Shown here piece by piece: positions 1-64,000 of a DNA stretch of 64,000 nt. The first letter of the stretch is position 1; each line of letters starts with the position of its first letter. The notes under the pieces are model-generated. The model was not told the DNA's origin. It saw only the letters and a list, made by a program, of their open reading frames with translations, and searched no databases. Source of the DNA: Pseudomonadota bacterium (lineage in GTDB: Bacteria > Myxococcota_A > UBA9160 > PR03); assembly GCA_003576805.1 (NCBI GenBank), contig QEVM01000013.1, forward strand, positions 1,221-65,220. Reading direction: 5' to 3'. The translations under genes and the position numbers were made by a program.

Positions 1-623
1 CCGCCCGCGACCGACGGCGCGGGCCCGACGAGGTCGAGCTTCGGCACCACCAGCACGTCCACCGCGGCGACCTGGTCGTCGTCGGCGAACGCGTACATCG
101 GCACCGCGACGTAGACGCCCTCGTCGTCCACGCCGAGCATCGGGAAGTCGGCCCACGTCTGGTCGCTGGCGTCGGCATCGATCGCGAAGCCGGTCCAACC
201 CCCGGTCGGATCCTCGCCGTTCGAGACGGCGAGCAGGATCTGGTTGGGGAGGAACGCGGCGTTGGCGGCGGTCGCGAACCAGCGCCGCGAGCTCGCGTCG
301 TAGAGGAGGCGCGGATCGAACGGGCCGTTCGGAGACGCGACGCCCGCCGCGGACCAGAAGTCGGCGAGGCTCGCCGACACGAGCGGCGCGCCCGACTGCT
401 TGTCGAATACCGCCCAGCGGCCGTTCAGCATGATCGCGACGTGCGCGTCGCCGACCGCGCCCTGCACGTCGGGCGGCGTGATCGCGCCGCCGGTCGCGGC
501 GACGAAGCCGCGCTCGACCTGCGCCGGCACGGCGTGCGCCGCGCCGGCGAGCGCGAGCAGCGCGATCGCCAGCGCGATCACCGCGGCGGCGGCGCGAGCG
601 TGCGCGGTAACGAGCGATTGCAT
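1..623 (-). CDS. hypothetical secreted protein (C-terminal part lies outside the window)
   Basis: Absent from the ORF track because it is open at the window edge. Reading the complement from ATG 623-621 gives MQSLVTAHARAAAAVIALAIALLALAGAAHAVPAQ..., which looks like a signal peptide. The frame stays open to base 1. Third codon positions are almost all G/C, as in confident genes here. No family recognised. Confidence 0.65.
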   Translation of the reverse strand, partial: MQSLVTAHARAAAAVIALAIALLALAGAAHAVPAQVERGFVAATGGAITPPDVQGAVGDAHVAIMLNGRWAVFDKQSGAPLVSASLADFWSAAGVASPNGPFDPRLLYDASSRRWFATAANAAFLPNQILLAVSNGEDPTGGWTGFAIDADASDQTWADFPMLGVDDEGVYVAVPMYAFADDDQVAAVDVLVVPKLDLVGPAPSVAG

Positions 624-724
624 CGCGCCGGCCTCGACAGCGGAGGGAAGGGCAGGGTAGACCGACCGTCTCGCCGCGCACAGCCCGCGGCGCGGAGCGC
701 GCGCCGACTCCCTACGATCGCGAC

Positions 725-1486
725 ATGGATCCCGACTTCCTCTACCGCTGGGCGCTGATCGGACTCGCCGCGTTCGGCGCGTTCTCGTTCGCGACGCTGT
801 TCTTCGTGCCGGCGCCCTACGGCCGCCACCAGCGCGGCGGCTGGGGCCCGACCGTGCCGACGCGGCTCGCCTGGATTGCGCAGGAGCTGCCCGCGCCGCT
901 CGTGTTCGCGCTCGTGTTCGCGCGCGGCGAGCACGCGGACCGGCTGGTTCCGCTGCTGCTGCTCGGCCTCTGGCAGCTCCACTACCTGCAGCGCACGTTC
1001 GTCTTCCCGCTCTTGATGCGCGTCGGCGCCAAGCGCACGCCGCTCGTGACCGCGCTGCTCGCGTTCGTCTTCAACTGCGTGAACGGCGCCGCCAACGCCT
1101 ACGCGATCACGCACGGCGCGCTGCGCCACACCGAGGCCTGGCTCGCGGATCCGCGCTTCGCGATCGGCGCCCTGCTCTTCCTCGGCGGCTGGGCGCTGAA
1201 TCTGCATTCCGACGCGATCCTGCGTCGCCTGCGCGCGCCCGGCGAAACGCGCTACGAGATCCCGCGCGGCGGCGCGTACCGCCTCGTGAGCTGCCCCAAC
1301 TACCTCGGCGAGATCGTCGAGTGGTGCGGCTGGGCGCTCGCGACGTGGACCTACGCCGGCGCCGTCTTCGCCTTCTTCACCTTCGCCAACCTGTTCCCGC
1401 GCGCGCTCGCGCACCACCGCTGGTACCGCGAGCGCTTCCCGGACTACCCGCGCGAGCGCAAGGCGGTCATCCCGTTCGTCGTGTGA
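725..1486 (+). CDS. 3-oxo-5-alpha-steroid 4-dehydrogenase (steroid 5-alpha-reductase) family membrane protein
   Basis: 253-aa multi-TM ORF. The C-terminal block RGGAYRLVSCPNYLGEIVEWCGWALATW...HHRWYRERFPDYPRERKAVIPF is typical of this family. Confidence 0.8.
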   Translation: MDPDFLYRWALIGLAAFGAFSFATLFFVPAPYGRHQRGGWGPTVPTRLAWIAQELPAPLVFALVFARGEHADRLVPLLLLGLWQLHYLQRTFVFPLLMRVGAKRTPLVTALLAFVFNCVNGAANAYAITHGALRHTEAWLADPRFAIGALLFLGGWALNLHSDAILRRLRAPGETRYEIPRGGAYRLVSCPNYLGEIVEWCGWALATWTYAGAVFAFFTFANLFPRALAHHRWYRERFPDYPRERKAVIPFVV

Positions 1487-2720
1487 AACGCAGCGCGGCG
1501 AGCGCGCCGAGCGCCGCGAGCGCGCCGAGCGCGCCGTCCGGCTCGGGCACGAGCCGCCACACCTTGCCGAGCAGCGAGACGACGTAGAGCTCGCCGTCGC
1601 CGCCTTCGCTGATCGCCACGATCTGCCGGATCGTCTCGGGCGGCGAGACGTCGATCGTGCTGGTGAGCTCCTCCACGTCCGTGACGCCGCCGTCGGGCGT
1701 CCAGCGCAGCGAGATCAGGCGGCCGGAGCACCAGTCGCCGAAGAAGTAGGCGCCGCGCAGCGACGGCGACGCGCTGCCGCGGTACACCGAGCCGCCCGCG
1801 ATCGCGCACGACGGACGCCCGAGCGTGTAGATGGGCAGCACCAGCGCGGAGTCGTTGCACGGGAGCTCGGAGGGATCGGGGTCGGGGTCCGAGGCGCTCT
1901 GCTTCGTGTAGCAGGCGTCGCCCTCCATCACGTCCCAGCCGAAGTTGAGGCCGGCCGGCGCGTCGCCCGGCACCGCATCGATCTCCTCGAGCGACTCCTG
2001 CCCGACGTCGCCGATGTAGAGGTCTCCCGTCTCGCGGTCGAAGCCGAAGCGGAACGGGTTGCGCAGCCCCTTCGCCCAGATCTGCCAGTCGCCGGTGCCG
2101 GGACTCGGCGTCGAGAGATCGAGGCGCAGCATCTTGCCGAAGGGGCTCGCGTCGTTCTGTGCGAGGTCGTTCGGGTCGCCGCCGCCGCCGCCGTCGCCGA
2201 GGCCGAGGTAGAGCCAGCCGTCGCGGATCGCGATCGTGCCGCCGTTGTGGTTCGTCTGCGGCTGGTCGAGCGTGAAGATCGGCGTCTCGCTCGCCTCGTT
2301 GGCGTCGTTCGACGTCGCGGGCGAGCCGCTCACCGTGAAGCGCGACACCACGCTCGACATCCCGACCGGCGACGACTCGCTGAAGCCCGTGTAGTAGACG
2401 TAGAACACGCCCGACGTCGCGTAGTCCGGCGCGAACACGAGCCCGAGCAGTCCGCCCTCGTCCACGCCCGGCGTGAAGTTGACCTGGCTCGCGATGTCGA
2501 GGAACGGCGCCGGCAGGAGCGCGCCGTCGTCCCACACGCGGATCGTGCCGCCGCGCAGCACGATGAAGACGCGGTCGTCGCCCGGCGGCCCCGTCGCGTA
2601 CATGGGATAGGTGAGCTCCGCCGCGATCCGCTCCGCGCGGATCTGGGAGGCGGCGGGCGCCGGCGTGAGCGCCACGGCGGCGAGCGCGGCGGCGGCGACG
2701 AGGGCGGTCGATCGGATCAC
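1467..2720 (-). CDS. PQQ-dependent sugar (glucose/sorbosone) dehydrogenase-like beta-propeller with PEP-CTERM anchor
   Basis: Signal peptide, then DQPQTNHNGGTIAIRDGWLYLGLGDGGGGGDP and LRNPFRFGFDRETGDLYIGDVGQ motifs of soluble SGDH-type enzymes. The C-terminus VPEPDGALGALAALGALAALRFTRR reads as PEP motif, TM helix and basic tail. The 3' end overlaps the convergent gene by 20 nt. Confidence 0.8.
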   Translation of the reverse strand: MIRSTALVAAAALAAVALTPAPAASQIRAERIAAELTYPMYATGPPGDDRVFIVLRGGTIRVWDDGALLPAPFLDIASQVNFTPGVDEGGLLGLVFAPDYATSGVFYVYYTGFSESSPVGMSSVVSRFTVSGSPATSNDANEASETPIFTLDQPQTNHNGGTIAIRDGWLYLGLGDGGGGGDPNDLAQNDASPFGKMLRLDLSTPSPGTGDWQIWAKGLRNPFRFGFDRETGDLYIGDVGQESLEEIDAVPGDAPAGLNFGWDVMEGDACYTKQSASDPDPDPSELPCNDSALVLPIYTLGRPSCAIAGGSVYRGSASPSLRGAYFFGDWCSGRLISLRWTPDGGVTDVEELTSTIDVSPPETIRQIVAISEGGDGELYVVSLLGKVWRLVPEPDGALGALAALGALAALRFTRRTG

Positions 2721-2840
2721 GTGAGCTCCCCGGGTGGCGGTTGCACCGCTCGCGACTCGGCGCCACGCGCGACCCGAGCGAGCGTCGCGCCGCGCGTCCG
2801 GAGGGACTAGCGCCTCCGCCCGGCTCCGTCGCGGCGACGC

Positions 2841-2917
2841 TGGCGCCCCGGGAGGGACTCGAACCCCCGACCCGCGGATTAGAAATCCGCTGCTCTATCC
2901 AGCTGAGCTACCGGGGC
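2841..2917 (-). tRNA. tRNA-Arg (anticodon TCT)
   Basis: The reverse complement folds as a cloverleaf: acceptor GCCCCGG/CCGGGGC, TA, D-arm GCTC-AGCTGGATA-GAGC, anticodon stem GCGGA/TCCGC with loop TT-TCT-AA, T-arm GGGGG-TTCGAGT-CCCTC, discriminator G. CCA is encoded. Confidence 0.93.
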
Positions 2918-3196
2918 GCGGCGGCGGGAAGCTAGCAAGTGGACTCGACGGATCGGGGCCCCGGGGATCGCTCGTCACGACCTCCCGAATCTCTCGGCGG
3001 AGAGCGGGTGTGCGCCGCCCGTTGCGCGCGGGGAAGACACGATCCGGGGTAGCCTTTGTACAGTGGGAAGGGCGCTTTGTCGGAATGCGCCCGGTCGCGC
3101 AGCCGACGTTTCGGCGCGGGCGACGGAACCGGCAAATCCCATTGTAGAACTGCACGCTGCAAGCGACCCGCAACGCGCTCCCCGTGTTCCGCTCGC

Positions 3197-3213
3197 AGGC
3201 ACGCCACTTGCTT
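3197..3213 (+). promoter_or_regulatory. sigma54-type (-24/-12) promoter candidate with no obvious downstream CDS
   Basis: aGGCACGccacTTGCTt: GG at 3198-3199, GC at 3210-3211. This matches the consensus TGGCACG-N4-TTGCW at all conserved positions except the first T. It lies in a 600-nt region with no credible ORF. Confidence 0.5.
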
Positions 3214-3223
3214 TTGCTAGCAG

Positions 3224-3431
3224 CGCGGGATCTTCGAGACAGCGGACACGGCGACGCCGTGCACACGCGGTGCTCGGGCTCCTCCCTCGAAATTGCTTTC
3301 TCGCGTTCTCCGGCCGCCGGGTCGTGAACGCGAACGACGAGTCTCGGTGCGCTGCAACGCATCGCACCGCGGCGGGCCTCCAGTGAGGCCAGGGTGCTCC
3401 GTCCTATGCCCCCCAGGACGGAGCACCTTCT
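3224..3431 (+). ncRNA. candidate sigma54-dependent small RNA (about 200 nt)
   Basis: Inferred only. It runs from the predicted start about 12 nt after the -12 element to three consecutive stem-loops: 3345-3369, 3375-3390, and a 13-bp stem at 3393-3427 followed by TTCT. It contains a C-rich CTCCTCCCTC tract at 3279-3288. No convincing ORF or RBS on this strand. Confidence 0.3.
3393..3427. terminator. strong stem-loop (13-bp perfect stem, 9-nt loop)
   Basis: GGTGCTCCGTCCT-atgcccccc-AGGACGGAGCACC. It lies 100 nt beyond the stop of the leftward ORF 3527-3865 and at the 3' end of the candidate sRNA. No clear U-tract on either strand. Confidence 0.4.
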
Positions 3432-3526
3432 CGCCGCCGTCCGTCGTCCCACACCGGAACGCAAGCACGAAACCGCCGAATCGCTCGCGCGATCCGGCGG
3501 CTGTGTCGGCGCTCGGCGGCGTTCGC

Positions 3527-3865
3527 CTATAAGTCGGTGCGCGCGACGCGCTGGGCGCCGCGCACGCTGTGCGGCGCCCGCGGCTGCACGAGCGAAGCGT
3601 GCGCGACGCGGAACGCGCGCGCGGCGAGCGGCGTGTCGTCGTGTACGTGCAGGCTCGCGAACACCTGCTCGAGCGCCTCCCAGATCTTGGCTTGCGCCTC
3701 GGGTTCCGGGAGATGGCGGAAGACGTACGCCATCCGCACGAAGTAACGGTCGTACAACTGATCGAATGCTTCGCGATCGCCGGCTGCAGCGCGCTTGGCC
3801 AGGTCGGCCTCTTCCAGTGCAATCCGGCGCAACGTCTCTGCGGAGTCCACATCGCTACGGGCCAT
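3527..3865 (-). CDS. hypothetical protein with sigma-70 region-2-like N-terminus (no region 4)
   Basis: ORF 3527-3937 trimmed to ATG 3865, which is preceded by GGAGGG (3871-3876) at 5-nt spacing. AAGDREAFDQLYDRYFVRMAYVF resembles the start of ECF sigma region 2. The protein is only 112 aa. Confidence 0.5.
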   Translation of the reverse strand: MARSDVDSAETLRRIALEEADLAKRAAAGDREAFDQLYDRYFVRMAYVFRHLPEPEAQAKIWEALEQVFASLHVHDDTPLAARAFRVAHASLVQPRAPHSVRGAQRVARTDL

Positions 3866-4015
3866 GCTCACCCTCCACTTGCTCCGCACCCATGACCACG
3901 GCAACTCATGAGCAAGTCGCATGCCAGGGCGCGACACGCCGCGGCGGCTCGCTGTCGCGCGGCTCGCCGGCCGTTTGCGACGGGGCCGGGGAGCGCCTAG
4001 CTTGCTCCCCCTCGC

Positions 4016-4093
4016 GGTGGGCGTAGCTCAGGTGGTTAGAGCGCCAGGTTGTGGCCCTGGAGGTCGGGGGTTCAAGTCCCCTCGCTCACCCCA
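4016..4093 (+). tRNA. tRNA-His (anticodon GTG)
   Basis: G-1 plus acceptor GTGGGCG/CGCTCAC (one G-U pair), TA, D-arm GCTC-AGGTGGTTA-GAGC, anticodon stem CCAGG/CCTGG with loop TT-GTG-GC, T-arm GGGGG-TTCAAGT-CCCCT, discriminator C. CCA is encoded. The extra 5' G is the tRNA-His hallmark. Confidence 0.93.
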
Positions 4094-4566
4094 TCGACCT
4101 CTCGAAAATCTCGAAACTTTCTCCGCTCGGTGGAAGATCGCTCTCGGCACCTGCCGGCGGGCCGCCACTCGTCCGAGCGGGAAGGTTCCCCGTCCGCACG
4201 GTCGGATCCGGCCCGCTCGGACGCGGCGCAGCCCGCCACAGTCCGCGTCCCGCGCCAAGCGCCGAGTGAGGCGTCACACGATCGGGTAGCCGACGTGCGC
4301 GCCGGGAACGGCCGTTCCCATTTCGCGGCAACACCATTCCGCGATCGCGCGCCGTCGCCGCAGCGTCGCGCCGCCGCCGACGCTGCAACAGCGCGCTCCC
4401 ACTCGCTTCTTTGTGTCCGCGCGGCGCCGCCGTGCCGCGGCGCGCGAATTGCGTGTGGGCGCCGCCGGGAAGGGGAGCGCCCGCGCGCCCCCGGCTCGCG
4501 CCGTTCGAGCGGCCGCTGCGAGGAACGCAGGCGGCCGGCCCGGCGCAACCCGGATCGGAGGAATCC

Positions 4567-5466
4567 ATGCTTCGTGCGCGTCGGTCGACGGTGGTCGGAC
4601 TCTGCTTCGCTCTCGGCATCGCTCTCGTGTGCGGCGGCGCGGACGGCGCGCGCGCGTCGCTCGTCCTCACGAGCGGCCTCGGGACGACCCACGCCGGCAA
4701 CCTCGTCGTGAACGGAAGCTTCGAGACGGGCGCGCCCGCGAGCGGGACTGCGAACCAGCTCTACTGGGCGACCGGCACGTCGCTGACGCCGTTCGGGGTC
4801 CCGCCCGGCTGGAGCAGCTCCGGCGCCGCGACGTCGTACGCGTCGTGGGGCAACGACGGCACGCCGGCGATCGTCGGCAGCGACGTCTTTCCCGACGGCA
4901 ACGCGGGCATGTACTTCGGCAACGGCGCGCCTGTGCTGGTGAGCCAGCCGCCGACGTTCCATGCGAACGGCGCAGTGACGTTCCCGTCGCCGCCGTCCTT
5001 CACGCAGTTCTTCGCGACCGCGCCCGTCGTGCTCTCCCAGACGATCAACACGCCGGCGAGCCCGGCGCCGTCCTACTCGCTCTCGTTCTGGGTGTCGGGC
5101 GAGGGCGCCGTCAGCGGCCAGCAGCTCGACGAGCGCGGCATCTTCGGGCTCCAGATCACGAACGTGCTGCCCGGCGATCCGATCCAGTTCCTGACCGTGC
5201 CGAACGGCGTCAACAACGGCTTCGGCACGTCGCACCTCTACGAGTTCACGTTCACGCCCTTGAACCCCCTGCTCCCCGTCGACGTCGCCTTCATCAACTG
5301 GGGCCACTTCGATCTGAGTCCGCACGGCGGCTTCGCCTTCACGACCGAGCTGGTGCTCGACGACGTGATCGTGAACGCGGTCCCCGAGCCGGGCACGCTG
5401 GCGCTGGTCGCGATCGGGCTGTGCGCGATCGCTTCGGCTGGCCAGCGTCGTCCGGCGCGCGAGTGA
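4567..5466 (+). CDS. PEP-CTERM sorting-domain protein, function unknown
   Basis: ORF 4411-5466 trimmed to ATG 4567, which follows GGAGG. Signal peptide, an NLVVNGSFETG start typical of many PEP-CTERM cargo proteins, and C-terminus VPEPGTLALVAIGLCAIASAGQRRPARE. Confidence 0.8.
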   Translation: MLRARRSTVVGLCFALGIALVCGGADGARASLVLTSGLGTTHAGNLVVNGSFETGAPASGTANQLYWATGTSLTPFGVPPGWSSSGAATSYASWGNDGTPAIVGSDVFPDGNAGMYFGNGAPVLVSQPPTFHANGAVTFPSPPSFTQFFATAPVVLSQTINTPASPAPSYSLSFWVSGEGAVSGQQLDERGIFGLQITNVLPGDPIQFLTVPNGVNNGFGTSHLYEFTFTPLNPLLPVDVAFINWGHFDLSPHGGFAFTTELVLDDVIVNAVPEPGTLALVAIGLCAIASAGQRRPARE

Positions 5467-5473
5467 GGCGCCC

Positions 5474-6427
5474 CTACTTGGAGAGTACGAAGAACGCGAC
5501 AGAGACGATGCGTTCCGACAATAGTGGCGAGCCGTGATGCAAAAGCCGCAACCCGCTGCTATCGCGAAGCCACGACGCGAGTCGCTCGAGGTCGTAACGG
5601 CGGAAACGCGCGAACGTGCGTCCAGAGCTTTCGTCGACGTGGCGGATCAGATGACAGCCGGGAACGCTCGATCCGGTTTCGATGTCGACCGTCGATCTGA
5701 CGCGTTCGGCGTACGTCGCGAGGACGTCGGCCGCAGCAACGTCCAACTGACCTGCCAAGCCGGCGGCGAGGAATCGCTTCTCGATCGGAGGATACTTGTC
5801 CGGTCTCATCCGGGGATCTGTGTCGATGGACCAGGCATTCCCCTTCACGGCCGCATCGACCAGGATCGAGTCGCCCGGCCGCAAGCCGGCTGCTAGCTCA
5901 AGGAAAAACTCTGCTTCCGTCGCTTCGAGGTTGCCGAGGGTGCCACCCATCAACGTAAAGATGAGGCGGGTCGAACGATCGCTCGGTCTCCGGCAGACGC
6001 GGAGAATCTCCTGGAGATCGCGCTCGAAGTCCATGCGCAACGCAACGTCCACGGTGGTCGTTTGACTCATGCGCTGCATCGCGCAGCCCAGCAGGAACGT
6101 GTTGCTGTCGACGAGCACGCAACTGAGCGGATCGCTCGCCCCCCGCTGTAGCTCGCGACCTATGGCCTCCTCGACGATTCCGTCGCCGCAGCCCAGAACC
6201 ACGAGCTTCGCGTGCGGGAGCGCGTGCAACGTTCGCAGCGCCAGCAGCAGATCTCTCACCAGCTCCGATGATGTCGCGAGCCAAGGAGCACGGTACGCCG
6301 GGTTCGCGATCAGCTCGAGCCAGGCGTCGGCTGCCTCGCGTGTGCCGTAGAGCGTCCGGTGGGTCACGATGCCGTATGCCCGGTTGCCACGACGGCGGTA
6401 GGACACAACAGTGATCTCACGCCGCAA
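5474..6427 (-). CDS. EgtD-like (histidine-specific methyltransferase family) SAM-dependent methyltransferase
   Basis: VVLGCGDG glycine-rich SAM loop and FTLMGGTLGNLEATEAEFFLEL, which resembles the FLGSSIGNF..EA..FL block of EgtD-type enzymes. TTG start. The gene is visibly lower in GC (about 60%) than its neighbours. Confidence 0.6.
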   Translation of the reverse strand: MRREITVVSYRRRGNRAYGIVTHRTLYGTREAADAWLELIANPAYRAPWLATSSELVRDLLLALRTLHALPHAKLVVLGCGDGIVEEAIGRELQRGASDPLSCVLVDSNTFLLGCAMQRMSQTTTVDVALRMDFERDLQEILRVCRRPSDRSTRLIFTLMGGTLGNLEATEAEFFLELAAGLRPGDSILVDAAVKGNAWSIDTDPRMRPDKYPPIEKRFLAAGLAGQLDVAAADVLATYAERVRSTVDIETGSSVPGCHLIRHVDESSGRTFARFRRYDLERLASWLRDSSGLRLLHHGSPLLSERIVSVAFFVLSK

Positions 6428-6443
6428 GGTGTAGCGAAGCGAG

Positions 6444-7682
6444 CTATCTCGTGTCGCCTCGATTCACCACCGGCGCGGCGACCGACGCCGCGACGATCGG
6501 GATGTCCGCGTCCGCCAGCGCGGGCAGGCGCGGCTTGCGGGCGAGCGCGGCCTCGATCCAGGGCGCGAGCTCGCGCGCCTTCTTCTCCTCGCGCTCGGCC
6601 GCGGCGGCGGCGAACTCCGGGAGCACCTCGGCGGCGAAGAGCTCGAGCGACTCGCAGATCTCGGCGTGGCGGTTGTTGCCGGCCTGCTGCAGAAAGATGG
6701 TCTGGTCGACGCCGGCCGCCTCGAAGGCGCGGACGTGCGCGCGCAGGTCGTCGGGCGTGCCGATGCCGGGCGCGTGCTTCGAGACGCCGTGCACCGCGCT
6801 CGCGACCTCACGCTCGGCGCGCTCGCGCTGGAAGCTCTCCCACAGCCGCGAGCGGCCCGGCACGGAGTCGCGCGCGACCAGCGCGGCGAGCGCGAAGCCG
6901 AAGAACTCGAAGCCCTCCTGGCCGCGCCGCACCGCCTCGGCGCGGTCGCGGTGGAGCGAGAACGCCGACACCATCGCGATGTTGGCGTTGACGGCGTGCC
7001 CGAGCGGCACGCAGGCGTCGCTGCGGATGGTGTCGTAGTAGATGCGGCTCCAGTTGCGCGCCTCGGCGGGGTCGACGAACGAGAAGGCGAGCGCGCCGAC
7101 GCCGCGGCTCGCGGCGACGCGGATCGTGTCGCGGTTGGTGCAGGCCATCCACATCGGCGGGTGCGGCTTCTGCAGCGGCTTGGGCAGCACGTTGCGGCAG
7201 GGCATCGAGAAGCTCGTTCCCTCGTAGCCGGGATAGGGCTCCATCACCATCATGTTCGCGATCTGCTCGGCGGCCTCGAGCGACCACGCGCGCTTGGCGC
7301 GCGCGGGCACGCCGAAGCCGTGCAGCTCGAGGCGCGTCGCGCCTTCGCCGATGCCGAAGTCGACGCGGCCGTTCGAGACGAGGTCGAGCGTCGCGAGGCA
7401 CTCGGCGGTGCGCGCCGGGTGGCTGTAGCGCGCGATCACCTGCCGGATGCCGTGGCCGAGGCGGATGCGCTCGGTCCGCGCCGCCGCGGCCGCGAGGAAC
7501 ACCTCGGGCGCCGAGCAGTGCGAGTACTCCTCGAGGAAGTGGTGCTCGACGGCCCACGCGGAGTCGATGCCGAGGCGGTCCGCGAGCTCGACCTGCGCGA
7601 GCGCCTCTTGGAACAGGCGGTGCTCGGCGCCGTCGTTCCAGGGGCGCGGGAGCTGGAGTTCGTAGAAGACGCCGAATCGCAC
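6444..7682 (-). CDS. LLM-class (luciferase-like) flavin-dependent oxidoreductase
   Basis: GTG start. MRFGVFYELQLPRPW...AVEHHFLEEYSHCSAPEVFL...GRVDFGIGEG pattern typical of luciferase-like monooxygenases. Confidence 0.85.
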   Translation of the reverse strand: MRFGVFYELQLPRPWNDGAEHRLFQEALAQVELADRLGIDSAWAVEHHFLEEYSHCSAPEVFLAAAAARTERIRLGHGIRQVIARYSHPARTAECLATLDLVSNGRVDFGIGEGATRLELHGFGVPARAKRAWSLEAAEQIANMMVMEPYPGYEGTSFSMPCRNVLPKPLQKPHPPMWMACTNRDTIRVAASRGVGALAFSFVDPAEARNWSRIYYDTIRSDACVPLGHAVNANIAMVSAFSLHRDRAEAVRRGQEGFEFFGFALAALVARDSVPGRSRLWESFQRERAEREVASAVHGVSKHAPGIGTPDDLRAHVRAFEAAGVDQTIFLQQAGNNRHAEICESLELFAAEVLPEFAAAAAEREEKKARELAPWIEAALARKPRLPALADADIPIVAASVAAPVVNRGDTR

Positions 7683-7726
7683 GCGCGCCCGCTCTCAGGC
7701 GCTGCTGCGCCGGACGCAGCGGCCGT

Positions 7727-8989
7727 TCACGCGATCTTCCAGCACATCGGCGCGCGCTTGATGCCGCCGACGAAGCTCGAGCGCGCGCGCTCGACCGGCC
7801 CGGCGAGCTCCGCGTGCACGAGGCGCCGGCGCAGCGCCGAGAACGCCGCGCGCAGCTCCAGGCGCGCGAGGTGCGCGCCGAGGCAGACGTGCTCGCCGAC
7901 GCCGAACGCGACGTGGTGGTTCGGGTCGCGGTCGATGCGGAACACGTCGGGATCTTCGAACACCTCTTCGTCGCGGTTCGCGGACGCGTAGAAGAGGCAG
8001 GCGCTCTCGCCGGCGCGGATGGTCTTGTCGCGCAGCCGGTAGTCCTCGGTCGCGGTGCGGCAGAACTGGATCACCGGCGTGATCCAGCGCACGATCTCCT
8101 CGACGGCGGGATCGACCAGCGCCGCGTTGCGGCGCAGCTTCTCCCACTCTCCCGGATGCTCGAGGAACGCGATCATGCCGCCCGTCATCGCGTTGCGCGT
8201 GGTCTCGTTGCCGGCGACGACCAGCAAGAGGTAGTACGAGAGCAGCTCGATCGGCGGCAGGCGCTGGCCGTCGATGGCGCCGCCCACGACGGCGCTCACG
8301 ATGTCGTCCTGCGGCCGCGCGGAGCGATCGCGCGACATCGCGTCGAAGTACTGGAACAGCTCGATCCGCGTGCGCTCCATGGTCGCCTCGGCGGAGCCGT
8401 CGACCTGGAACTCGGGATCCTCGGGCGCGATGATCTGGTTGGTCCAGCGGAACAGCAGATCGCGGTCGCTCTCGGGGACGCCGAGCATCTCCGCGATCAC
8501 CGCGATCGTGATCGGCGCGGAGACGTCGCGCACGAAGTCGCCCTCGCCGCGCGCCGCCGCCGCGTCGAGCACCTGCTCGGTCAGGCGCTCGACCTTCGCC
8601 GCCCAGCCCTGCACGGCGCGCGGCGTGAAGCGCTTCGACGCGACGTTGCGGTACTTGCCGTGGTCCGGCGGGTCCATGTTCAGCAGGTGCCGGCTCGAGT
8701 TCTCGGGCGGCGGCGGCACCTTGTTGCTGAAGACGGCGAGCCGCGGCGCGTTCAGGAAGCGCTGCGGCTGCTTCGAGAGCTCGATCACGTCCGCGTGCTT
8801 GGTGATCGCCCAGAAGCCGTCGTAGTCCGGGTGCTCGACCCAGTGCACGGGGTCGTTCCGGCGCAGCCACTTCCACTCCGCGAACGGATAGCCGTTGCGC
8901 TCGTAGTGCTCGGCGCTGATGACGTCCAGCTTCGCGGGATCGATCCCGGCTGCGCCGGAACGGCTCGTGCTCGTGCTCGCCTGGCTCAT
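7727..8989 (-). CDS. cytochrome P450
   Basis: 420 aa. Heme-thiolate loop FGVGEHVCLGAHLARLE (FxxGxHxCxG), AGNETT I-helix motif and ExxR-like EEIVRW. Confidence 0.92.
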   Translation of the reverse strand: MSQASTSTSRSGAAGIDPAKLDVISAEHYERNGYPFAEWKWLRRNDPVHWVEHPDYDGFWAITKHADVIELSKQPQRFLNAPRLAVFSNKVPPPPENSSRHLLNMDPPDHGKYRNVASKRFTPRAVQGWAAKVERLTEQVLDAAAARGEGDFVRDVSAPITIAVIAEMLGVPESDRDLLFRWTNQIIAPEDPEFQVDGSAEATMERTRIELFQYFDAMSRDRSARPQDDIVSAVVGGAIDGQRLPPIELLSYYLLLVVAGNETTRNAMTGGMIAFLEHPGEWEKLRRNAALVDPAVEEIVRWITPVIQFCRTATEDYRLRDKTIRAGESACLFYASANRDEEVFEDPDVFRIDRDPNHHVAFGVGEHVCLGAHLARLELRAAFSALRRRLVHAELAGPVERARSSFVGGIKRAPMCWKIA

Positions 8990-9017
8990 GCGCGACTCCT
9001 GTGGGCGTCGCGCAAGG

Positions 9018-9836
9018 CTACCTCGGAGCGATCGTCTCCGCCGACGAGCGCGCGCCCGTCGCAGCCGGCGCCGACGGTCCGGAAGAGACCGCGGGCGGAT
9101 TCTGGATCACGATCTCGACGCGCCGGTTCTGCTGCCGGCCCGCGCCGGTCTCGTTGCTCGCGACCGGCAGCGTCTCGCCGAAGCCGACCGCCTCGATGCG
9201 CCCTGTCTCGACGCCGAGCGAGAGCAGCCGGTCGGCGACGGACTCGGCGCGCCGCCGCGAGAGATCCTCGTTGTACGAGTGGCTGCCCGTCGAGTCGGTG
9301 TGGCCCTCGATCCGCACCGGGCGGTCGGGCTCGCTGCGCAGGAAGTCTGCGACGCGCGCGAGTGTCGCCTGCGCGCCGGGCTTCAGCGTGGCGCGGTCGA
9401 CGTCGAACAGGATGTCGGGCAGCGTCACGACGAGCCCGCGCTCGGTCTGGCGCGCGTCGAGCTCCTGGCGCAGCCGCTCGACCTCGCGCGTGCGCGCGTC
9501 GAGCAGGACCTCGGAGCGCTGCTCCGCCAGCTCGTTCACGCGCTCGCGCTCGCGCTGCGCGCCGGCCTCGACGCGCGCGATCTGCACGCGCCGGTCGGCG
9601 AGCGTGGCGAGGTGCGTGACGTGGCTCTCGTCCTCGTCGTCGCGCCACGCCTCTTCGGCGCGCTCGAGCGTCGCCTGCGCCTCCTGGAAGGGCAGGGGCG
9701 CGGAGCGGTCGACGCCGGCCGCGCGCGCCTGCTCGAGCGAGCCGCGCGCCGACTCGAGCGCCGGGTTCGGCGTGCTCGCGCAGCCGGTGAAGAAGATCCC
9801 GAGAGCGGTCCAGTACAAGAGCTTGCGCGAACGCAT
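9018..9836 (-). CDS. OmpA-family lipoprotein with N-terminal DUF4398-like helical region
   Basis: ORF trimmed to ATG 9836 (AAGGA upstream). Lipobox FFTGC. C-terminal OmpA motif FDVDRATLKP...IEGHTDSTGSHSYNEDLSRRRAESV...NRRVEIV. Confidence 0.88.
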   Translation of the reverse strand: MRSRKLLYWTALGIFFTGCASTPNPALESARGSLEQARAAGVDRSAPLPFQEAQATLERAEEAWRDDEDESHVTHLATLADRRVQIARVEAGAQRERERVNELAEQRSEVLLDARTREVERLRQELDARQTERGLVVTLPDILFDVDRATLKPGAQATLARVADFLRSEPDRPVRIEGHTDSTGSHSYNEDLSRRRAESVADRLLSLGVETGRIEAVGFGETLPVASNETGAGRQQNRRVEIVIQNPPAVSSGPSAPAATGARSSAETIAPR

Positions 9837-9856
9837 GTCGGTTCCTTTCGATGCCG

Positions 9857-10228
9857 TCACGGGATCACGCGCTCGCTGGCGCGGTCCGTCTCGTCGCGGA
9901 GGTCGCGGATGGTCTGCTGCATCGCCTCGCTGCTCTTGCGCGCGGCCTCGCTGCGCGCGACCGCCGCGGCGAGCTGCGCCTCGACGAGCGCCTCGTCCGC
10001 CAGCTCGCGCGCGGTGGTGTAGTTCTCGTCGCGCAGCTCGCGCCGCGCGCGTTCGAGCTTGTCGCGCGCGGTGTTCCACTCGGGTGTCGCCAGCGTCTGC
10101 GCCTGCGCCGTCTCGGCGTCGCGCAACGCAGCCTCGGCCGCCGCGATCTGCGAACGCGGCGGCGGCGTGCTGGCGCACGCAAGACAGGTCGCGAGCGCGA
10201 GCGCGCCCGCAAACGTCGGAATTCGCAT
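9857..10228 (-). CDS. DUF4398-like small lipoprotein
   Basis: 123 aa, GGGAGG RBS, signal peptide with Cys (LATCLACAS), then a helical A/E/R-rich domain. It is paired with the downstream OmpA gene, as commonly seen for DUF4398. Confidence 0.7.
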   Translation of the reverse strand: MRIPTFAGALALATCLACASTPPPRSQIAAAEAALRDAETAQAQTLATPEWNTARDKLERARRELRDENYTTARELADEALVEAQLAAAVARSEAARKSSEAMQQTIRDLRDETDRASERVIP

Positions 10229-10336
10229 GATTCGCCTCCCTTGCGGAGGAGCAATGCAGCAGCCATGCCAGTGCGGCGTCGCGCGTGCAGCGCACGCGAG
10301 CGCTCGCGGCTCGCCCGAATTTCTACAAGCGAGTGT

Positions 10337-12568
10337 TCAGGCTGCGGGAGTGATTTCGACGGGGATGCCGTTCAGCACGGCGTTGCCCGACAGCGGGTCG
10401 AGCAGCGTCTCGTCGGCGAGCAGGTTGGAGTTGACGCCGGGGCGCTGCGCGGCGAAGGCGAGCTGCGCGCCCGGGGCGTCGTGGCCGAAGCCGTGCGGCA
10501 GGCTCACCACGCCGCGCGCCATCGTGTCGGTGATCTCGACGGGCGCCTCGACGGCGCCGACGCGCGAGCGCACGCGCGCGCGGTCGCCCGGCGCGAGCCC
10601 GAGCGACGCGGCGTCGTCCGGGTGCACGAGCAGCGTGCAGCGCTCCTTGCCCTTCGCGAGCGGCGGCAGGTTGTGGAACCACGAGTTGTTGGAGCGCAGA
10701 TGGCGCCGCCCGATCAGCACGAAGCCTCCGCCGTGCGCGTCGATGCGCGCGCGCAGCCGCGCGACGTCCGCGACGAGCAGCTCGGGCGCGAGCTCGATCG
10801 CGCCGCTCGCGGTCGCGAGCATGGCCGGCAGGCGCGCTGAGAGCGGGCCGAGATCGACGCCGTGCTCCGCCGCCTGCAGCTTCGCGAGCGAGAGACCGGG
10901 CGCCGCGTCGTCGAAGCGGTCGCCGTACGGACCCGCGCGCAGCAGCAGGTCGAGCAGGCGCTCCGGCCCCGGCTCGCCGCCGAGCTTCGCGCGCGCGGCG
11001 GGCTCGTCGACGCCGGGACACGCGCGCAGCGCGTTCGCGAGCAGACCGGAGAAGAGCATCTCGTCGAGCTGCTCCGGCTTCGCGCCGTTCACGCGCGCGC
11101 CGATCTCCAGCATCAGCTCCCAGCCGTGCCTGGCGTCCGCCGGCCTCGGCAGCGCGGCGGGCGACCACTTCGCGTGGTTCCGCACCGAGAAGCCGTGGAA
11201 GACCATGTCGTAGTTGGTGCGCTCGAGCGGCGTCGTGGTCGGGAGGATCACGTCGGCGAGCCGCGTCGTCTCGTTGCGGTACAGGTCGATCGACACCACG
11301 AAGTCGAGGTTCTCGATCGCCTTGGCGAGTCGCGCGGCGTTCGGCGTCGAGAGCACGGGGTTGCCGGCGACCGTGACGAGCGCGCGCACGCGCGCGTCGC
11401 CCGCCGAGTCGATCTCCTCCGCCAGCGCCGCCACGGGCAGCTCGCCGCCGAACTCGGGCAGGCCGCGCACGCGGCTGCGCCAGCGCGCGTACGGCACGCG
11501 CGCGGGCTTGCGAGGGCGATCGTCGGCCGGCGCGTGCGCGGGCCGCGGAAAGAGCGCCCCGCCCGGGCGGTCGAGGTTGCCCGTCAGGACGTTCACGACG
11601 TCGACCAGCCAGCTCGCGAGCGTCCCGAACTCCTGCGTGCAGGTGCCGATGCGGCCGTAGCAGGCGGCGCGCTCGGCGGCGGCGAAGTCGCGCGCGAGGC
11701 GCCGCACGCGCGCTGCGCCGACGCCGCTCGCCGCCGCGGTGCGCTCGGGCGCGAACTCGCGCGCGAGCGCCTCGACCTGCGCGACGCCGTTCGTGATCGC
11801 CTCGAGCGCGCGCAGCCGCACGAGCTTCTCCTCGAAGAGCACGTGCACCAGCGAGAACAGGAAGAGCGCGTCGGCGCCGGGCCGGATGAAGAGGTGCTCG
11901 TCCGCGATCGCTGCCGTCTCGGTGCGGCGCGGATCGACGACGACGAGCCGCCCGCCGCGCGCGCGCAGCGCGGCGAGCCGGCCCGGGAAGTCGGGCGCGG
12001 TCATCAGGCTGCCGTTCGACGCCAGCGGATTCGCGCCGAGCACGAGCAGGAAGTCGGTGTGGTCGATGTCGGCGACCGGCACGGCGAGCGGCGCGCCGAA
12101 CAGCAGCGCCGAGCTCACCATCTTGGGGAGCTGGTCGACGCTCGTCGCCGAGAAGCGCCACTTGGTGCCGAGCGCGCGCAGCAGGACGGGCAGGTAGAAG
12201 GTCGCGGCGTAGTCGTGCGCGTTGGGATTGCCGAGATAGGTGGCGATCGCGTCGGGCCCGTGCGCCTCGCGGATCGCGGCGAGGCGGGTCGCGACGAGCG
12301 AGAGCGCCTCCTCCCACGAGGCCTCGCGGAACTCCGATCCTTCGCGGATCAGCGGCCAGCGCAGGCGGTCGGGGTCGTCCTGGAGCGCCTTCAGGCCGTA
12401 CGCCTTCGGGCACAGGTAGCCGCGCGAGAGGGCGTCGTCCGGATCGCCGCGCACGGTGCAAACGTGCGAGCCCGCGATCTCCACGCCGACACCGCAATGT
12501 GCCTCGCACAGCGAGCAGCTTCGGTACACGACGCGGGCGGAGCGGGGCTCGATCGGCAGCGCGGCCAT
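10337..12568 (-). CDS. molybdopterin (bis-MGD) oxidoreductase family protein
   Basis: 743 aa, GGAGGA RBS. N-terminal 4Fe-4S motif CSLCEAHCGV...CPKA and GANPLASNGS / VVVDPRRTET blocks of the formate-dehydrogenase / nitrate-reductase superfamily. Confidence 0.88.
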   Translation of the reverse strand: MAALPIEPRSARVVYRSCSLCEAHCGVGVEIAGSHVCTVRGDPDDALSRGYLCPKAYGLKALQDDPDRLRWPLIREGSEFREASWEEALSLVATRLAAIREAHGPDAIATYLGNPNAHDYAATFYLPVLLRALGTKWRFSATSVDQLPKMVSSALLFGAPLAVPVADIDHTDFLLVLGANPLASNGSLMTAPDFPGRLAALRARGGRLVVVDPRRTETAAIADEHLFIRPGADALFLFSLVHVLFEEKLVRLRALEAITNGVAQVEALAREFAPERTAAASGVGAARVRRLARDFAAAERAACYGRIGTCTQEFGTLASWLVDVVNVLTGNLDRPGGALFPRPAHAPADDRPRKPARVPYARWRSRVRGLPEFGGELPVAALAEEIDSAGDARVRALVTVAGNPVLSTPNAARLAKAIENLDFVVSIDLYRNETTRLADVILPTTTPLERTNYDMVFHGFSVRNHAKWSPAALPRPADARHGWELMLEIGARVNGAKPEQLDEMLFSGLLANALRACPGVDEPAARAKLGGEPGPERLLDLLLRAGPYGDRFDDAAPGLSLAKLQAAEHGVDLGPLSARLPAMLATASGAIELAPELLVADVARLRARIDAHGGGFVLIGRRHLRSNNSWFHNLPPLAKGKERCTLLVHPDDAASLGLAPGDRARVRSRVGAVEAPVEITDTMARGVVSLPHGFGHDAPGAQLAFAAQRPGVNSNLLADETLLDPLSGNAVLNGIPVEITPAA

Positions 12569-12635
12569 CGCGGGGTCCTCCGTCCGGAAGAGCCTACCGC
12601 GGCGCGCGACGCAACGGTCGGAAGGATGCGAGCGC

Positions 12636-13166
12636 CTACTCGCCCATGCCCGAGCTGCCGAAGCCGGTGCCGAACCCCGAGCTGCTGCCGCTGTTGCTCC
12701 GGCTGCGCGACGACGAGCCGAAGCTGCTGTTCGAGCGCGACGAGCCGCGCGTGCTCTGGGTGCTCGCGTCGTCGCGACCGCCGCGGCGGCGGCTCGACAG
12801 CCCGCTGCGCCGCGATCCGAGTCCGCTGCGCCGGAAGCTCTGCATGCCGGCCCGACCGCCGCCGCGCCCGAACGCGTTGCCCGCTCCGATCATCACGCGC
12901 ACCGGCTTGCCGGGCACGAAGTCGGGCGGATCGCCCGGGCGCCGGTACTTCCGCCAGTTGGCGTCCTCGTTGAGCTTCTGCACGTAGCGTTCGAGCTCGG
13001 CGTCGCTCATGCCGTCGAGCGATCCGACGCCGCGCCGATCGGACGCGAGAGCCAGCTCGGGCAGCGCGAGCAGCGCGATCAGCCCGATCGCCGCGCCGCG
13101 CCGCGCGGTGCGGAGCGCGATCTGCGAGAACGAGGAGGAGTGCGTGTGCGAGAGCGCGGCGCGCAT
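12636..13166 (-). CDS. hypothetical secreted protein with Ser/Arg/Gly-rich disordered tail
   Basis: ORF 12636-13226 trimmed to ATG 13166, which avoids overlap with the ampG stop. Signal peptide ...ALLALPELALA, a short charged domain, then about 80 aa of RRSGLGSRRSGLSSRRRGG...SSRSRSNSGSSSGFGTGFGSSG. Confidence 0.5.
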   Translation of the reverse strand: MRAALSHTHSSSFSQIALRTARRGAAIGLIALLALPELALASDRRGVGSLDGMSDAELERYVQKLNEDANWRKYRRPGDPPDFVPGKPVRVMIGAGNAFGRGGGRAGMQSFRRSGLGSRRSGLSSRRRGGRDDASTQSTRGSSRSNSSFGSSSRSRSNSGSSSGFGTGFGSSGMGE

Positions 13167-13179
13167 CGTGGCTTCCACT

Positions 13180-14526
13180 TTAGCAGGAACCCGCCGGAGC
13201 CGGCGCGGTTGCAGGCGCCTGCGCATGACGCCGCCAGAGCCAGGCGAGCAGCAACAAGCCGGGGATCGCGAGCGCCGTCGTGATCACGAAGAAGGGCGTC
13301 CACGGAACGCGGTCCGCGAGCCAGCCGGAGCCCGACGAGAGCACCGTGCGTCCCACCGCCATCAGCGAGGTGAGCAGCGCGTACTGCGTCGCGCTCATGC
13401 CGGTGCGGCACAGGCTCGAGAGGTACGCGACGAAGGCCGATGCGGCGAGCCCGCCGGTGAAGCCGTCGGCGCCGATCGCGACGGCGAGCATGCGCAGGTC
13501 GGCGCCGATCTGCGCCTGCGCCGCGAACAGCAGGTTGGTCACGGCCTGCAGCACGCCGCCGATCAGCAGCGCGCGCCACAGTCCGACCCACGCCACGAAG
13601 ATGCCGCCCGCGAGCACGCCCGCGACGTTGGCGACGACGCCGAACACCTTCGTCACGCTCGCGATCTCGACGCCGCTGAAGCCGAGCTCGACGTAGAACG
13701 GATTGGCCATCGAGCCGGCCACGGCGTCGCCGAACTTGTAGAGGAGCGCGAACGCGACGATGCCCGCCGCGTGCGGGCGCCCGAGCAGATCGCGCAGCGG
13801 CTCGAGCACCGCGTCGGCGAAGCGGATCGGCTCCGCGCGGCGTTCCTCGGGCGGCGGCGGCGCGATCGCGACGGCGAGCGCGCCGACGCCGACGCAGGCC
13901 GCGAGCGCCGCGAACACCACCGGCCACGCGACCACGTCCGAGAGCGCCATCGCGCCCGCGCCCGCGACGAGCAGGCCGCCGCGGTAGCCGGTCTGGGTCG
14001 CGGCGGCGCCCGCGCCCTGCTCGTCCTCGCGCAGCACTTCGATGCGATACGCGTCGATCGCGATGTCCTGCGTCGCGGAGCAGAACGCGACCGCGAGCGC
14101 GAGCGCCGCCGTCGCGAACGGCGCCTGCGCGGGATCCGCCGCGCCGAGCGCGAGGATCGCGGCGGCGAGCGCCGCCTGCGAGACGAGCGTCCACGCGCGC
14201 CGCTTGCCGAGGCGCGCGCCGAGCCACGGCACGCGCACCGCGTCGAGCGCCGGCGCCCACACGAACTTGAGCGCGTAGGGCAGGCCGACCAGCGCGAACA
14301 GCCCGATCGACGTCTTGTCCACGCCGCGCTTCGCGAGCCAGTACGAGAGCGTGGAGGTGGTGAGCAGCAGCGGCAGCCCGCTCGCGAAGCCCATCCCGAG
14401 GATCGCGAGCATGCGGCGGTCCGCGTACACCGCGAGCGCATCGCGGAGGGATCGGCGCGGCGCGCGTTGCTCCACGTCGGGTTTGTCGGCGACGCGTGCC
14501 GTCGGGTCAAGGCCAGCGGTTATCAT
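13180..14526 (-). CDS. ampG: AmpG-family muropeptide MFS permease
   Basis: Real part of the 911-aa ORF, starting at ATG 14526. RRMLAILGMGFASGLPLLLTTSTLSYWLAK and FCSATQDIAIDAYRIE match AmpG signature regions. About 12 TM segments. Confidence 0.85.
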   Translation of the reverse strand: MITAGLDPTARVADKPDVEQRAPRRSLRDALAVYADRRMLAILGMGFASGLPLLLTTSTLSYWLAKRGVDKTSIGLFALVGLPYALKFVWAPALDAVRVPWLGARLGKRRAWTLVSQAALAAAILALGAADPAQAPFATAALALAVAFCSATQDIAIDAYRIEVLREDEQGAGAAATQTGYRGGLLVAGAGAMALSDVVAWPVVFAALAACVGVGALAVAIAPPPPEERRAEPIRFADAVLEPLRDLLGRPHAAGIVAFALLYKFGDAVAGSMANPFYVELGFSGVEIASVTKVFGVVANVAGVLAGGIFVAWVGLWRALLIGGVLQAVTNLLFAAQAQIGADLRMLAVAIGADGFTGGLAASAFVAYLSSLCRTGMSATQYALLTSLMAVGRTVLSSGSGWLADRVPWTPFFVITTALAIPGLLLLAWLWRRHAQAPATAPAPAGSC

Positions 14527-14532
14527 GCGCGC

Positions 14533-15246
14533 ATGCCGCCCGCGCTCCATCTCGGCCCGCTCCCGCTCGGCACGCGCCCGCGCGTCGCGGTGCCCTTCAC
14601 CGACTCCGCGCTGCGCGCCGACGTCGTGGATCTCGGCTCGCGCGGGCTCGACGTGGCCGAGCTGCGCGTCGATCTCTTCGGCGCCTGCGAGACGGACGCG
14701 GCGCTCGCCGTGCTGCCGGTCTTCTCGGGCGTGCCGAAGCTCGCGACGATCCGCCACGCGGACGAGGGCGGCGGCTGGAAGGGCTCCGAAGCCGAGCGGG
14801 CGGCGCTCTACCGCGCGCTGCTCCCGCACGTGGACGCGATCGACGTCGAGGTGCGCAGCGAGATCGCGCGCGACGTCGTCGGTGCCGCGCGCCGCGCCGG
14901 CAAGCTCGCGATCGCCTCGTTCCACGACTTCGGCGGTACGCCGGCGCCGCGCGCGCTCGAGGAGGTGGTCGAGCGCGGCCGCGCGCTCGGCGCCGACGTC
15001 GTCAAGATCGCCGCCGCCGTCGCGGGCGACCGCGACCTGCGCACGCTCGCGCGCCTGCTGCTGGCGCACGAGGACGTGGGGCTCGTCGTGATCGGGATGG
15101 GCGAGCGCGGCATCGCGTCGCGCGTGCTCTTCCCGGCGCTCGGCTCGCTGCTCACCTACGCCGCGGCCGGCACGCAGACGGCGCCCGGCCAGCTTCCGCT
15201 CGACGAGCTGGTCGCGCTGCTGCGCCGCCTCGGAACGCTGGCGTAG
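14533..15246 (+). CDS. aroD: type I 3-dehydroquinate dehydratase
   Basis: Real part of ORF 13009-15246, from ATG 14533. VELRVDLF, IASFHDFGGTP and ADVVKIAAAV (Schiff-base Lys region) follow the AroD layout. Confidence 0.85.
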   Translation: MPPALHLGPLPLGTRPRVAVPFTDSALRADVVDLGSRGLDVAELRVDLFGACETDAALAVLPVFSGVPKLATIRHADEGGGWKGSEAERAALYRALLPHVDAIDVEVRSEIARDVVGAARRAGKLAIASFHDFGGTPAPRALEEVVERGRALGADVVKIAAAVAGDRDLRTLARLLLAHEDVGLVVIGMGERGIASRVLFPALGSLLTYAAAGTQTAPGQLPLDELVALLRRLGTLA

Positions 15247-15248
15247 CC

Positions 15249-15896
15249 CTAGCCCTTCTCTTCCGCGCCGACGCCGCCCATGAAGTCGGCGCCGCGCGCG
15301 GCGGGCGGCGCCGCGACCTCGACGATGCGCTCGGGCACGTCGTCGTACTCGAGGCGCAGCGCGCGCGTCGTGATCGCGTGCATCTCGTAGAGCGCCGTGA
15401 TGTAGGTGAGCTCGAGGATCTCCTCGTCGGAGAGGTGCGCGCGCAGCCGCTCGAAGGTCGCGTCCTGCACGCGGCCGTTCTGGAGCACCAGCTCGTCGAC
15501 GTAGGCGAGCACCGCGCGCTCGACCGGCTCGAAGACGTCGGCGCCCGGCCAGCTCGGGATCGCGCGGATCTTGTCCTCGGAGAGGCCGACGTGGCGCGAC
15601 GCCTTGCAGTGCTGGGAGAACACGAACTGGCTCTCGCGCAGGAAGCCGGCGCGCGTCTGGCCGAGCTCGCGCAGCTTGGGATCGAGCTTGCGGCGCGGGC
15701 TGCGGTAGAAGGCGAAGCCGGCGACGGCGTGGCGGAAGCAGTCGGGCACGAGCGCGAACACCGTCCACCAGTCGCCCGGCGTGCCGGTCGCCGTGCCGGG
15801 CTCGGCGACGGGGCAGCGACCGCCGAACAGCATGTCGTACACGGTCTGGACGTCGGCGGGCGCTTCGGCGCGCGGCACCTGGCGCAGGCGGGGCAT
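15249..15896 (-). CDS. carboxymuconolactone decarboxylase (AhpD-like) family protein
   Basis: 215 aa, GAGGAG RBS. The pattern RELGQTRAGFLRESQFVFSQHCKASRHVGLSEDKI...LTYITALYEM fits CMD/AhpD-like proteins. Confidence 0.7.
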   Translation of the reverse strand: MPRLRQVPRAEAPADVQTVYDMLFGGRCPVAEPGTATGTPGDWWTVFALVPDCFRHAVAGFAFYRSPRRKLDPKLRELGQTRAGFLRESQFVFSQHCKASRHVGLSEDKIRAIPSWPGADVFEPVERAVLAYVDELVLQNGRVQDATFERLRAHLSDEEILELTYITALYEMHAITTRALRLEYDDVPERIVEVAAPPAARGADFMGGVGAEEKG

Positions 15897-15952
15897 CGCG
15901 TTCTCCTCGTCGCAAGCGGAGCGCGAAGCCTATGCGTCTCGGAAGCCGGCGG

Positions 15953-17350
15953 CTACGCCGGCGCCGGCGCGAGCGGAAGTCGCACGGAGAACACCGAGCC
16001 GACGCCGAGCGCGCTCTCGACCTCGATCGTGCCGCCGTGCGCGCGCGCGATCTCGCGCGCCAGCGCGAGCCCGAGTCCCATGCCCTCGGTCTCGGCCTCG
16101 CTCGACGCCGAGCCGCGCGCGTAGCGCGAGAAGATGATCTGGCGGTCCGACTCGGTCATGCCCGGGCCGGTGTCGCGCACGCGCACGATCACCTCGTCGA
16201 TCGCCGGCCGCGCGGTGAGGTCGACGCGGCCGCCTTCGGGCGTGTACTGGAGCGCGTTGTGCAGCAGGTTCGCGAAGAGCTGGTGCAGCCAGCTCGGATC
16301 GCCGCGCACCGCGCCCTTCGAGCTCGCCTCGACCGTCAGCTCGATGTTGCGCTCCTCGGCGAGCGCCACGAAGAAATCCGCGACGTCCTCGAGCAGCGGG
16401 TCGATCTCGACGCGCACGCTGTGCGCCGCGTCGAGGCCGCCCTCCGACTGCGCGAGGCGCAGCATCGCGTTGACGGTGTCCGAGAGGCGGTCCACCTGGA
16501 GCAGCAGGTCGGCCAGCACGACGCGGTACTCCGCGGGCGCGCGGTCCTTCGCGAGCGTCACGTCGATCTGGCTGTGCATCGCGGTGAGCGGCGTGCGGAG
16601 CTGGTGGGCCGCGTCGGCGGAGAAGTGGCGCACGCGCGCCACGCCTTCGCGGATGCGCGCCAGCATGTCGTTCAGCGTGTGCGCCAGCTCGTCGAGCTCG
16701 TCGCCCGAGCCGGTCGTCGGGATCTGCTCGTCGAGCTGTCGCGTCGAGATGCGGCGCGCGGTGCGGGTGATCGCGGAGATCGGGCGCAGGCTGCCGCGCG
16801 AGAGCAGGAAGCCGACGCCCGCGGTGAGCAGCACCAGCACGGGCAGCGCGCTCATGAAGGCGTCGCGGATGCCGGCGGCGCTGCGCGCGAACGGGCGCGA
16901 GTAGATCATGAGCTGCACGACGCCGTGCGCGCCGCGCCCGGCGAGCACGAAGTACGGATAGCCCCAGCCGACGTCGACCTCGCGCGGCGCGGGGTCGGTC
17001 TTGCCGAGCACGACTTGCGCCGGCAGCGGGATCGCGGTCATCGACGCGGCGCCCACGCTGGTCGCGGGACGCCCGTCGGTGTGGAAGAACTGCACGCCGA
17101 CGCGCAGCTCCGGGTCGGCGCCCTGCGCCTGGCGCTCGGCGAACTCGCGCCACTCCTCGACGGCGCCCGGGTGCGCGTCGATGTAGGCGAGCAGCTGCGC
17201 GAGCTGCAGCTCCATCAGGAGCCCCGCGTCCTTGCGGATGCGCTGCTCGGCTCGGGTGTACACGAAGGCGGAGAAGGCCGAGGTCGTGACCAGCATCACG
17301 ACCACGTACCGGAGCGTCCACTTCGCTCCGATCGACAAGGTCTTACGCAA
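15953..17350 (-). CDS. two-component sensor histidine kinase (heavy-metal-sensor-like architecture)
   Basis: TTG start. Two TM segments, HAMP, H-box HFSADAAHQLRTPL, N-box LLHNALQYTP and G-boxes DTGPGM / GMGLGLALAREI. Overlaps the upstream response-regulator stop by 8 nt. Confidence 0.9.
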   Translation of the reverse strand: MRKTLSIGAKWTLRYVVVMLVTTSAFSAFVYTRAEQRIRKDAGLLMELQLAQLLAYIDAHPGAVEEWREFAERQAQGADPELRVGVQFFHTDGRPATSVGAASMTAIPLPAQVVLGKTDPAPREVDVGWGYPYFVLAGRGAHGVVQLMIYSRPFARSAAGIRDAFMSALPVLVLLTAGVGFLLSRGSLRPISAITRTARRISTRQLDEQIPTTGSGDELDELAHTLNDMLARIREGVARVRHFSADAAHQLRTPLTAMHSQIDVTLAKDRAPAEYRVVLADLLLQVDRLSDTVNAMLRLAQSEGGLDAAHSVRVEIDPLLEDVADFFVALAEERNIELTVEASSKGAVRGDPSWLHQLFANLLHNALQYTPEGGRVDLTARPAIDEVIVRVRDTGPGMTESDRQIIFSRYARGSASSEAETEGMGLGLALAREIARAHGGTIEVESALGVGSVFSVRLPLAPAPA

Positions 17351-18065
17351 CGATGCTCTCGCTCGCTCTCTCCGGCTGGCTGGCCTTCTCGTCGCGTTCC
17401 TCGAGGATGTACCCGGCGCCCTTCACCGTGTGGATCAGCTTGGTGGTCTGGCCGTGGTCGATCTTCTTGCGCAGGCGGTTGATGTGGACGTCGATCAAGT
17501 TCGAGAAGCTCTCGAAGCCCCAGCCCCAGACGTTCTCCGTGATCATCGCACGCGAGACCACGTGGCCGCGATGGCGGAGCAGGTACTCGAGCAGCGCGAA
17601 CTGCTTGGGCGAGAGGTCGATGCGGCGCCCGCCGCGCTCCACGACGCGGCGGTTCAGGTCGAGCACGAGGTCGGCGATGCCGAGCCGGCCGTCCTCCGGC
17701 TCGCCGAGCCGGCGCCGCGCGACGGCCCGGATGCGGGCGAGCAGCTCCGCGAAGGCGAACGGCTTGGGCAGGTAGTCGTCCGCGCCGAGCTCGAGCCCGC
17801 GCACGCGGTCGCCGACGGCGCTGCGCGCCGACAGGAAGAGGACCGGTGTCATGACACCAGCCTGGCGCAGCGCCCGGAGGACCTCGAAGCCCTCCATGTC
17901 CGGCAGCATCACGTCGAGGATGATCAGGTCGTAGGCGCCGTGCGTCGCCCGCTCGGTGCCGGTCGATCCATCCGAGACGACCTCGACCAGGAAGCCATGC
18001 TCCCCGAGGCCCTTGAAGATGTACTGCTGGGCTGCGGGATCGTCCTCGATGTAGAGGAGCCTCAC
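17343..18065 (-). CDS. OmpR-family response regulator
   Basis: ORF trimmed to GTG 18065, which is 5 nt after GGAGG. (M)RLLYIEDD...ILDVMLPDMEG receiver domain and a winged-helix C-terminus (LSPKQFALLEYL...VHTVKGAGY). Confidence 0.92.
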   Translation of the reverse strand: MRLLYIEDDPAAQQYIFKGLGEHGFLVEVVSDGSTGTERATHGAYDLIILDVMLPDMEGFEVLRALRQAGVMTPVLFLSARSAVGDRVRGLELGADDYLPKPFAFAELLARIRAVARRRLGEPEDGRLGIADLVLDLNRRVVERGGRRIDLSPKQFALLEYLLRHRGHVVSRAMITENVWGWGFESFSNLIDVHINRLRKKIDHGQTTKLIHTVKGAGYILEERDEKASQPERASESIVA

Positions 18066-18179
18066 GCACACCTCCCCTCTCGTGTTGGAACCTAGCCCCA
18101 TCCCCTGACGTGAGCATGACTCACTCAGCCCCGCGGGGCCGTTCGCCGCTGGGTCGGGACGCTTCTACTCTGCGCGGCG

Positions 18180-19247
18180 ATGCGGCGACTTGCACGCGAG
18201 CAGCGCGCCCGGCTCGCGACGACCGTGGCGGCCGCGATCCTGCTGGCCGGCTGCGACCCGGGCCCGGTCGCGGCGGCCGACGTCCCGGGCGTGCGGCTCT
18301 CGATCCTGGCGCTGGGCGACACGGGCGAGGAGCCGGCGCTGGTCGGGCGCTCGCTCCAGCAGCAGATGCGGGTGGCGCGGGCGCTCGAAGCAGAGCACGT
18401 GCGGCGTCCGGCCGACGCGCTCGTGCTGCTCGGCGACAACTTCTATCCCGACGGCCTCCAGGAGCGCGAGCTCGAGGAGCGGGTGCGCGAGAACCTGGTG
18501 CGGCCGTACTGCGCGTTCCTCGCGCTCGACGGCCCCGAGTCCGCGCGCGTCGCCGACGCCTGCGAGCCGTCGCGGCGCGGCGACCGCCCGACGCCGCTCT
18601 TCGCCGTGCTCGGCAACCACGACACGAAGCTGCCCGAGAGCGTGCGGCTGCAGCGCGAGGTGGTGCCGCGCTTCGTTCCCAACTGGCGGCTGCCCGCGAA
18701 GGCCGTCGAGGTGGTGGAGCTGCTCGACGACTCGCTCGCGCCGAGCGCGAGCCTGGTCCTGTACGACGCCGCGGCGCTCGCGGACTCCGACGACGTCGAG
18801 TCGCTGCGGCGCGCGCTGGTCGGCGCGCGCGGCCCGTGGCGGATCCTCGCCGGTCACTACCCGATCAACCAGAACCATCCGGGCCCCTGGATCCGCAAGG
18901 CGCTCGACCAGATCGCCGTGCCCGTCCACCTGCACCTCGCGGGTCACGAGCACAACCTCCAGATCGCCGCGGCGCCGCCGTCCGATCCCTACCTGCAGGT
19001 GGTCGCGGGCAGCGGCTCGGACCTGCGCCGCGTCAAGCACCCGCTCGACGGCAGCCGCTTCGCCGCGATCGAGCCGGGCTTCGCGCGCGTGGACCTCGCG
19101 GGCGAGGGCGACGCCGCGCGCCTCGTCGTCTCGCTCGTCGCGGTCGCGCGCTCGCCGTTCGCGCTGCGCGAGCCGCCGCGCGTCGTCGCGCGCTGGTCGG
19201 TGGGCCTGCGCGGCGACGTGCGCGAGGAGCCCATCGCCGTACGGTGA
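18180..19247 (+). CDS. metallophosphoesterase lipoprotein
   Basis: Lipobox LLAGC. Calcineurin-like motifs GDTG, GDNFY, GNHD and GHEHN. Confidence 0.85.
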   Translation: MRRLAREQRARLATTVAAAILLAGCDPGPVAAADVPGVRLSILALGDTGEEPALVGRSLQQQMRVARALEAEHVRRPADALVLLGDNFYPDGLQERELEERVRENLVRPYCAFLALDGPESARVADACEPSRRGDRPTPLFAVLGNHDTKLPESVRLQREVVPRFVPNWRLPAKAVEVVELLDDSLAPSASLVLYDAAALADSDDVESLRRALVGARGPWRILAGHYPINQNHPGPWIRKALDQIAVPVHLHLAGHEHNLQIAAAPPSDPYLQVVAGSGSDLRRVKHPLDGSRFAAIEPGFARVDLAGEGDAARLVVSLVAVARSPFALREPPRVVARWSVGLRGDVREEPIAVR

Positions 19248-19276
19248 CGTACCGTGGCGACCCGCCGAGGACTCCG

Positions 19277-19729
19277 ATGAGCGACGCCGCCGACGCGATC
19301 CGCAACCTGCTCCACCGCTACGCCGAGTGCGTCGACGCCGCCGACTTCGCGGGCGTCGGCGCGCTGTTCGCCGATGGCGCGATCCGCGCGCCGGGCCTTC
19401 CCGAGCCGGTGCGCGGCGCCGCCGCCGTGCAGCGTCTCTACGAGGCGTCGAACCGCGTCCACCCGGACGGCACGCTGCGCACGCTCCACCTCGTCGCCAA
19501 TCCCATCGTCGAGCTCGACGCCGGCGGCGCCGCGGCTTCGTGCCGCTCGCGCTACGTCGTTCTCCAGGCGACGCCCTCGCTGCCGCTCCAGCCGATCATC
19601 GCCGGGCGCTACTTCGACCGCTTCGCGTGCGCGGCCGGCGTGTGGCGCTTCGCCGAGCGCGGGATCGCGATCGACCTGGTCGGCGACCTCTCGCACCACC
19701 TCCTGTTCGATCTCCGCCGCAGCGTCTGA
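19277..19729 (+). CDS. SnoaL-like / NTF2-superfamily protein
   Basis: 150-aa tail of ORF 18110-19729, from ATG 19277. NLLHRYAECVDAADFAGVGALFADGA... and GRYFDRFACAAGVWRFAER are typical of the SnoaL_4 fold. Confidence 0.7.
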   Translation: MSDAADAIRNLLHRYAECVDAADFAGVGALFADGAIRAPGLPEPVRGAAAVQRLYEASNRVHPDGTLRTLHLVANPIVELDAGGAAASCRSRYVVLQATPSLPLQPIIAGRYFDRFACAAGVWRFAERGIAIDLVGDLSHHLLFDLRRSV

Positions 19730-19891
19730 GCCCCGCTCGGGTCGATCGCGGCGTCCTGCGGGGGTTTTGCTCCGACCGAACGGTCGGGTAAGCTGGCGCC
19801 CGCCGCGGACACGGACCCGCGGCGCCCGGTACTCACCTCCGAGAGAACGCCACCGCATCCGTTCGTTCCCGAGCGGTGGAGGAGCCCCCGA

Positions 19892-22800
19892 ATGCAGCGA
19901 CCCCTGCTGATCCAGACCCGCCGCGCCGCCCGCCTCGGCCTGGCGCCGCTCGCGCTCTTCCTGCTGATCGGGGCCGGCTGCCCGACGAGCGAGCTGCCCC
20001 GGTCGGGCGCCCAGCTCTATCTCAGTCCGCAGACGCGCCCGATGGCGCTCTCGAACGACGGCGCCCGGCTCTACGTGGCGAACACCACGTCGGGGACGCT
20101 CTCGGTGCTCGACGTGTCGAACCCGCTCCAGCCGAGCGAGCTCGCCGAGATCAAGGTGGGCCACGATCCGACGAGCGTCGCGGTGCGCCCCGGCCTCGTG
20201 AACGGCGACGAGCTCGTCTTCGTCGTGAACCACATCTCGGACTCGATCAGTGTCGTGAGCCGCAACCGGCTCGCGGTCGTCCAGACGCTCCAGGAGCTCG
20301 ATCCGAACGGCGTGACGCTCACCGACGAGCCGGTCGCGATCGTCTTCGCGACGCCGGAGCGCGCCTTCGTGACGCTCGACCAACCCAATCAGGTGTTGGT
20401 GCTCGACGTCGACGCGAACGGACGCGCCAGCATCCAGCCGAACCGGCTCGCGATCGCCGCGCAGGCGCCGCGCGCGCTCGCCGTCGCGGGCGGCAAGCTC
20501 TACGTCGCGCCGTTCGAGTCGGGCAACCAGACCGAGTTCCCGAGCTGCTGGCCGGGCGATCCGCGCAACGGCCAGGGCGTCAGCGAGAACCACGCGGCGC
20601 GCACCGACGAAGGCTGCGAGTTCAACCTGCAGTTCTTCGAGGGCGTCGCGTTCCAGAACGGTCAGCCCGTGCTCGACCTCGGCGCGATCTTCGACTTCGC
20701 GGCGGTGAACCCGAACATCGGCGGCCAGGTGATCCGCGACACCGATCTGCCCGACCGCGACCTCTTCGTGTTCGACGCCCAGACGCTCGCGCTCGAGCAG
20801 ACGCTCGACACGCTCGGCACCATGCTCGCCGGCCTCGCCGCGCACGCGGGACCGAACGGGACGCGCGTGTGGGTCGCGCACACCGAGGCGAACAACCAGG
20901 TCGACGGCCTGCGCGATCTCGACAACCGCCTGTTCGAGAACCGCCTCGCGGTGCTCGACTGCCAGGGCGGGAGCTGCGCGCCCGTGCAGACGGTGGACCT
21001 CGACGCCTCGTCGGCGGCGCGCGGCTCGAGCCAGACGGTGCCCAATCCGTGGGGCATCGACGTTTCCGGCGACGGCGACACGGTCGTCGTGACGGCGGCC
21101 GCGGCCGACGGCGATCCCGGCGACGGGCGCCCGCCGATGCACGGCTTCTTCACGCTCGACCGCGACGGCAACGTGCTCGGTTCGGCCACCGTCGGCGCGC
21201 TGCCCGAAGGCGTGCTGCTGCGCTCGAACGGCGCCGGCCAGGCGCAGGTCGCGTACGTGCTCAACACGGCGGACAGCACGGTGTCGGTCGTCGACGTCTC
21301 GAACGCGGCGAGCCCGCAGGTCGTCGTCGCAGCGCTGGAGGTCGGCGCCGACCCGACGCCGCCGCAGATCCGGCTCGGCCGCATCGGCTTCCACTCCGCG
21401 CGCGGCGCGACCAACAAGACCTTCGCGTGCGGGAGCTGCCACCCGAACGGCAACATCGACCAGCTCCAGTGGACGATCAACGCGACGCTCGCGCCGGGCG
21501 AGGGCCCCGCGCCCGACGGCCAGCACGCGGAGCCGCGCACGACGCAGCCGATCCGCGGCCTGCGCGACACGCTGCCGCTGCACTGGGAAGGCGTGCTCGC
21601 CGACCCGTTCCCGGGCGTGAACCCCGAGGCGGCCGACTTCGACAGCGCGCCGGACTGCGACATCGAGACCGTCGGCGAAGTGGGCTGCGTGCGCCATCTC
21701 GTCGACGCCGCGCTCTCGGGCCCGATGTGCCAGCACAACACGCCGAGCGGCTGCGAGGTCGGCGAAGGCCAGGACGGTCCCGCCGGCTCGGGCCTGCCGG
21801 GCAAGCTCACCGACGAGGAGCGCGACGCGATGGCGGCGTTCCAGCTCGCCGTCGCCTTCCCGCCCGCGCCGGGCCGCCGTCCGACGGACCAGCTCTCGCC
21901 CGACGCGGTCCAGGGCGTGTCGGACTTCTTCACCAACGAAGACCAGCAGGGCATCAACACCGGCGTGGGTCAGGTGCTCGACTTCGCGCCGACCACCTGC
22001 GCCGACAATCCGATGGGCTGCCACTCGCTGCCGCTGACGGCGAGCACCAACTCGAACATCGTCGGCGGCTTCGACGCGCCCACCGCGCGCGGCATGTGGG
22101 ACCGCTTCACGCTGTTCAGCAACGGCATCGTGTCGTCGGAGGAGTCGCTGCGCGGCTCGCAGGACTGTGCGGACGGCTTCGAGCCGGCCCCGCGCGTCTT
22201 CGAGATCAACCTCGGCTCGGGCCCGATCCCGGTCACGATCAGCGGCGATCCGTGCAACCTGCGCTCGCCCGAGATCGAGCTGTTCCTGTTCCCGCTCGCC
22301 GAGCTGCCGTTCCCGAGCGGCGAGACGATCTGGGATCCCGCGGTCGGCATGACCGAGCGCGGCTCGTTCGTCGCCACCTTCGAGGGCATCTTCGCGATGG
22401 TCTACGGCGTGCGCGGCGACAAGATCTGGCAGTACCAGATGGAGATCGGCACCGGCCTGCCGGGCCTCACCGGACGCCAGCTCTCGATCGAGCCGGGCGA
22501 CGAGTCGAACGCCGACGTCGGCGCCGCGCTCGAGCTGATCGAGCGCTACGCCGGCGAGGGCCGCGTCGCGGCCGTCGCGACGGGCCCGTCGATCCGCGAG
22601 CTGCGCTACGACCCGAGCACGCGGACCTGGAGCAATCGGACCTGGTGGTCGCAGACGTCGGCGGAGCTGCGCGCGCTCGCGACGAGCCTGGGCGAGGTGA
22701 TCACCGTCACCGCCGATCTGCCCGCGAACGTCTCGATCGGCGGACCCGATCGGCAGCCGCTGCTCGACGTCGATCCCGACGCGCGCGCGGCCGAGACGAC

Positions 22801-23326
22801 CGGCGACGCGCCGACGCTGCCGGTGCCGCTCGAGAACGCGCCGGCGACGTTCCGGCTCGGCGCGCAGTACGTCGACGCGAACGCGCGCGTGCTGGTGAAC
22901 GGCGAGCTGTGCGAGACGTGCTCGATCACGCCGGCGGTGGCGCCCGTCACGGGCGCGAGCGCGATCGACATGACGGTCGATCCGGGACTGCCGCACGGCG
23001 TGCACGTCGTGCAGGTCCAGAACCGCCACGGCTGGGCGAGCAACGAGATGCCGATCTGCGTGACGAACCTCGCGCTCGAGCGGCCGCTGCCGCCCGTCGG
23101 CGAGGAGGCGTGCCGCCCGCTCGACATGAGCGAGCGCGACGTCGTCGCGACCTGTCCGGCCGGCACGGTCATGTCGTCGTGCGACTGCGACCCGGGCGTC
23201 GACGGCTTGGCGCGGACCTGCCGCATGGCTCCCACCGGCCGGCGCTGCGACATGAAGGTCTACTGCTTCGACGGCTCGACCTGCGCGGACGCCACGGTGA
23301 CCGCGCCCTGCGTGCCGTCGAGCTAG
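19892..23326 (+). CDS. large secreted or lipoprotein: YVTN-type beta-propeller repeats, one CXXCH motif, Cys-rich C-terminus
   Basis: 1144 aa, GGAGGAG RBS, signal peptide ending GAGC. Repeats such as ARLYVANTTSGTLSVLDVSNP and FVVNHISDSISVV. CGSCH at 21428-21442. Last 90 aa contain 10 Cys. Confidence 0.75.
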   Translation: MQRPLLIQTRRAARLGLAPLALFLLIGAGCPTSELPRSGAQLYLSPQTRPMALSNDGARLYVANTTSGTLSVLDVSNPLQPSELAEIKVGHDPTSVAVRPGLVNGDELVFVVNHISDSISVVSRNRLAVVQTLQELDPNGVTLTDEPVAIVFATPERAFVTLDQPNQVLVLDVDANGRASIQPNRLAIAAQAPRALAVAGGKLYVAPFESGNQTEFPSCWPGDPRNGQGVSENHAARTDEGCEFNLQFFEGVAFQNGQPVLDLGAIFDFAAVNPNIGGQVIRDTDLPDRDLFVFDAQTLALEQTLDTLGTMLAGLAAHAGPNGTRVWVAHTEANNQVDGLRDLDNRLFENRLAVLDCQGGSCAPVQTVDLDASSAARGSSQTVPNPWGIDVSGDGDTVVVTAAAADGDPGDGRPPMHGFFTLDRDGNVLGSATVGALPEGVLLRSNGAGQAQVAYVLNTADSTVSVVDVSNAASPQVVVAALEVGADPTPPQIRLGRIGFHSARGATNKTFACGSCHPNGNIDQLQWTINATLAPGEGPAPDGQHAEPRTTQPIRGLRDTLPLHWEGVLADPFPGVNPEAADFDSAPDCDIETVGEVGCVRHLVDAALSGPMCQHNTPSGCEVGEGQDGPAGSGLPGKLTDEERDAMAAFQLAVAFPPAPGRRPTDQLSPDAVQGVSDFFTNEDQQGINTGVGQVLDFAPTTCADNPMGCHSLPLTASTNSNIVGGFDAPTARGMWDRFTLFSNGIVSSEESLRGSQDCADGFEPAPRVFEINLGSGPIPVTISGDPCNLRSPEIELFLFPLAELPFPSGETIWDPAVGMTERGSFVATFEGIFAMVYGVRGDKIWQYQMEIGTGLPGLTGRQLSIEPGDESNADVGAALELIERYAGEGRVAAVATGPSIRELRYDPSTRTWSNRTWWSQTSAELRALATSLGEVITVTADLPANVSIGGPDRQPLLDVDPDARAAETTGDAPTLPVPLENAPATFRLGAQYVDANARVLVNGELCETCSITPAVAPVTGASAIDMTVDPGLPHGVHVVQVQNRHGWASNEMPICVTNLALERPLPPVGEEACRPLDMSERDVVATCPAGTVMSSCDCDPGVDGLARTCRMAPTGRRCDMKVYCFDGSTCADATVTAPCVPSS

Positions 23327-23351
23327 CTCCACCGACGGCGCGGAGAACGCG

Positions 23352-23376
23352 GAGGCGGGCGCTCGCGGCCCGCCTC
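23352..23376 (+). terminator. stem-loop downstream of the large lipoprotein gene
   Basis: GAGGCGGGC-gctcgcg-GCCCGCCTC (9-bp perfect stem) 26 nt after the stop, followed by TTCGTCG. The U-tract is weak. Confidence 0.45.
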
Positions 23377-23562
23377 TTCGTCGTCGTGCGTTCTGCGGCC
23401 CGCCCGCGGGGTCCGGGTCGTGGCGGCGACGCCTCGCATGAAGCCGGGCTTACGCCCTGGTGTCACTCGCCAGCGAGGGGGCTAAGCTCGGGTCGTTCCA
23501 AGTCAGTTCGTGGTCGCAGGGACCTTTTCCGCAACCGCTCACCGGGGGGACGGGAGGCCGTC

Positions 23563-23805
23563 ATGAATCGCATTCGGGCCGCACGTCAGGCCCTGGGTTG
23601 GACCCAGAACGAGCTCGCCGAGAAGTCGGGCGTCTCGCCGCGCACCATCCACGCCATCGAAAAGGGCAGCACCTGCCGCCAGGCCACCAAGCGCCGCATC
23701 CTCGCCGCGCTCGGCGTGCCGTGGGAGATGCGCTCGGAGTACTTCCCGATGGCGCGCGCCGTGCGCCGCGTGCCGGCGCAGGAAGAGGCGCAGCAGTCCG
23801 CCTAG
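23563..23805 (+). CDS. XRE-family helix-turn-helix transcriptional regulator
   Basis: 80 aa from ATG 23563 (GGGAGG upstream). RQALGWTQNELAEKSGVSPRTIHAIEKG is a canonical HTH_3 motif. Confidence 0.85.
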   Translation: MNRIRAARQALGWTQNELAEKSGVSPRTIHAIEKGSTCRQATKRRILAALGVPWEMRSEYFPMARAVRRVPAQEEAQQSA

Positions 23806-23838
23806 CTGCCTCGCGGGCCAGCGCCTGCGGATCGTTGC

Positions 23839-23867
23839 GCGAGAGACCGACCCCGTCGGTCTCTCGC
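23839..23867. terminator. bidirectional stem-loop between convergent genes
   Basis: GCGAGAGACCGAC-ccc-GTCGGTCTCTCGC, a 13-bp perfect stem, between the XRE gene (+) and the C69 peptidase gene (-). No U-tract. Confidence 0.5.
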
Positions 23868-23896
23868 CGCTCGTCTGCCCCGCCGCTGCCCTCGCC

Positions 23897-25171
23897 TCAC
23901 AACTGGCTCGCGAGATCGCGCGCCTGCGCGACGCCTTCGCTCCAGATCCGCGCCATGAAATCGGTGAGCAGCTTCGTCACGACGGCGTGCGAGCCGCTCG
24001 TGCGCGCGCGCGCCGCCTCCGACTCGACGTCGAGCCGCTGCGACTCGACGCGCGCCTCGAAGCTCTTCCAGCGCTCGCGCAGCCACGGCGTGTGGCGCGG
24101 GAAGTCCACGGCCGCCGCGTCCTGCAACACCTTGAATGCCCACCACGCCGACGCCGCGTCGGGCTCGGGACCGCCGCGCGCCAGCTCGGGCGGAATGCGG
24201 CCGTCGAGGTAGACGGGCAGGAAGACGCCCGTGCACGGCGTCGCGAACGAGATCCACACCGGCCACGGCGCGCGGCGCTCGGCGGGCAGCGCGGCGACCA
24301 GGCTCGCAGTCGTCGTGCCGATCGGCTCGCTGTGCATGCAGAGCGTGCAGTACCCGTCGTCCTCGATCGGCGTCGGCAGGCGCACCGCGCCGCCGGCCTC
24401 GTGATCGCGCAGGATCGACTGGAGCGTCGCGACGTCGAGATCGCTCTGCGCGGCGGCGAGCAGCTGGCGCGAGCGGCGCAGGCGTCCCTCCGAGATCCGC
24501 CCGGGCACGCCGGGATTGCGGTACGCGGCCGCGACGTCGAGCCGGCCGCCGCTCGTCCAGTAGCCCTGCGCGCGCGCGAACGACTCGAGATCGCGCGAGC
24601 CGATCTCCCAGTCTGCGCCGAGCGAGATGTGATTGGAAATCGCGTCGCGCCGCACGCGCCGCGCGGCCCAGCGCCGGTTCGAGGTCTGGAGGATCCACAC
24701 CTCGTCGGGATCCGCGATCAGGAAGCCGTTGTGATAGCCGGGCTTGTCCGGGCCGAACGCGGCGCCGCCCTGGCCGTGCGTCTCGATCAGCGTCGCCATG
24801 ACCTCGAGCGCTTCGCGCGCGGTGCGGCCGCGCTCGAGGCCGAGGCGCACGAGGTCCATGCCGACGAGGCCGGGCTGCTCTTCGAGCGGCTCGCGCGAGA
24901 AGACGGTCTCGTTGCCGATCGCGACCGCGTGCTCGTTGACGCCGTGCTCGAAGCCCCAGACCCACCACGGCGAGTGGCCCATCACCGCGTACGTCTCGGC
25001 GACCTGCGGGATCTCGACGTGCGTGCAACGCACGCCCGAGCCCGGCGCGTGGAACGCGCCCGGCATCTGGAGGAAGGGCTGGCACTCGTGCTCGGAGCGG
25101 TCGCTGTTCTTCCCGAACAGCGTCGCGCCCGCGCGCGTCTCGGACGCAGCCGCTCCGATGCAGTCGCACAT
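23897..25171 (-). CDS. peptidase C69 / secernin-like Ntn-hydrolase
   Basis: The N-terminus MCD...GATLFGKNSDRSEHECQ carries the nucleophile Cys directly after Met. GYHNGFLIADPDEVWILQTS block. Confidence 0.75.
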   Translation of the reverse strand: MCDCIGAAASETRAGATLFGKNSDRSEHECQPFLQMPGAFHAPGSGVRCTHVEIPQVAETYAVMGHSPWWVWGFEHGVNEHAVAIGNETVFSREPLEEQPGLVGMDLVRLGLERGRTAREALEVMATLIETHGQGGAAFGPDKPGYHNGFLIADPDEVWILQTSNRRWAARRVRRDAISNHISLGADWEIGSRDLESFARAQGYWTSGGRLDVAAAYRNPGVPGRISEGRLRRSRQLLAAAQSDLDVATLQSILRDHEAGGAVRLPTPIEDDGYCTLCMHSEPIGTTTASLVAALPAERRAPWPVWISFATPCTGVFLPVYLDGRIPPELARGGPEPDAASAWWAFKVLQDAAAVDFPRHTPWLRERWKSFEARVESQRLDVESEAARARTSGSHAVVTKLLTDFMARIWSEGVAQARDLASQL

Positions 25172-25260
25172 GCGGCGAAGCTAACCCACGCGCCTCGCGC
25201 GGGCAGCAGCCGTGCGCGCCGTCGCTCGACGGACGCGAGCGCGCGCGATACACCGGCCCC

Positions 25261-25662
25261 ATGGCCGGCGCCGCACGCGACTGCATCTTCTGCGCAGCCG
25301 AGGGCCGCATCTGGCTCGCCAACGAGCTCGCCTTCGCGACGCGCGACGCGCGCCCGGTCTCGCGCGGGCACACGCTCGTCGTGCCGCGGCGGCACTGCGA
25401 GGACTTCTTCGCGCTGCGCGCCGACGAGGTGGCGGCGTGCTGGGAGCTGATCGTGCGGGTGCGCGCGCAGCTCGCGGCGGAGCCGGCGCCGCCCGACGGC
25501 TTCAACGTCGGCGTGAACGCAGGCGAGGCGGCGGGGCAGAGCGTGCCGCACGTCCACGTGCACGTGATCCCGCGCTATCGCGGCGACGTGGCGAGTCCGC
25601 GCGGCGGCGTGCGCAACGTCGTGCCGCACGCGCACACCGAGCGCGCGGCGCCGGACGGCTGA
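25261..25662 (+). CDS. HIT-family nucleotide hydrolase/transferase
   Basis: 133 aa. CIFC zinc motif and the histidine triad QSVPHVHVHVIPR. Confidence 0.9.
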   Translation: MAGAARDCIFCAAEGRIWLANELAFATRDARPVSRGHTLVVPRRHCEDFFALRADEVAACWELIVRVRAQLAAEPAPPDGFNVGVNAGEAAGQSVPHVHVHVIPRYRGDVASPRGGVRNVVPHAHTERAAPDG

Positions 25663-25683
25663 GCCGACCCGGCGCCGCGGCGC

Positions 25684-28182
25684 TCAGTGCCGGACGATGG
25701 GACGGTCGGCCTTGCCGACCACGATGCGCTCGCCGAGCCACGCCCACAGGATCGGCGCGATCACGCCGCTGAACACGAAGCAGAGCAGCAGCACGAGGCC
25801 CATGCCGAAGCCGACGTAGCCGATGTAGAGCGGGATCAGCGCCAGCGACCAGCAGCCGAGGATCAGCGCGCCGTTCGAGACCATCAGCGCGCGCCGGATC
25901 TTCACGAAGGCCTGCACCAGCGCTTCGCGGAAGTTGCCGATCTTCGCGTACTCCTCTCTCACCCGGTAGAGCAGGTACACCTCCGAGTCGATGCCGACGC
26001 CGCTCGCGATCGCGAGCGCGGCCGCGGTGTTCGAGTTCAGCTCGATGCCGAGGTGGATCATGATGCCGACCGAGGCGAGCGTGCCGAGGATCAGCGGAAC
26101 GATCAGCAGCGTCGGCAGCAGCACCGAGCCGATGAACGGGATCGACAGCAGCACGGTGCCGGCGAAGCCGAGCACCGTGCCGACGATCAGCCAGTACTTG
26201 ACGTGGTGGTTGAACGCGCCCGCGAGGCCGAGCGCGCCGCCGGCCATCGTGAGCTGCACGCCGCTCGCCTCGTCGGGGTTCCAGTCGGCGAGGAACGCCT
26301 GCGCGCGATCGAGCGCCTTGGTGACCGTTTCCTGTTTCGTGTCGGTGACCATCGCGACCATCATCGCGCGCTTGTAGGTGGGGTCGACGATCGCGTCGAA
26401 CGCGCCCGCCGTGCCGCCGGTGTAGAAGTAGAGCGCCTCGTTGATGGCCATCTGGCCGCGTTCGCCGGTCGGGATCTCGAACGCCTGGTCCTGGTCCTCG
26501 TTCAGGAAGCGGTTCATCACCTTGATGTACAAGGGCAGGCCCACGACGGCGCTGACCTCGGGCATCTCCTCCATGTAGCGGGTGAACTCCTCGAGCTTGG
26601 TGAGCGCTTCGGGCGTCTTCACCGAGCCGGGCTCGGGGCCCTCCGCGAGCACGGTCAGCGCGTACACGCCGCCGAACTTCGCGACGATCTCCCGCTCCAT
26701 CTGATAGATCTCGCTGCGTTCCCAGGAGTCGGTCAGGAAGTTGTGGATGGCGTAGGTGTTGTCCTGGCCGACCGGCGTGCGCGCGATGTCCCACGACAGC
26801 ACGAGTGTGAGCAGGAAGCACGCTCCGATCAGGAGCTGCCCGAACAGCGGCCTGCTGATGATGGTGCGCACCATGTTCGCGAGCCAGAGATCGAAGCCCT
26901 TCATCTCCGAGTCGGCCTGCTCGTCCAGGTTCGCGCCGAGCTGCGTGCGCTCGATCTCGCGGATGCCGACCGAGGAGAGCGCCGGAATCATCAGCACGAA
27001 CTCGTCGAAGGTCAGCGACGCCAGTCCGAGCCCCGCGACGATGCCGAGCTGCTGCACGTTCTCGAACGGGATCACCGCCATCACGGCGAACGGCACGAGG
27101 TCGCACAGCAGCGAGATCAGCATCGGCCGCAGCCGCGACACGAAGGTCGTGACGATCGCGTCCTCGGTGTTGCGCAGGCGCGGATACTCCTCGCGGAAGT
27201 AGCGCGTCAGGAACTGCACCGAGTGGCAGGCGCCGGCCGCGATCACGATGAACGGCGCCAGCAGCACCGCCGCCGAGTAGAGCACGTCGCCGAAGAAGAG
27301 CCGGTAGAGGCCGAAGCCCATCAGCGCGCCGAGGATCGCGACGCGCATCGGCAGGAACACGCCGCTGAAGGTGCGGAACGCGTACCAGAGCGTCGCGCCG
27401 ATGATCAGCAGGAAGACCAGCATCGCGCCGGCCACGTACGGCAGGCCGTCGCTGTTCACCCAGCCGATGATGATCGGCGAGCCGGCGGCGGTGACGTCGT
27501 GCACCGCGTCGCGCTCGGGCGCGATGATCTGCTGGATCTCGCGGTAGATCTCGATCGGGTCGGTGGCCGGCAGCTCCATGCCGGTCGCCGACACCGTCTT
27601 CACCGTGCGGAAGTCGGCCTGGATGATCACCGACGACCAGTCGGGCGAGACCAGCGCGCCCATCAGGGTCGCGTTGTTCTCGATGCCGAACTTGACGCGC
27701 TCGAGCTCCTCGGGCGTCTCCGGCGCGCGCGTCGCGTCCTGGAAGAGCACGCCCGCGTCGAGCATGTCGGCGGTGCCGCGCAGGTAGCGGGAGTTGATGC
27801 TCGAGAGCGAGCGCACGGCGTAGGGAATGACGCCGTGCACCTCGAGCAGCTGGTCGGTGATGCGCTTGACCTTGGTGAGCGTCTCGTGGTTGACGATCGA
27901 CGACCCGTCCTTGCGGGAGATCATGATCGTCACGAGGTTCGCGCCGCCGAAGTCGCGCTGGAGCTGGTCGTTGAGCTGGACGTACGGGTCGTAGTTGGGC
28001 GGCCAGCGGTTCGGGTCGTCGTGGAGCTTGAGGCCGGAGATCGCCCAGATGCACAGGGCCATCACCACGAGCTGGAGCACCAGCGCGCTGCGCCGGTGCT
28101 TGATCAGGAAGCGGGCCAGCTTGGCGAGCCGGAGGTCCCACCCCGAGTAGAGCTCTTCGTCCTTGATCCGACGCGGTTCCAT
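25684..28182 (-). CDS. MMPL/RND-superfamily transporter
   Basis: ORF trimmed to ATG 28182 (GAGGGA upstream). 832 aa with two blocks of about 6 TM segments separated by large loops, the pattern of MMPL / HpnN-like exporters. Confidence 0.8.
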   Translation of the reverse strand: MEPRRIKDEELYSGWDLRLAKLARFLIKHRRSALVLQLVVMALCIWAISGLKLHDDPNRWPPNYDPYVQLNDQLQRDFGGANLVTIMISRKDGSSIVNHETLTKVKRITDQLLEVHGVIPYAVRSLSSINSRYLRGTADMLDAGVLFQDATRAPETPEELERVKFGIENNATLMGALVSPDWSSVIIQADFRTVKTVSATGMELPATDPIEIYREIQQIIAPERDAVHDVTAAGSPIIIGWVNSDGLPYVAGAMLVFLLIIGATLWYAFRTFSGVFLPMRVAILGALMGFGLYRLFFGDVLYSAAVLLAPFIVIAAGACHSVQFLTRYFREEYPRLRNTEDAIVTTFVSRLRPMLISLLCDLVPFAVMAVIPFENVQQLGIVAGLGLASLTFDEFVLMIPALSSVGIREIERTQLGANLDEQADSEMKGFDLWLANMVRTIISRPLFGQLLIGACFLLTLVLSWDIARTPVGQDNTYAIHNFLTDSWERSEIYQMEREIVAKFGGVYALTVLAEGPEPGSVKTPEALTKLEEFTRYMEEMPEVSAVVGLPLYIKVMNRFLNEDQDQAFEIPTGERGQMAINEALYFYTGGTAGAFDAIVDPTYKRAMMVAMVTDTKQETVTKALDRAQAFLADWNPDEASGVQLTMAGGALGLAGAFNHHVKYWLIVGTVLGFAGTVLLSIPFIGSVLLPTLLIVPLILGTLASVGIMIHLGIELNSNTAAALAIASGVGIDSEVYLLYRVREEYAKIGNFREALVQAFVKIRRALMVSNGALILGCWSLALIPLYIGYVGFGMGLVLLLCFVFSGVIAPILWAWLGERIVVGKADRPIVRH

Positions 28183-28431
28183 GTTCCCTCGTCCCGCACC
28201 AGTGCCCGGCACCTGCGAGATTTCGCGACCCCGATCCGCTGCGACCCACGAATCGCCGCGGACGCCTGGGACGCCCGCCTCGATGCCCGGGATTCCGTTC
28301 TCCGATGGGGCGGAGGCGTCCGATCTCGCGACCCCGCCGCGAAATCTCGCCAGCTCGCGACATACCGCGCGGCTTTTGGCGATGGTTCGCGAATCGGGCC
28401 GGCTGGATCGTCCGGAGTCCGCCGTTCTCGG

Positions 28432-29244
28432 CTACGCAGCCACCTCTTGCAAGAATCGCAGCACACTCGCGTTGAACGCGCTGGGATCCTCGGCGTACCC
28501 GATGTGCCCGACGTTCGGGAGCTCGACGAGCGCGGCGTGCGGAAGCCGGCGAGCGAGATCGCGGCCGCCCTCGGGCGGAATCACCAGGTCGCGTCCTCCG
28601 ACGACGACGAGCGCGGGAGCTTCGATTTCGCGACAGCGGTCGGTCCAGTCGAAGCGGCCGAGTCCTTCGACCAGCACCTGCTCGTAGGCGCGCGCGTCGT
28701 TGCGCGCGAGGATGCCGACGAGCCAACGCTGCACGGCCGGGTCGGCCGGCTGCGCGAGCGCCTGGGCCGCGACCAGCTCCGCGTAGCGCTCCATCGGGTC
28801 GCGCCGCAGCACCGCGATCCGCGACTCGACGATGTCGCGCGGGATCGTCATGCGCGCGCTGGTCTGCGCGAGCACGAGGCGGTCCACGCGCGCCGGGTGC
28901 AGCGTCGCCACGACCTGCGCGACGAAGCCGCCCATCGACGCGCCGAGCAGGTGGGCGCGCTCGAGGCCGAGCTGGTCGAGCACCGCCACGACGTCGGCCG
29001 CCATCTCGGCGATCGCGTACGCGCCGGGCGCGGTCGGACGCGACGAGCGGCCGAAGCCGCGCAGGTCGAGCGCGACGAGCCGGAGGTGCGCGCCGAGCGG
29101 CCCGATCTGGTGTTTCCAGAGCGCGGACGAGGTGCCGAGCCCGTGCAGCAGCACGAGCGGCGGGCCGGCGCCCCACTGGCTCACGTGGATGCCGACGTCG
29201 CCGCGCCGCACGCGGACCGACTCCTCGAACGAACCGGGGCTCAT
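28432..29244 (-). CDS. alpha/beta hydrolase, NicD-like (candidate N-formylmaleamate deformylase)
   Basis: ORF trimmed to ATG 29244, which overlaps the upstream stop (ATGA). HGLGTSS oxyanion region, nucleophile elbow GASMGG, C-terminal NVGH. The functional call rests on context with the NicF- and NicX-like genes. Confidence 0.7.
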   Translation of the reverse strand: MSPGSFEESVRVRRGDVGIHVSQWGAGPPLVLLHGLGTSSALWKHQIGPLGAHLRLVALDLRGFGRSSRPTAPGAYAIAEMAADVVAVLDQLGLERAHLLGASMGGFVAQVVATLHPARVDRLVLAQTSARMTIPRDIVESRIAVLRRDPMERYAELVAAQALAQPADPAVQRWLVGILARNDARAYEQVLVEGLGRFDWTDRCREIEAPALVVVGGRDLVIPPEGGRDLARRLPHAALVELPNVGHIGYAEDPSAFNASVLRFLQEVAA

Positions 29245-29894
29245 GCGCGCTCCTCCGCGCGGGCGCCGACCGCCTCGAGGTTCGCGAGCGCCGCGGCGAG
29301 CGCGAGCACGTCGGCGTACTTGGCGTCGAGGTCGAACAGGCTCGCGGCGTGCGGGCCGGCGGCGCGGTCGCCGACGGCCTCGCGCACCACGATCGTGCGG
29401 AAGCCGTGCTGGCAGGCGTCCACCGCCGACGCGCGCACGCAGCCGGACGTCGTGCAGCCCGCGATCAGCAGCGTGTCGATGCGATCGGCCACGAGCGCCG
29501 CCGCGAGCCCCGTGCCGAAGAACGCGCTCGCGCCCTTCTTCACCCACGTCACCTCGTCCGCGCGCGGCGCCAGGCGCGCGTCGACCTCGATCCAGCAGCT
29601 CCCGTGGGTGAGCCAGGCGAGCGACGGGATCTTGCGCACGAACGGTCCGCCTTCGGGCGCGCCGCTCGCGTAGGCGATCGTCGTGAAGTGCACCGGCCAG
29701 CCGCGCGCGCGCGTCGCCGCGAGCAGCTCCTGCGCGGCGGCGACCTCGGCGTCGAGGTTCGCGCCGAGCGGGCAGGCGGGATCGGTGAAGCCGCGGATCA
29801 GGTCGACCAGCAACAGCGCCGGCCGCTCGCCGAAGCCGACGCGGCCCGCCAGCCCGCGCTCGCGGTAGAGCGCGCGCGTCGCGGCCTCGTCCAC
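29241..29894 (-). CDS. isochorismatase-family cysteine hydrolase, NicF-like (candidate maleamate amidohydrolase)
   Basis: GTG start. Triad context LLLVDLIRGF (Asp), VKKGASAFFGT (Lys), IAGCTTSGCVRAS (Cys). The functional call rests on context. Confidence 0.7.
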   Translation of the reverse strand: MDEAATRALYRERGLAGRVGFGERPALLLVDLIRGFTDPACPLGANLDAEVAAAQELLAATRARGWPVHFTTIAYASGAPEGGPFVRKIPSLAWLTHGSCWIEVDARLAPRADEVTWVKKGASAFFGTGLAAALVADRIDTLLIAGCTTSGCVRASAVDACQHGFRTIVVREAVGDRAAGPHAASLFDLDAKYADVLALAAALANLEAVGARAEERA

Positions 29895-29895
29895 G

Positions 29896-32247
29896 CTAGA
29901 CGCTCCGCTGCGCGGCGAGCGCGAGCACGCGCTCGGGCGAGAGCGGCAGCTCGCAGGCGCGCACGCCGAGCGCGTCGCCCACCGCGTTGGCGAGCGCGCC
30001 GAAGGGCGCGATCGCGCCGCCCTCGCCGGCGCCCTTGAAGCCGCCCGGCACGAGCGGCGACGGCGTCTCGACGTGCCCGATCTCGATGAACGGCACGTCG
30101 GCCGCGCTCGGCAGCAGGTAGTCCATGAGCGAGCTGGTGAGGATCTGGCCGGCGTCGTCGTAGAGGATGTGCTCGAGCATGGCGCCGCCGAGGCCCTGCG
30201 CGACGCCGCCCGTGATCTGTCCGTCCACGACCATCGGATTGATCATCTTCCCGCAGTCCTCGACGACGATGTAGCGGAGGATGTCCACCTTGCCGGTCTG
30301 CACGTCCACCTCCACCACCGCGACGTGCGTCGCGTTCGGGAAGGTGACCGGCGGCGGGTCCCAGTACGTCGTCTGGTCGAGGCCGGGCTCCTCGCCCGCG
30401 GGCAGCTCGGCGGCCGCCGTGAAGATCGCGCGCTTGGCGAGCGCGGAGATCTCGATGTAGCGCGCCGGCGCGCCGCGCAGCTGCGCGCGGCCGCCCACGA
30501 GCTCGATCTCCTCGGGCGCGACCTCGAGGAAGTGGCCGGCGACGCGCTTCAGCTTGCTCGCCAGCTTGCGGCCCGCCAGCGTGATCGCGCCGCCGGCGGT
30601 GACGGCGCCGCGGCTGCCCCAGGTGCCCCAGCCGTACGGCGACTCGCGCGTGTCGCCGAGCCGCACCGCGATGCGCTCCATCGGGATGCCGAGCTCGTCG
30701 GACGCGATCTGCGCGTAGACCGTCTCGTGCGCCTGGCCCTCCGAGTGGGTGCCGCAGAACAGCGTCACGTCGCCCGACGGCTCGATGCGGATGTTGACGG
30801 ACTCGTACGCGGACATCGGGACGCCGATGCCGTACCAGTACTTCGAGCCGAGCGCGGTGATCTCGTTGTAACAGGAGAAGCCGATGCCGCGGTACACGCC
30901 GCGCGCGCGCAGCTCCGCCTGCTCCTTGCGGAACGCCTGGTAGTCGGCCGCGACGGCGGCCTTCTCGAGGCACTCGACGTAGCTGCCGATCTCGTACTCC
31001 ATGCCCGTCACCGAGCGGTACGGGAACTCCTCGGGCCGCAGCAGATTGCGGCGGCGGATCTCGACCGGGTCGAGCCCGAGCGCGGCGGCGCCCTCGTCGA
31101 GCAGGCCCTCCATCACGAAGGTGCCGATCGGCGCGCCGACGCCGCGGTAGACGCTGAGCGTGCTCTTGTTGGTCGCGACCGAGGACGCGCTGAACGCGTA
31201 GGTCTGGAAGCGGTACGGCCCGGGGAGCATCTGCGCCATGTGCAGCACTTCGAAGGCGGAGGTCCACGGGAACGCGCTGTAGGCGCCGATGTCGGCGAGC
31301 GCCTTCACGCGCGCCGCGAGGATCTGGCCGTCGGCGTCGAGGGCGATCTCGGCGTCGACGATCTCCTCCTTGGCGTGGAACGAGCTGATCAGGCTCTCGC
31401 GCCGGTCCTCGAGCCAGCGCACCGGGCGGCCGAGCTTCATCGCCATCGCCGCGACCACCGCCTCCTCCGGGAAGAAGTGGCACTTCAAGCCGAAGCCGCC
31501 GCCGACGTCGGGCGCGATCACGCGCACCTTGTTCTCGGGATGGCCGAGGTGCTCGGCGAGCTTGGTGCGCACCATGTGCTGCATCTGCGACGAGGTCCAC
31601 AGCGTCAGCTCGCCGGAGACGCGCTCGTAGTGCGCGAGGCAGCCGCGCGTCTCGAGCGGCAGCGCGTGATGGCGGCCGGTGCGGAAGCGCCGGCGCACCA
31701 CCGCCTTGGCGCGCGCGAACGCGCCGTCGACGTCGCCGCTCGCGAAGTCGGTGTGGCACAGCACGTTGTCGCCCCACTCGTCGTGCACCAGGTTCGTGCG
31801 GTCGGCGAGCGCGGCCTCGGGATCCACCACCGCCGGCAACGGCTCGAGATCGACCTCGACGAGCGCGGCGGCGTCCTCGGCGACGTAGCGGTTGGTCGCG
31901 GCGACCGCGACGATCGCCTCGCCCGCCCAGCGCACCTTGCCGCTCGCGAGCGGCGTCCAGGCGCACGGCTTGTAGGTCGGGTTCTTCTCCGGATCGAGGT
32001 CGGCGCGCAGCGGCGCGAGCCGGTCGGCGAGGTCGCTCCACGCGAAGACCGCCTCGACGCCCGGCAGCGCGCGCGCGGCGGCGGTGTCGATCGCTCGCAG
32101 CTTCGCGTGCGCGTGCGTGCTGCGCAGGAACGCGACCTCGAGCATGCCCGGCATCGACATGCCGCCGAGGTAGCGGCCTTCGCCGAGCAGGTAGCGCGCG
32201 TCCTCGACGCGCTTCACGCGGGCGCCCACGAGCTTGCCGGTCGTCAT
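29896..32247 (-). CDS. xanthine-dehydrogenase-family molybdopterin-binding large subunit (L1, no adjacent FAD/FeS partners)
   Basis: ORF trimmed to ATG 32247 (AGGAG upstream). VKRVEDARYLLGEG, DVGGGFGLKCHFFPEE, VYRGVGAP and FKGAGEGG blocks. 783 aa. Confidence 0.9.
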   Translation of the reverse strand: MTTGKLVGARVKRVEDARYLLGEGRYLGGMSMPGMLEVAFLRSTHAHAKLRAIDTAAARALPGVEAVFAWSDLADRLAPLRADLDPEKNPTYKPCAWTPLASGKVRWAGEAIVAVAATNRYVAEDAAALVEVDLEPLPAVVDPEAALADRTNLVHDEWGDNVLCHTDFASGDVDGAFARAKAVVRRRFRTGRHHALPLETRGCLAHYERVSGELTLWTSSQMQHMVRTKLAEHLGHPENKVRVIAPDVGGGFGLKCHFFPEEAVVAAMAMKLGRPVRWLEDRRESLISSFHAKEEIVDAEIALDADGQILAARVKALADIGAYSAFPWTSAFEVLHMAQMLPGPYRFQTYAFSASSVATNKSTLSVYRGVGAPIGTFVMEGLLDEGAAALGLDPVEIRRRNLLRPEEFPYRSVTGMEYEIGSYVECLEKAAVAADYQAFRKEQAELRARGVYRGIGFSCYNEITALGSKYWYGIGVPMSAYESVNIRIEPSGDVTLFCGTHSEGQAHETVYAQIASDELGIPMERIAVRLGDTRESPYGWGTWGSRGAVTAGGAITLAGRKLASKLKRVAGHFLEVAPEEIELVGGRAQLRGAPARYIEISALAKRAIFTAAAELPAGEEPGLDQTTYWDPPPVTFPNATHVAVVEVDVQTGKVDILRYIVVEDCGKMINPMVVDGQITGGVAQGLGGAMLEHILYDDAGQILTSSLMDYLLPSAADVPFIEIGHVETPSPLVPGGFKGAGEGGAIAPFGALANAVGDALGVRACELPLSPERVLALAAQRSV

Positions 32248-32290
32248 GTCGTTCGCTCCTGCTGCTGATTCGAGAGAGTTCGAAACGCGC

Positions 32291-32320
32291 ATTCTCCGTG
32301 CATCGAACGAGGCACGTCAA
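32291..32320 (-). promoter_or_regulatory. sigma70-like promoter candidate for the L1 / nicF-like / nicD-like operon
   Basis: On the minus strand TTGACG (32320-32315), 18 nt, GAGAAT (32296-32291), about 45 nt upstream of ATG 32247. Confidence 0.4.
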
Positions 32321-32333
32321 GCGCACCAGCAAG

Positions 32334-32371
32334 CTCGCGACTATTCGCGAGGCTTCGTGAATAGTCGCGAG
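32334..32371. promoter_or_regulatory. perfect 13-bp inverted repeat (candidate operator) centred between divergent promoters
   Basis: CTCGCGACTATTC-gcgaggcttcgt-GAATAGTCGCGAG. Exactly 13 nt separate it from the -35-like hexamer on each side. Confidence 0.55.
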
Positions 32372-32384
32372 CGTCGTTGCGGGG

Positions 32385-32414
32385 TTGACTCGCCGCGAAC
32401 GAGCGATTCACAAT
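32385..32414 (+). promoter_or_regulatory. sigma70-like promoter candidate for the Rieske / nicX-like operon
   Basis: TTGACT (32385-32390), 18 nt, CACAAT (32409-32414), about 80 nt upstream of the proposed TTG start at 32493. Confidence 0.4.
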
Positions 32415-32492
32415 GCACGCGTCGCATCGCGCAGCGCGCGCGATCGGCAGCAGCTCTCCAAGCGAAGCCTCCAAGCCCGAGGAGCTCGAACG

Positions 32493-33683
32493 TTGACGGC
32501 CGCCACGCATCGCCCTTCCGCTCCGACGACACTCGACTTCAGCGGCATTCGCGCCGACCTGCTGCACGCGCGGCATCTGCCGGGACGCTTCTACACGTCG
32601 CCGGAGATCTTCGAGCTCGAGATCGAGCGCCTGTTCCTGCGCGAATGGATCTGTGTAGGCCGCGTCGAGCAGTACCAGAAGGCGGGCGACTACCGCGCGC
32701 TGCGCATCGCCAACGAGCCGCTCGTCGTCGTGCGCGACGAGCAGGGCAACCTGAACGCCTTCGCCAACGTGTGCGCGCACCGCGGCGTCGAGGTCGTGAC
32801 GGGCGAGGGCAACGTCGACCGCTTCACCTGCCCGTACCACGCCTGGGTCTACAAGCTCGACGGCACGCTCGCCGGCGCGCCCTACAGCAAGGACGTCGAG
32901 GGCTTCGACTGGAAGAGCTGCCGGCTGCCGCGGCTGCGGCTCGACACCTGGGGCGGCTACGTGTTCGTGAACTTCGACCCGGACGCGGCGGAGCTCGGCG
33001 CCTTCCTCGACGACGACCGCATCCGCGAGGTGGCGGGCTTCCTGCACCCGGAGCGCACGCGTCTCGCGGACGAGTACAGCTTCGAGGTCGACTGCAACTG
33101 GAAGTTCATTCCCGAGAACCTGATGGACATGTATCACGTGGGTGTCATCCACGCGAAGTCCTTCGGCGCGTACTTCCCGGTGAAGAACTTCGACTACCGG
33201 CTCACCAAGTGGGGCTACCACGCGGAGTACGAGAGCCTGACGATGGCGCCCGACGGCGCGCGCCTGTTCGAGACGATGGAGTGGCTGAAGGAGAAGCCGG
33301 AGTACTTCGCCTTCACCTTCTTCTTCCGGCCGGGCTTCAACATGTTCGCGCGGCCCGACATGCTCCAGCCCTGGATCACGCACCCGATCTCGCCGAACAA
33401 GACGCGCGTCACGATCTACACGCAGTATCCGGAAGGGCACTTCTCGATGCCTGCGTTCGCGCAGAAGCACGACCTGGTGAAGGAGTTCATCCGGCTCGTG
33501 GCGAACGAGGACCTCGCGATGCTGCGCTCGCTGCAGAACGGCGTCGGCTCGCGCGCCTTCGTGCCGGGCCCGACGGTGAAGCTCGAGAAGGCGATCCATC
33601 ACATGCTGAACCGCTACCTCGACCGGATGTTCGGCCCGGAGGCGAAGGCCGTGGACGCCGCCGAGCTCGCCGGGCGGGCCTAG
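32493..33683 (+). CDS. Rieske non-heme iron oxygenase, alpha subunit
   Basis: Rieske motif CAHRGVEV...CPYHAW and mononuclear-iron motif NLMDMYHVGVIH (DxxHxxxxH). Start placed at TTG 32493, 8 nt after GAGGAG. The ORF track start at 32385 is itself the -35-like TTGACT. Confidence 0.85.
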   Translation: MTAATHRPSAPTTLDFSGIRADLLHARHLPGRFYTSPEIFELEIERLFLREWICVGRVEQYQKAGDYRALRIANEPLVVVRDEQGNLNAFANVCAHRGVEVVTGEGNVDRFTCPYHAWVYKLDGTLAGAPYSKDVEGFDWKSCRLPRLRLDTWGGYVFVNFDPDAAELGAFLDDDRIREVAGFLHPERTRLADEYSFEVDCNWKFIPENLMDMYHVGVIHAKSFGAYFPVKNFDYRLTKWGYHAEYESLTMAPDGARLFETMEWLKEKPEYFAFTFFFRPGFNMFARPDMLQPWITHPISPNKTRVTIYTQYPEGHFSMPAFAQKHDLVKEFIRLVANEDLAMLRSLQNGVGSRAFVPGPTVKLEKAIHHMLNRYLDRMFGPEAKAVDAAELAGRA

Positions 33684-33691
33684 GAGGAACG

Positions 33692-34726
33692 ATGCCGCGC
33701 GCGGGTACCAACATGGTGGAGCTGTTCCGCGAGGAGCTCGAGCTGTGCGGCGTCGGCCCCGGCGAACGCGTGGCCGTGCTCTCCGAGGGCGACCAGCTCC
33801 GCGACTACGCGGAAGCCTTCCTCACCGCGGCGCGCGCGCTCGGCGCCGACGTCGAGGACGTGAACCTGCGCTCCGACGGCGCGAAGAGCGCGAGCGAGCG
33901 CATCGCGCACCTCGGCAAGAACTCGCTCACGGGCGATCGCGCCGCGATGGAGACGCTGAAGGCCGCCGACCTCGTCGTCGACCACATGCTGCTGCTCTTC
34001 TCGCGCGAGCAGATCGAGATCCAGGAGGCCGGCACGCGCATGCTGCTGGTGGTCGAGCCCTTCGAGGTCCTCGAGCGGCTCTTCCCGAGCGAGGACCTGC
34101 GCCGGCGCGTCGAGGCGGGCGAGGCGCGGCTCGCGAAGGCGCGCACGCTGCGCTTCACCAACGCCGCGGGCACCGACGTCACCTATCAGCTCGGCGAGCG
34201 CCCGATCCTCACCGAGTACGGCTACACCGACACGCCCGGGCGTTGGGACCACTGGCCGGGCGGCTTCCTCTCGACGATCGGCGCGAAGGGGCGCGGCGAA
34301 GGGCGCGTCGTGATGGACCGCGGCGACATCGTGTACCCGCACAAGCGCATGCTCGGGGAGCCGGTGGAGTTCGTGGTGCGCGACGGCGCGGTCGCCGACA
34401 TCCGCGGCGGCGCCGAGGCGGCGGAGCTGCGCAAGTTCATGGAGTCGTACCAGGACCCGCGCGCCTACGCGCTCTCGCACATCGGCTGGGGCCTCAACGA
34501 CCGCTGCGAGTGGACGGTCGAGCGGCCCGGCATCGGGATGGACGGCCGCGCCTACTACGGCAACGTGCTGTTCTCGCTCGGGCCGGACACCGAGTTCGGC
34601 GGCGACAACGACACCGAGTGCCACCTCGACCTGCCGATGCGGCGCTGCTCGCTGTGGCTCGACGACGAGCTGATCGTGAAGGACGGCGAGGTCATCCCCG
34701 AAGACATGCGCGCGCCGGGTCGCTGA
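33692..34726 (+). CDS. nicX: 2,5-dihydroxypyridine 5,6-dioxygenase-like (NicX / M29-aminopeptidase-fold family)
   Basis: TAGGAGGAACG-ATG. Blocks AADLVVDHMLLLFSREQIEIQEAGTRMLLVVEPFEVLERLFPSED, EYGYTDTPGRWDHWPGGF, SHIGWGL, GRAYYGNVLFSLGP and CHLDLPMRRCSLWLDD agree with my recollection of Pseudomonas putida NicX. Confidence 0.75.
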   Translation: MPRAGTNMVELFREELELCGVGPGERVAVLSEGDQLRDYAEAFLTAARALGADVEDVNLRSDGAKSASERIAHLGKNSLTGDRAAMETLKAADLVVDHMLLLFSREQIEIQEAGTRMLLVVEPFEVLERLFPSEDLRRRVEAGEARLAKARTLRFTNAAGTDVTYQLGERPILTEYGYTDTPGRWDHWPGGFLSTIGAKGRGEGRVVMDRGDIVYPHKRMLGEPVEFVVRDGAVADIRGGAEAAELRKFMESYQDPRAYALSHIGWGLNDRCEWTVERPGIGMDGRAYYGNVLFSLGPDTEFGGDNDTECHLDLPMRRCSLWLDDELIVKDGEVIPEDMRAPGR

Positions 34727-34743
34727 GAGCCGAACGCCGACGC

Positions 34744-36018
34744 ATGCGCGCTCTTCCGGTCGCACGGTCGCTCGCCGCGCTGGCGGGCGCCGCGCTCGCA
34801 GCATTCGCCAGCGGCGCCGCCGGCGCCGACGGCGACGTGCTGGAGGTGGAGCTGCGCCACCCGCCAGCGCGCAGCGAGGTCGACTCCGGCAAGGACGCCT
34901 TCGTCGCGGGCAGCGCCTTCGTGCGGCTCTCCGCCGAGAACGGCGTCGACGTCGTGATCGCGATCGACACCTCGACCTCCGCCGGCGCCGACATGGGCGT
35001 CGACCTCGACGGCGACGGCCGCGTCGAGACGCGCTTCGCGGGACCCGACTCGGTGCTCACCGCCGAGATCCGCGCCGCGGACGAGTGCCTCCAGCTCTTC
35101 GAGGGCGCGGGCGTGCGCGCCGGGCTGGTGCGCTTCGCGGGCGATCCGGCGTCGTATCCGGGCATCCCGCAGTACTTCGAGCCGCCGCCCGAGGCCACGA
35201 TCGTGTCGGAGGTGACCGACGACGTCGCGTCGGTGCGGCGCCGGCTCGCCGGACTCGCGCAGCCGGAGCCCGCCGGGCGCACCAACTTCGTCGCGGCGCT
35301 CGAGCACGCGTGGGAAGCGTTCCCGGCGCGCCGCGGCAAGCGACACCGCGCCGTGATGCTGCTCACCGACGGCACCGCGACGGGCCCGGCCGCGACGCCC
35401 GCCGAGAACGTCGACGCGACGCTCGCGGCGATGCGGCGCTTCGTCGACGCCGGCGTCCAGGTGCACACCTTCGCGATCGGCACCGGCGCGCTCGCGAACC
35501 CGGTGCTGGTGATGCAGATGGCGGACATGACGGGCGGCTTCTTCACGCCCGTCGAGAACCTCGCCGAGCTGGTCGAGCTGGCGCGCCGCGTGGCGGCCAC
35601 CAACGTCGCCGACGTGTCGGTGCGCAACCGCACCACCGGCCAGGCCGCGCGCAATCTCTACCTCAGCCGCGACGGCGAGTTCGGCGCCGACGTGCCGGTG
35701 CGCGCGGGCGAGAACGTGATCCAGGTGACCGCCGCCGCGCGCGGCGGCGCGACGCGCACCCGCGAGATCGTGGTGGTCGGCCGGCCGGGCGCGCGCGCGC
35801 CGCGCGTGCCGCCGGGGCTGCGCGAACTGGAGAAGGGCGTCATGGCCGAGCGCCTCGACCGCCTGCGCGAGCGCACCGAGCAGTTGCGCGAGAAGCTGCG
35901 CCAGCAGATGGTCGTCGAGATGGAACGGCAGCGCGAGCGCACGCGGCAGCGCAAGGAGCTCGAGCTGCGCGTCCAGAAGGAGCGGCCCGAGCGCGCGCCG
36001 CGCGCGGACGCGCCGTGA
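34744..36018 (+). CDS. secreted von Willebrand factor A (VWA) domain protein with C-terminal coiled coil
   Basis: Signal peptide MRALPVARSLAALAGAALAAFASGAAGA. MIDAS DTSTS ... LLTDGTAT. The tail ERLDRLRERTEQLREKLRQQMVVEMERQRERTRQRKELELR is heptad-like and charged. Confidence 0.75.
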   Translation: MRALPVARSLAALAGAALAAFASGAAGADGDVLEVELRHPPARSEVDSGKDAFVAGSAFVRLSAENGVDVVIAIDTSTSAGADMGVDLDGDGRVETRFAGPDSVLTAEIRAADECLQLFEGAGVRAGLVRFAGDPASYPGIPQYFEPPPEATIVSEVTDDVASVRRRLAGLAQPEPAGRTNFVAALEHAWEAFPARRGKRHRAVMLLTDGTATGPAATPAENVDATLAAMRRFVDAGVQVHTFAIGTGALANPVLVMQMADMTGGFFTPVENLAELVELARRVAATNVADVSVRNRTTGQAARNLYLSRDGEFGADVPVRAGENVIQVTAAARGGATRTREIVVVGRPGARAPRVPPGLRELEKGVMAERLDRLRERTEQLREKLRQQMVVEMERQRERTRQRKELELRVQKERPERAPRADAP

Positions 36019-37436
36019 CGCCGCCGGGCGCCGACGACGCGCTGCTGCTCGCGCCGCTCGCCGAGGTCGCGGAGCGGCTGCGCACGCGCCGCCTCTCGCC
36101 GGTGGAGCTCACGGCCGCGGTGCTCGCGCGCATCGAGCGGCTCGATCCGGCGCTGCGCGCCTTCGTCACGGTGACGCCCGAGCGCGCGCTCGCGGCGGCG
36201 CGCGAGGCGGAGTCGGCGATCGCGAGCGGCCGCTGGCGCGGGCCGCTGCACGGCGTGCCGGTGTCGCTGAAGGATCTCTTCGACGTGCGCGGCGTGCGCA
36301 CCAGCGCGGGCTCGCGCTTCCTCGCCGAGCACGTCGCGCAGGACGACTCCGCCGTCGCGGCGCGCCTCGAGGCGGCCGGCGCCGTGCTCGTCGGCAAGGC
36401 GAACTTGCACGAGTTCGCGTACGGAACGACCTGCGACTCGACGATCGCCGGCGCGATCCGCAATCCGTGGAAGCGCGACGCGATCCCCGGCGGCTCGAGC
36501 GGCGGCTCGGGCGCGGCGGTCGCCGCCGGGCTCGGCTTCGCGTCGATCGGCACCGACACCGGCGGCTCGGTCCGCATCCCGGCGGCGTGCTGCGGCGTGG
36601 TGGGCCTGAAGCCCACGTTCGGGCGCATCAGCCGGCACGGCCTGGTGCCGCTCGCGCCGTCGCTCGACCACGTCGGGCCGCTGACGCGCACCGTGCACGA
36701 CGCCGCGCTCGTCTTCGCCGCGCTGGCGGGACACGACCCGCGCGACCCGGACTCGCTCGCGGCGCCGGTGCCCGATCTCGCGCAGGCGGCCGGCCGCGGC
36801 GTGCGCGGGCTGCGCCTCGGCATCCTCGACACGACGCTCGAGTCCGCGTCGAGCGAAGTCGCGGCTGCGGTCGGCGTCGCGGCCGAGCGGCTGCGCGGCG
36901 CCGGCGCGGAGCTGCGCCGCGTCTCGCTCGCGACGCTCGAGTCCGTGCGTCACGCCGCCTTCGTGATGCTGTTCGCCGAGTCGCTCGCGACGCACCGCGC
37001 GCGCTTCGAGAGCGAGCCCGAGCGCTTCTTCCCCGACGTGCGCGCCCGCTTCGAGCGCGCGCTCCCGCTCAGCGCCGTCGACTACGTCGCCGCGCTCGAG
37101 GCGCGGCGCGCGGGCGCGGCCGAAGCGCTGCGCGCGCTCGCCGAGGTGGACGCGCTCGTCACGCCGACGCTGCCCACCGGCGCCGCGCCGTGCGGCGCGA
37201 CGCAGGTCGCAGTCGACGAGCGCGCGGTCGACGTCGCCGTCGCGAACACGCTGTACACGCGCGAGTGGAACGTGCTCGGCTTCCCCGCGCTCTCGGTGCC
37301 GTGCGGCTTCACCGGCGACGGCCTCCCGATCGGCATGCAGCTCGTCGCGCGGCCCTGCGACGAGGCGACGCTGGTGCGCGCCGGCGCGGAGTATCAGCGG
37401 CTCACGGACTGGCACGCGCGCGCGCCGGCCTTGTGA
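36015..37436 (+). CDS. amidase-signature family amidase
   Basis: GTG 36015 overlaps the upstream stop (GTGA). GGSSGGSGAAVAAGLGFASIGTDTGGSVRIPA amidase signature, Lys in VSLKDLF. Confidence 0.9.
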   Translation: MTPPGADDALLLAPLAEVAERLRTRRLSPVELTAAVLARIERLDPALRAFVTVTPERALAAAREAESAIASGRWRGPLHGVPVSLKDLFDVRGVRTSAGSRFLAEHVAQDDSAVAARLEAAGAVLVGKANLHEFAYGTTCDSTIAGAIRNPWKRDAIPGGSSGGSGAAVAAGLGFASIGTDTGGSVRIPAACCGVVGLKPTFGRISRHGLVPLAPSLDHVGPLTRTVHDAALVFAALAGHDPRDPDSLAAPVPDLAQAAGRGVRGLRLGILDTTLESASSEVAAAVGVAAERLRGAGAELRRVSLATLESVRHAAFVMLFAESLATHRARFESEPERFFPDVRARFERALPLSAVDYVAALEARRAGAAEALRALAEVDALVTPTLPTGAAPCGATQVAVDERAVDVAVANTLYTREWNVLGFPALSVPCGFTGDGLPIGMQLVARPCDEATLVRAGAEYQRLTDWHARAPAL

Positions 37437-37509
37437 TCTCGCCGCTCGCCTTCGGCTCGCTACGCGGGAAACGGGCGCTGTTGCTTCGATCGTTGCAGCG
37501 AGCTCGCGT

Positions 37510-38424
37510 TTACGTGCGGCGGCGGGTGTGGGAGCCGGGGATGGCTTGGCCGGAGGCGTAGTCGTAGAAGCCGCGGCCGGTCTTGCGGCCGAGGTAGCCG
37601 GCGTCGACGTGGCGCTTCAGGAGCGGGCAGGGCCGGTATTTGTCGTCGCCGAAGACGCGGTGCATCACCTCCATGATCGCGAGGCAGGTGTCGAGCCCGA
37701 TCAGGTCGGCGAGCTCGAGCGGTCCCATCGGGTGGTTGGTGCCGCGCTTCATCGCGGTGTCGATGTCCTCGATCGTCGCGACGCCCTCCATCGCGCAGTA
37801 GACGGCCTCGTTGATCATCGGCAGCAGGATCCGGTTCACGATGAAGCCGGGCGAGTCGCCCGAGACGAGCGTCTCCTTGCCGAGCCGGCGCGCGAGGCGC
37901 TCGGTCGTCTCGTGCGTCGCGGGGTCGGTGGCGAGCCCGATCACGATCTCGACGAGCGGCATCTGCAGCGGCGGGTTCATGAAGTGCATGCCGATCACCT
38001 GGCCGGGGCGGCCGCTCTCGCGCCCGAGCCGGGTGATCGAGATCGACGACGTGTTCGACGCGAGCACCACGCCGGGGCGGCAAACGCGGTCGAGCTTGCG
38101 GAACAGGTCGAGCTTGACCGGCTCGGACTCGGTGACCGCCTCGATCACGAAGTCGCAGTCCTCGAACGCGTCGAGATCCCAGACGAGCCCGACGTTGGTC
38201 TCGGCGGCGCGCCGTTCTTCGGGCGCCATGCGCCCGCGCTGGACCAGCCGGTCGAGCAGTCCGGTCACGTTCGCCTCGGTTCGCTCGATCACGCGCGGGT
38301 CGAAGTCGTGCAGCAAGACCTCGATGCCGGATTTCGCGATCGCGAGCGCGATGCCGGTGCCCATCTGACCTGCGCCGACCACGCCGACGCGCCGCACCGC
38401 TTCGGAACCGGGGATTTCCGTCAT
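37510..38424 (-). CDS. 3-hydroxyacyl-CoA (3-hydroxybutyryl-CoA) dehydrogenase
   Basis: ORF trimmed to ATG 38424. VGVVGAGQMGTGIA Rossmann motif, SNTSSISIT, HFMNPPLQMPLVEIV, PGFIVNRIL. Confidence 0.88.
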   Translation of the reverse strand: MTEIPGSEAVRRVGVVGAGQMGTGIALAIAKSGIEVLLHDFDPRVIERTEANVTGLLDRLVQRGRMAPEERRAAETNVGLVWDLDAFEDCDFVIEAVTESEPVKLDLFRKLDRVCRPGVVLASNTSSISITRLGRESGRPGQVIGMHFMNPPLQMPLVEIVIGLATDPATHETTERLARRLGKETLVSGDSPGFIVNRILLPMINEAVYCAMEGVATIEDIDTAMKRGTNHPMGPLELADLIGLDTCLAIMEVMHRVFGDDKYRPCPLLKRHVDAGYLGRKTGRGFYDYASGQAIPGSHTRRRT

Positions 38425-38536
38425 GCTCGCCGAACGAAGCAATCGACGTGCCGCGCGCTTGGAGGCGTTCGTGCAGATTCTCGAACGACCGGCGGGCGTC
38501 TCGGCGTATCGTGAAAGCGAGCCGGCGAGCGACATG

Positions 38537-38555
38537 TCGCGAGGTGAACTCGCGA
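38537..38555. promoter_or_regulatory. inverted repeat, candidate enhancer (UAS) site
   Basis: TCGCGAG-gtgaa-CTCGCGA, centred about 118 nt upstream of the predicted start site of the sigma54-type promoter at 38638. That is the usual distance for an enhancer-binding-protein site. Confidence 0.3.
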
Positions 38556-38637
38556 TATCTCGCCACGCTGCGCCGCCACGCTCGCACGCGCCTCGCCAAC
38601 TAGCTGATTTTGCAGTCGCTTCGTTCGCCCCAGGGCT

Positions 38638-38654
38638 CGGCACACGGTCTGCAT
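38638..38654 (+). promoter_or_regulatory. sigma54-type (-24/-12) promoter candidate for the long rightward gene train
   Basis: cGGCACAcggtcTGCATt: GG at 38639-38640, GC at 38651-38652, correct 12-nt register. It lies about 40 nt upstream of the first gene. A sigma54 activator gene sits in the same train. Confidence 0.6.
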
Positions 38655-38692
38655 TTCGATTCTCCGTCAACGCAGTAGCGCGGAGAATTCCC

Positions 38693-39037
38693 TTGTTGTT
38701 CGCGGTCATCATCGACGAAGCATCGGCGAATGGTCACGACGCGATCGCGAAATATCGCGATGCGCGGCGCGCCCTGCTCGAAAGCCTGCAGAAGCGCGGG
38801 ATCTTGCTGTTCGAGGGGACGCTCGGCGACTCCGGCAGCATGATGATCCTCGAGGCCGAGTCGACCAACGACGTCCTGCACGTCCTCCAGCGGGATCCCA
38901 CGGTGATCCTGCCCTTTCCCAACCGCGTCGTGATCCGACCGCTCACCGTGAACGTGGTCGGCGATTGGTCGGCGCTCACCGGGTCCGTCCATCCCGCCGT
39001 GGCGTCCGCCGCCACGCGAGGAGTCACCACCTCTTGA
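38693..39037 (+). CDS. YciI-like family protein
   Basis: Start placed at TTG 38693, 7 nt after GGAG. The in-frame upstream part of ORF 38423 has only about 50% GC3, versus over 90% downstream. FAVIID...ARRALLESLQKRGILLFEGTLGDSGSMMILEAES...LQRDP fits the YciI pattern. Confidence 0.6.
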   Translation: MLFAVIIDEASANGHDAIAKYRDARRALLESLQKRGILLFEGTLGDSGSMMILEAESTNDVLHVLQRDPTVILPFPNRVVIRPLTVNVVGDWSALTGSVHPAVASAATRGVTTS

Positions 39038-39576
39038 AGCTCGAGATCAGCTCCGAAGTCCTCCCGCATCCGCCGCAGCAGGTGTGGAACCTGCTGCTCG
39101 ATCCGACGGTGCTCTCGCGCCTGCTGCCCGGCGTCGAGAAGTTCGACGCGGTCGGGCCGGACTCCTACGAGGTCGTCGTGAAGCTCGGCGTCGGCGCCGT
39201 GCGCGGCACCTACAACGGCAAGGTCCAGCTCACCGACCAGCAGCCGCCGTCCAGCTACAAGCTGAAGGGCGAGGGCAAGGGCGCGCCGGGCTGGGCCAAG
39301 GGCGAAGTGCTCTTCAGCCTGATCCCCGAAGCGGGCGGCACGCGGGTCAACGCCAAGGCGGACGCGCAGATCGGCGGCGCGATCGCCGGCGTGGGCCAGC
39401 GCATGATCGAGGGCGTCGCCAAGAGCATGGCGCGCGAGTTCTTCTCCGCGGTCGGGCGCGAGCTCGCCGGACAGAAAGTGCAGGTGAGCCAGGCCGGCAT
39501 GGGCTTTCGGCTCTTCATCCGCATCGTCCGCGACTTCTTCGCCTGGCTCTTCGGGCGCGGAGCCGGAGCGAAGTGA
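39034..39576 (+). CDS. CoxG-like SRPBCC protein
   Basis: TTG 39034 overlaps the upstream stop (TTGA), with AGGAG upstream. (M)KLEISSEVLPHPPQQVWNLLLDPTVLSRLLPGVEKFD...GGAIAGVGQRMIEGVAKSMAREFF matches the CoxG family. The C-terminal tail is hydrophobic and amphipathic. Confidence 0.8.
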   Translation: MKLEISSEVLPHPPQQVWNLLLDPTVLSRLLPGVEKFDAVGPDSYEVVVKLGVGAVRGTYNGKVQLTDQQPPSSYKLKGEGKGAPGWAKGEVLFSLIPEAGGTRVNAKADAQIGGAIAGVGQRMIEGVAKSMAREFFSAVGRELAGQKVQVSQAGMGFRLFIRIVRDFFAWLFGRGAGAK

Positions 39577-39625
39577 ATGAGGCTCTCGACCATCGAATCG
39601 CTGTCGACCAGGAGGTGACGTCCGC

Positions 39626-40495
39626 ATGAAGCCGCCGGCTTTCGATTACGTCTGCGCCCGCTCGCTCGACGAGGCGATCGACGCCCTCGGGCGCCGCCCG
39701 GGCGAGGCGAAGATCCTGGCGGGAGGCCAGAGCCTCACGCCGATGCTGAACTTCCGGCTCGCGCACCCGGGCATGCTCGTCGACATCAACCGCATCCCGG
39801 GCATCGACGCGATCCGCGACGACGACGGCGGCGTGCGCATCGGCACGCTCGCGCGCCACCGCGCGATCGAGGTGAGCGACTCGATCCGCAAGAAGTTCCC
39901 GATCCTGACCGCCGCCGCCGCGCACGTCGGCCATCTCGCGATCCGCAACCGCGGCACCTTCGGCGGCAGCATCGCGCACGCCGATCCGGCCGCGGAGTGG
40001 CCGATGCTGGCGCTGCTGCTCGACGCGCAGATCGAAGCGAAGGGTCCGCAGGGCGCGCGCACGATCCCGGCGCGCGAGTTCTTCACGACCTTCCTCACCA
40101 CTGCGCTCGGCGACGCCGAGATCCTCACCGAGGTGAAGCTGCCGGCCCTGCCGGCGAAGACGGGCTGGGGCTTCGAGGAGCTCTCGCGCCGGCCCGGCGA
40201 CTTCGCGCTCGCGGCGGTCGCGGCGATCGTCACGCTCGACGGCAAGACGATCAAGGACGCGCGCATCTCGATGGGCGGCGTCGGCGGCACGCCGCTGCGC
40301 GCGCCCGGCGCCGAGGCGCTGCTGCGCGGCAAGCCCGCGGACGCGGCGCTCTTCGAGCAGGCCGGCAAGAAGGCGGCCGAGGAGTCGGATCCGTCCAACG
40401 ACGTGCACGCCACCGCCGACTACCGGCGCCACCTGGTGTCGGTGCTCACTCGCCGCGCGCTCACGAGCGCCGCCGAGAAGGCCGCGCAGGGTTGA
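39626..40495 (+). CDS. XDH-family FAD-binding medium subunit (CoxM-like), set 1
   Basis: 289 aa. KILAGGQSLTPMLNFRL, IRNRGTFGGSIAHADPAAEWP and a C-terminal CO_deh_flav-like domain. Confidence 0.9.
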   Translation: MKPPAFDYVCARSLDEAIDALGRRPGEAKILAGGQSLTPMLNFRLAHPGMLVDINRIPGIDAIRDDDGGVRIGTLARHRAIEVSDSIRKKFPILTAAAAHVGHLAIRNRGTFGGSIAHADPAAEWPMLALLLDAQIEAKGPQGARTIPAREFFTTFLTTALGDAEILTEVKLPALPAKTGWGFEELSRRPGDFALAAVAAIVTLDGKTIKDARISMGGVGGTPLRAPGAEALLRGKPADAALFEQAGKKAAEESDPSNDVHATADYRRHLVSVLTRRALTSAAEKAAQG

Positions 40496-40529
40496 TCCAG
40501 CGAACCATCCGAGGGGAGCACATCCGAAC

Positions 40530-41012
40530 ATGAGCGCGAAGCACAAGATCTCCGTCACGCTGAACGGCAAGAAGATCGAGCGCGAGGTCGAGCCGCGGCT
40601 GCTGCTCGGCGACTTCCTGCGCGAGGAGATCGGGCTCCTCGGCGTGCACCACGGCTGCGAGCAGGGCGTGTGCGGCGCCTGCACGATCCTGCTGAACGGC
40701 GACAGCGTGCGCGCCTGCCTGATGTTCGCCGTGCAGGCGGACGGCGCCGAGATCACCACCGTCGAGGGCATCGGCGAGCCCGGCAACCTGCACCCGCTCC
40801 AGCAGAGCTTCTGGGATCACCACGCGCTGCAGTGCGGCTTCTGCACGCCCGGCATGCTGCTCACCTCGATCGACCTGATCAAGAAGTACCCGCTCGAGAA
40901 CGACGAGCAGATCCGCCACGGCCTCTCCGGGAACATCTGCCGCTGCACCGGCTACCAGAACATCGTGACGGCGGTCCGCGAGGCCGCACCGGGACTGCGC
41001 GCCGCGAAGTAG
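40530..41012 (+). CDS. XDH-family (2Fe-2S)-binding small subunit (CoxS-like), set 1
   Basis: 160 aa. CEQGVCGACTIL and QCGFCTPGML...CRCTGY cluster motifs. Confidence 0.93.
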   Translation: MSAKHKISVTLNGKKIEREVEPRLLLGDFLREEIGLLGVHHGCEQGVCGACTILLNGDSVRACLMFAVQADGAEITTVEGIGEPGNLHPLQQSFWDHHALQCGFCTPGMLLTSIDLIKKYPLENDEQIRHGLSGNICRCTGYQNIVTAVREAAPGLRAAK

Positions 41013-41033
41013 CGCGAAGGGAACGGCGACGAC

Positions 41034-41917
<884 letters not shown>

Positions 41918-41921
<4 letters not shown>

Positions 41922-43195
41922 GCGACGCCGCGCGCCCGGTGTGGCTGCAGCTCGCCTCGCGCGAGACGGACCTCGTCGCGGCGGTCGTCGGCTTCGGGCG
42001 GCTGCTGCGCCAGTGGGGCGTGCAGCTCCACGCGGGCGCGTCGCTGGTCGCGCTCGAGACGCTGCGCGTGATCGACCTCGAGCGCCGCGAGGACTTCCGC
42101 TTCGCGCTGTGCGCGGCGCTCGTGCACCGCCCCGAGGACCGCCCGCTCTTCGACTACCTCTTCAACTCGTACTGGGCGACCGGCGCCGACCGCCTCGCGC
42201 CGCCGGCCAACGAGGGCCTCGCGAACCGCCCGGTCGACGCCAAGCGGCTCGGCCGCGACGTGCCCACCGAAGACTCCGTCGAGGGCTCGATCGGGAGCTT
42301 CCGCCCGCTCGGCTCGTCGCTCGGACTCTCGCCCGACGACGGCGACGAGTCCACCGACGTGCGCTCGGCGCGCCGCGGCCGCGTCGTCGAGATGGCGGAC
42401 GACGCCGCGGGCGGCGCGGCGCGCGCCGAGCTCGAGCGCGTGGCGACGCGGCTCTCGAGCGTGCTCGCGACGCGGCCGTCGCGCCGGCGCCGTCCCGACC
42501 GCTTCGGCCCGATCGTCGATCCGCGCGCCACGCTGCGCGCGAGCCTGCACCAGGGCGGCATCCCGATCGAGCTGCGCCGCCAGCGCCGCCGCATCGCGCG
42601 CCCCCGCCTCGTGCTCTTCTGCGACGTCAGCCGCTCGATGGACGAGCACGCGTCGCTGCTGCTCGAGTTCTCGGCCGCCGTGCTGCGCCGCTTCTGGCAG
42701 GTCGAGGTGTTCCTGTTCGCGAGCCGGCTGGTGCGCGCGCGCTCGACGTGGAGCGAGCGCACCCTGCCCGAGCTGCGCCGCATGATGCCGGAGTGCGGCG
42801 GCGGCACGCAGATCGGCGCGGCGCTCGCCGAGTTCCTCGACGGCTACGGGGCCGCGCTGCTCGGGCCGGCCACCGTCTCGCTGATCCTCTCGGACGGCCT
42901 CGACGCCGGCGAGCCCGACGTGCTCGCGCGCGCCATGGAGCGCCTCGCGCGCCACTCGCGCGCGGTGATCTGGCTGAACCCGCTGCTCGCGCAGAGCGGC
43001 TACGAGCCGCGCGCGCGCGGCATGGCGGCGGCGCTGCCGTACGTCGACCTGTTCGCCCCGATCCGCGACGCGCGCTCGCTGTGGGAGCTGCTCGAGCGCC
43101 TGCGCGCGGCGTCGGGCTCGCGGCGCAATCGGGGCTTCGCGATTCGAGCCGGCGCGTCCGAGCTCGACGCGACGCAACACACGGGAGCGATCTAG
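41918..43195 (+). CDS. VWA domain protein (CoxE-like), copy 1
   Basis: ATG 41918 overlaps the upstream stop (ATGA). LVLFCDVSRSM MIDAS, ILSDGLDAGE and IWLNPLL blocks typical of the VWA_CoxE family. Confidence 0.85.
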
Positions 43196-43231
43196 GTGCT
43201 TCGAACCAACGAACGCAACAGGGAGGGCGCC

Positions 43232-44236
43232 ATGGCAAGGACCCCGATCGCGGCGATCGTCGCCGCGGGGCTCGCGATCGGAATCGCGGGCCTGGCCGGC
43301 ACGGCCGCCGCGCAGGAAGAGATGATCGCCGGCAAGCCGTACTCGATCACGCCCGGCGACAAGCCCGGCACCTTCGTCTGCCAGTGGGGCGACGAGAAGG
43401 TGAACTGGGAGCCGAAACCCTGGCATCCGACCTCCTACCGCGAGCTCGGTCCGAAGGTCTACGACCGCTGGACGCAGCCCGGCCTGCCGTATCCGTGGGA
43501 GATGCCGCTCGAGCAGCGCGTGCAGCAGACGGGCGCCGAGATCCACGACCGCTCCTACACCGCGCTGTACTTCGGCGAGTTCGGCCAGAACTACATCACG
43601 CGCTGGGCGATCGACCTGATCTCGCCGGACGGCGTGCACCGCGACAAGGAGCTCCACGAGTGGATGGTCTCCTATCGCATCAACCAGGGCGGCCTCGGTG
43701 CCGACGAGGTCGGCAAGGTCCGCGCGAAGTACATGTTCACCTTCATCGCGCCGAACGACTTCCGCGGCCTCGGCATCTCGACGACGATCTACCACGGCGA
43801 CAAGTTCAACGACGAGTTCCTGTACACGCCGGCCGCGCGCCGCGTCCGCCGCCTGCCGCAGGCGGCGCGCCAGGACATCATCCCCGGCACGATCACGCGC
43901 TGGGAAGACTTCCCGCAGGTGAAGCCGTTCCCCGACATCGACTACAAGGTCGTCGGCCACACGCTCTACGCCGGGCAGTCGCCCGATACGATCGGCTTCA
44001 AGACCGAAGGCCAGTCGAAGGGCGAGCAGGTCCAGATCGGCATCGACGGCGTCTGCGAGCCGTCGTACATCCTCGAGATGACGCCGCAGTCGAAGTCGTA
44101 CTGGTACGCCAAGCAGCGCCGCATCATCGGTATCAAGACCGGCAGCTCCTGGTACGAGGAAGTCTTCGACTCGAAGGGCGAGATCACGCGCAAGCGCGTC
44201 AACCGCCGCTCGATCGCGAAGGACGACCCGACATGA
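43232..44236 (+). CDS. DUF1329-family (LolA-like outer-membrane lipoprotein-sorting) protein
   Basis: ATG 43232 after GGGAGGG. Signal peptide. YTPAARRVRRLPQAARQDIIPGT resembles the conserved RRVRR block of DUF1329. At 334 aa it may be short for the family. Confidence 0.7.
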   Translation: MARTPIAAIVAAGLAIGIAGLAGTAAAQEEMIAGKPYSITPGDKPGTFVCQWGDEKVNWEPKPWHPTSYRELGPKVYDRWTQPGLPYPWEMPLEQRVQQTGAEIHDRSYTALYFGEFGQNYITRWAIDLISPDGVHRDKELHEWMVSYRINQGGLGADEVGKVRAKYMFTFIAPNDFRGLGISTTIYHGDKFNDEFLYTPAARRVRRLPQAARQDIIPGTITRWEDFPQVKPFPDIDYKVVGHTLYAGQSPDTIGFKTEGQSKGEQVQIGIDGVCEPSYILEMTPQSKSYWYAKQRRIIGIKTGSSWYEEVFDSKGEITRKRVNRRSIAKDDPT

Positions 44237-44334
44237 ACCAGTTCTGGATCGACTACCCGCAGATGCCCCGCGACATCGTGAATCTCGACAACCTGCAGAA
44301 GGAGCCGACGCGAAAGATCCTGTTCTGGCAATGA
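44233..44334 (+). CDS. 33-aa ORF coupled to the DUF1329 gene (or its frameshifted C-terminus)
   Basis: ATG 44233 overlaps the DUF1329 stop (ATGA). MNQFWIDYPQMPRDIVNLDNLQKEPTRKILFWQ. 30 of 33 codons end in G/C, which is strong coding bias for this genome. Confidence 0.45.
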   Translation: MNQFWIDYPQMPRDIVNLDNLQKEPTRKILFWQ

Positions 44335-44342
44335 GAGCCGGT

Positions 44343-44379
44343 CGTCTCCGGCGCGCGCGGCTCGCGCGCGCCGGAGACG
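44343..44379 (+). terminator. 17-bp perfect GC-rich stem-loop inside the gene train
   Basis: CGTCTCCGGCGCGCGCG-gct-CGCGCGCGCCGGAGACG, 9 nt after the small ORF stop. No U-tract. It could be a terminator, attenuator or processing site. Confidence 0.5.
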
Positions 44380-44773
44380 CGATCGGTTCTGGTCGCATCG
44401 CTTGGGCCGCATCGCATGGGACGGAGCGCGCGGGATGGACTCGATGAGCCGGACACGATCGCTGCTGATCGCCGCCGCCGCAGCAGCGGCGTTGCTGGCG
44501 CTCGCGGCGTGGTCGTCGGATCCCGGCGCGCTCCGATTCGCGGCCTTCGGCGCCGGAGGCGGCGCGGCCGTCCCCGCGCCCCCGATGCTCGCCTTGCTCG
44601 CGGCCCTCGCAGCGCTCGGCGCAGCGACGGCGAGATGGTTCCGGAGCGGCGTCCGCGGGGACGTCGCGTTGCGGAAGGGAGCCCGGCACGCCGAGCAACG
44701 CAGCGGCGTACGGGAATGGGGACGAACGGCGCGACCATCGAAAACCATGGCCGCACCGACACGAGGGGGACAC

Positions 44774-46474
44774 ATGTCGGTTCGAGCGAAGAGTCTGCGA
44801 GGCGGATTGCTTGCGCTGTTGGTGATCGCCACTGCGGCGCCGAACGAGGCACAGGCCCGTTTCACGATCGGAGGCGAGGACGGGCTCGAGATCAGCGGCG
44901 AGCTCTTCAACTTCACCGAGATCCGTCTCGGTGACCGCGACTCCGGTCCGACCTTCAACTTGAACGCCGCGCCGGGAATCATCGCCGTCCCGGGCGAGGC
45001 CTTCTCGCGCCAGCAGAAGTACGAGCGCTTGAACGCGCTGCGCACCGAGCTGACGCTCGAGATGGTCTACCGCGGCATCCCGCACGTGACGCCGGTGGTG
45101 CGCCTGCGGCCCTACTACGACGCGGCGTTCCCGATCGAGGACCGCGACTACGGCGACATCGGCCGCTTCTGGAAGACGAACCTGGTCGAGGGCATGCACG
45201 ACGAGTGGGACCCGGTGTTCCGCGAGGTGTTCGCGGACGTCAACTTCCACCCGCTCTTCATCCGCGCCGGCCGCCAGATCGTGACGTGGGGCCGCTCGGA
45301 CGGCGTCGTCGTGCTCGACGTCGTGAGCCCGCGCAACTTCCGCAACCCGCTCACCTTCGAGCAGGAGCGGTTCATGATCCCGCAGTGGATGATCAACACC
45401 ACGCTGGACATGTCGAGCTACGACTGGATGCCGGGCGGCACGGAGAAGGAGCTCCAGGTCATCTGGAACCTGAACTACCTGCCGTCGCGCTTCCCCGGCT
45501 TCCGCGCGAGCGAGGAAGGCCAGCACCCCTGGACGCTGAACGTGGTGGACTTCTCGGACCAGGTCATCAACACCCAGACGGCGCTGTTCGGGGAGTCGAG
45601 CTTCTTCGACGACGACAACTACGAGGGCAGCGGCGGCTTCCTCTCGGATACCGAGCTGTTCGTGAAGTGGCGCGGCACGGTGTCGAAGGGCTTCGGACCG
45701 CTCAACAACTTCACGTACTCGTTCCACTTCGCGCATCTGTACAACGACGTCCCGACCTACGAGCTCCAGGACCGCATCGACCTGGGCCTCGCGATCGACA
45801 TCGCGGGTCCGCGCGCGGCGGGCGGCGGCATCGACTTCAGCAAGCACCGCTACCAGATGTACGGCTTCTCGTTCGACAAGGCGCTCGAGTTCCTGCCCGG
45901 CCAGTTCCAGGGCGCGGTGCTGCGCGGCGAGCTCGCCTTCAACAAGGGCGACCGCTTCTACGAGCCGGACCTGAACCTGCGCCGCGCGGACCAGATCCTC
46001 TACATGATCGGCCTCGACCAGTACCTGTATCTGACGCCGCGGAGCTGGGTGGAGACGCCGTGGTTCGTGTCGTTCCAGTTCTGGCAGGACTGGATCCTGC
46101 GCGACGCGGGCCGCGGCAAGTTCACCAACCGCGGTACGCCGGCGTGCGACGGGCAGCCGGGCTGCGGCGACAAGGGCTACATCATCGGCGGCGAGTACGG
46201 CCTGTTCAACGGCCTGCGCGACCAGCGCCGCTCGATCGTGACCCTCTACATGTTCAACGACTTCCTGCCGGGCAAGACGCTGCGCGTCGAGATGTTCGGC
46301 CTGCACGAGTTCGAGAAGAGCGGTACGTGGCTGCGCTTCGTGCTCGGATACAACTTCACGAACAACTTCAGTGCGCGCCTCGGCACGAACGTCATCTTCG
46401 GCAACCGCGACTCGTTCTTCGGCCAGTTCGACAAGACGGACGTCGTGTTCTCGGAGCTGAAGTACACGTTCTGA
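44774..46474 (+). CDS. DUF1302-family outer-membrane beta-barrel protein
   Basis: ORF 44402-46474 trimmed to ATG 44774 (GAGGGGGA upstream). Signal peptide ...ATAAPNEAQA, alternating beta-strand pattern, C-terminal ...VFSELKYTF ending in Phe as in OMPs. Confidence 0.75.
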   Translation: MSVRAKSLRGGLLALLVIATAAPNEAQARFTIGGEDGLEISGELFNFTEIRLGDRDSGPTFNLNAAPGIIAVPGEAFSRQQKYERLNALRTELTLEMVYRGIPHVTPVVRLRPYYDAAFPIEDRDYGDIGRFWKTNLVEGMHDEWDPVFREVFADVNFHPLFIRAGRQIVTWGRSDGVVVLDVVSPRNFRNPLTFEQERFMIPQWMINTTLDMSSYDWMPGGTEKELQVIWNLNYLPSRFPGFRASEEGQHPWTLNVVDFSDQVINTQTALFGESSFFDDDNYEGSGGFLSDTELFVKWRGTVSKGFGPLNNFTYSFHFAHLYNDVPTYELQDRIDLGLAIDIAGPRAAGGGIDFSKHRYQMYGFSFDKALEFLPGQFQGAVLRGELAFNKGDRFYEPDLNLRRADQILYMIGLDQYLYLTPRSWVETPWFVSFQFWQDWILRDAGRGKFTNRGTPACDGQPGCGDKGYIIGGEYGLFNGLRDQRRSIVTLYMFNDFLPGKTLRVEMFGLHEFEKSGTWLRFVLGYNFTNNFSARLGTNVIFGNRDSFFGQFDKTDVVFSELKYTF

Positions 46475-46714
46475 GCTCGGCGATGGGTGGGGTGATGCGA
46501 ACGACATCGAGGAAGGACGAGCGGACGGCGCGCGCGAACGGCGCACGGCTCGCCCTGGAGACCGCATCGCCCCCTTGGAGTGGATCGCGAAACGAAGGAG
46601 CGTCGGGCCGTGTCTCCCCCGGCGCTCCGGATCCGCTGCGCGCGGCAGGCGATGGCCGCGCGCAGCCTTCCCTTCTCACCGCTGATCGCAGCTAGACCCC
46701 AGAAGGAGTTCGAG

Positions 46715-49066
46715 ATGCCGACCGCCGGACCGTTCGGAGCAGCCGTCAAGCGAGTGGAGGACCCGCGCTTCCTGGTGGGCCAGACCTCGTTCGTGGAGGG
46801 CATGGTCCTCCCCAACATGCTCTCCGTCGCCTTCCTGCGCAGCCCGTACGCGCACGCGAAGATCCGGTCGATCGACGTCTCGAAGGCGCTCGCGCTCCCC
46901 GGCGTGGTGCGCGTCCTGACCGGCGAAGAGGCGATCAAGCGCTGCAAGCCGATCCGCGTCGAGTGGAAAGAGTCGAAGTTCGAGGTCGACTTCAAGCCCT
47001 GCGACTACCCGGCGATCGCGGTCGAGCGCACGCGCCACGTCGGCGAGATCGTCGCCGCCGTCGTGGCCGAGAACCGCTACCTCGCCGAGGACGGCGTCGA
47101 GCTGATCGAGGTGGAATGGGAGCCGCTGCCGGCCGTCGTCGATCCGGAGAAGGCGCTCGAGAAGGGCGGCACGCTCGTGCACGAGGAGTGGGGCGACAAC
47201 GTGATGCTCCACTCGCACATCCGCGGCGGCGACGTCGAGGGCGCCTTCCGGCAGGCGGACGTGGTCGTGAAGGGCCGCTTCGCGATGAACCGCCACTGCG
47301 CGGCGCCGATGGAGGGCCGCGCGGTCGTCGCCAACTACGACGCCGCCCAGAACGGCATGACCGTCTGGACCTCGACGCAGATGCCGCACATGGTGCGCAC
47401 CAAGATCGCCGAGGCGCTCGACTACCCCGAGCACCGCATCCGCGTGATCGGCCCCGACGTGGGCGGCGGCTTCGGCCTCAAGTGCCACATCTTCCCGGAG
47501 GAGCTGGCGCTCTCCCTGCTCACGCTCGACGTGAAGCGCCCGCTCAAGTGGGTCGAGGACCGCCGCGAGAACCTGTACGGCTCGTACCACGCCAAGGACG
47601 ACATCTGCTACGCCGAGCTCGCCGTCAAGAACGACGGCACCATCCTCGGCCTCAAGACGAAGTTCATCGGCGACGTCGGCGCCTACACCTCGTACCCCTG
47701 GACGCCGTCCTTCGAGCCGCTGCAGGCGGCGATGGCGGTGCCGGGTCCGTACAAGATCCACCACGTCCACTGCGAGGCGCTCGCGGTCGCCACCAACAAG
47801 ACCACGTCGAGCGTGTACCGCGGCGTCGGCCTGCCCGCCGCGCAGTACACGATGGAGCACATCCTCGACCTCGCGGCGGCGAAGATCGGGATGGACCCCG
47901 CCGAGATCCGGCGCAAGAACATCATGAAGTCGTCGGACTTCCCGGTGACGTCGGTGACCGGCCTCTACTACGACAGCGCGACGCCGCTCGAGTCGCTCGA
48001 CATGGCGCTCGAGATGATCAAGTACCCCGAGTTCCGCAAGGAGCAGGAGGCCGCGCGCAAGCAGGGCAAGTACCTCGGCATCGGCATCAGCGCGATGATC
48101 GAGATGACCACCTTCGGCTTCGAGTACTGGCGCGCCGCGGGCCTGAAGAGCGTGACCGGCTACGACTCGGCGCACCTGCGCGTCGACCCGAACGGCGGCG
48201 TGACGCTCACGGTCGGCACCTTCAACCACGGCCAGGGACACCCGACGGCGTACGCCCAGCTCGTCGCGGACGGCATCGGCTGCAAGATCGAGGACGTCAC
48301 CTTCATCCAGGGCGACACCCAGATGACGCCGTACGGATGGGGCACCTGGGGCAGCCGCAGCGCGGTCGCCGGCGGCGGCGCCGTGATCAAGGCGTCGGAG
48401 AAGATCCGGGAGAAGATGTTCCGGGTCGCCGCGAACCTGATGGAGGTGTCCGCGCAGGACCTCGAGCTCAAGGACGGCAAGGTCCAGGTGAAGGGCGTGC
48501 CGGGCAAGAGCATGACGATCCGCGAGGTCGCGCAGGCCACCGTGTACACGGCCGACGTGCCCGACGACGACGAGCCGGGCCTCGAGGCCAGCTACTACTA
48601 CAAGGCGCCGACGCCCTACGCGAACTCGACGCACATCGCGGTCGTCGAGGTGGACCCGGAGACCGGGTACACCAAGATCCTGCGCTACGTCGTCACCGAA
48701 GACTGCGGCCGCATGATCAACCCGATGATCGTGGACGGGCAGATCGCCGGCGGCGTGGCGCAGGGCATCGGCCAGGCGATGTTCGAGCACCACCAGTTCG
48801 ACGAGTCGGGCCAGATCCTCACCACCTCGCTGATGGACTACCTGATCCCGTCGTGCGCCGACGTGCCGCCGATGCAGTTCGGCCATCTCGAGACGCCGTG
48901 CCCGATCTCGGTGGGCGGCATCAAGGGCATGGGCGAGGGCGGCGCCGTCGCGCCGCCGCCCGCGATCGCCAACGCGATCGCCGACGCGCTCGCGCCGCTG
49001 GCCGGCTGGAAGCCGATCGGCCGGCTCCCCATGTCGCCGGAAGTGGTGCGCCGCCAGATCGCCTGA
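46715..49066 (+). CDS. XDH-family molybdopterin-binding large subunit (L2, paralog of L1)
   Basis: AGAAGGAG-ttcgag-ATG. VKRVEDPRFLVGQ, DVGGGFGLKCHIFPEE, VYRGVGLP, IKGMGEGG. 783 aa, the same length as L1. Confidence 0.92.
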   Translation: MPTAGPFGAAVKRVEDPRFLVGQTSFVEGMVLPNMLSVAFLRSPYAHAKIRSIDVSKALALPGVVRVLTGEEAIKRCKPIRVEWKESKFEVDFKPCDYPAIAVERTRHVGEIVAAVVAENRYLAEDGVELIEVEWEPLPAVVDPEKALEKGGTLVHEEWGDNVMLHSHIRGGDVEGAFRQADVVVKGRFAMNRHCAAPMEGRAVVANYDAAQNGMTVWTSTQMPHMVRTKIAEALDYPEHRIRVIGPDVGGGFGLKCHIFPEELALSLLTLDVKRPLKWVEDRRENLYGSYHAKDDICYAELAVKNDGTILGLKTKFIGDVGAYTSYPWTPSFEPLQAAMAVPGPYKIHHVHCEALAVATNKTTSSVYRGVGLPAAQYTMEHILDLAAAKIGMDPAEIRRKNIMKSSDFPVTSVTGLYYDSATPLESLDMALEMIKYPEFRKEQEAARKQGKYLGIGISAMIEMTTFGFEYWRAAGLKSVTGYDSAHLRVDPNGGVTLTVGTFNHGQGHPTAYAQLVADGIGCKIEDVTFIQGDTQMTPYGWGTWGSRSAVAGGGAVIKASEKIREKMFRVAANLMEVSAQDLELKDGKVQVKGVPGKSMTIREVAQATVYTADVPDDDEPGLEASYYYKAPTPYANSTHIAVVEVDPETGYTKILRYVVTEDCGRMINPMIVDGQIAGGVAQGIGQAMFEHHQFDESGQILTTSLMDYLIPSCADVPPMQFGHLETPCPISVGGIKGMGEGGAVAPPPAIANAIADALAPLAGWKPIGRLPMSPEVVRRQIA

Positions 49067-49100
49067 GCGCCGACCCCGAGACGAAAGGGCTTCGATTCCG

Positions 49101-50249
49101 ATGCGTGAGATCGTGGAGGAGATGCGGACGCAGCTCGCTGCAGGAAGCGGCGGAGCCCTCGTCACGATCGTGCGCACCACCGGCTCGGTGTACCGCCGCG
49201 AAGGCGCCAAGATGCTGTGCCTTCCCGGCGGCCGCCTGGTCGGGTCGATCAGCGGCGGCTGCCTCGAGTCCGACGTGTACGAGGCGTCGCAGGACGTCGT
49301 CGCGCAGCAGCGCCCGATCCTCGCGGGCTACGACACCAACTCCGAGAACGACAACGTCTGGGGCCTGGGCCTCGGCTGCAACGGCACCGTCGAGGTGCTG
49401 ATCGAGCCGCTCGACTGGTGGCGCGGCGCGGCGGGGCGCGCGCTGTTCGACGCGCTCTCGCGCCACGTGGAGGCCGGCGAGCGCTGCGCGCTCGTCACGG
49501 CCTTCGGCGCAGGCGACGGCCATCCGCTGCCCGGCATCCAGCGCGTGCTGGTCGACGCGCACGGCGCGGTCGTCGGCGAGCCGGCGTCCGCCTTCGAGGA
49601 AGCCGAGCTCGACGCCGCGGTCGATCTGCTCGTGAACGAGCGCGTGCGCCCGTCGCGCAAGCTGCGCGTCGGCGCGCGCGAGGTGTTCGTGGACGTGATC
49701 GTGCCGCCGACGCCGCTGCTCGTGGTCGGCGCCGGGCACGACGCCGCCCCGCTCGTGCGCATGGCGCGCGAGCTCGGCTTCGTCGTGACGCTGATCGACA
49801 GCCGCGAGCGCTTCGCGACGCGCGAACGCTTCCCCGAGGCGGACTTCGCGCTGTGCGTGCGGCCGCCGGACTTCGCGTCGAAGGTGTCGTTCGCGGGCAG
49901 CCCCGCGGTCGTGCTGATGACGCACAACTACCTCGTCGACCGCGAGATCCTCGGACAGATCCTCGTCTCGGACGCGCCCTTCACCTACGTCGGGGCGCTC
50001 GGGCCGCACGCCCGCACCGAGTCGATGCTCCGCGAGCTGCGCGAGGAAGGCCTCGCGCTGCGCGAAGACAAGGTCGCTCAGATCCGCACGCCGATCGGCA
50101 TCGACATCGGCGCCGAATCCCCCGCCGAGATCGCGCTCTCGGTGCTCGCCGAGGTGCTCTCGGTCCGCAACGGACGCCGGCCGGTCCCGCTGCGCGAGAA
50201 GAAGGGGAAGATTCACCTACCCGAAGCCAACGTGGAGAAATCGAGTTGA
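49101..50249 (+). CDS. XdhC/CoxI-family accessory protein (fused N and C domains)
   Basis: 382 aa. N-domain GSVYRREGAKML...GSISGGCLESDV and Rossmann-like C-domain LLVVGAGHDAAPLVRMARELGF...GALGPHARTE. Confidence 0.88.
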   Translation: MREIVEEMRTQLAAGSGGALVTIVRTTGSVYRREGAKMLCLPGGRLVGSISGGCLESDVYEASQDVVAQQRPILAGYDTNSENDNVWGLGLGCNGTVEVLIEPLDWWRGAAGRALFDALSRHVEAGERCALVTAFGAGDGHPLPGIQRVLVDAHGAVVGEPASAFEEAELDAAVDLLVNERVRPSRKLRVGAREVFVDVIVPPTPLLVVGAGHDAAPLVRMARELGFVVTLIDSRERFATRERFPEADFALCVRPPDFASKVSFAGSPAVVLMTHNYLVDREILGQILVSDAPFTYVGALGPHARTESMLRELREEGLALREDKVAQIRTPIGIDIGAESPAEIALSVLAEVLSVRNGRRPVPLREKKGKIHLPEANVEKSS

Positions 50250-51253
50250 AGTCCAGCCTCCTGTATTCGTACCAGGTCGAGAACGACGACCCGTATCGCA
50301 CCTTCGCCGACTCGCTCGTGCAGATGGACCTCGCCGAGCGGCTCGGGTTCGACTCGGTGCTCGTCAGCGAGCACCACCTCGTCGAGAACGGCTACTTCCC
50401 GGCGCCCTTCGTCGTGTGCGGCGCGATCGCGATGCGCGTCCAGCGCATGCGCATGGGCCCCGGCATCCTGCTGCTCCCGCTCTACGACCCGCTCCACGTC
50501 GCCGAGCACTCGACGATCATGGACGTCGTCTCGAACGGCCGCTTCATCCTCGGCATCGGCTACGGCTACCGCCAGGAGGAGTTCGACGCCTTCGGTGTGA
50601 AGCTCGACGACCGCGGCGCGCGCATGCGCGAGGGCATCGAGGCGATGCGCGCGATGTGGGAGAACCCGGTCGCCACCTACCACGGCGAGCACTTCCACTA
50701 CGACAAGGTCACGCTGCGGCCGCGCCCGATCCAGCAGCCGAACCCGCCGATCTGGGTGGCCGCCAAGACGCGCAACGCGGTGCGGCTCGCCGGCCGGCTC
50801 GGCGACGCCTGGTTCGCCGACCCGATCCAGCCGCTCAAGGTCACGAAGGACCGGCTCGCGGTCTACGAGCAGGCGGCGGCCGAGGCCGGCCGCAACCCGA
50901 ACCACGACCTGCCGCTGATGCGCGAGGTGTTCTGCGCGGAGACGGACGAGCAGGCGTGGGAGCAGGCGCGCGAGGGCATGCTCTACGTCTACAAGGAATA
51001 CCTGCAGTGGGGCCACATGCTCGACGACGAGGGCAACCCCGTCCCGCCGGGCGACGAACGCGCGCTGGGCCTGCTGAAGAAGCGCTTCATCGTCGGCAGC
51101 CCCGAGAGCTGCGTCGAGCAGGCGCTCCGCTATCGCGACGAGCTCGGCGCGACCAACCTCATCATGCGGATGAAGTTCCCCGGCATCCCGCACGAGCGCG
51201 TCCTGAAGTCGATCCAGCTGTGGGGAGAGCGGGTGCTGCCCGCCCTGGCGTAG
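50246..51253 (+). CDS. LLM-class flavin-dependent oxidoreductase (second copy in window)
   Basis: TTG 50246 overlaps the XdhC stop (TTGA), 6 nt after GGAGAA. FDSVLVSEHHLVENGYFP...GRFILGIGYGYRQEEF...PPIWVAA pattern. Confidence 0.8.
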   Translation: MKSSLLYSYQVENDDPYRTFADSLVQMDLAERLGFDSVLVSEHHLVENGYFPAPFVVCGAIAMRVQRMRMGPGILLLPLYDPLHVAEHSTIMDVVSNGRFILGIGYGYRQEEFDAFGVKLDDRGARMREGIEAMRAMWENPVATYHGEHFHYDKVTLRPRPIQQPNPPIWVAAKTRNAVRLAGRLGDAWFADPIQPLKVTKDRLAVYEQAAAEAGRNPNHDLPLMREVFCAETDEQAWEQAREGMLYVYKEYLQWGHMLDDEGNPVPPGDERALGLLKKRFIVGSPESCVEQALRYRDELGATNLIMRMKFPGIPHERVLKSIQLWGERVLPALA

Positions 51254-51273
51254 GCCGGGATCCGGAGGTCGTT

Positions 51274-52169
<896 letters not shown>

Positions 52170-52173
<4 letters not shown>

Positions 52174-53303
52174 CGCTGGAGGCATCGTCCATCGGCGACG
52201 CCGCGGGCGCCGCCCGCGCGCTGGTGCAGCGCGTGATGACGTTCGGCCGCCTGTGCAAGGCGGCCGGGCTCGGCGCGACGCCCGCCCGCATGATGGACGT
52301 GCTCCGCTCGCTCGAGGGCATCGATCTCCGGCGCCGCGACGACTTCCGCCTGGCGCTGCGCACCAACCTCGCGAGCAGCCACGAGGAGGAGGCGCTCTTC
52401 GACCGCCTGTTCCGCACCTACTGGGAAGGCGAGGCGACGGCCGACTACCAGCCGGCCGAGTTCGAGCTCGAGCCCCAGGAAGACGACAAGAACCGCGAGA
52501 TCCCCGACGAGCCGCCCGACCTGCTCGGCAATCCCGAGCAGTGGAGCGCGGACGAGCTCGCCAAGGCGCGCGAGCTGGTCGGCCGCTGGACCGGCGAGAG
52601 CCGCGAGGTGCAGCGCCTCGTGCGCGAGCTGGCCGAGCGGCTCGCGACGCGTCCGAGCCGGCGCGTGAAGCCGGCGCGCCGCGGGCCGCGCGTCGACATG
52701 CGCCGCTCGCTGCGCCGCAACCTCGCGCACGGCGAGATGCTCGAGCTCTCGCGCACGCGGCGGAAGATCCGCAAGACGCGGCTCGTCATGCTGTGCGACG
52801 TCAGCGGCTCGATGGACACCTACAACCCGCTGCTGCTGCAGCTCATGTTCGGGCTGCAGCGCGCGCTGCCCAACTCGCGCACGGTGGTGTTCACGACGCG
52901 CAGCAGCGAGATCACGCGCAGCCTGCGCCGCCGCTCGGTGCCCGAGGCGCTGAACGAGGCGAGCCGACTGGCGCGCCACTGGTCGGGCGGCACCAACATC
53001 GGCGCCGCGATCGGCGAGGTGAACCGCCGCATCCTGCGCGAGGGCTCCGCCAGCTCGACCGTCGCGATCATCGTGAGCGACGGCTACGACCAGGGCGATC
53101 CCGCGCTGATCTCGCGCGAGATGCGCGCGCTGCGCCGCCGCGTGCGCGCGGTCACCTGGATCAACCCGCTCGCCGGCAGCGAGGGCTACACGCCCACCGC
53201 GCGCGGCATGCAGGCCGCGCTTCCGTACGTGGACCACTTCTTCGGCGCCAGCAACGCCAAGGCGATCCGGGCGCTCACGAAACAGCTCGGTGCGATTCGC
53301 TGA
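52170..53303 (+). CDS. VWA domain protein (CoxE-like), copy 2
   Basis: ATG 52170 overlaps the upstream stop (ATGA). LVMLCDVSGSM MIDAS, IVSDGYDQGD, TWINPLAG. Confidence 0.85.
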
Positions 53304-53327
53304 TCGAACTCAGCAGGGAGTAGGAAC

Positions 53328-55709
53328 TTGAAGTACATCGGTACCGGCATGACGTCCCTCACCAACCGCCAGCTCGCGGCGGGCAAGGGAACCTTCGTCG
53401 CGGACTACAAGCCCGAAGGCATGCTCCACATGGCCGTGCTGCGCAGTCCGTACGCGTCCGCGCGGATCCGCAGCATCGACACCAAGGCGGCCGAGCAGAT
53501 GCCCGGCGTCGTGTACGTCATCACCGGCCAGGAGGTGGCGGCGAACATGAACCCGATCTTCGAGGCGTACGACACCGCCGCGATGGGCGCCAAGGGCGTC
53601 AAGTGGTACGCGCTCGTGCCCGAGCGCGTGCGCTTCGTGGGCGAGTGCGTCGCCGCGGTCGTCGCCGAGGACAAGTGGACGGCGCGCGCCGCCGCCGACG
53701 CCATCGAGGTCGACTACGAGGAGCTGCAGCCGGTCACCGACCCGGAGAAGGCGATGGAGCCCGGCGCGCCGCTCGTCGAGCCCGAGTGGGGCGACAACAT
53801 CCTGGTGACGCGCGACTTCCGCTCCGGCGATCCCGACAAGGCGTTCGCCGAGGCCGACGGCACGATCTCGGGCGTCGTCAAGCAGCACCGCTACACGGGC
53901 GCCGCGATCGAGCCGCGCGCGTACCTCGCCAACTACGATCCCTACCAGGACCTGCTCACCTTCCACGCCTCGACGCAGAACCCGCACCCGATGCGCGTGT
54001 TCCTGGCCGAGACGCTGGGCATCCCGGAGACGTCGATCCGGGTGATCCAGCCGCACGTGGGCGGCGGCTTCGGCCTCAAGATCCCGACCTTCCAGGAGGA
54101 GCCGCTGCTCGCGTACCTCGCGCGCAAGCTCCAGCGGCCGATCCGCTTCGTGGCCGAGCGCACCGAGGACCTGCTCGCCGGCGGCCACGCCCGCGAGGAG
54201 CGCCTCTACTACGAGGTCGCCTACAAGAAGGATGGGACGGTCACGGGCCTGCGCGCCAAGGTGATCGCCGACGTCGGCGCGCCCTCGGCGCTGTGCGGCT
54301 GGGGCCAGTCCTTCGTGACGTCCTACTGCATCCCGACCTGTTACAAGATCCCGAACAACCGGGTGCAGCTCTTCTCGGTCGTCACCAACAAGTGTCCGTG
54401 GAACGCGTACCGCGGCTACGGCAAGGAAGCCGCGTCGTTCATGATGGACCGCATCATGGACAACGTCGCCCGCGAGACCGGGCTCGACCGCGCCGAGGTG
54501 CGGCTGCGCAACTACATCCAGCCGCACGAGTTCCCGTACTCCCAGGTCTCGGGCGCGATGCTGGACAGCGGCGACTACCCGAAGGCGCTGCGCAAGGTCC
54601 TCGACATGATCGACTACGAGAACTTCCCGGCGATGCAGGCGGCGGCGCGCAAGGAGGGCCGCTACCTCGGCATCGGCATCGGGCAGGAGCTGACGCCGGA
54701 GGGCTGCTCGATGCCGCGCTCGACGCTGCTCGGCGGCTGGGACGGCTGCACGGTGCGCGTCAACCCGTCGGGCCAGGTGACGATCCTGACCGGCGTCACG
54801 TCGCCCGGCTCGGGCAACGAGACGGCGATCGCGCAGATCGTGGCGGACGAGCTCGGCGTCTCGATCGACCACATCAAGGTGATCCAGGGCGACACCGACA
54901 CCTGCCCGTACGGCCTCGGCAACTACAGCTCGCGCAGCATCATCATGGGCGGCTCGGCGGCGAAGGTCGCGGCGAACGAGCTGCGCGAGAAGATGCTGAA
55001 GGTGGCGTCCAAGCTGCTCGAGGTGGCGCCCGACGACGTCGACGCCGAGGACGACAAGTTCTTCCTGAAGGGCGCTCCGACGCGCTTCGTGACCTTCAAG
55101 GAGGTCGCGAGCACGGTGTACCGCGATTGCCACGGCAAGGCCGCGTTCGACGTCGAGCCCGGCCTCGAGGCGACGCGCTACTTCAAGCACCCGAACGTCT
55201 ACCACCAGCCCGACACGCAGGGCCGCTTCTCGTCGTACCCGTCGTGGCCGAACCAGGCCGTGGCGATCATCGTCGAGGTCGATCCCGAGACCGGGAAGTT
55301 CAAGATCGTGCGCTACTGCGCGGTGCACGACAGCGGCGTCGTGATCAACCCGCTGCTCGCCGAGGCCAACCTGCACGGCGGCTTCGTGCAGGGCATCGGC
55401 GGCGCGGCGTTCGAGCACCTCGTGTACGACGAGTCCGGCCAGCTCCTCACCACCACCTTCATGGACTACACGTGCCCGACGGCGGTCGACGTGCCGTCCT
55501 TCGAGGTGGCGCACCAGGAGACGCCGTCGCCGTTCACGCCGCTCGGCACCAAGGGCGTGGGCGAGTCCGGCGTCACGGGCCCGCTCGGCGGCCTGTGCAG
55601 CGCCATCGAGAACGCGCTCGCGGACAGGAACGTCCGGCTGACCGAGCTGCCGCTGACTCCGAGTCGTGTATGGGAGGCGATCTCCGCCGCCCAGGGAGGA
55701 AACCGATGA
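53328..55709 (+). CDS. XDH-family molybdopterin-binding large subunit (L3, divergent)
   Basis: TTG start 7 nt after GGGAG. HVGGGFGLKIPTFQEE, NAYRGYGKE, TKGVGESG. 793 aa. Confidence 0.9.
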   Translation: MKYIGTGMTSLTNRQLAAGKGTFVADYKPEGMLHMAVLRSPYASARIRSIDTKAAEQMPGVVYVITGQEVAANMNPIFEAYDTAAMGAKGVKWYALVPERVRFVGECVAAVVAEDKWTARAAADAIEVDYEELQPVTDPEKAMEPGAPLVEPEWGDNILVTRDFRSGDPDKAFAEADGTISGVVKQHRYTGAAIEPRAYLANYDPYQDLLTFHASTQNPHPMRVFLAETLGIPETSIRVIQPHVGGGFGLKIPTFQEEPLLAYLARKLQRPIRFVAERTEDLLAGGHAREERLYYEVAYKKDGTVTGLRAKVIADVGAPSALCGWGQSFVTSYCIPTCYKIPNNRVQLFSVVTNKCPWNAYRGYGKEAASFMMDRIMDNVARETGLDRAEVRLRNYIQPHEFPYSQVSGAMLDSGDYPKALRKVLDMIDYENFPAMQAAARKEGRYLGIGIGQELTPEGCSMPRSTLLGGWDGCTVRVNPSGQVTILTGVTSPGSGNETAIAQIVADELGVSIDHIKVIQGDTDTCPYGLGNYSSRSIIMGGSAAKVAANELREKMLKVASKLLEVAPDDVDAEDDKFFLKGAPTRFVTFKEVASTVYRDCHGKAAFDVEPGLEATRYFKHPNVYHQPDTQGRFSSYPSWPNQAVAIIVEVDPETGKFKIVRYCAVHDSGVVINPLLAEANLHGGFVQGIGGAAFEHLVYDESGQLLTTTFMDYTCPTAVDVPSFEVAHQETPSPFTPLGTKGVGESGVTGPLGGLCSAIENALADRNVRLTELPLTPSRVWEAISAAQGGNR

Positions 55710-56557
55710 TCTCGCGGGAATACGAATTCCACGCACCCAAGACGCTGAACGAGGCGCTCTCGCTGCTCGAGAAGAGCGGCGGCAACGCCAAGCTGATCGC
55801 CGGCGGCATGAGTCTCGTGCCGATGATGACGCTCGGCCTCGCGCACCCCGACGCCGTGATCAGCCTGAACAAGGTGCCCGGCCTCGACGGCGTGAAGGAG
55901 GACGGCGGCGTCCTCGCGATCGGCGCGATGACGCGGCACCACGTGCTGAAGACGAACCCGCTGATCGCCCAGCACGCGCCGCTGCTGGCCGAGGCGGCGA
56001 AGTACGTCGGCGACGTGCAGGTCCGGCACCGCGGCACGCTCGGCGGCGTGCTCGTGCACGCGGATCCGGCGGCGGACTACCTGCCGGTCTGCCTCGCGCT
56101 CGGCGCGCAGATCAAGCTGCAGAGCGCGAAGGGCGTCCGCACGGTCGAGGCGCGCGACTTCTTCAAGGACATCATGACGACGTCCATCGAAGACGGCGAG
56201 ATCCTCGTCGAGGTGCGCGTGCCGAAGCTGCCGGCCGGAAGCGGCAGCTCGTACCAGCGGCTGCACCGCGTCGAGGGCAACTACGCCATCGTCAACGCGG
56301 CGGCGGTGGTCGAGCCGGGCAAGAAGAAGGGGCGCGTCGCGCTCGGCGGCGTGGGTCCCACGCCGGTGATGATCGACGTGTCCGCGCACATCGCGTCGGG
56401 CGTGTCGGACGACGCGCTGCGCCGCGTCTCCGACGCGGCCTTCGCGGCCGCCGAGAACGCCTACGGCGACCTCAACGGCGACGCCAAGTACAAGCAGGCG
56501 ATGGCCCGCGTGTACGCCCAGCGCGTCGTGCGCGCCGCCGCCGCCCAGGCGCAGTGA
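55706..56557 (+). CDS. XDH-family FAD-binding medium subunit, set 2
   Basis: ATG 55706 overlaps the L3 stop (ATGA). KLIAGGMSLVPMMTLGL, VRHRGTLGGVLVHADPAADY. Confidence 0.9.
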   Translation: MISREYEFHAPKTLNEALSLLEKSGGNAKLIAGGMSLVPMMTLGLAHPDAVISLNKVPGLDGVKEDGGVLAIGAMTRHHVLKTNPLIAQHAPLLAEAAKYVGDVQVRHRGTLGGVLVHADPAADYLPVCLALGAQIKLQSAKGVRTVEARDFFKDIMTTSIEDGEILVEVRVPKLPAGSGSSYQRLHRVEGNYAIVNAAAVVEPGKKKGRVALGGVGPTPVMIDVSAHIASGVSDDALRRVSDAAFAAAENAYGDLNGDAKYKQAMARVYAQRVVRAAAAQAQ

Positions 56558-56595
56558 TCCCAGAGCCCACGATCCCACGGAGCGATTCGAACACC

Positions 56596-57075
56596 ATGAA
56601 GAAGACGATCCAGATCACGGTCAACGGCAAGTCGTACAGCAGGGACGCGGACACCCGGCAGGTGCTCGCGGACTTCCTGCGCGACGAGCTTCGACTCACC
56701 GGCACGCACATCGGCTGCGGCACGGGCAGCTGCGGCGCTTGCACCGTGGTGCTCGACGGCCGCACCGTGAAGTCGTGCTGCATCCTCGCCGCCGACGTCG
56801 ACGGCCAGGAGATCACCACGATCGAGGGCATCAGCACGGGCGCGCAGCAGCTGCACCCGATCCAGGAGGCCTTCGTCGAGTTCCAGGGCCTGCAGTGCGG
56901 CTACTGCACGCCGGGCATGGTGCTCTCGGCCATGCAGCTCCTGAAGGAGAACCCGAACCCGAGCGAGGACGAGATCCGCCACGGCATCTCGGGCAACCTG
57001 TGCCGCTGCACCGGGTATCACTTCATCGTCAAGTCGATCCAGGAAGCGGCCAAGCGCCTGCAGGCGAGCAAGTAG
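56596..57075 (+). CDS. XDH-family (2Fe-2S)-binding small subunit, set 2
   Basis: 159 aa. CGTGSCGACTVV and QCGYCTPGMV...CRCTGY motifs. Confidence 0.93.
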   Translation: MKKTIQITVNGKSYSRDADTRQVLADFLRDELRLTGTHIGCGTGSCGACTVVLDGRTVKSCCILAADVDGQEITTIEGISTGAQQLHPIQEAFVEFQGLQCGYCTPGMVLSAMQLLKENPNPSEDEIRHGISGNLCRCTGYHFIVKSIQEAAKRLQASK

Positions 57076-57088
57076 GCGGGCCGCGCGA

Positions 57089-57403
57089 ATGCCGATCTAC
57101 GAGTACCGCTGCGCAGCCTGCGGCGCCGAGCTCTCCGCGCTGGTGCGCCGCGCGGAAGAGGCGCCGCGAAGCTGCGAGGCGTGCGGCGCGGATCGGCTCG
57201 AGCGCCTCGTCTCCGCGTTCAGCGTGCGCACGCGCCGGTCCGACGCCGGCGCGCTGCGCGCGTCGAGCCGCGACCTCGTCGAGCGGCCCGAGCGCTTCGG
57301 CGCGGCGATGCACGCGCTCGAGGACAAGACCGGCGTGCGGCTCGACGCGCGGCGCGTGGACGCCGCGGTCGAGCGGCTCGCCGAGGCCGGCAAGCCCAAG
57401 TGA
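57089..57403 (+). CDS. FmdB-family zinc-ribbon protein
   Basis: MPIYEYRCAACGAEL...CEACGA: the typical MP.YEYRC..CG N-terminus with two CxxC pairs. Confidence 0.85.
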   Translation: MPIYEYRCAACGAELSALVRRAEEAPRSCEACGADRLERLVSAFSVRTRRSDAGALRASSRDLVERPERFGAAMHALEDKTGVRLDARRVDAAVERLAEAGKPK

Positions 57404-57458
57404 TCCGGATCCGAAACGCCGCGGCCCGCCGCGGCGGCGAACCAGGAGCGACGCAGGA

Positions 57459-58376
57459 ATGAAGTTCGAGGTCTCCAAGAGTCCGTACGGCGAGAACGAC
57501 GAGATCGGCCGGCTGAACGAGATCACCGCCGAGTCGCGCCGGGCGGTGCTCTCGCGCGTGGACGCGAGCCGCGTCTACGACCTGTCGGTCGACTACTTCA
57601 TGGGCATGCCGAGCTGGGACTTCGTGGGCGACCCGCCGTACCAGATCTGGATGACGCACACGCCGAGCGGCACCGTGATCGACAACCCGATGAACGTCGA
57701 CGAGGCGGTGAACCGCTACGTCTCGTACTCGGGCGACGCGATCTCGATGTACACGCACTGCGGCACCCACATCGATACGCTGAACCACTTCGGGTACAAC
57801 GGCCTCATCTGGAACCACTTCAAGGAGTCGGAGCACCTCGGCACGCGGCACTGGAAGGTCTGCGGCGCCGACAAGTTCCCGCCGATCATCGCGCGCGGCG
57901 TGATGCTCGACATCGCGGGCCTGAAGGGCGTGGACGTGCTGGCGCCCTCTTACGGGATCGGCGCCGACGACATCCGCGCGGCCTGCAAGCGGCAGAACGT
58001 CGCCCTGCAGAAGGGCGACGTGGTGCTGCTGCGGACCGGCCGCATGCGCCTGTGGCCCGACCACGACAAGTACCTGATCGACGAGCCCGGCCTGAATCTC
58101 GAAGGCGCCATGTACCTGGCGGAAGAGGGCGGCTGCATCGCGATCGGAGGCGACAACGTCGCGCTCGAGCAGCTACCCTCGGCCGATCCCGACAGCTACC
58201 TGCCGGTCCACTGCTACCTCTTCGCCGTCGTGGGCGTCGTGATCATGGAAGTGATCATGCTCGAGGAGCTCGCGCGGGACCGGATCTCCGAGTTCGGCTT
58301 CTTCGGCGCCCCGCTGCGCCTGCGGGGCGCCACCGGCTCCCCGATGCGGACGTTCGCGATTCCGTTCGGCACCTAG
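57459..58376 (+). CDS. cyclase-family (kynurenine-formamidase / isatin-hydrolase-like) metal hydrolase
   Basis: From ATG 57459. HCGTHIDTLNHF (HxGTHxD) motif and the downstream GDVVLLRTG block. Confidence 0.8.
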   Translation: MKFEVSKSPYGENDEIGRLNEITAESRRAVLSRVDASRVYDLSVDYFMGMPSWDFVGDPPYQIWMTHTPSGTVIDNPMNVDEAVNRYVSYSGDAISMYTHCGTHIDTLNHFGYNGLIWNHFKESEHLGTRHWKVCGADKFPPIIARGVMLDIAGLKGVDVLAPSYGIGADDIRAACKRQNVALQKGDVVLLRTGRMRLWPDHDKYLIDEPGLNLEGAMYLAEEGGCIAIGGDNVALEQLPSADPDSYLPVHCYLFAVVGVVIMEVIMLEELARDRISEFGFFGAPLRLRGATGSPMRTFAIPFGT

Positions 58377-58421
58377 CCTGCGGTTCGCAGGCGGCCGGCC
58401 CCCCGCCGGCAGGAGGCGATC

Positions 58422-60014
58422 ATGAGCCAGCGCATCGTGCAACGCGTCAAGTCGAAGCCCGTGCGGGCCGGCGGCGGCTCGCACCATCCGACTGCTCCGG
58501 AGGACCGGCAGAAGCTCCTCCTGGAGATCGCCAACGTCCTCAACACGAACCTCGAGCCGGAGCTGCTGCTCGAGAGCATCGCGCGCGTGGTGCGATCCTT
58601 CGTGCACATCGACCGCGCCACGCTCGCGCTCTACGACCGCGACCGCGACGAGTTCCAGATCGTCGCGCTGGCGCTGCAAGAGAGCAGCCGGATCGGCAAG
58701 GGCTGGTCGATCCCGCACTCGGGCAGCCGCTGCGGCAAGGTGTTCGACTCGCAGCAGCCCTACCTCTCGGTGCTCGACCCCTCGACGCGCTTCTACGAGG
58801 ACTCGCCGCTCACCGAGGAGGGCATGCACACGAGCCTGGTGCTGCCGCTCACCGTCAACGCGACGGCGATGGGCACCTTCAACGTCAACTGGCGCAGCGG
58901 CGAGAGCGAGCACGAGGCCGACATCGAGCTGCTCTCGATGGTCGCGGACCAGATCGCGATCGCGGTGTCCAACTCGCGCGCGTTCGAGCGCATCCGCAGC
59001 GACGCGGAGGGGCTGAAGCGCGAGAACCAGTACCTGCTCGAGCTGGTCCAGAACAAGGACGCGCCGAGCCTGCTGTTCAACTGCCCGTCGCTGGCGCCGC
59101 TCGTCGAGCGCCTGATGACGGTCGCCAAGGTGGACGCGACGGTGCTGGTCGGCGGCGAGACCGGCACCGGCAAGGGCGTCGTGGCGCGCACGATCCACGC
59201 CTGGAGCTCGCGCCGCGCGCGGCCGTTCGTCAAGTGCGACTGCGCGGCGCTCGCGCCGAGCCTGATCGAGAGCGAGCTGTTCGGGCACGAGCGCGGCGCC
59301 TTCACCGGCGCGACCTCGCGCCGCATCGGCCGCTTCGAGCTGGCGCACGGCGCGACCATCTTCCTCGACGAGATCGGCGAGCTGCCGCTCAGCACGCAGG
59401 CCAAGCTGCTCGGCGTGCTGCAGGACCGGCAGATCCAGCGCGTGGGCGGCACGACCTCGATCCCGGTCGACATCCGCGTGATCGCGGCGTCGAACCGCGA
59501 CCTCGCGCAGGAGGTGAAGGCGGGGCGCTTCCGCGAGGACCTCTACTACCGCCTGAACGTGGTGACGGTCTCGATCCCGCCGCTGCGCGAGCGCCGCAAC
59601 GACATCCTGCCGCTCGCGCACCACTTCCTCGCGACCTACGCCCGCGACGTCGGGCGCAAGATCAGCGGGATCAGCGCCGCCTCGCGCGCGAAGCTCGTCG
59701 AGTACCCGTGGCCCGGCAACATCCGCGAGCTCGAGAACGTGATCGAGCGCGCGGTGCTGCTCAACGCGGGCGACGAGCTCGAGATCGGCACCGAGGTGCT
59801 GCCGATCGCGAGCAGCGCGCCGGCGGCGGTCGCCGCCGAGACGACCGAGCTGCTGCCGCTCGCGGAGGTCGAGGCGCGCCACATCCGCGCGGTGCTGCGC
59901 CACACGCGCGGGCGCGTGTCGGGTCCCGAGGGCGCGGCGCGCATCCTCGGCCTCAACGCCAGCACGCTGCGCAGCCGCATGAAGAAGCTCGACATCAAGG
60001 CGGAGCGGGCCTGA
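58422..60014 (+). CDS. sigma54-dependent transcriptional activator with N-terminal GAF domain (FhlA-like architecture)
   Basis: 530 aa. GAF-like N-terminus, Walker A GETGTGKG, ESELFGHERGAFTGA (GAFTGA), IFLDEIGEL, and C-terminal Fis-type HTH AARILGLNASTLRSRMKKL. Confidence 0.92.
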   Translation: MSQRIVQRVKSKPVRAGGGSHHPTAPEDRQKLLLEIANVLNTNLEPELLLESIARVVRSFVHIDRATLALYDRDRDEFQIVALALQESSRIGKGWSIPHSGSRCGKVFDSQQPYLSVLDPSTRFYEDSPLTEEGMHTSLVLPLTVNATAMGTFNVNWRSGESEHEADIELLSMVADQIAIAVSNSRAFERIRSDAEGLKRENQYLLELVQNKDAPSLLFNCPSLAPLVERLMTVAKVDATVLVGGETGTGKGVVARTIHAWSSRRARPFVKCDCAALAPSLIESELFGHERGAFTGATSRRIGRFELAHGATIFLDEIGELPLSTQAKLLGVLQDRQIQRVGGTTSIPVDIRVIAASNRDLAQEVKAGRFREDLYYRLNVVTVSIPPLRERRNDILPLAHHFLATYARDVGRKISGISAASRAKLVEYPWPGNIRELENVIERAVLLNAGDELEIGTEVLPIASSAPAAVAAETTELLPLAEVEARHIRAVLRHTRGRVSGPEGAARILGLNASTLRSRMKKLDIKAERA

Positions 60015-61669
60015 TGGCCGCGCCGGAGCGGGTGACGGGGAGGCGCCCGGTGCGCGGAGTGCTCGCGCTGCGCGAGCGCGACGTCTTCGACAGCCGCGGG
60101 ACGCTCGACCGCGAGGGCGGCCGCGACGTCGCGATGGACGACCACGGCGTGCGGCGCGTGCCGGCGACGTGGCGCTGGGGCGTGCTCGGCACGACCTTCA
60201 CGTCGTTCGGCGTCGCGACCGCGATGATCTACCCGCTCTCCGGCGCGCTCTACGCACAGCTCTATGGCTCGCAGGCCGCCATCCTGGGCGGCGTCATCAC
60301 CTCGATCTACGCGCTCGCGGTCTGTTACTACATCGTCCGCCACGTCGTGAACGAGGGCATCAACGCCGACCTGCTCTCGCGCAGCTCGTTCGGCTACCTC
60401 GGCTCGTCGTTCATCGCGCTGCTCTACGCGATGGTGTGCTGCTTCTACTTCGCCGCCGAAGGCTCGGTGATGGCGCACGCGCTCCACGAGAGCGTGCCGT
60501 CCGTGCCGTACTGGGCATGGGCGACGCTCACCAGCGCGAGCTTCATCCTGCTCGGCATGGTCGGCATGGTGCTGCTGACCAAGCTGCAGTGGGCGACGCT
60601 GGTGCTCTACTTCGCGGGCCTCGCGCTCGCCTTCTACGCGCTCGTCGCCGGCTGGGACGAGCGCGTCGACGTCGCGAAGCTCGCCACCTGGACGTCGCTG
60701 CCGCCGCCCGACGGCCGCTTCGACGTCTGGACCGTGCTCGAATCCACCAGCGGCTACATCGGCGTGCTCGGCGCGATCCTCGCGGTGTTCCACATGGACG
60801 TCGCGCGCTTCATGAAGCGCGAGTCGCGCAACGGCGGCGGGCTCTTCTTCACCGCCGTGAACGTGCTGTTCCCGGCGCTGCTGATGTACCTGGTCGGCAT
60901 CCAGATGCTGGCGGCGAGCGGGCAGCCCGACCCGGGCGTCACGCTGGTGCGGCTGATCGGGCCGCTCGGCCTCGCGGTCACGCTGATCACCCAGATCCGC
61001 ATCAACGTGCTGAACCTCTACGGCGGCACGCTCGGCCTCGCGAACTTCGCGTCGCGCATCTTCGGCTACGTGCCGGGCCGGCAGTTCTGGGTGATCCCGT
61101 TCCTGCTCTCCGCGACGGTCGTGATCCTGACGCCGTTCCGCGAGAACTTCGGCCTCGTGTCGATCTACATCAGCATCTTCCTGTGCGCGTGGGTCAGCAC
61201 GATCATCGGCGAGCGCGTCTTCGTGCGCAGCCGCCACCCGCTGCCGCAGTGGTCCGAGGTGCGGCGCTCCTATCTCTCCGACTGGAACCCGGTCGGCCTC
61301 GTCTCGATGTGGGTGCCGGTCGCGATCGCCTGCGTGATGGCGTCGAAGCTGCTGGGCCGCGAGGCGCACGCGCTGGCGGTGCCGTTCTCGATCGTCGTGC
61401 CGTTCGTGATGCCGGCGGTCGTCGCGGCCTTCCTCTCCGAGGAGCGGCTGCTGCGCGCCTACGTCGGCCGCGACGTCGTGGTGCCGCCGCAGGAGGCGGA
61501 GACGCTGACCTGCGGCGTGTGCTCGAGCGAGTTTCACCGCTCCGACTTCGCCGACTGCCCGTTCCACTCGGTCTGGATCTGCTCGTACTGCTGCATGTCG
61601 GAGCTACGCTGCAAGACCGTGTGCCGCAGCGAGCCGCAGCCGCTTTCGATTCCCGCGCTGAAGACCTGA
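60014..61669 (+). CDS. NCS1 / purine-cytosine-permease-like transporter with Cys-rich C-terminal tail
   Basis: ATG 60014 overlaps the activator stop (TGATG), 8 nt after GGAG. An alternative ATG lies at 60134. About 12 TM segments, LLSRSSFGYLGSSF resembles the NCS1 signature, and the last about 55 aa hold 9 Cys. Confidence 0.65.
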   Translation: MAAPERVTGRRPVRGVLALRERDVFDSRGTLDREGGRDVAMDDHGVRRVPATWRWGVLGTTFTSFGVATAMIYPLSGALYAQLYGSQAAILGGVITSIYALAVCYYIVRHVVNEGINADLLSRSSFGYLGSSFIALLYAMVCCFYFAAEGSVMAHALHESVPSVPYWAWATLTSASFILLGMVGMVLLTKLQWATLVLYFAGLALAFYALVAGWDERVDVAKLATWTSLPPPDGRFDVWTVLESTSGYIGVLGAILAVFHMDVARFMKRESRNGGGLFFTAVNVLFPALLMYLVGIQMLAASGQPDPGVTLVRLIGPLGLAVTLITQIRINVLNLYGGTLGLANFASRIFGYVPGRQFWVIPFLLSATVVILTPFRENFGLVSIYISIFLCAWVSTIIGERVFVRSRHPLPQWSEVRRSYLSDWNPVGLVSMWVPVAIACVMASKLLGREAHALAVPFSIVVPFVMPAVVAAFLSEERLLRAYVGRDVVVPPQEAETLTCGVCSSEFHRSDFADCPFHSVWICSYCCMSELRCKTVCRSEPQPLSIPALKT

Positions 61670-61686
61670 TCGAGGAGAGAGCCGCG

Positions 61687-62856
<1,170 letters not shown>

Positions 62857-62891
62857 CCCACCGCAACCGCCACCACGCGAGGATTCCTCCC

Positions 62892-63229
62892 ATGCCCTCG
62901 CCTCCGACGCTGGGATTCGAGACGCACGACGTGCTGCGCCAGGCCGCGGCTTGGCGCGACGAGAAGCAGGGCGTCGCGCTCGCGACCGTGGTCGAGACGT
63001 GGGGCTCGTCGCCGCGCCCGATGGGCAGCCGGCTCGCCGTGAACGAGCAGGGCGCCTTCGTCGGCTCGGTGTCGGGCGGCTGCGTCGAGGGCGCGGTCGT
63101 CGAGGAGGCGCTCGGCGTGATCGCGTCGGGCGAGCCCAAGATGCTCGAGTTCGGCGTGACCCACGAGATGGCGTGGGAGGTCGGGCTCGCCTGCGGCGGC
63201 CGCGTGCGCATCTTCGTGGAGCGCGTCGA

Positions 63230-63233
<4 letters not shown>
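62892..63233 (+). CDS. XdhC/CoxI N-terminal-domain protein (split XdhC, part 1)
   Basis: 113 aa from ATG 62892. ATVVETWGSSPRPMGSRLAV...GSVSGGCVEGAV matches the XdhC_CoxI domain only. Confidence 0.8.
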
Positions 63234-63946
<713 letters not shown>

Positions 63947-63947
63947 G

Positions 63948-64000
63948 CTACTTCTTCGCGGCGCGCTCGCGGACCTGGGTCGCGTCGTTCACCACCACCG
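63948..64000 (-). CDS. 3' end of an unidentified leftward gene (only 17 codons in window)
   Basis: The complement reads ...VVNDATQVRERAAKK-TAG, and every codon ends in G/C. Too short to assign. Confidence 0.3.
   Translation of the reverse strand, partial: VVVNDATQVRERAAKK

Follow-up and report, generated by a model that had tools for sequence, protein, structure and literature searches.

The best explanation of the region is that its genes encode the breakdown of a pyridine-type N-heterocycle via 2,5-dihydroxypyridine (2,5-DHP), a reading to which we give a probability of about one half. A QorL-like four-component molybdenum (Mo) hydroxylase and a CntA-like, alpha-only Rieske monooxygenase would jointly form 2,5-DHP, and the substrate of the NicX-type dioxygenase is probably supplied by the Rieske oxygenase encoded next to it. 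The latter is suggested by the position of the Rieske gene directly 5' of nicX in many uncultured bacteria and by the absence of the usual flavin hydroxylase. Throughout, the window denotes the whole 64-kb stretch of DNA that was analysed.

Gene content of the cluster

The genes of the region are arranged in two divergent groups:

28432–29244, − strand: alpha/beta-fold hydrolase, 270 aa (Pfam Abhydrolase_1, 2.3e-35)
29241–29894, − strand: isochorismatase-family cysteine amidohydrolase, 217 aa (Pfam Isochorismatase, 2.5e-33)
29896–32247, − strand: Mo-cofactor large subunit L1 of a QorL-like N-heterocycle hydroxylase, 783 aa (Pfam Ald_Xan_dh_C, MoCoBD_1 and MoCoBD_2)
32334–32371, no strand: perfect 13-bp inverted repeat, read from the sequence
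32493–33683, + strand: alpha-only Rieske non-haem-iron oxygenase, 396 aa (Pfam Rieske and Ring_hydroxyl_A)
33692–34726, + strand: NicX-type 2,5-dihydroxypyridine 5,6-dioxygenase, 344 aa (phmmer match to PDB 7cn3)
34837–36018, + strand: VWA-like protein, 393 aa (possible alternative start at 34744)
36015–37436, + strand: amidase-signature amidase, 473 aa (Pfam Amidase, 4.7e-122)

The sequence establishes what NicX, the NicF-type hydrolase, the Rieske protein and the Mo subunits are, and shows that their catalytic motifs are intact. An earlier note on this DNA had proposed a maleamate-type lower pathway with a Rieske and Mo entry, and its genes are present where it placed them: the alpha/beta hydrolase, the isochorismatase, the XDH-family large subunit heading the leftward operon, the NicX-like gene and, directly 5' of the latter, the Rieske alpha gene, which begins at 32493 (or 32385). 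The 2,5-DHP lower pathway is supported, centred on a genuine NicX accompanied by a NicF-type amidohydrolase, and the idea that Rieske and Mo enzymes lead into 2,5-DHP gains much strength from the conserved adjacency of Rieske and NicX genes and from genome-level co-occurrence. In turn, the description of the Mo subunit as an orphan and the grouping of the hydrolase as NicD-like did not hold, and the organism does possess a maleate isomerase.

The divergent intergenic region carries the inverted repeat, with arms CTCGCGACTATTC ... GAATAGTCGCGAG, a candidate operator. The VWA-like gene, for which Pfam and NCBIfam searches gave no match, and the amidase gene, whose start overlaps its stop and whose NCBIfam matches all fall under the cut-off, lie within the interval of the earlier note and are absent from its text.

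NicX and the lower pathway

The NicX-type protein aligns over its full length (residues 1–341) with NicX of P. putida (PDB 7cn3, phmmer E 4.8e-88). The alignment revealed that the equivalents of H265, S302, H318, D320, E177, H189 and L104 are all kept, and with them all iron and substrate ligands (residue roles after PMC7910607). Position 105 is a Phe, as in NdpE, and the genome holds a single copy of the gene.

The isochorismatase-family protein is probably a maleamate amidohydrolase of the NicF/NdpG type. Its PDB matches include 26st (1e-71), NicF (3ot4/3uao, 1.1e-42) and the P. putida S16-type enzyme 4l07 (2e-42), and it shares 44% identity with the maleamate amidohydrolase NdpG; against this reading, the best solved match, 26st, is labelled N-carbamoylsarcosine amidohydrolase.

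As for the alpha/beta hydrolase, an earlier 371-aa ORF overlaps the isochorismatase gene, and the start was placed at 29244 by GC3. Its top matches in NCBIfam and the PDB, none of which reaches the cut-off, are to 3-oxoadipate enol-lactonases of the PcaD type. Comparison with NdpF and with NicX-adjacent hydrolases of Variovorax and Peribacillus gave only partial alignments at 19–33% identity, and NdpF, named an N-formylmaleamate deformylase, aligns over ~80 residues around the nucleophile elbow. The protein thus does not group with characterised deformylases, which counts against our reading, and we rejected it as a NicD/NdpF orthologue. It belongs instead to a separate subfamily located 3' of NicX in many related loci: the hydrolase encoded 3' of NicX in gammaproteobacterial MAG loci shares 50% identity with it across 254 aa, and the alignment with this homologue displays the GxSxG motif (GASMG) and a C-terminal His. 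Owing to this linkage with NicX in other genomes, the hydrolase is still a plausible candidate N-formylmaleamate deformylase.

Pfam scans of essentially all genes called in the 64-kb window detected neither a class-A flavin monooxygenase nor an Asp/Glu-racemase-type isomerase, and no Rieske beta subunit, ferredoxin or FNR-type reductase, bearing out what had been noted earlier of the lack of NicC and maleate isomerase in the window and of Rieske partner genes nearby. A NicC-like enzyme was not found anywhere in the genome, which is 92.8% complete. A genome-wide search did recover a maleate isomerase gene on another contig (C360:12049–12822), its product 62% identical to NdpH over 234/234 residues.

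The molybdenum hydroxylase

The closest PDB match of L1 is the large subunit of quinoline 2-oxidoreductase (1t3q_B, 2.5e-192), and the CODH signature AYRCSFR/AYRGAGR was not found in L1. Further Mo hydroxylase genes lie downstream of the amidase:

39034–39576, + strand: CoxG/SRPBCC protein (Pfam COXG)
39626–40495, + strand: FAD-binding medium subunit (Pfam FAD_binding_5 and CO_deh_flav_C)
40530–41012, + strand: 2Fe-2S small subunit (Pfam Fer2_2 and Fer2)
41034–43195, + strand: CoxD-like AAA+ ATPase and CoxE-like VWA maturation factors (Pfam AAA_5/AAA_3 and VWA_CoxE)
46754–49066, + strand: second large subunit L2 (Pfam), 49% identical to L1
49170–50249, + strand: XdhC (Pfam)

The supposedly orphan subunit hence has CoxG, FAD, FeS, CoxD and CoxE genes 7 kb away, and in two related metagenome contigs (L004 and L109) these stand in one operon with its orthologue. 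There, a single leftward operon, divergent from Rieske-NicX, begins with the L1 orthologue (79%) and further comprises the isochorismatase, the hydrolase, the VWA-like gene, CoxG, CoxM and CoxS (63–76% identical to those of the window), followed by CoxD and CoxE; an L2 orthologue likewise flanks Rieske-NicX. L1 and CoxG/M/S thus form one operon in relatives, and we infer that the CoxG, FAD and 2Fe-2S subunits (39034–41012) are partners of L1 and possibly also of L2. What speaks against our reading is that in the window L1 is encoded on the opposite strand and 7 kb from its M and S partners, which L2 could share. The VWA-like protein, 40% identical to the product of a 435-aa gene with faint VWA matches inside the L004/L109 operon, is presumably a cofactor or assembly factor.

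The Rieske oxygenase and its link to NicX

The 396-aa form of the Rieske protein starts at TTG 32493, preceded by GGAG 8 nt upstream, and is also found in the database gene call; an alternative TTG at 32385 would give 432 aa. Its top PDB match is the carnitine monooxygenase CntA (6y8j, 5e-42), spanning both domains, and in this alignment the CxH/CxxH and DxxHxxxxH...D motifs are retained. The best NCBIfam model, glycine betaine monooxygenase GbcA, aligns with the N-terminal half only (2e-39; 135 bits, cut-off 670).

We found that the Rieske-NicX pair is conserved. Among 45 loci with Rieske orthologues of at least 50% identity, 34 carry NicX immediately 3' on the same strand, 32–192 nt apart. 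These loci derive from MAGs of Alphaproteobacteria, Gammaproteobacteria and Myxococcota and from the two metagenome contigs, and every Rieske homologue of at least 54% identity is of MAG or metagenome origin. NicX (55–68%) is encoded elsewhere in nine of the ten genomes without the adjacency. In turn, Marinibaculum possesses a NicX of 70% identity and no Rieske orthologue (best match 33%), so the dependence is one-sided, as expected of a feeder enzyme. Only one of 40 relatives of the present genome encodes a clear NicX, and there the Rieske gene adjoins it; a second relative matches NicX weakly (E 6.5e-5). In a Binatia MAG, the place of NicX is taken by a LigB-type ring-cleavage dioxygenase, clustered with a 62% Rieske homologue at a distance of 4 kb, which fits a ring hydroxylase preparing cleavage substrates.

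Proposed pathway

The Mo hydroxylase, composed of L1 (29896–32247) and the CoxG, FAD and FeS subunits (39.0–41.0 kb) and matured by CoxD/E and XdhC, would add a water-derived hydroxyl adjacent to the ring nitrogen. The Rieske monooxygenase (32493–33683) would presumably act second and add an O2-derived hydroxyl to yield 2,5-DHP, thereby filling the role held in known pathways by NicC, HspB, HpaM or HpdABCDE. Its electron donor may be an unlinked FNR-[2Fe-2S] reductase, for which a protein encoded on contig C358, with an FNR domain and a C-terminal CxxxxCxxC ferredoxin, is a candidate. NicX (33692–34726) would then cleave the ring to N-formylmaleamate, from which the alpha/beta hydrolase would remove formate; the isochorismatase-family enzyme would convert maleamate to maleate, and the unlinked isomerase (contig C360) maleate to fumarate. 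Candidate starting substrates are pyridine/2-hydroxypyridine and nicotinate/6-hydroxynicotinate.

Alternative explanations

CntA and GbcA act on quaternary amines, by C-N cleavage or N-demethylation, and not on ring carbons, so the Rieske protein could be an upstream N- or O-demethylase (CntA/GbcA/Stc2/Ndm type) of an N-methylpyridinium or methoxypyridine compound, e.g., an N-methyl-pyridone metabolite or one similar to trigonelline. In that case the Mo hydroxylase(s) would generate 2,5-DHP, or it would come straight from demethylation of N-methyl-2,5-DHP. CntA is indeed the closest solved relative and GbcA the best family model, such enzymes are alpha-only with one separate reductase, apparently as here, the amidase of the same operon could act on a carboxamide side chain, and an MttB-family methyltransferase is encoded near one alphaproteobacterial locus. 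Yet, the GbcA score is far under the cut-off with half of the protein aligned, the tight, nearly universal link of the Rieske gene is to NicX rather than to Mo hydroxylase or formaldehyde-handling genes, and the Binatia homologue neighbors an extradiol dioxygenase; we regard a demethylase as rather unlikely.

Somewhat less probable still is a picolinate-type route, in which the Mo enzyme would form a 6-hydroxy pyridine-carboxylate, the Rieske protein would hydroxylate it in a PicB-like manner and a separate decarboxylase would release 2,5-DHP. The same logic operates in the pic cluster with PicA (Mo), PicB (Rieske), PicC and PicD/E/F. Many alphaproteobacterial Rieske-NicX loci lack a Mo hydroxylase within 10 kb and do have an Amidohydro_2 protein (the PicC family), in several cases 4 kb 3' of the pair, which runs counter to our preferred reading and would fit PicB/PicC-like hydroxylation followed by decarboxylation. 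However, PicB depends on four components, a small oxygenase subunit among them, whereas the Rieske protein here is alpha-only, and the window has no Amidohydro_2 gene, the best match in the genome to the alphaproteobacterial one being 28% identical. Finally, the Mo hydroxylase alone might convert 3-hydroxypyridine to 2,5-DHP, as HpdA does, with the Rieske enzyme acting on another compound or widening the substrate range. The 3hpd report describes a Mo dehydrogenase of four components, one of them a separate SRPBCC subunit, adjoining maleamate-pathway genes, and matching component types occur in the window and in L004/L109. This improbable scheme leaves unexplained the Rieske-NicX pairing (34/45 loci), also seen at many loci where no Mo hydroxylase gene lies within 10 kb, and scans of the window gave no PEP-utilising or pyruvate-phosphate-dikinase (PPDK) genes.

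Comparison with known systems

The quinoline enzymes Qor and OxoO, put forward earlier as precedent, are not the closest one; the pic cluster of Alcaligenes faecalis JQ135 (PicA-C, PicD/E/F/G), together with the 3hpd cluster, is closer. In pic, the Mo dehydrogenase PicA and the Rieske oxygenase PicB, which converts 6-hydroxypicolinate to 3,6-dihydroxypicolinate, are followed by PicC and then PicD/E/F (bioRxiv 10.1101/530550). A Mo hydroxylase and a Rieske enzyme thus precede a NicX-type dioxygenase and maleamate-pathway hydrolases, a precedent for the proposed feeding of NicX-type enzymes, and the maleate isomerase is unlinked in some pic organisms, as here. PicB, however, is a four-component oxygenase that combines a large and a small subunit with a ferredoxin and a reductase, in contrast to the alpha-only, CntA-like Rieske protein without redox partner nearby; the window also lacks a PicC-type decarboxylase, and its Mo enzyme has a separate CoxG/SRPBCC subunit. 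The 3hpd cluster of Ensifer adhaerens HP1 (HpdA1-A4; bioRxiv 10.1101/2020.01.08.898148) resembles the window by component types, namely the four-component Mo dehydrogenase, the stand-alone SRPBCC protein and the adjoining maleamate genes. It differs in that the components described in the accessible part of that source include no Rieske oxygenase, and PEP-utilising and PPDK genes, reported there as essential for 3HP conversion, are not seen in the window.

With the nic cluster of Pseudomonas putida KT2440 (NicAB, NicC, NicX, NicD, NicF, NicE), the window shares a full-length NicX with all catalytic residues, the NicF-type isochorismatase-family amidohydrolase and the lower-pathway logic. Yet, the present genome has no NicC, its isomerase is unlinked, its hydroxylase is QorL/CoxLMS-like whereas NicAB is a two-subunit enzyme with cytochrome c domains, and its hydrolase, compared with NdpF, is no orthologue of the characterised deformylases. 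The ndp nicotine cluster (NdpD-H) on a plasmid of Sphingobium fuliginis KK22 provides related proteins (NdpE, 45% identity to the NicX of the window; NdpG, 44% to its isochorismatase; NdpH, 62% to the C360 isomerase), but there 2,5-DHP is made by the flavin enzyme NdpD, and NdpF is not the counterpart of the window hydrolase. A Variovorax plasmid cluster combines Mo L, SRPBCC, FAD and FeS subunits with isochorismatase, hydrolase, NicX and a flavin monooxygenase, the latter covering the step for which the window cluster has no flavin enzyme. CntA and GbcA are closest to the Rieske protein by sequence, both being homomeric, alpha-only enzymes that carry the Rieske and 2-His-1-carboxylate motifs and use one separate reductase, yet the score lies far under the family cut-off and the context here is pyridine-ring cleavage, not quaternary-amine metabolism.

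Gene Organization of the Pyridine Cluster

Given the high G+C content of the window (~72%), genes were placed by third-position GC and ORF structure, and they were annotated by Pfam, NCBIfam and PDB sequence searches. We found that they form a real and coherent pyridine-ring catabolic cluster, which includes a conserved Rieske-NicX module that is wholly uncharacterised. The cluster consists of two divergent operons, and the gap between them contains a perfect 13-bp inverted repeat (32334-32371, read from the sequence).

Features of the cluster and of the associated molybdenum hydroxylase genes
28432-29244, minus strand: alpha/beta hydrolase (Pfam/NCBIfam)
29241-29894, minus strand: isochorismatase-family hydrolase (Pfam/NCBIfam)
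29896-32247, minus strand: XDH-family molybdenum large subunit L1 (Pfam/NCBIfam)
32493-33683 (alternative start 32385), plus strand: Rieske oxygenase alpha subunit (Pfam/NCBIfam)
33692-34726, plus strand: NicX homologue
34837-36018, plus strand: protein without family match (Pfam/NCBIfam)
36015-37436, plus strand: amidase-signature amidase (Pfam/NCBIfam)
39034-43195: CoxG/SRPBCC, FAD subunit, 2Fe-2S subunit, CoxD and CoxE, 7 kb to the right of L1

A scan of essentially every called gene in the 64-kb window revealed neither a class-A flavin monooxygenase nor an Asp/Glu-racemase-type isomerase, and likewise no Rieske beta subunit, ferredoxin or FNR-type reductase; the inventory of present and absent genes in the earlier note therefore holds. 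The 393-aa product of 34837-36018 matches no Pfam or NCBIfam family; its homologue in two related metagenome contigs, L004 and L109, shows faint VWA matches and lies inside the molybdenum hydroxylase operon. Four more paralogues of this protein are encoded in the genome (contigs C141, C299, C338, and C283).

The NicX Dioxygenase and the Two Hydrolases

The product of 33692-34726 aligns over its full length with the solved NicX of Pseudomonas putida (7cn3, E 4.8e-88), its residues 1-341 pairing with residues 1-349 of the structure's chain. It was identified by this PDB sequence search, as the Pfam and NCBIfam libraries searched here returned no match for it; the precomputed Pfam family of NicX is PF26233 (NicX). 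In the P. putida enzyme, Fe(II) is held by His265, Ser302, His318, and Asp320, and the substrate is contacted by Glu177, His189, and Leu104 (PMC7910607). The equivalents of all seven residues are retained in the window protein, and likewise across the 120 database homologues nearest to it. Position 105 is occupied by Phe instead of His, as it is in NdpE of the Sphingobium fuliginis KK22 nicotine (ndp) cluster and in the NicX proteins of the Variovorax and Peribacillus clusters, and the H105F variant of NicX is reported to be active (PMC7910607). With its ligands intact and no sign that it belongs with M29 aminopeptidases, the gene previously described as NicX-like encodes, judged by these residues, a real NicX, which is predicted to cleave 2,5-dihydroxypyridine (2,5-DHP) to N-formylmaleamate. 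Five metagenome-assembled genomes (MAGs) with related loci (G041, G042, G044, G045, and G047, via L007, L008, L039, L046, and L044) each possess two to four NicX paralogues, which are 35-68% identical to the window protein. The substrates of the NicX family may include more than one dihydroxypyridine-type compound.

The proposed NicF assignment is supported by homology of the isochorismatase-family protein to solved and named maleamate amidohydrolases, i.e., NicF (3ot4/3uao, 1.1e-42), 4l07 (2e-42) and NdpG (44% identity). Its best solved match (1e-71), far closer than NicF, is with a group of recent PDB entries, 26st and four more, that carry the name N-carbamoylsarcosine amidohydrolase, and it is therefore only the genomic context that points to maleamate as the substrate. 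Both activities occur within one subfamily, which includes the window protein.

The NicD-like assignment of the alpha/beta hydrolase (Abhydrolase_1, 2.3e-35) did not withstand comparison. The protein retains a GASMG elbow with the Ser nucleophile and a C-terminal His, yet it shows no orthology to the deformylases compared: identity to NdpF reaches 33% across only ~80 aa around the nucleophile elbow, and identity to the NicX-adjoining hydrolases of Variovorax and Peribacillus is 19-26%, while the latter are 30-43% identical among themselves and to NdpF. Among known families it comes nearest to PcaD-type enol-lactonases, and every one of these matches falls short of the cut-off. The protein is 50% identical to the hydrolase encoded directly after NicX in loci of gammaproteobacterial MAGs, and its family is present in 21 of the 45 clustered loci, the window included. 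It is probably a non-orthologous deformylase.

The Molybdenum Hydroxylase

The earlier note had regarded L1 as an orphan large subunit. Its probable partners lie 7 kb away in the window, and in L004 (NicX 81%, L1 79% identical) and L109 (Rieske 71%), the closest relatives of the cluster, the L1 orthologue shares one operon with the isochorismatase, hydrolase, VWA-like, CoxG, CoxM, CoxS and CoxD genes, joined in L109 by CoxE; in both contigs this operon is divergent from Rieske-NicX. The window layout can therefore be understood as a rearranged single unit, coding for a hydroxylase of four components whose catalytic subunit is L1; all four component types (L, FAD, 2x[2Fe-2S], SRPBCC) are found in the window. 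In L109 the L1 orthologue (L109:7467-9820) was called as two ORFs of 378 and 405 aa, which points to a frameshift or a misassembly in that record. A 236-aa ORF that L004 and L109 both show between CoxG and the VWA-like gene was discarded as a spurious call, since its translation is Arg/Ala-rich and junk-like and has no convincing counterpart in the window.

The nearest PDB structure to L1 is quinoline 2-oxidoreductase (1t3q_B, 2.5e-192). To the right of the CoxG-CoxE block the window encodes another large subunit, L2, which shares 49% identity with L1, together with XdhC, and then a third, complete and self-contained L-M-S set (large, FAD and 2Fe-2S subunits; L3-M3-S3, 53328-57075). An aerobic CO dehydrogenase (CoxL) identity was ruled out for L1, L2, and L3, which all lack the active-site loop of form I (AYRCSFR) and form II (AYRGAGR), and the CODH models of NCBIfam score below their cut-offs. 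From its sequence, L1 is classified as an N-heterocycle hydroxylase subunit. No relative is near enough for the substrate to be named; the plasmid collection contains no L1 homologue above 47% identity. L3-M3-S3 is followed, up to 61669, by genes for a zinc-ribbon protein, a cyclase-family protein, a sigma-54 activator and a weak homologue of NCS1-like transporters; this region is probably a separate catabolic unit.

The Rieske Oxygenase and Its Association With NicX

The Rieske protein comprises the Pfam domains Rieske and Ring_hydroxyl_A and is nearest, across both domains, to the carnitine monooxygenase CntA (5e-42), in alignment with which its motifs are intact (CAHRG/CPYHAW, DMYHVGVIH and a conserved downstream ED). 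Among NCBIfam models, GbcA scores highest, matched over residues 62-258 only and with 135.2 bits against a cut-off of 670; a score so far below the family cut-off led us to reject equivalog status with GbcA/CntA. By its sequence, the protein belongs to the alpha-only class, which requires only a reductase and in which missing beta and ferredoxin genes are normal. No beta subunit, ferredoxin or reductase was detected among the gene families scanned in related loci. The window's genome encodes, on contig C358, one FNR-type protein that carries a plant-type [2Fe-2S] motif at its C terminus, a candidate reductase whose pairing with the Rieske protein we infer. All Rieske homologues of at least 54% identity come from MAGs or metagenomes and bear generic names only, and the plasmid collection holds none above 39%.

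Rieske orthologues of at least 50% identity define at least 45 loci, made up of 43 GTDB species-representative MAGs (one per species) and two metagenome contigs. In 34 of the 45, NicX lies 3' of the Rieske gene on the same strand, within 32-192 nt, and nine of the ten genomes without this adjacency encode NicX (55-68%) elsewhere. Marinibaculum pumilum, in turn, possesses a 70%-identical NicX and no Rieske orthologue. Thus, the Rieske gene depends on NicX and not the reverse, a pattern expected of an enzyme that supplies NicX as one alternative among several. Of 40 relatives of the window's genome, a single one has a clear NicX, where it adjoins the Rieske gene; one further match is weak (E 6.5e-5).

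The gene context differs between taxa. The gammaproteobacterial loci add CoxG-CoxM-CoxS-MoL, a second Rieske, SDR, DUF3891, an AtzH-like protein, a TetR regulator, the hydrolase and the isomerase. In eight of them (L030, L032-L034, L036, L038, L042, and L047; e.g., L032:1899-13976) there is a conserved 12-kb array that runs from DUF1302, CoxG, CoxM, CoxS, MoL, the second Rieske alpha gene and a small conserved ORF without family (no Pfam match) to SDR, DUF3891, the AtzH-like protein, the Rieske orthologue, NicX, the hydrolase and an Amdase-type isomerase. With two Rieske enzymes and a dehydrogenase, the upper pathway is therefore probably longer there than in the window. The alphaproteobacterial loci carry ABC transporters and an Amidohydro_2 protein, and no molybdenum enzyme within 10 kb. 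The window's genome has no orthologue of this Amidohydro_2 protein, the second Rieske, DUF3891 or the AtzH-like protein; therefore, the window represents a minimal version composed of the molybdenum hydroxylase, Rieske, NicX and two hydrolases. A Candidatus Binatia MAG has, in place of NicX, a LigB-type ring-cleavage dioxygenase located 4 kb from its Rieske homologue (62% identity). This cluster (L110:4966-15986) also comprises a molybdenum large subunit, two Amidohydro_1 proteins, two CN_hydrolases, an MBL-fold protein, a CMD protein, DmpFG-like genes and two LigB-type dioxygenase subunits.

Steps Encoded Elsewhere in the Genome

The genome (5.5 Mb in 422 contigs, estimated to be 92.8% complete) encodes a single Amdase-family gene, C360:12049-12822, whose product is 62% identical over its full length to the maleate isomerase NdpH and 56% identical to the product of the gene following the hydrolase in gammaproteobacterial loci. 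Its best NCBIfam scores are with EutA/arylmalonate-decarboxylase models, a reading overruled by the direct comparison with NdpH, and it is probably a maleate isomerase. The absence of this enzyme from the window, as stated in the earlier note, is thus correct, but in the genome the gene is unlinked rather than missing. About 7 kb from it, C360:1100-4964 (L108) carries a fourth large subunit of the XDH family (793 aa), after which come two short Amidohydro_2 genes and a GNAT gene; the isomerase homologue itself adjoins a Crp-family regulator. The C360 genes may make up a second module for N-heterocycles.

No NicC-like enzyme was found in the 92.8%-complete genome. Three full-length class-A flavin monooxygenases were dismissed, as they resemble aklavinone/MhpA-type enzymes, and so were the best tblastn matches of NdpD and of the Variovorax NicC-like protein, with 27-30% identity save for one 76-residue fragment (47%).

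Possible Routes to 2,5-Dihydroxypyridine

The best-supported reading, to which we assign a probability of about 0.5, is that the molybdenum hydroxylase and the Rieske oxygenase jointly form 2,5-DHP. The former would add a hydroxyl adjacent to the ring nitrogen and the latter, acting as a monooxygenase, the second one, doing the work of the flavin monooxygenase of canonical clusters; NicX, the alpha/beta hydrolase, the NicF-type enzyme and the unlinked isomerase would then act in turn. One such canonical case is a Variovorax plasmid cluster, which likewise combines a molybdenum large subunit, SRPBCC, FAD and FeS proteins, isochorismatase, hydrolase and NicX, but which also carries an FAD monooxygenase that the window cluster lacks. 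Two direct precedents, the pic cluster of Alcaligenes faecalis JQ135 and the 3hpd cluster of Ensifer adhaerens HP1, fit better than the analogy with Qor and OxoO of quinoline catabolism drawn in the earlier note; as a whole, that note was largely right in observation and partly right in interpretation.

The kinship of the Rieske protein with CntA and GbcA speaks for an N- or O-demethylase instead, which we consider rather unlikely. The pic cluster also unites a molybdenum dehydrogenase, a Rieske oxygenase and a NicX-type lower pathway (bioRxiv 10.1101/530550), and a PicB/PicC-like hydroxylation followed by decarboxylation can be envisaged from it. This seems improbable to us: PicB needs four components, all required, namely large and small oxygenase subunits, ferredoxin and reductase (bioRxiv 10.1101/530550), whereas the Rieske protein here is alpha-only and CntA-like, and the cluster has no decarboxylase; on component make-up, a PicB identity was rejected. 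In 3hpd, a four-component molybdenum dehydrogenase with a separate SRPBCC subunit adjoins maleamate genes (bioRxiv 10.1101/2020.01.08.898148), and an HpdA-like route would let the molybdenum enzyme alone yield 2,5-DHP. The likeness of the window hydroxylase to HpdA concerns component architecture only, and we hold such a route to be quite improbable. A homarine/trigonelline route was dropped, as the published pathway, according to its abstract, leads to N-methylglutamate and glutamate and is described there without reference to 2,5-DHP, and the word "Rieske" occurs nowhere in the article (PMC13236597).

It is conceivable, at somewhat less than even odds, that this alpha-only Rieske family, encountered solely in uncultured members of the Alpha- and Gammaproteobacteria, Myxococcota and Binatia, serves as the dedicated hydroxylase that forms 2,5-DHP in a pyridine pathway widespread in the environment, a non-flavin, non-diiron "NicC step." The enzyme might hydroxylate 2-pyridone at C5 or carry out a decarboxylative ipso-hydroxylation on 6-hydroxynicotinate. 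More speculatively, because no reductase gene travels with the Rieske gene in any locus, the enzyme may draw its two electrons from the neighboring molybdenum hydroxylase, so that the two hydroxylations would be redox-coupled.

Significance

2,5-DHP is a hub for the mineralisation of nicotinate, nicotine, picolinate and hydroxypyridines. To our knowledge, the routes leading to it each use a different hydroxylase: flavin, diiron, molybdenum, or the four-component Rieske PicB with a decarboxylase. A full-text search on Rieske enzymes and 2,5-DHP or maleamate yielded, besides a Rhodococcus survey, the pic preprint and the NicX structure paper, and of these two the pic preprint alone describes an upstream Rieske oxygenase. 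What sets the window cluster apart is the alpha-only Rieske directly before NicX, the lack of NicC and a hydrolase non-orthologous to the deformylases compared, which offers a testable case of non-orthologous deformylase replacement. The Rieske family, with at least 45 loci, includes neither a cultured nor a characterised member. Should the Rieske protein make 2,5-DHP, it would represent a new enzyme class for this step, and pyridine-ring turnover would become assignable in many aquatic and soil MAGs, where the present annotation of the pair goes no further than "leucyl aminopeptidase" and "aromatic ring-hydroxylating dioxygenase."
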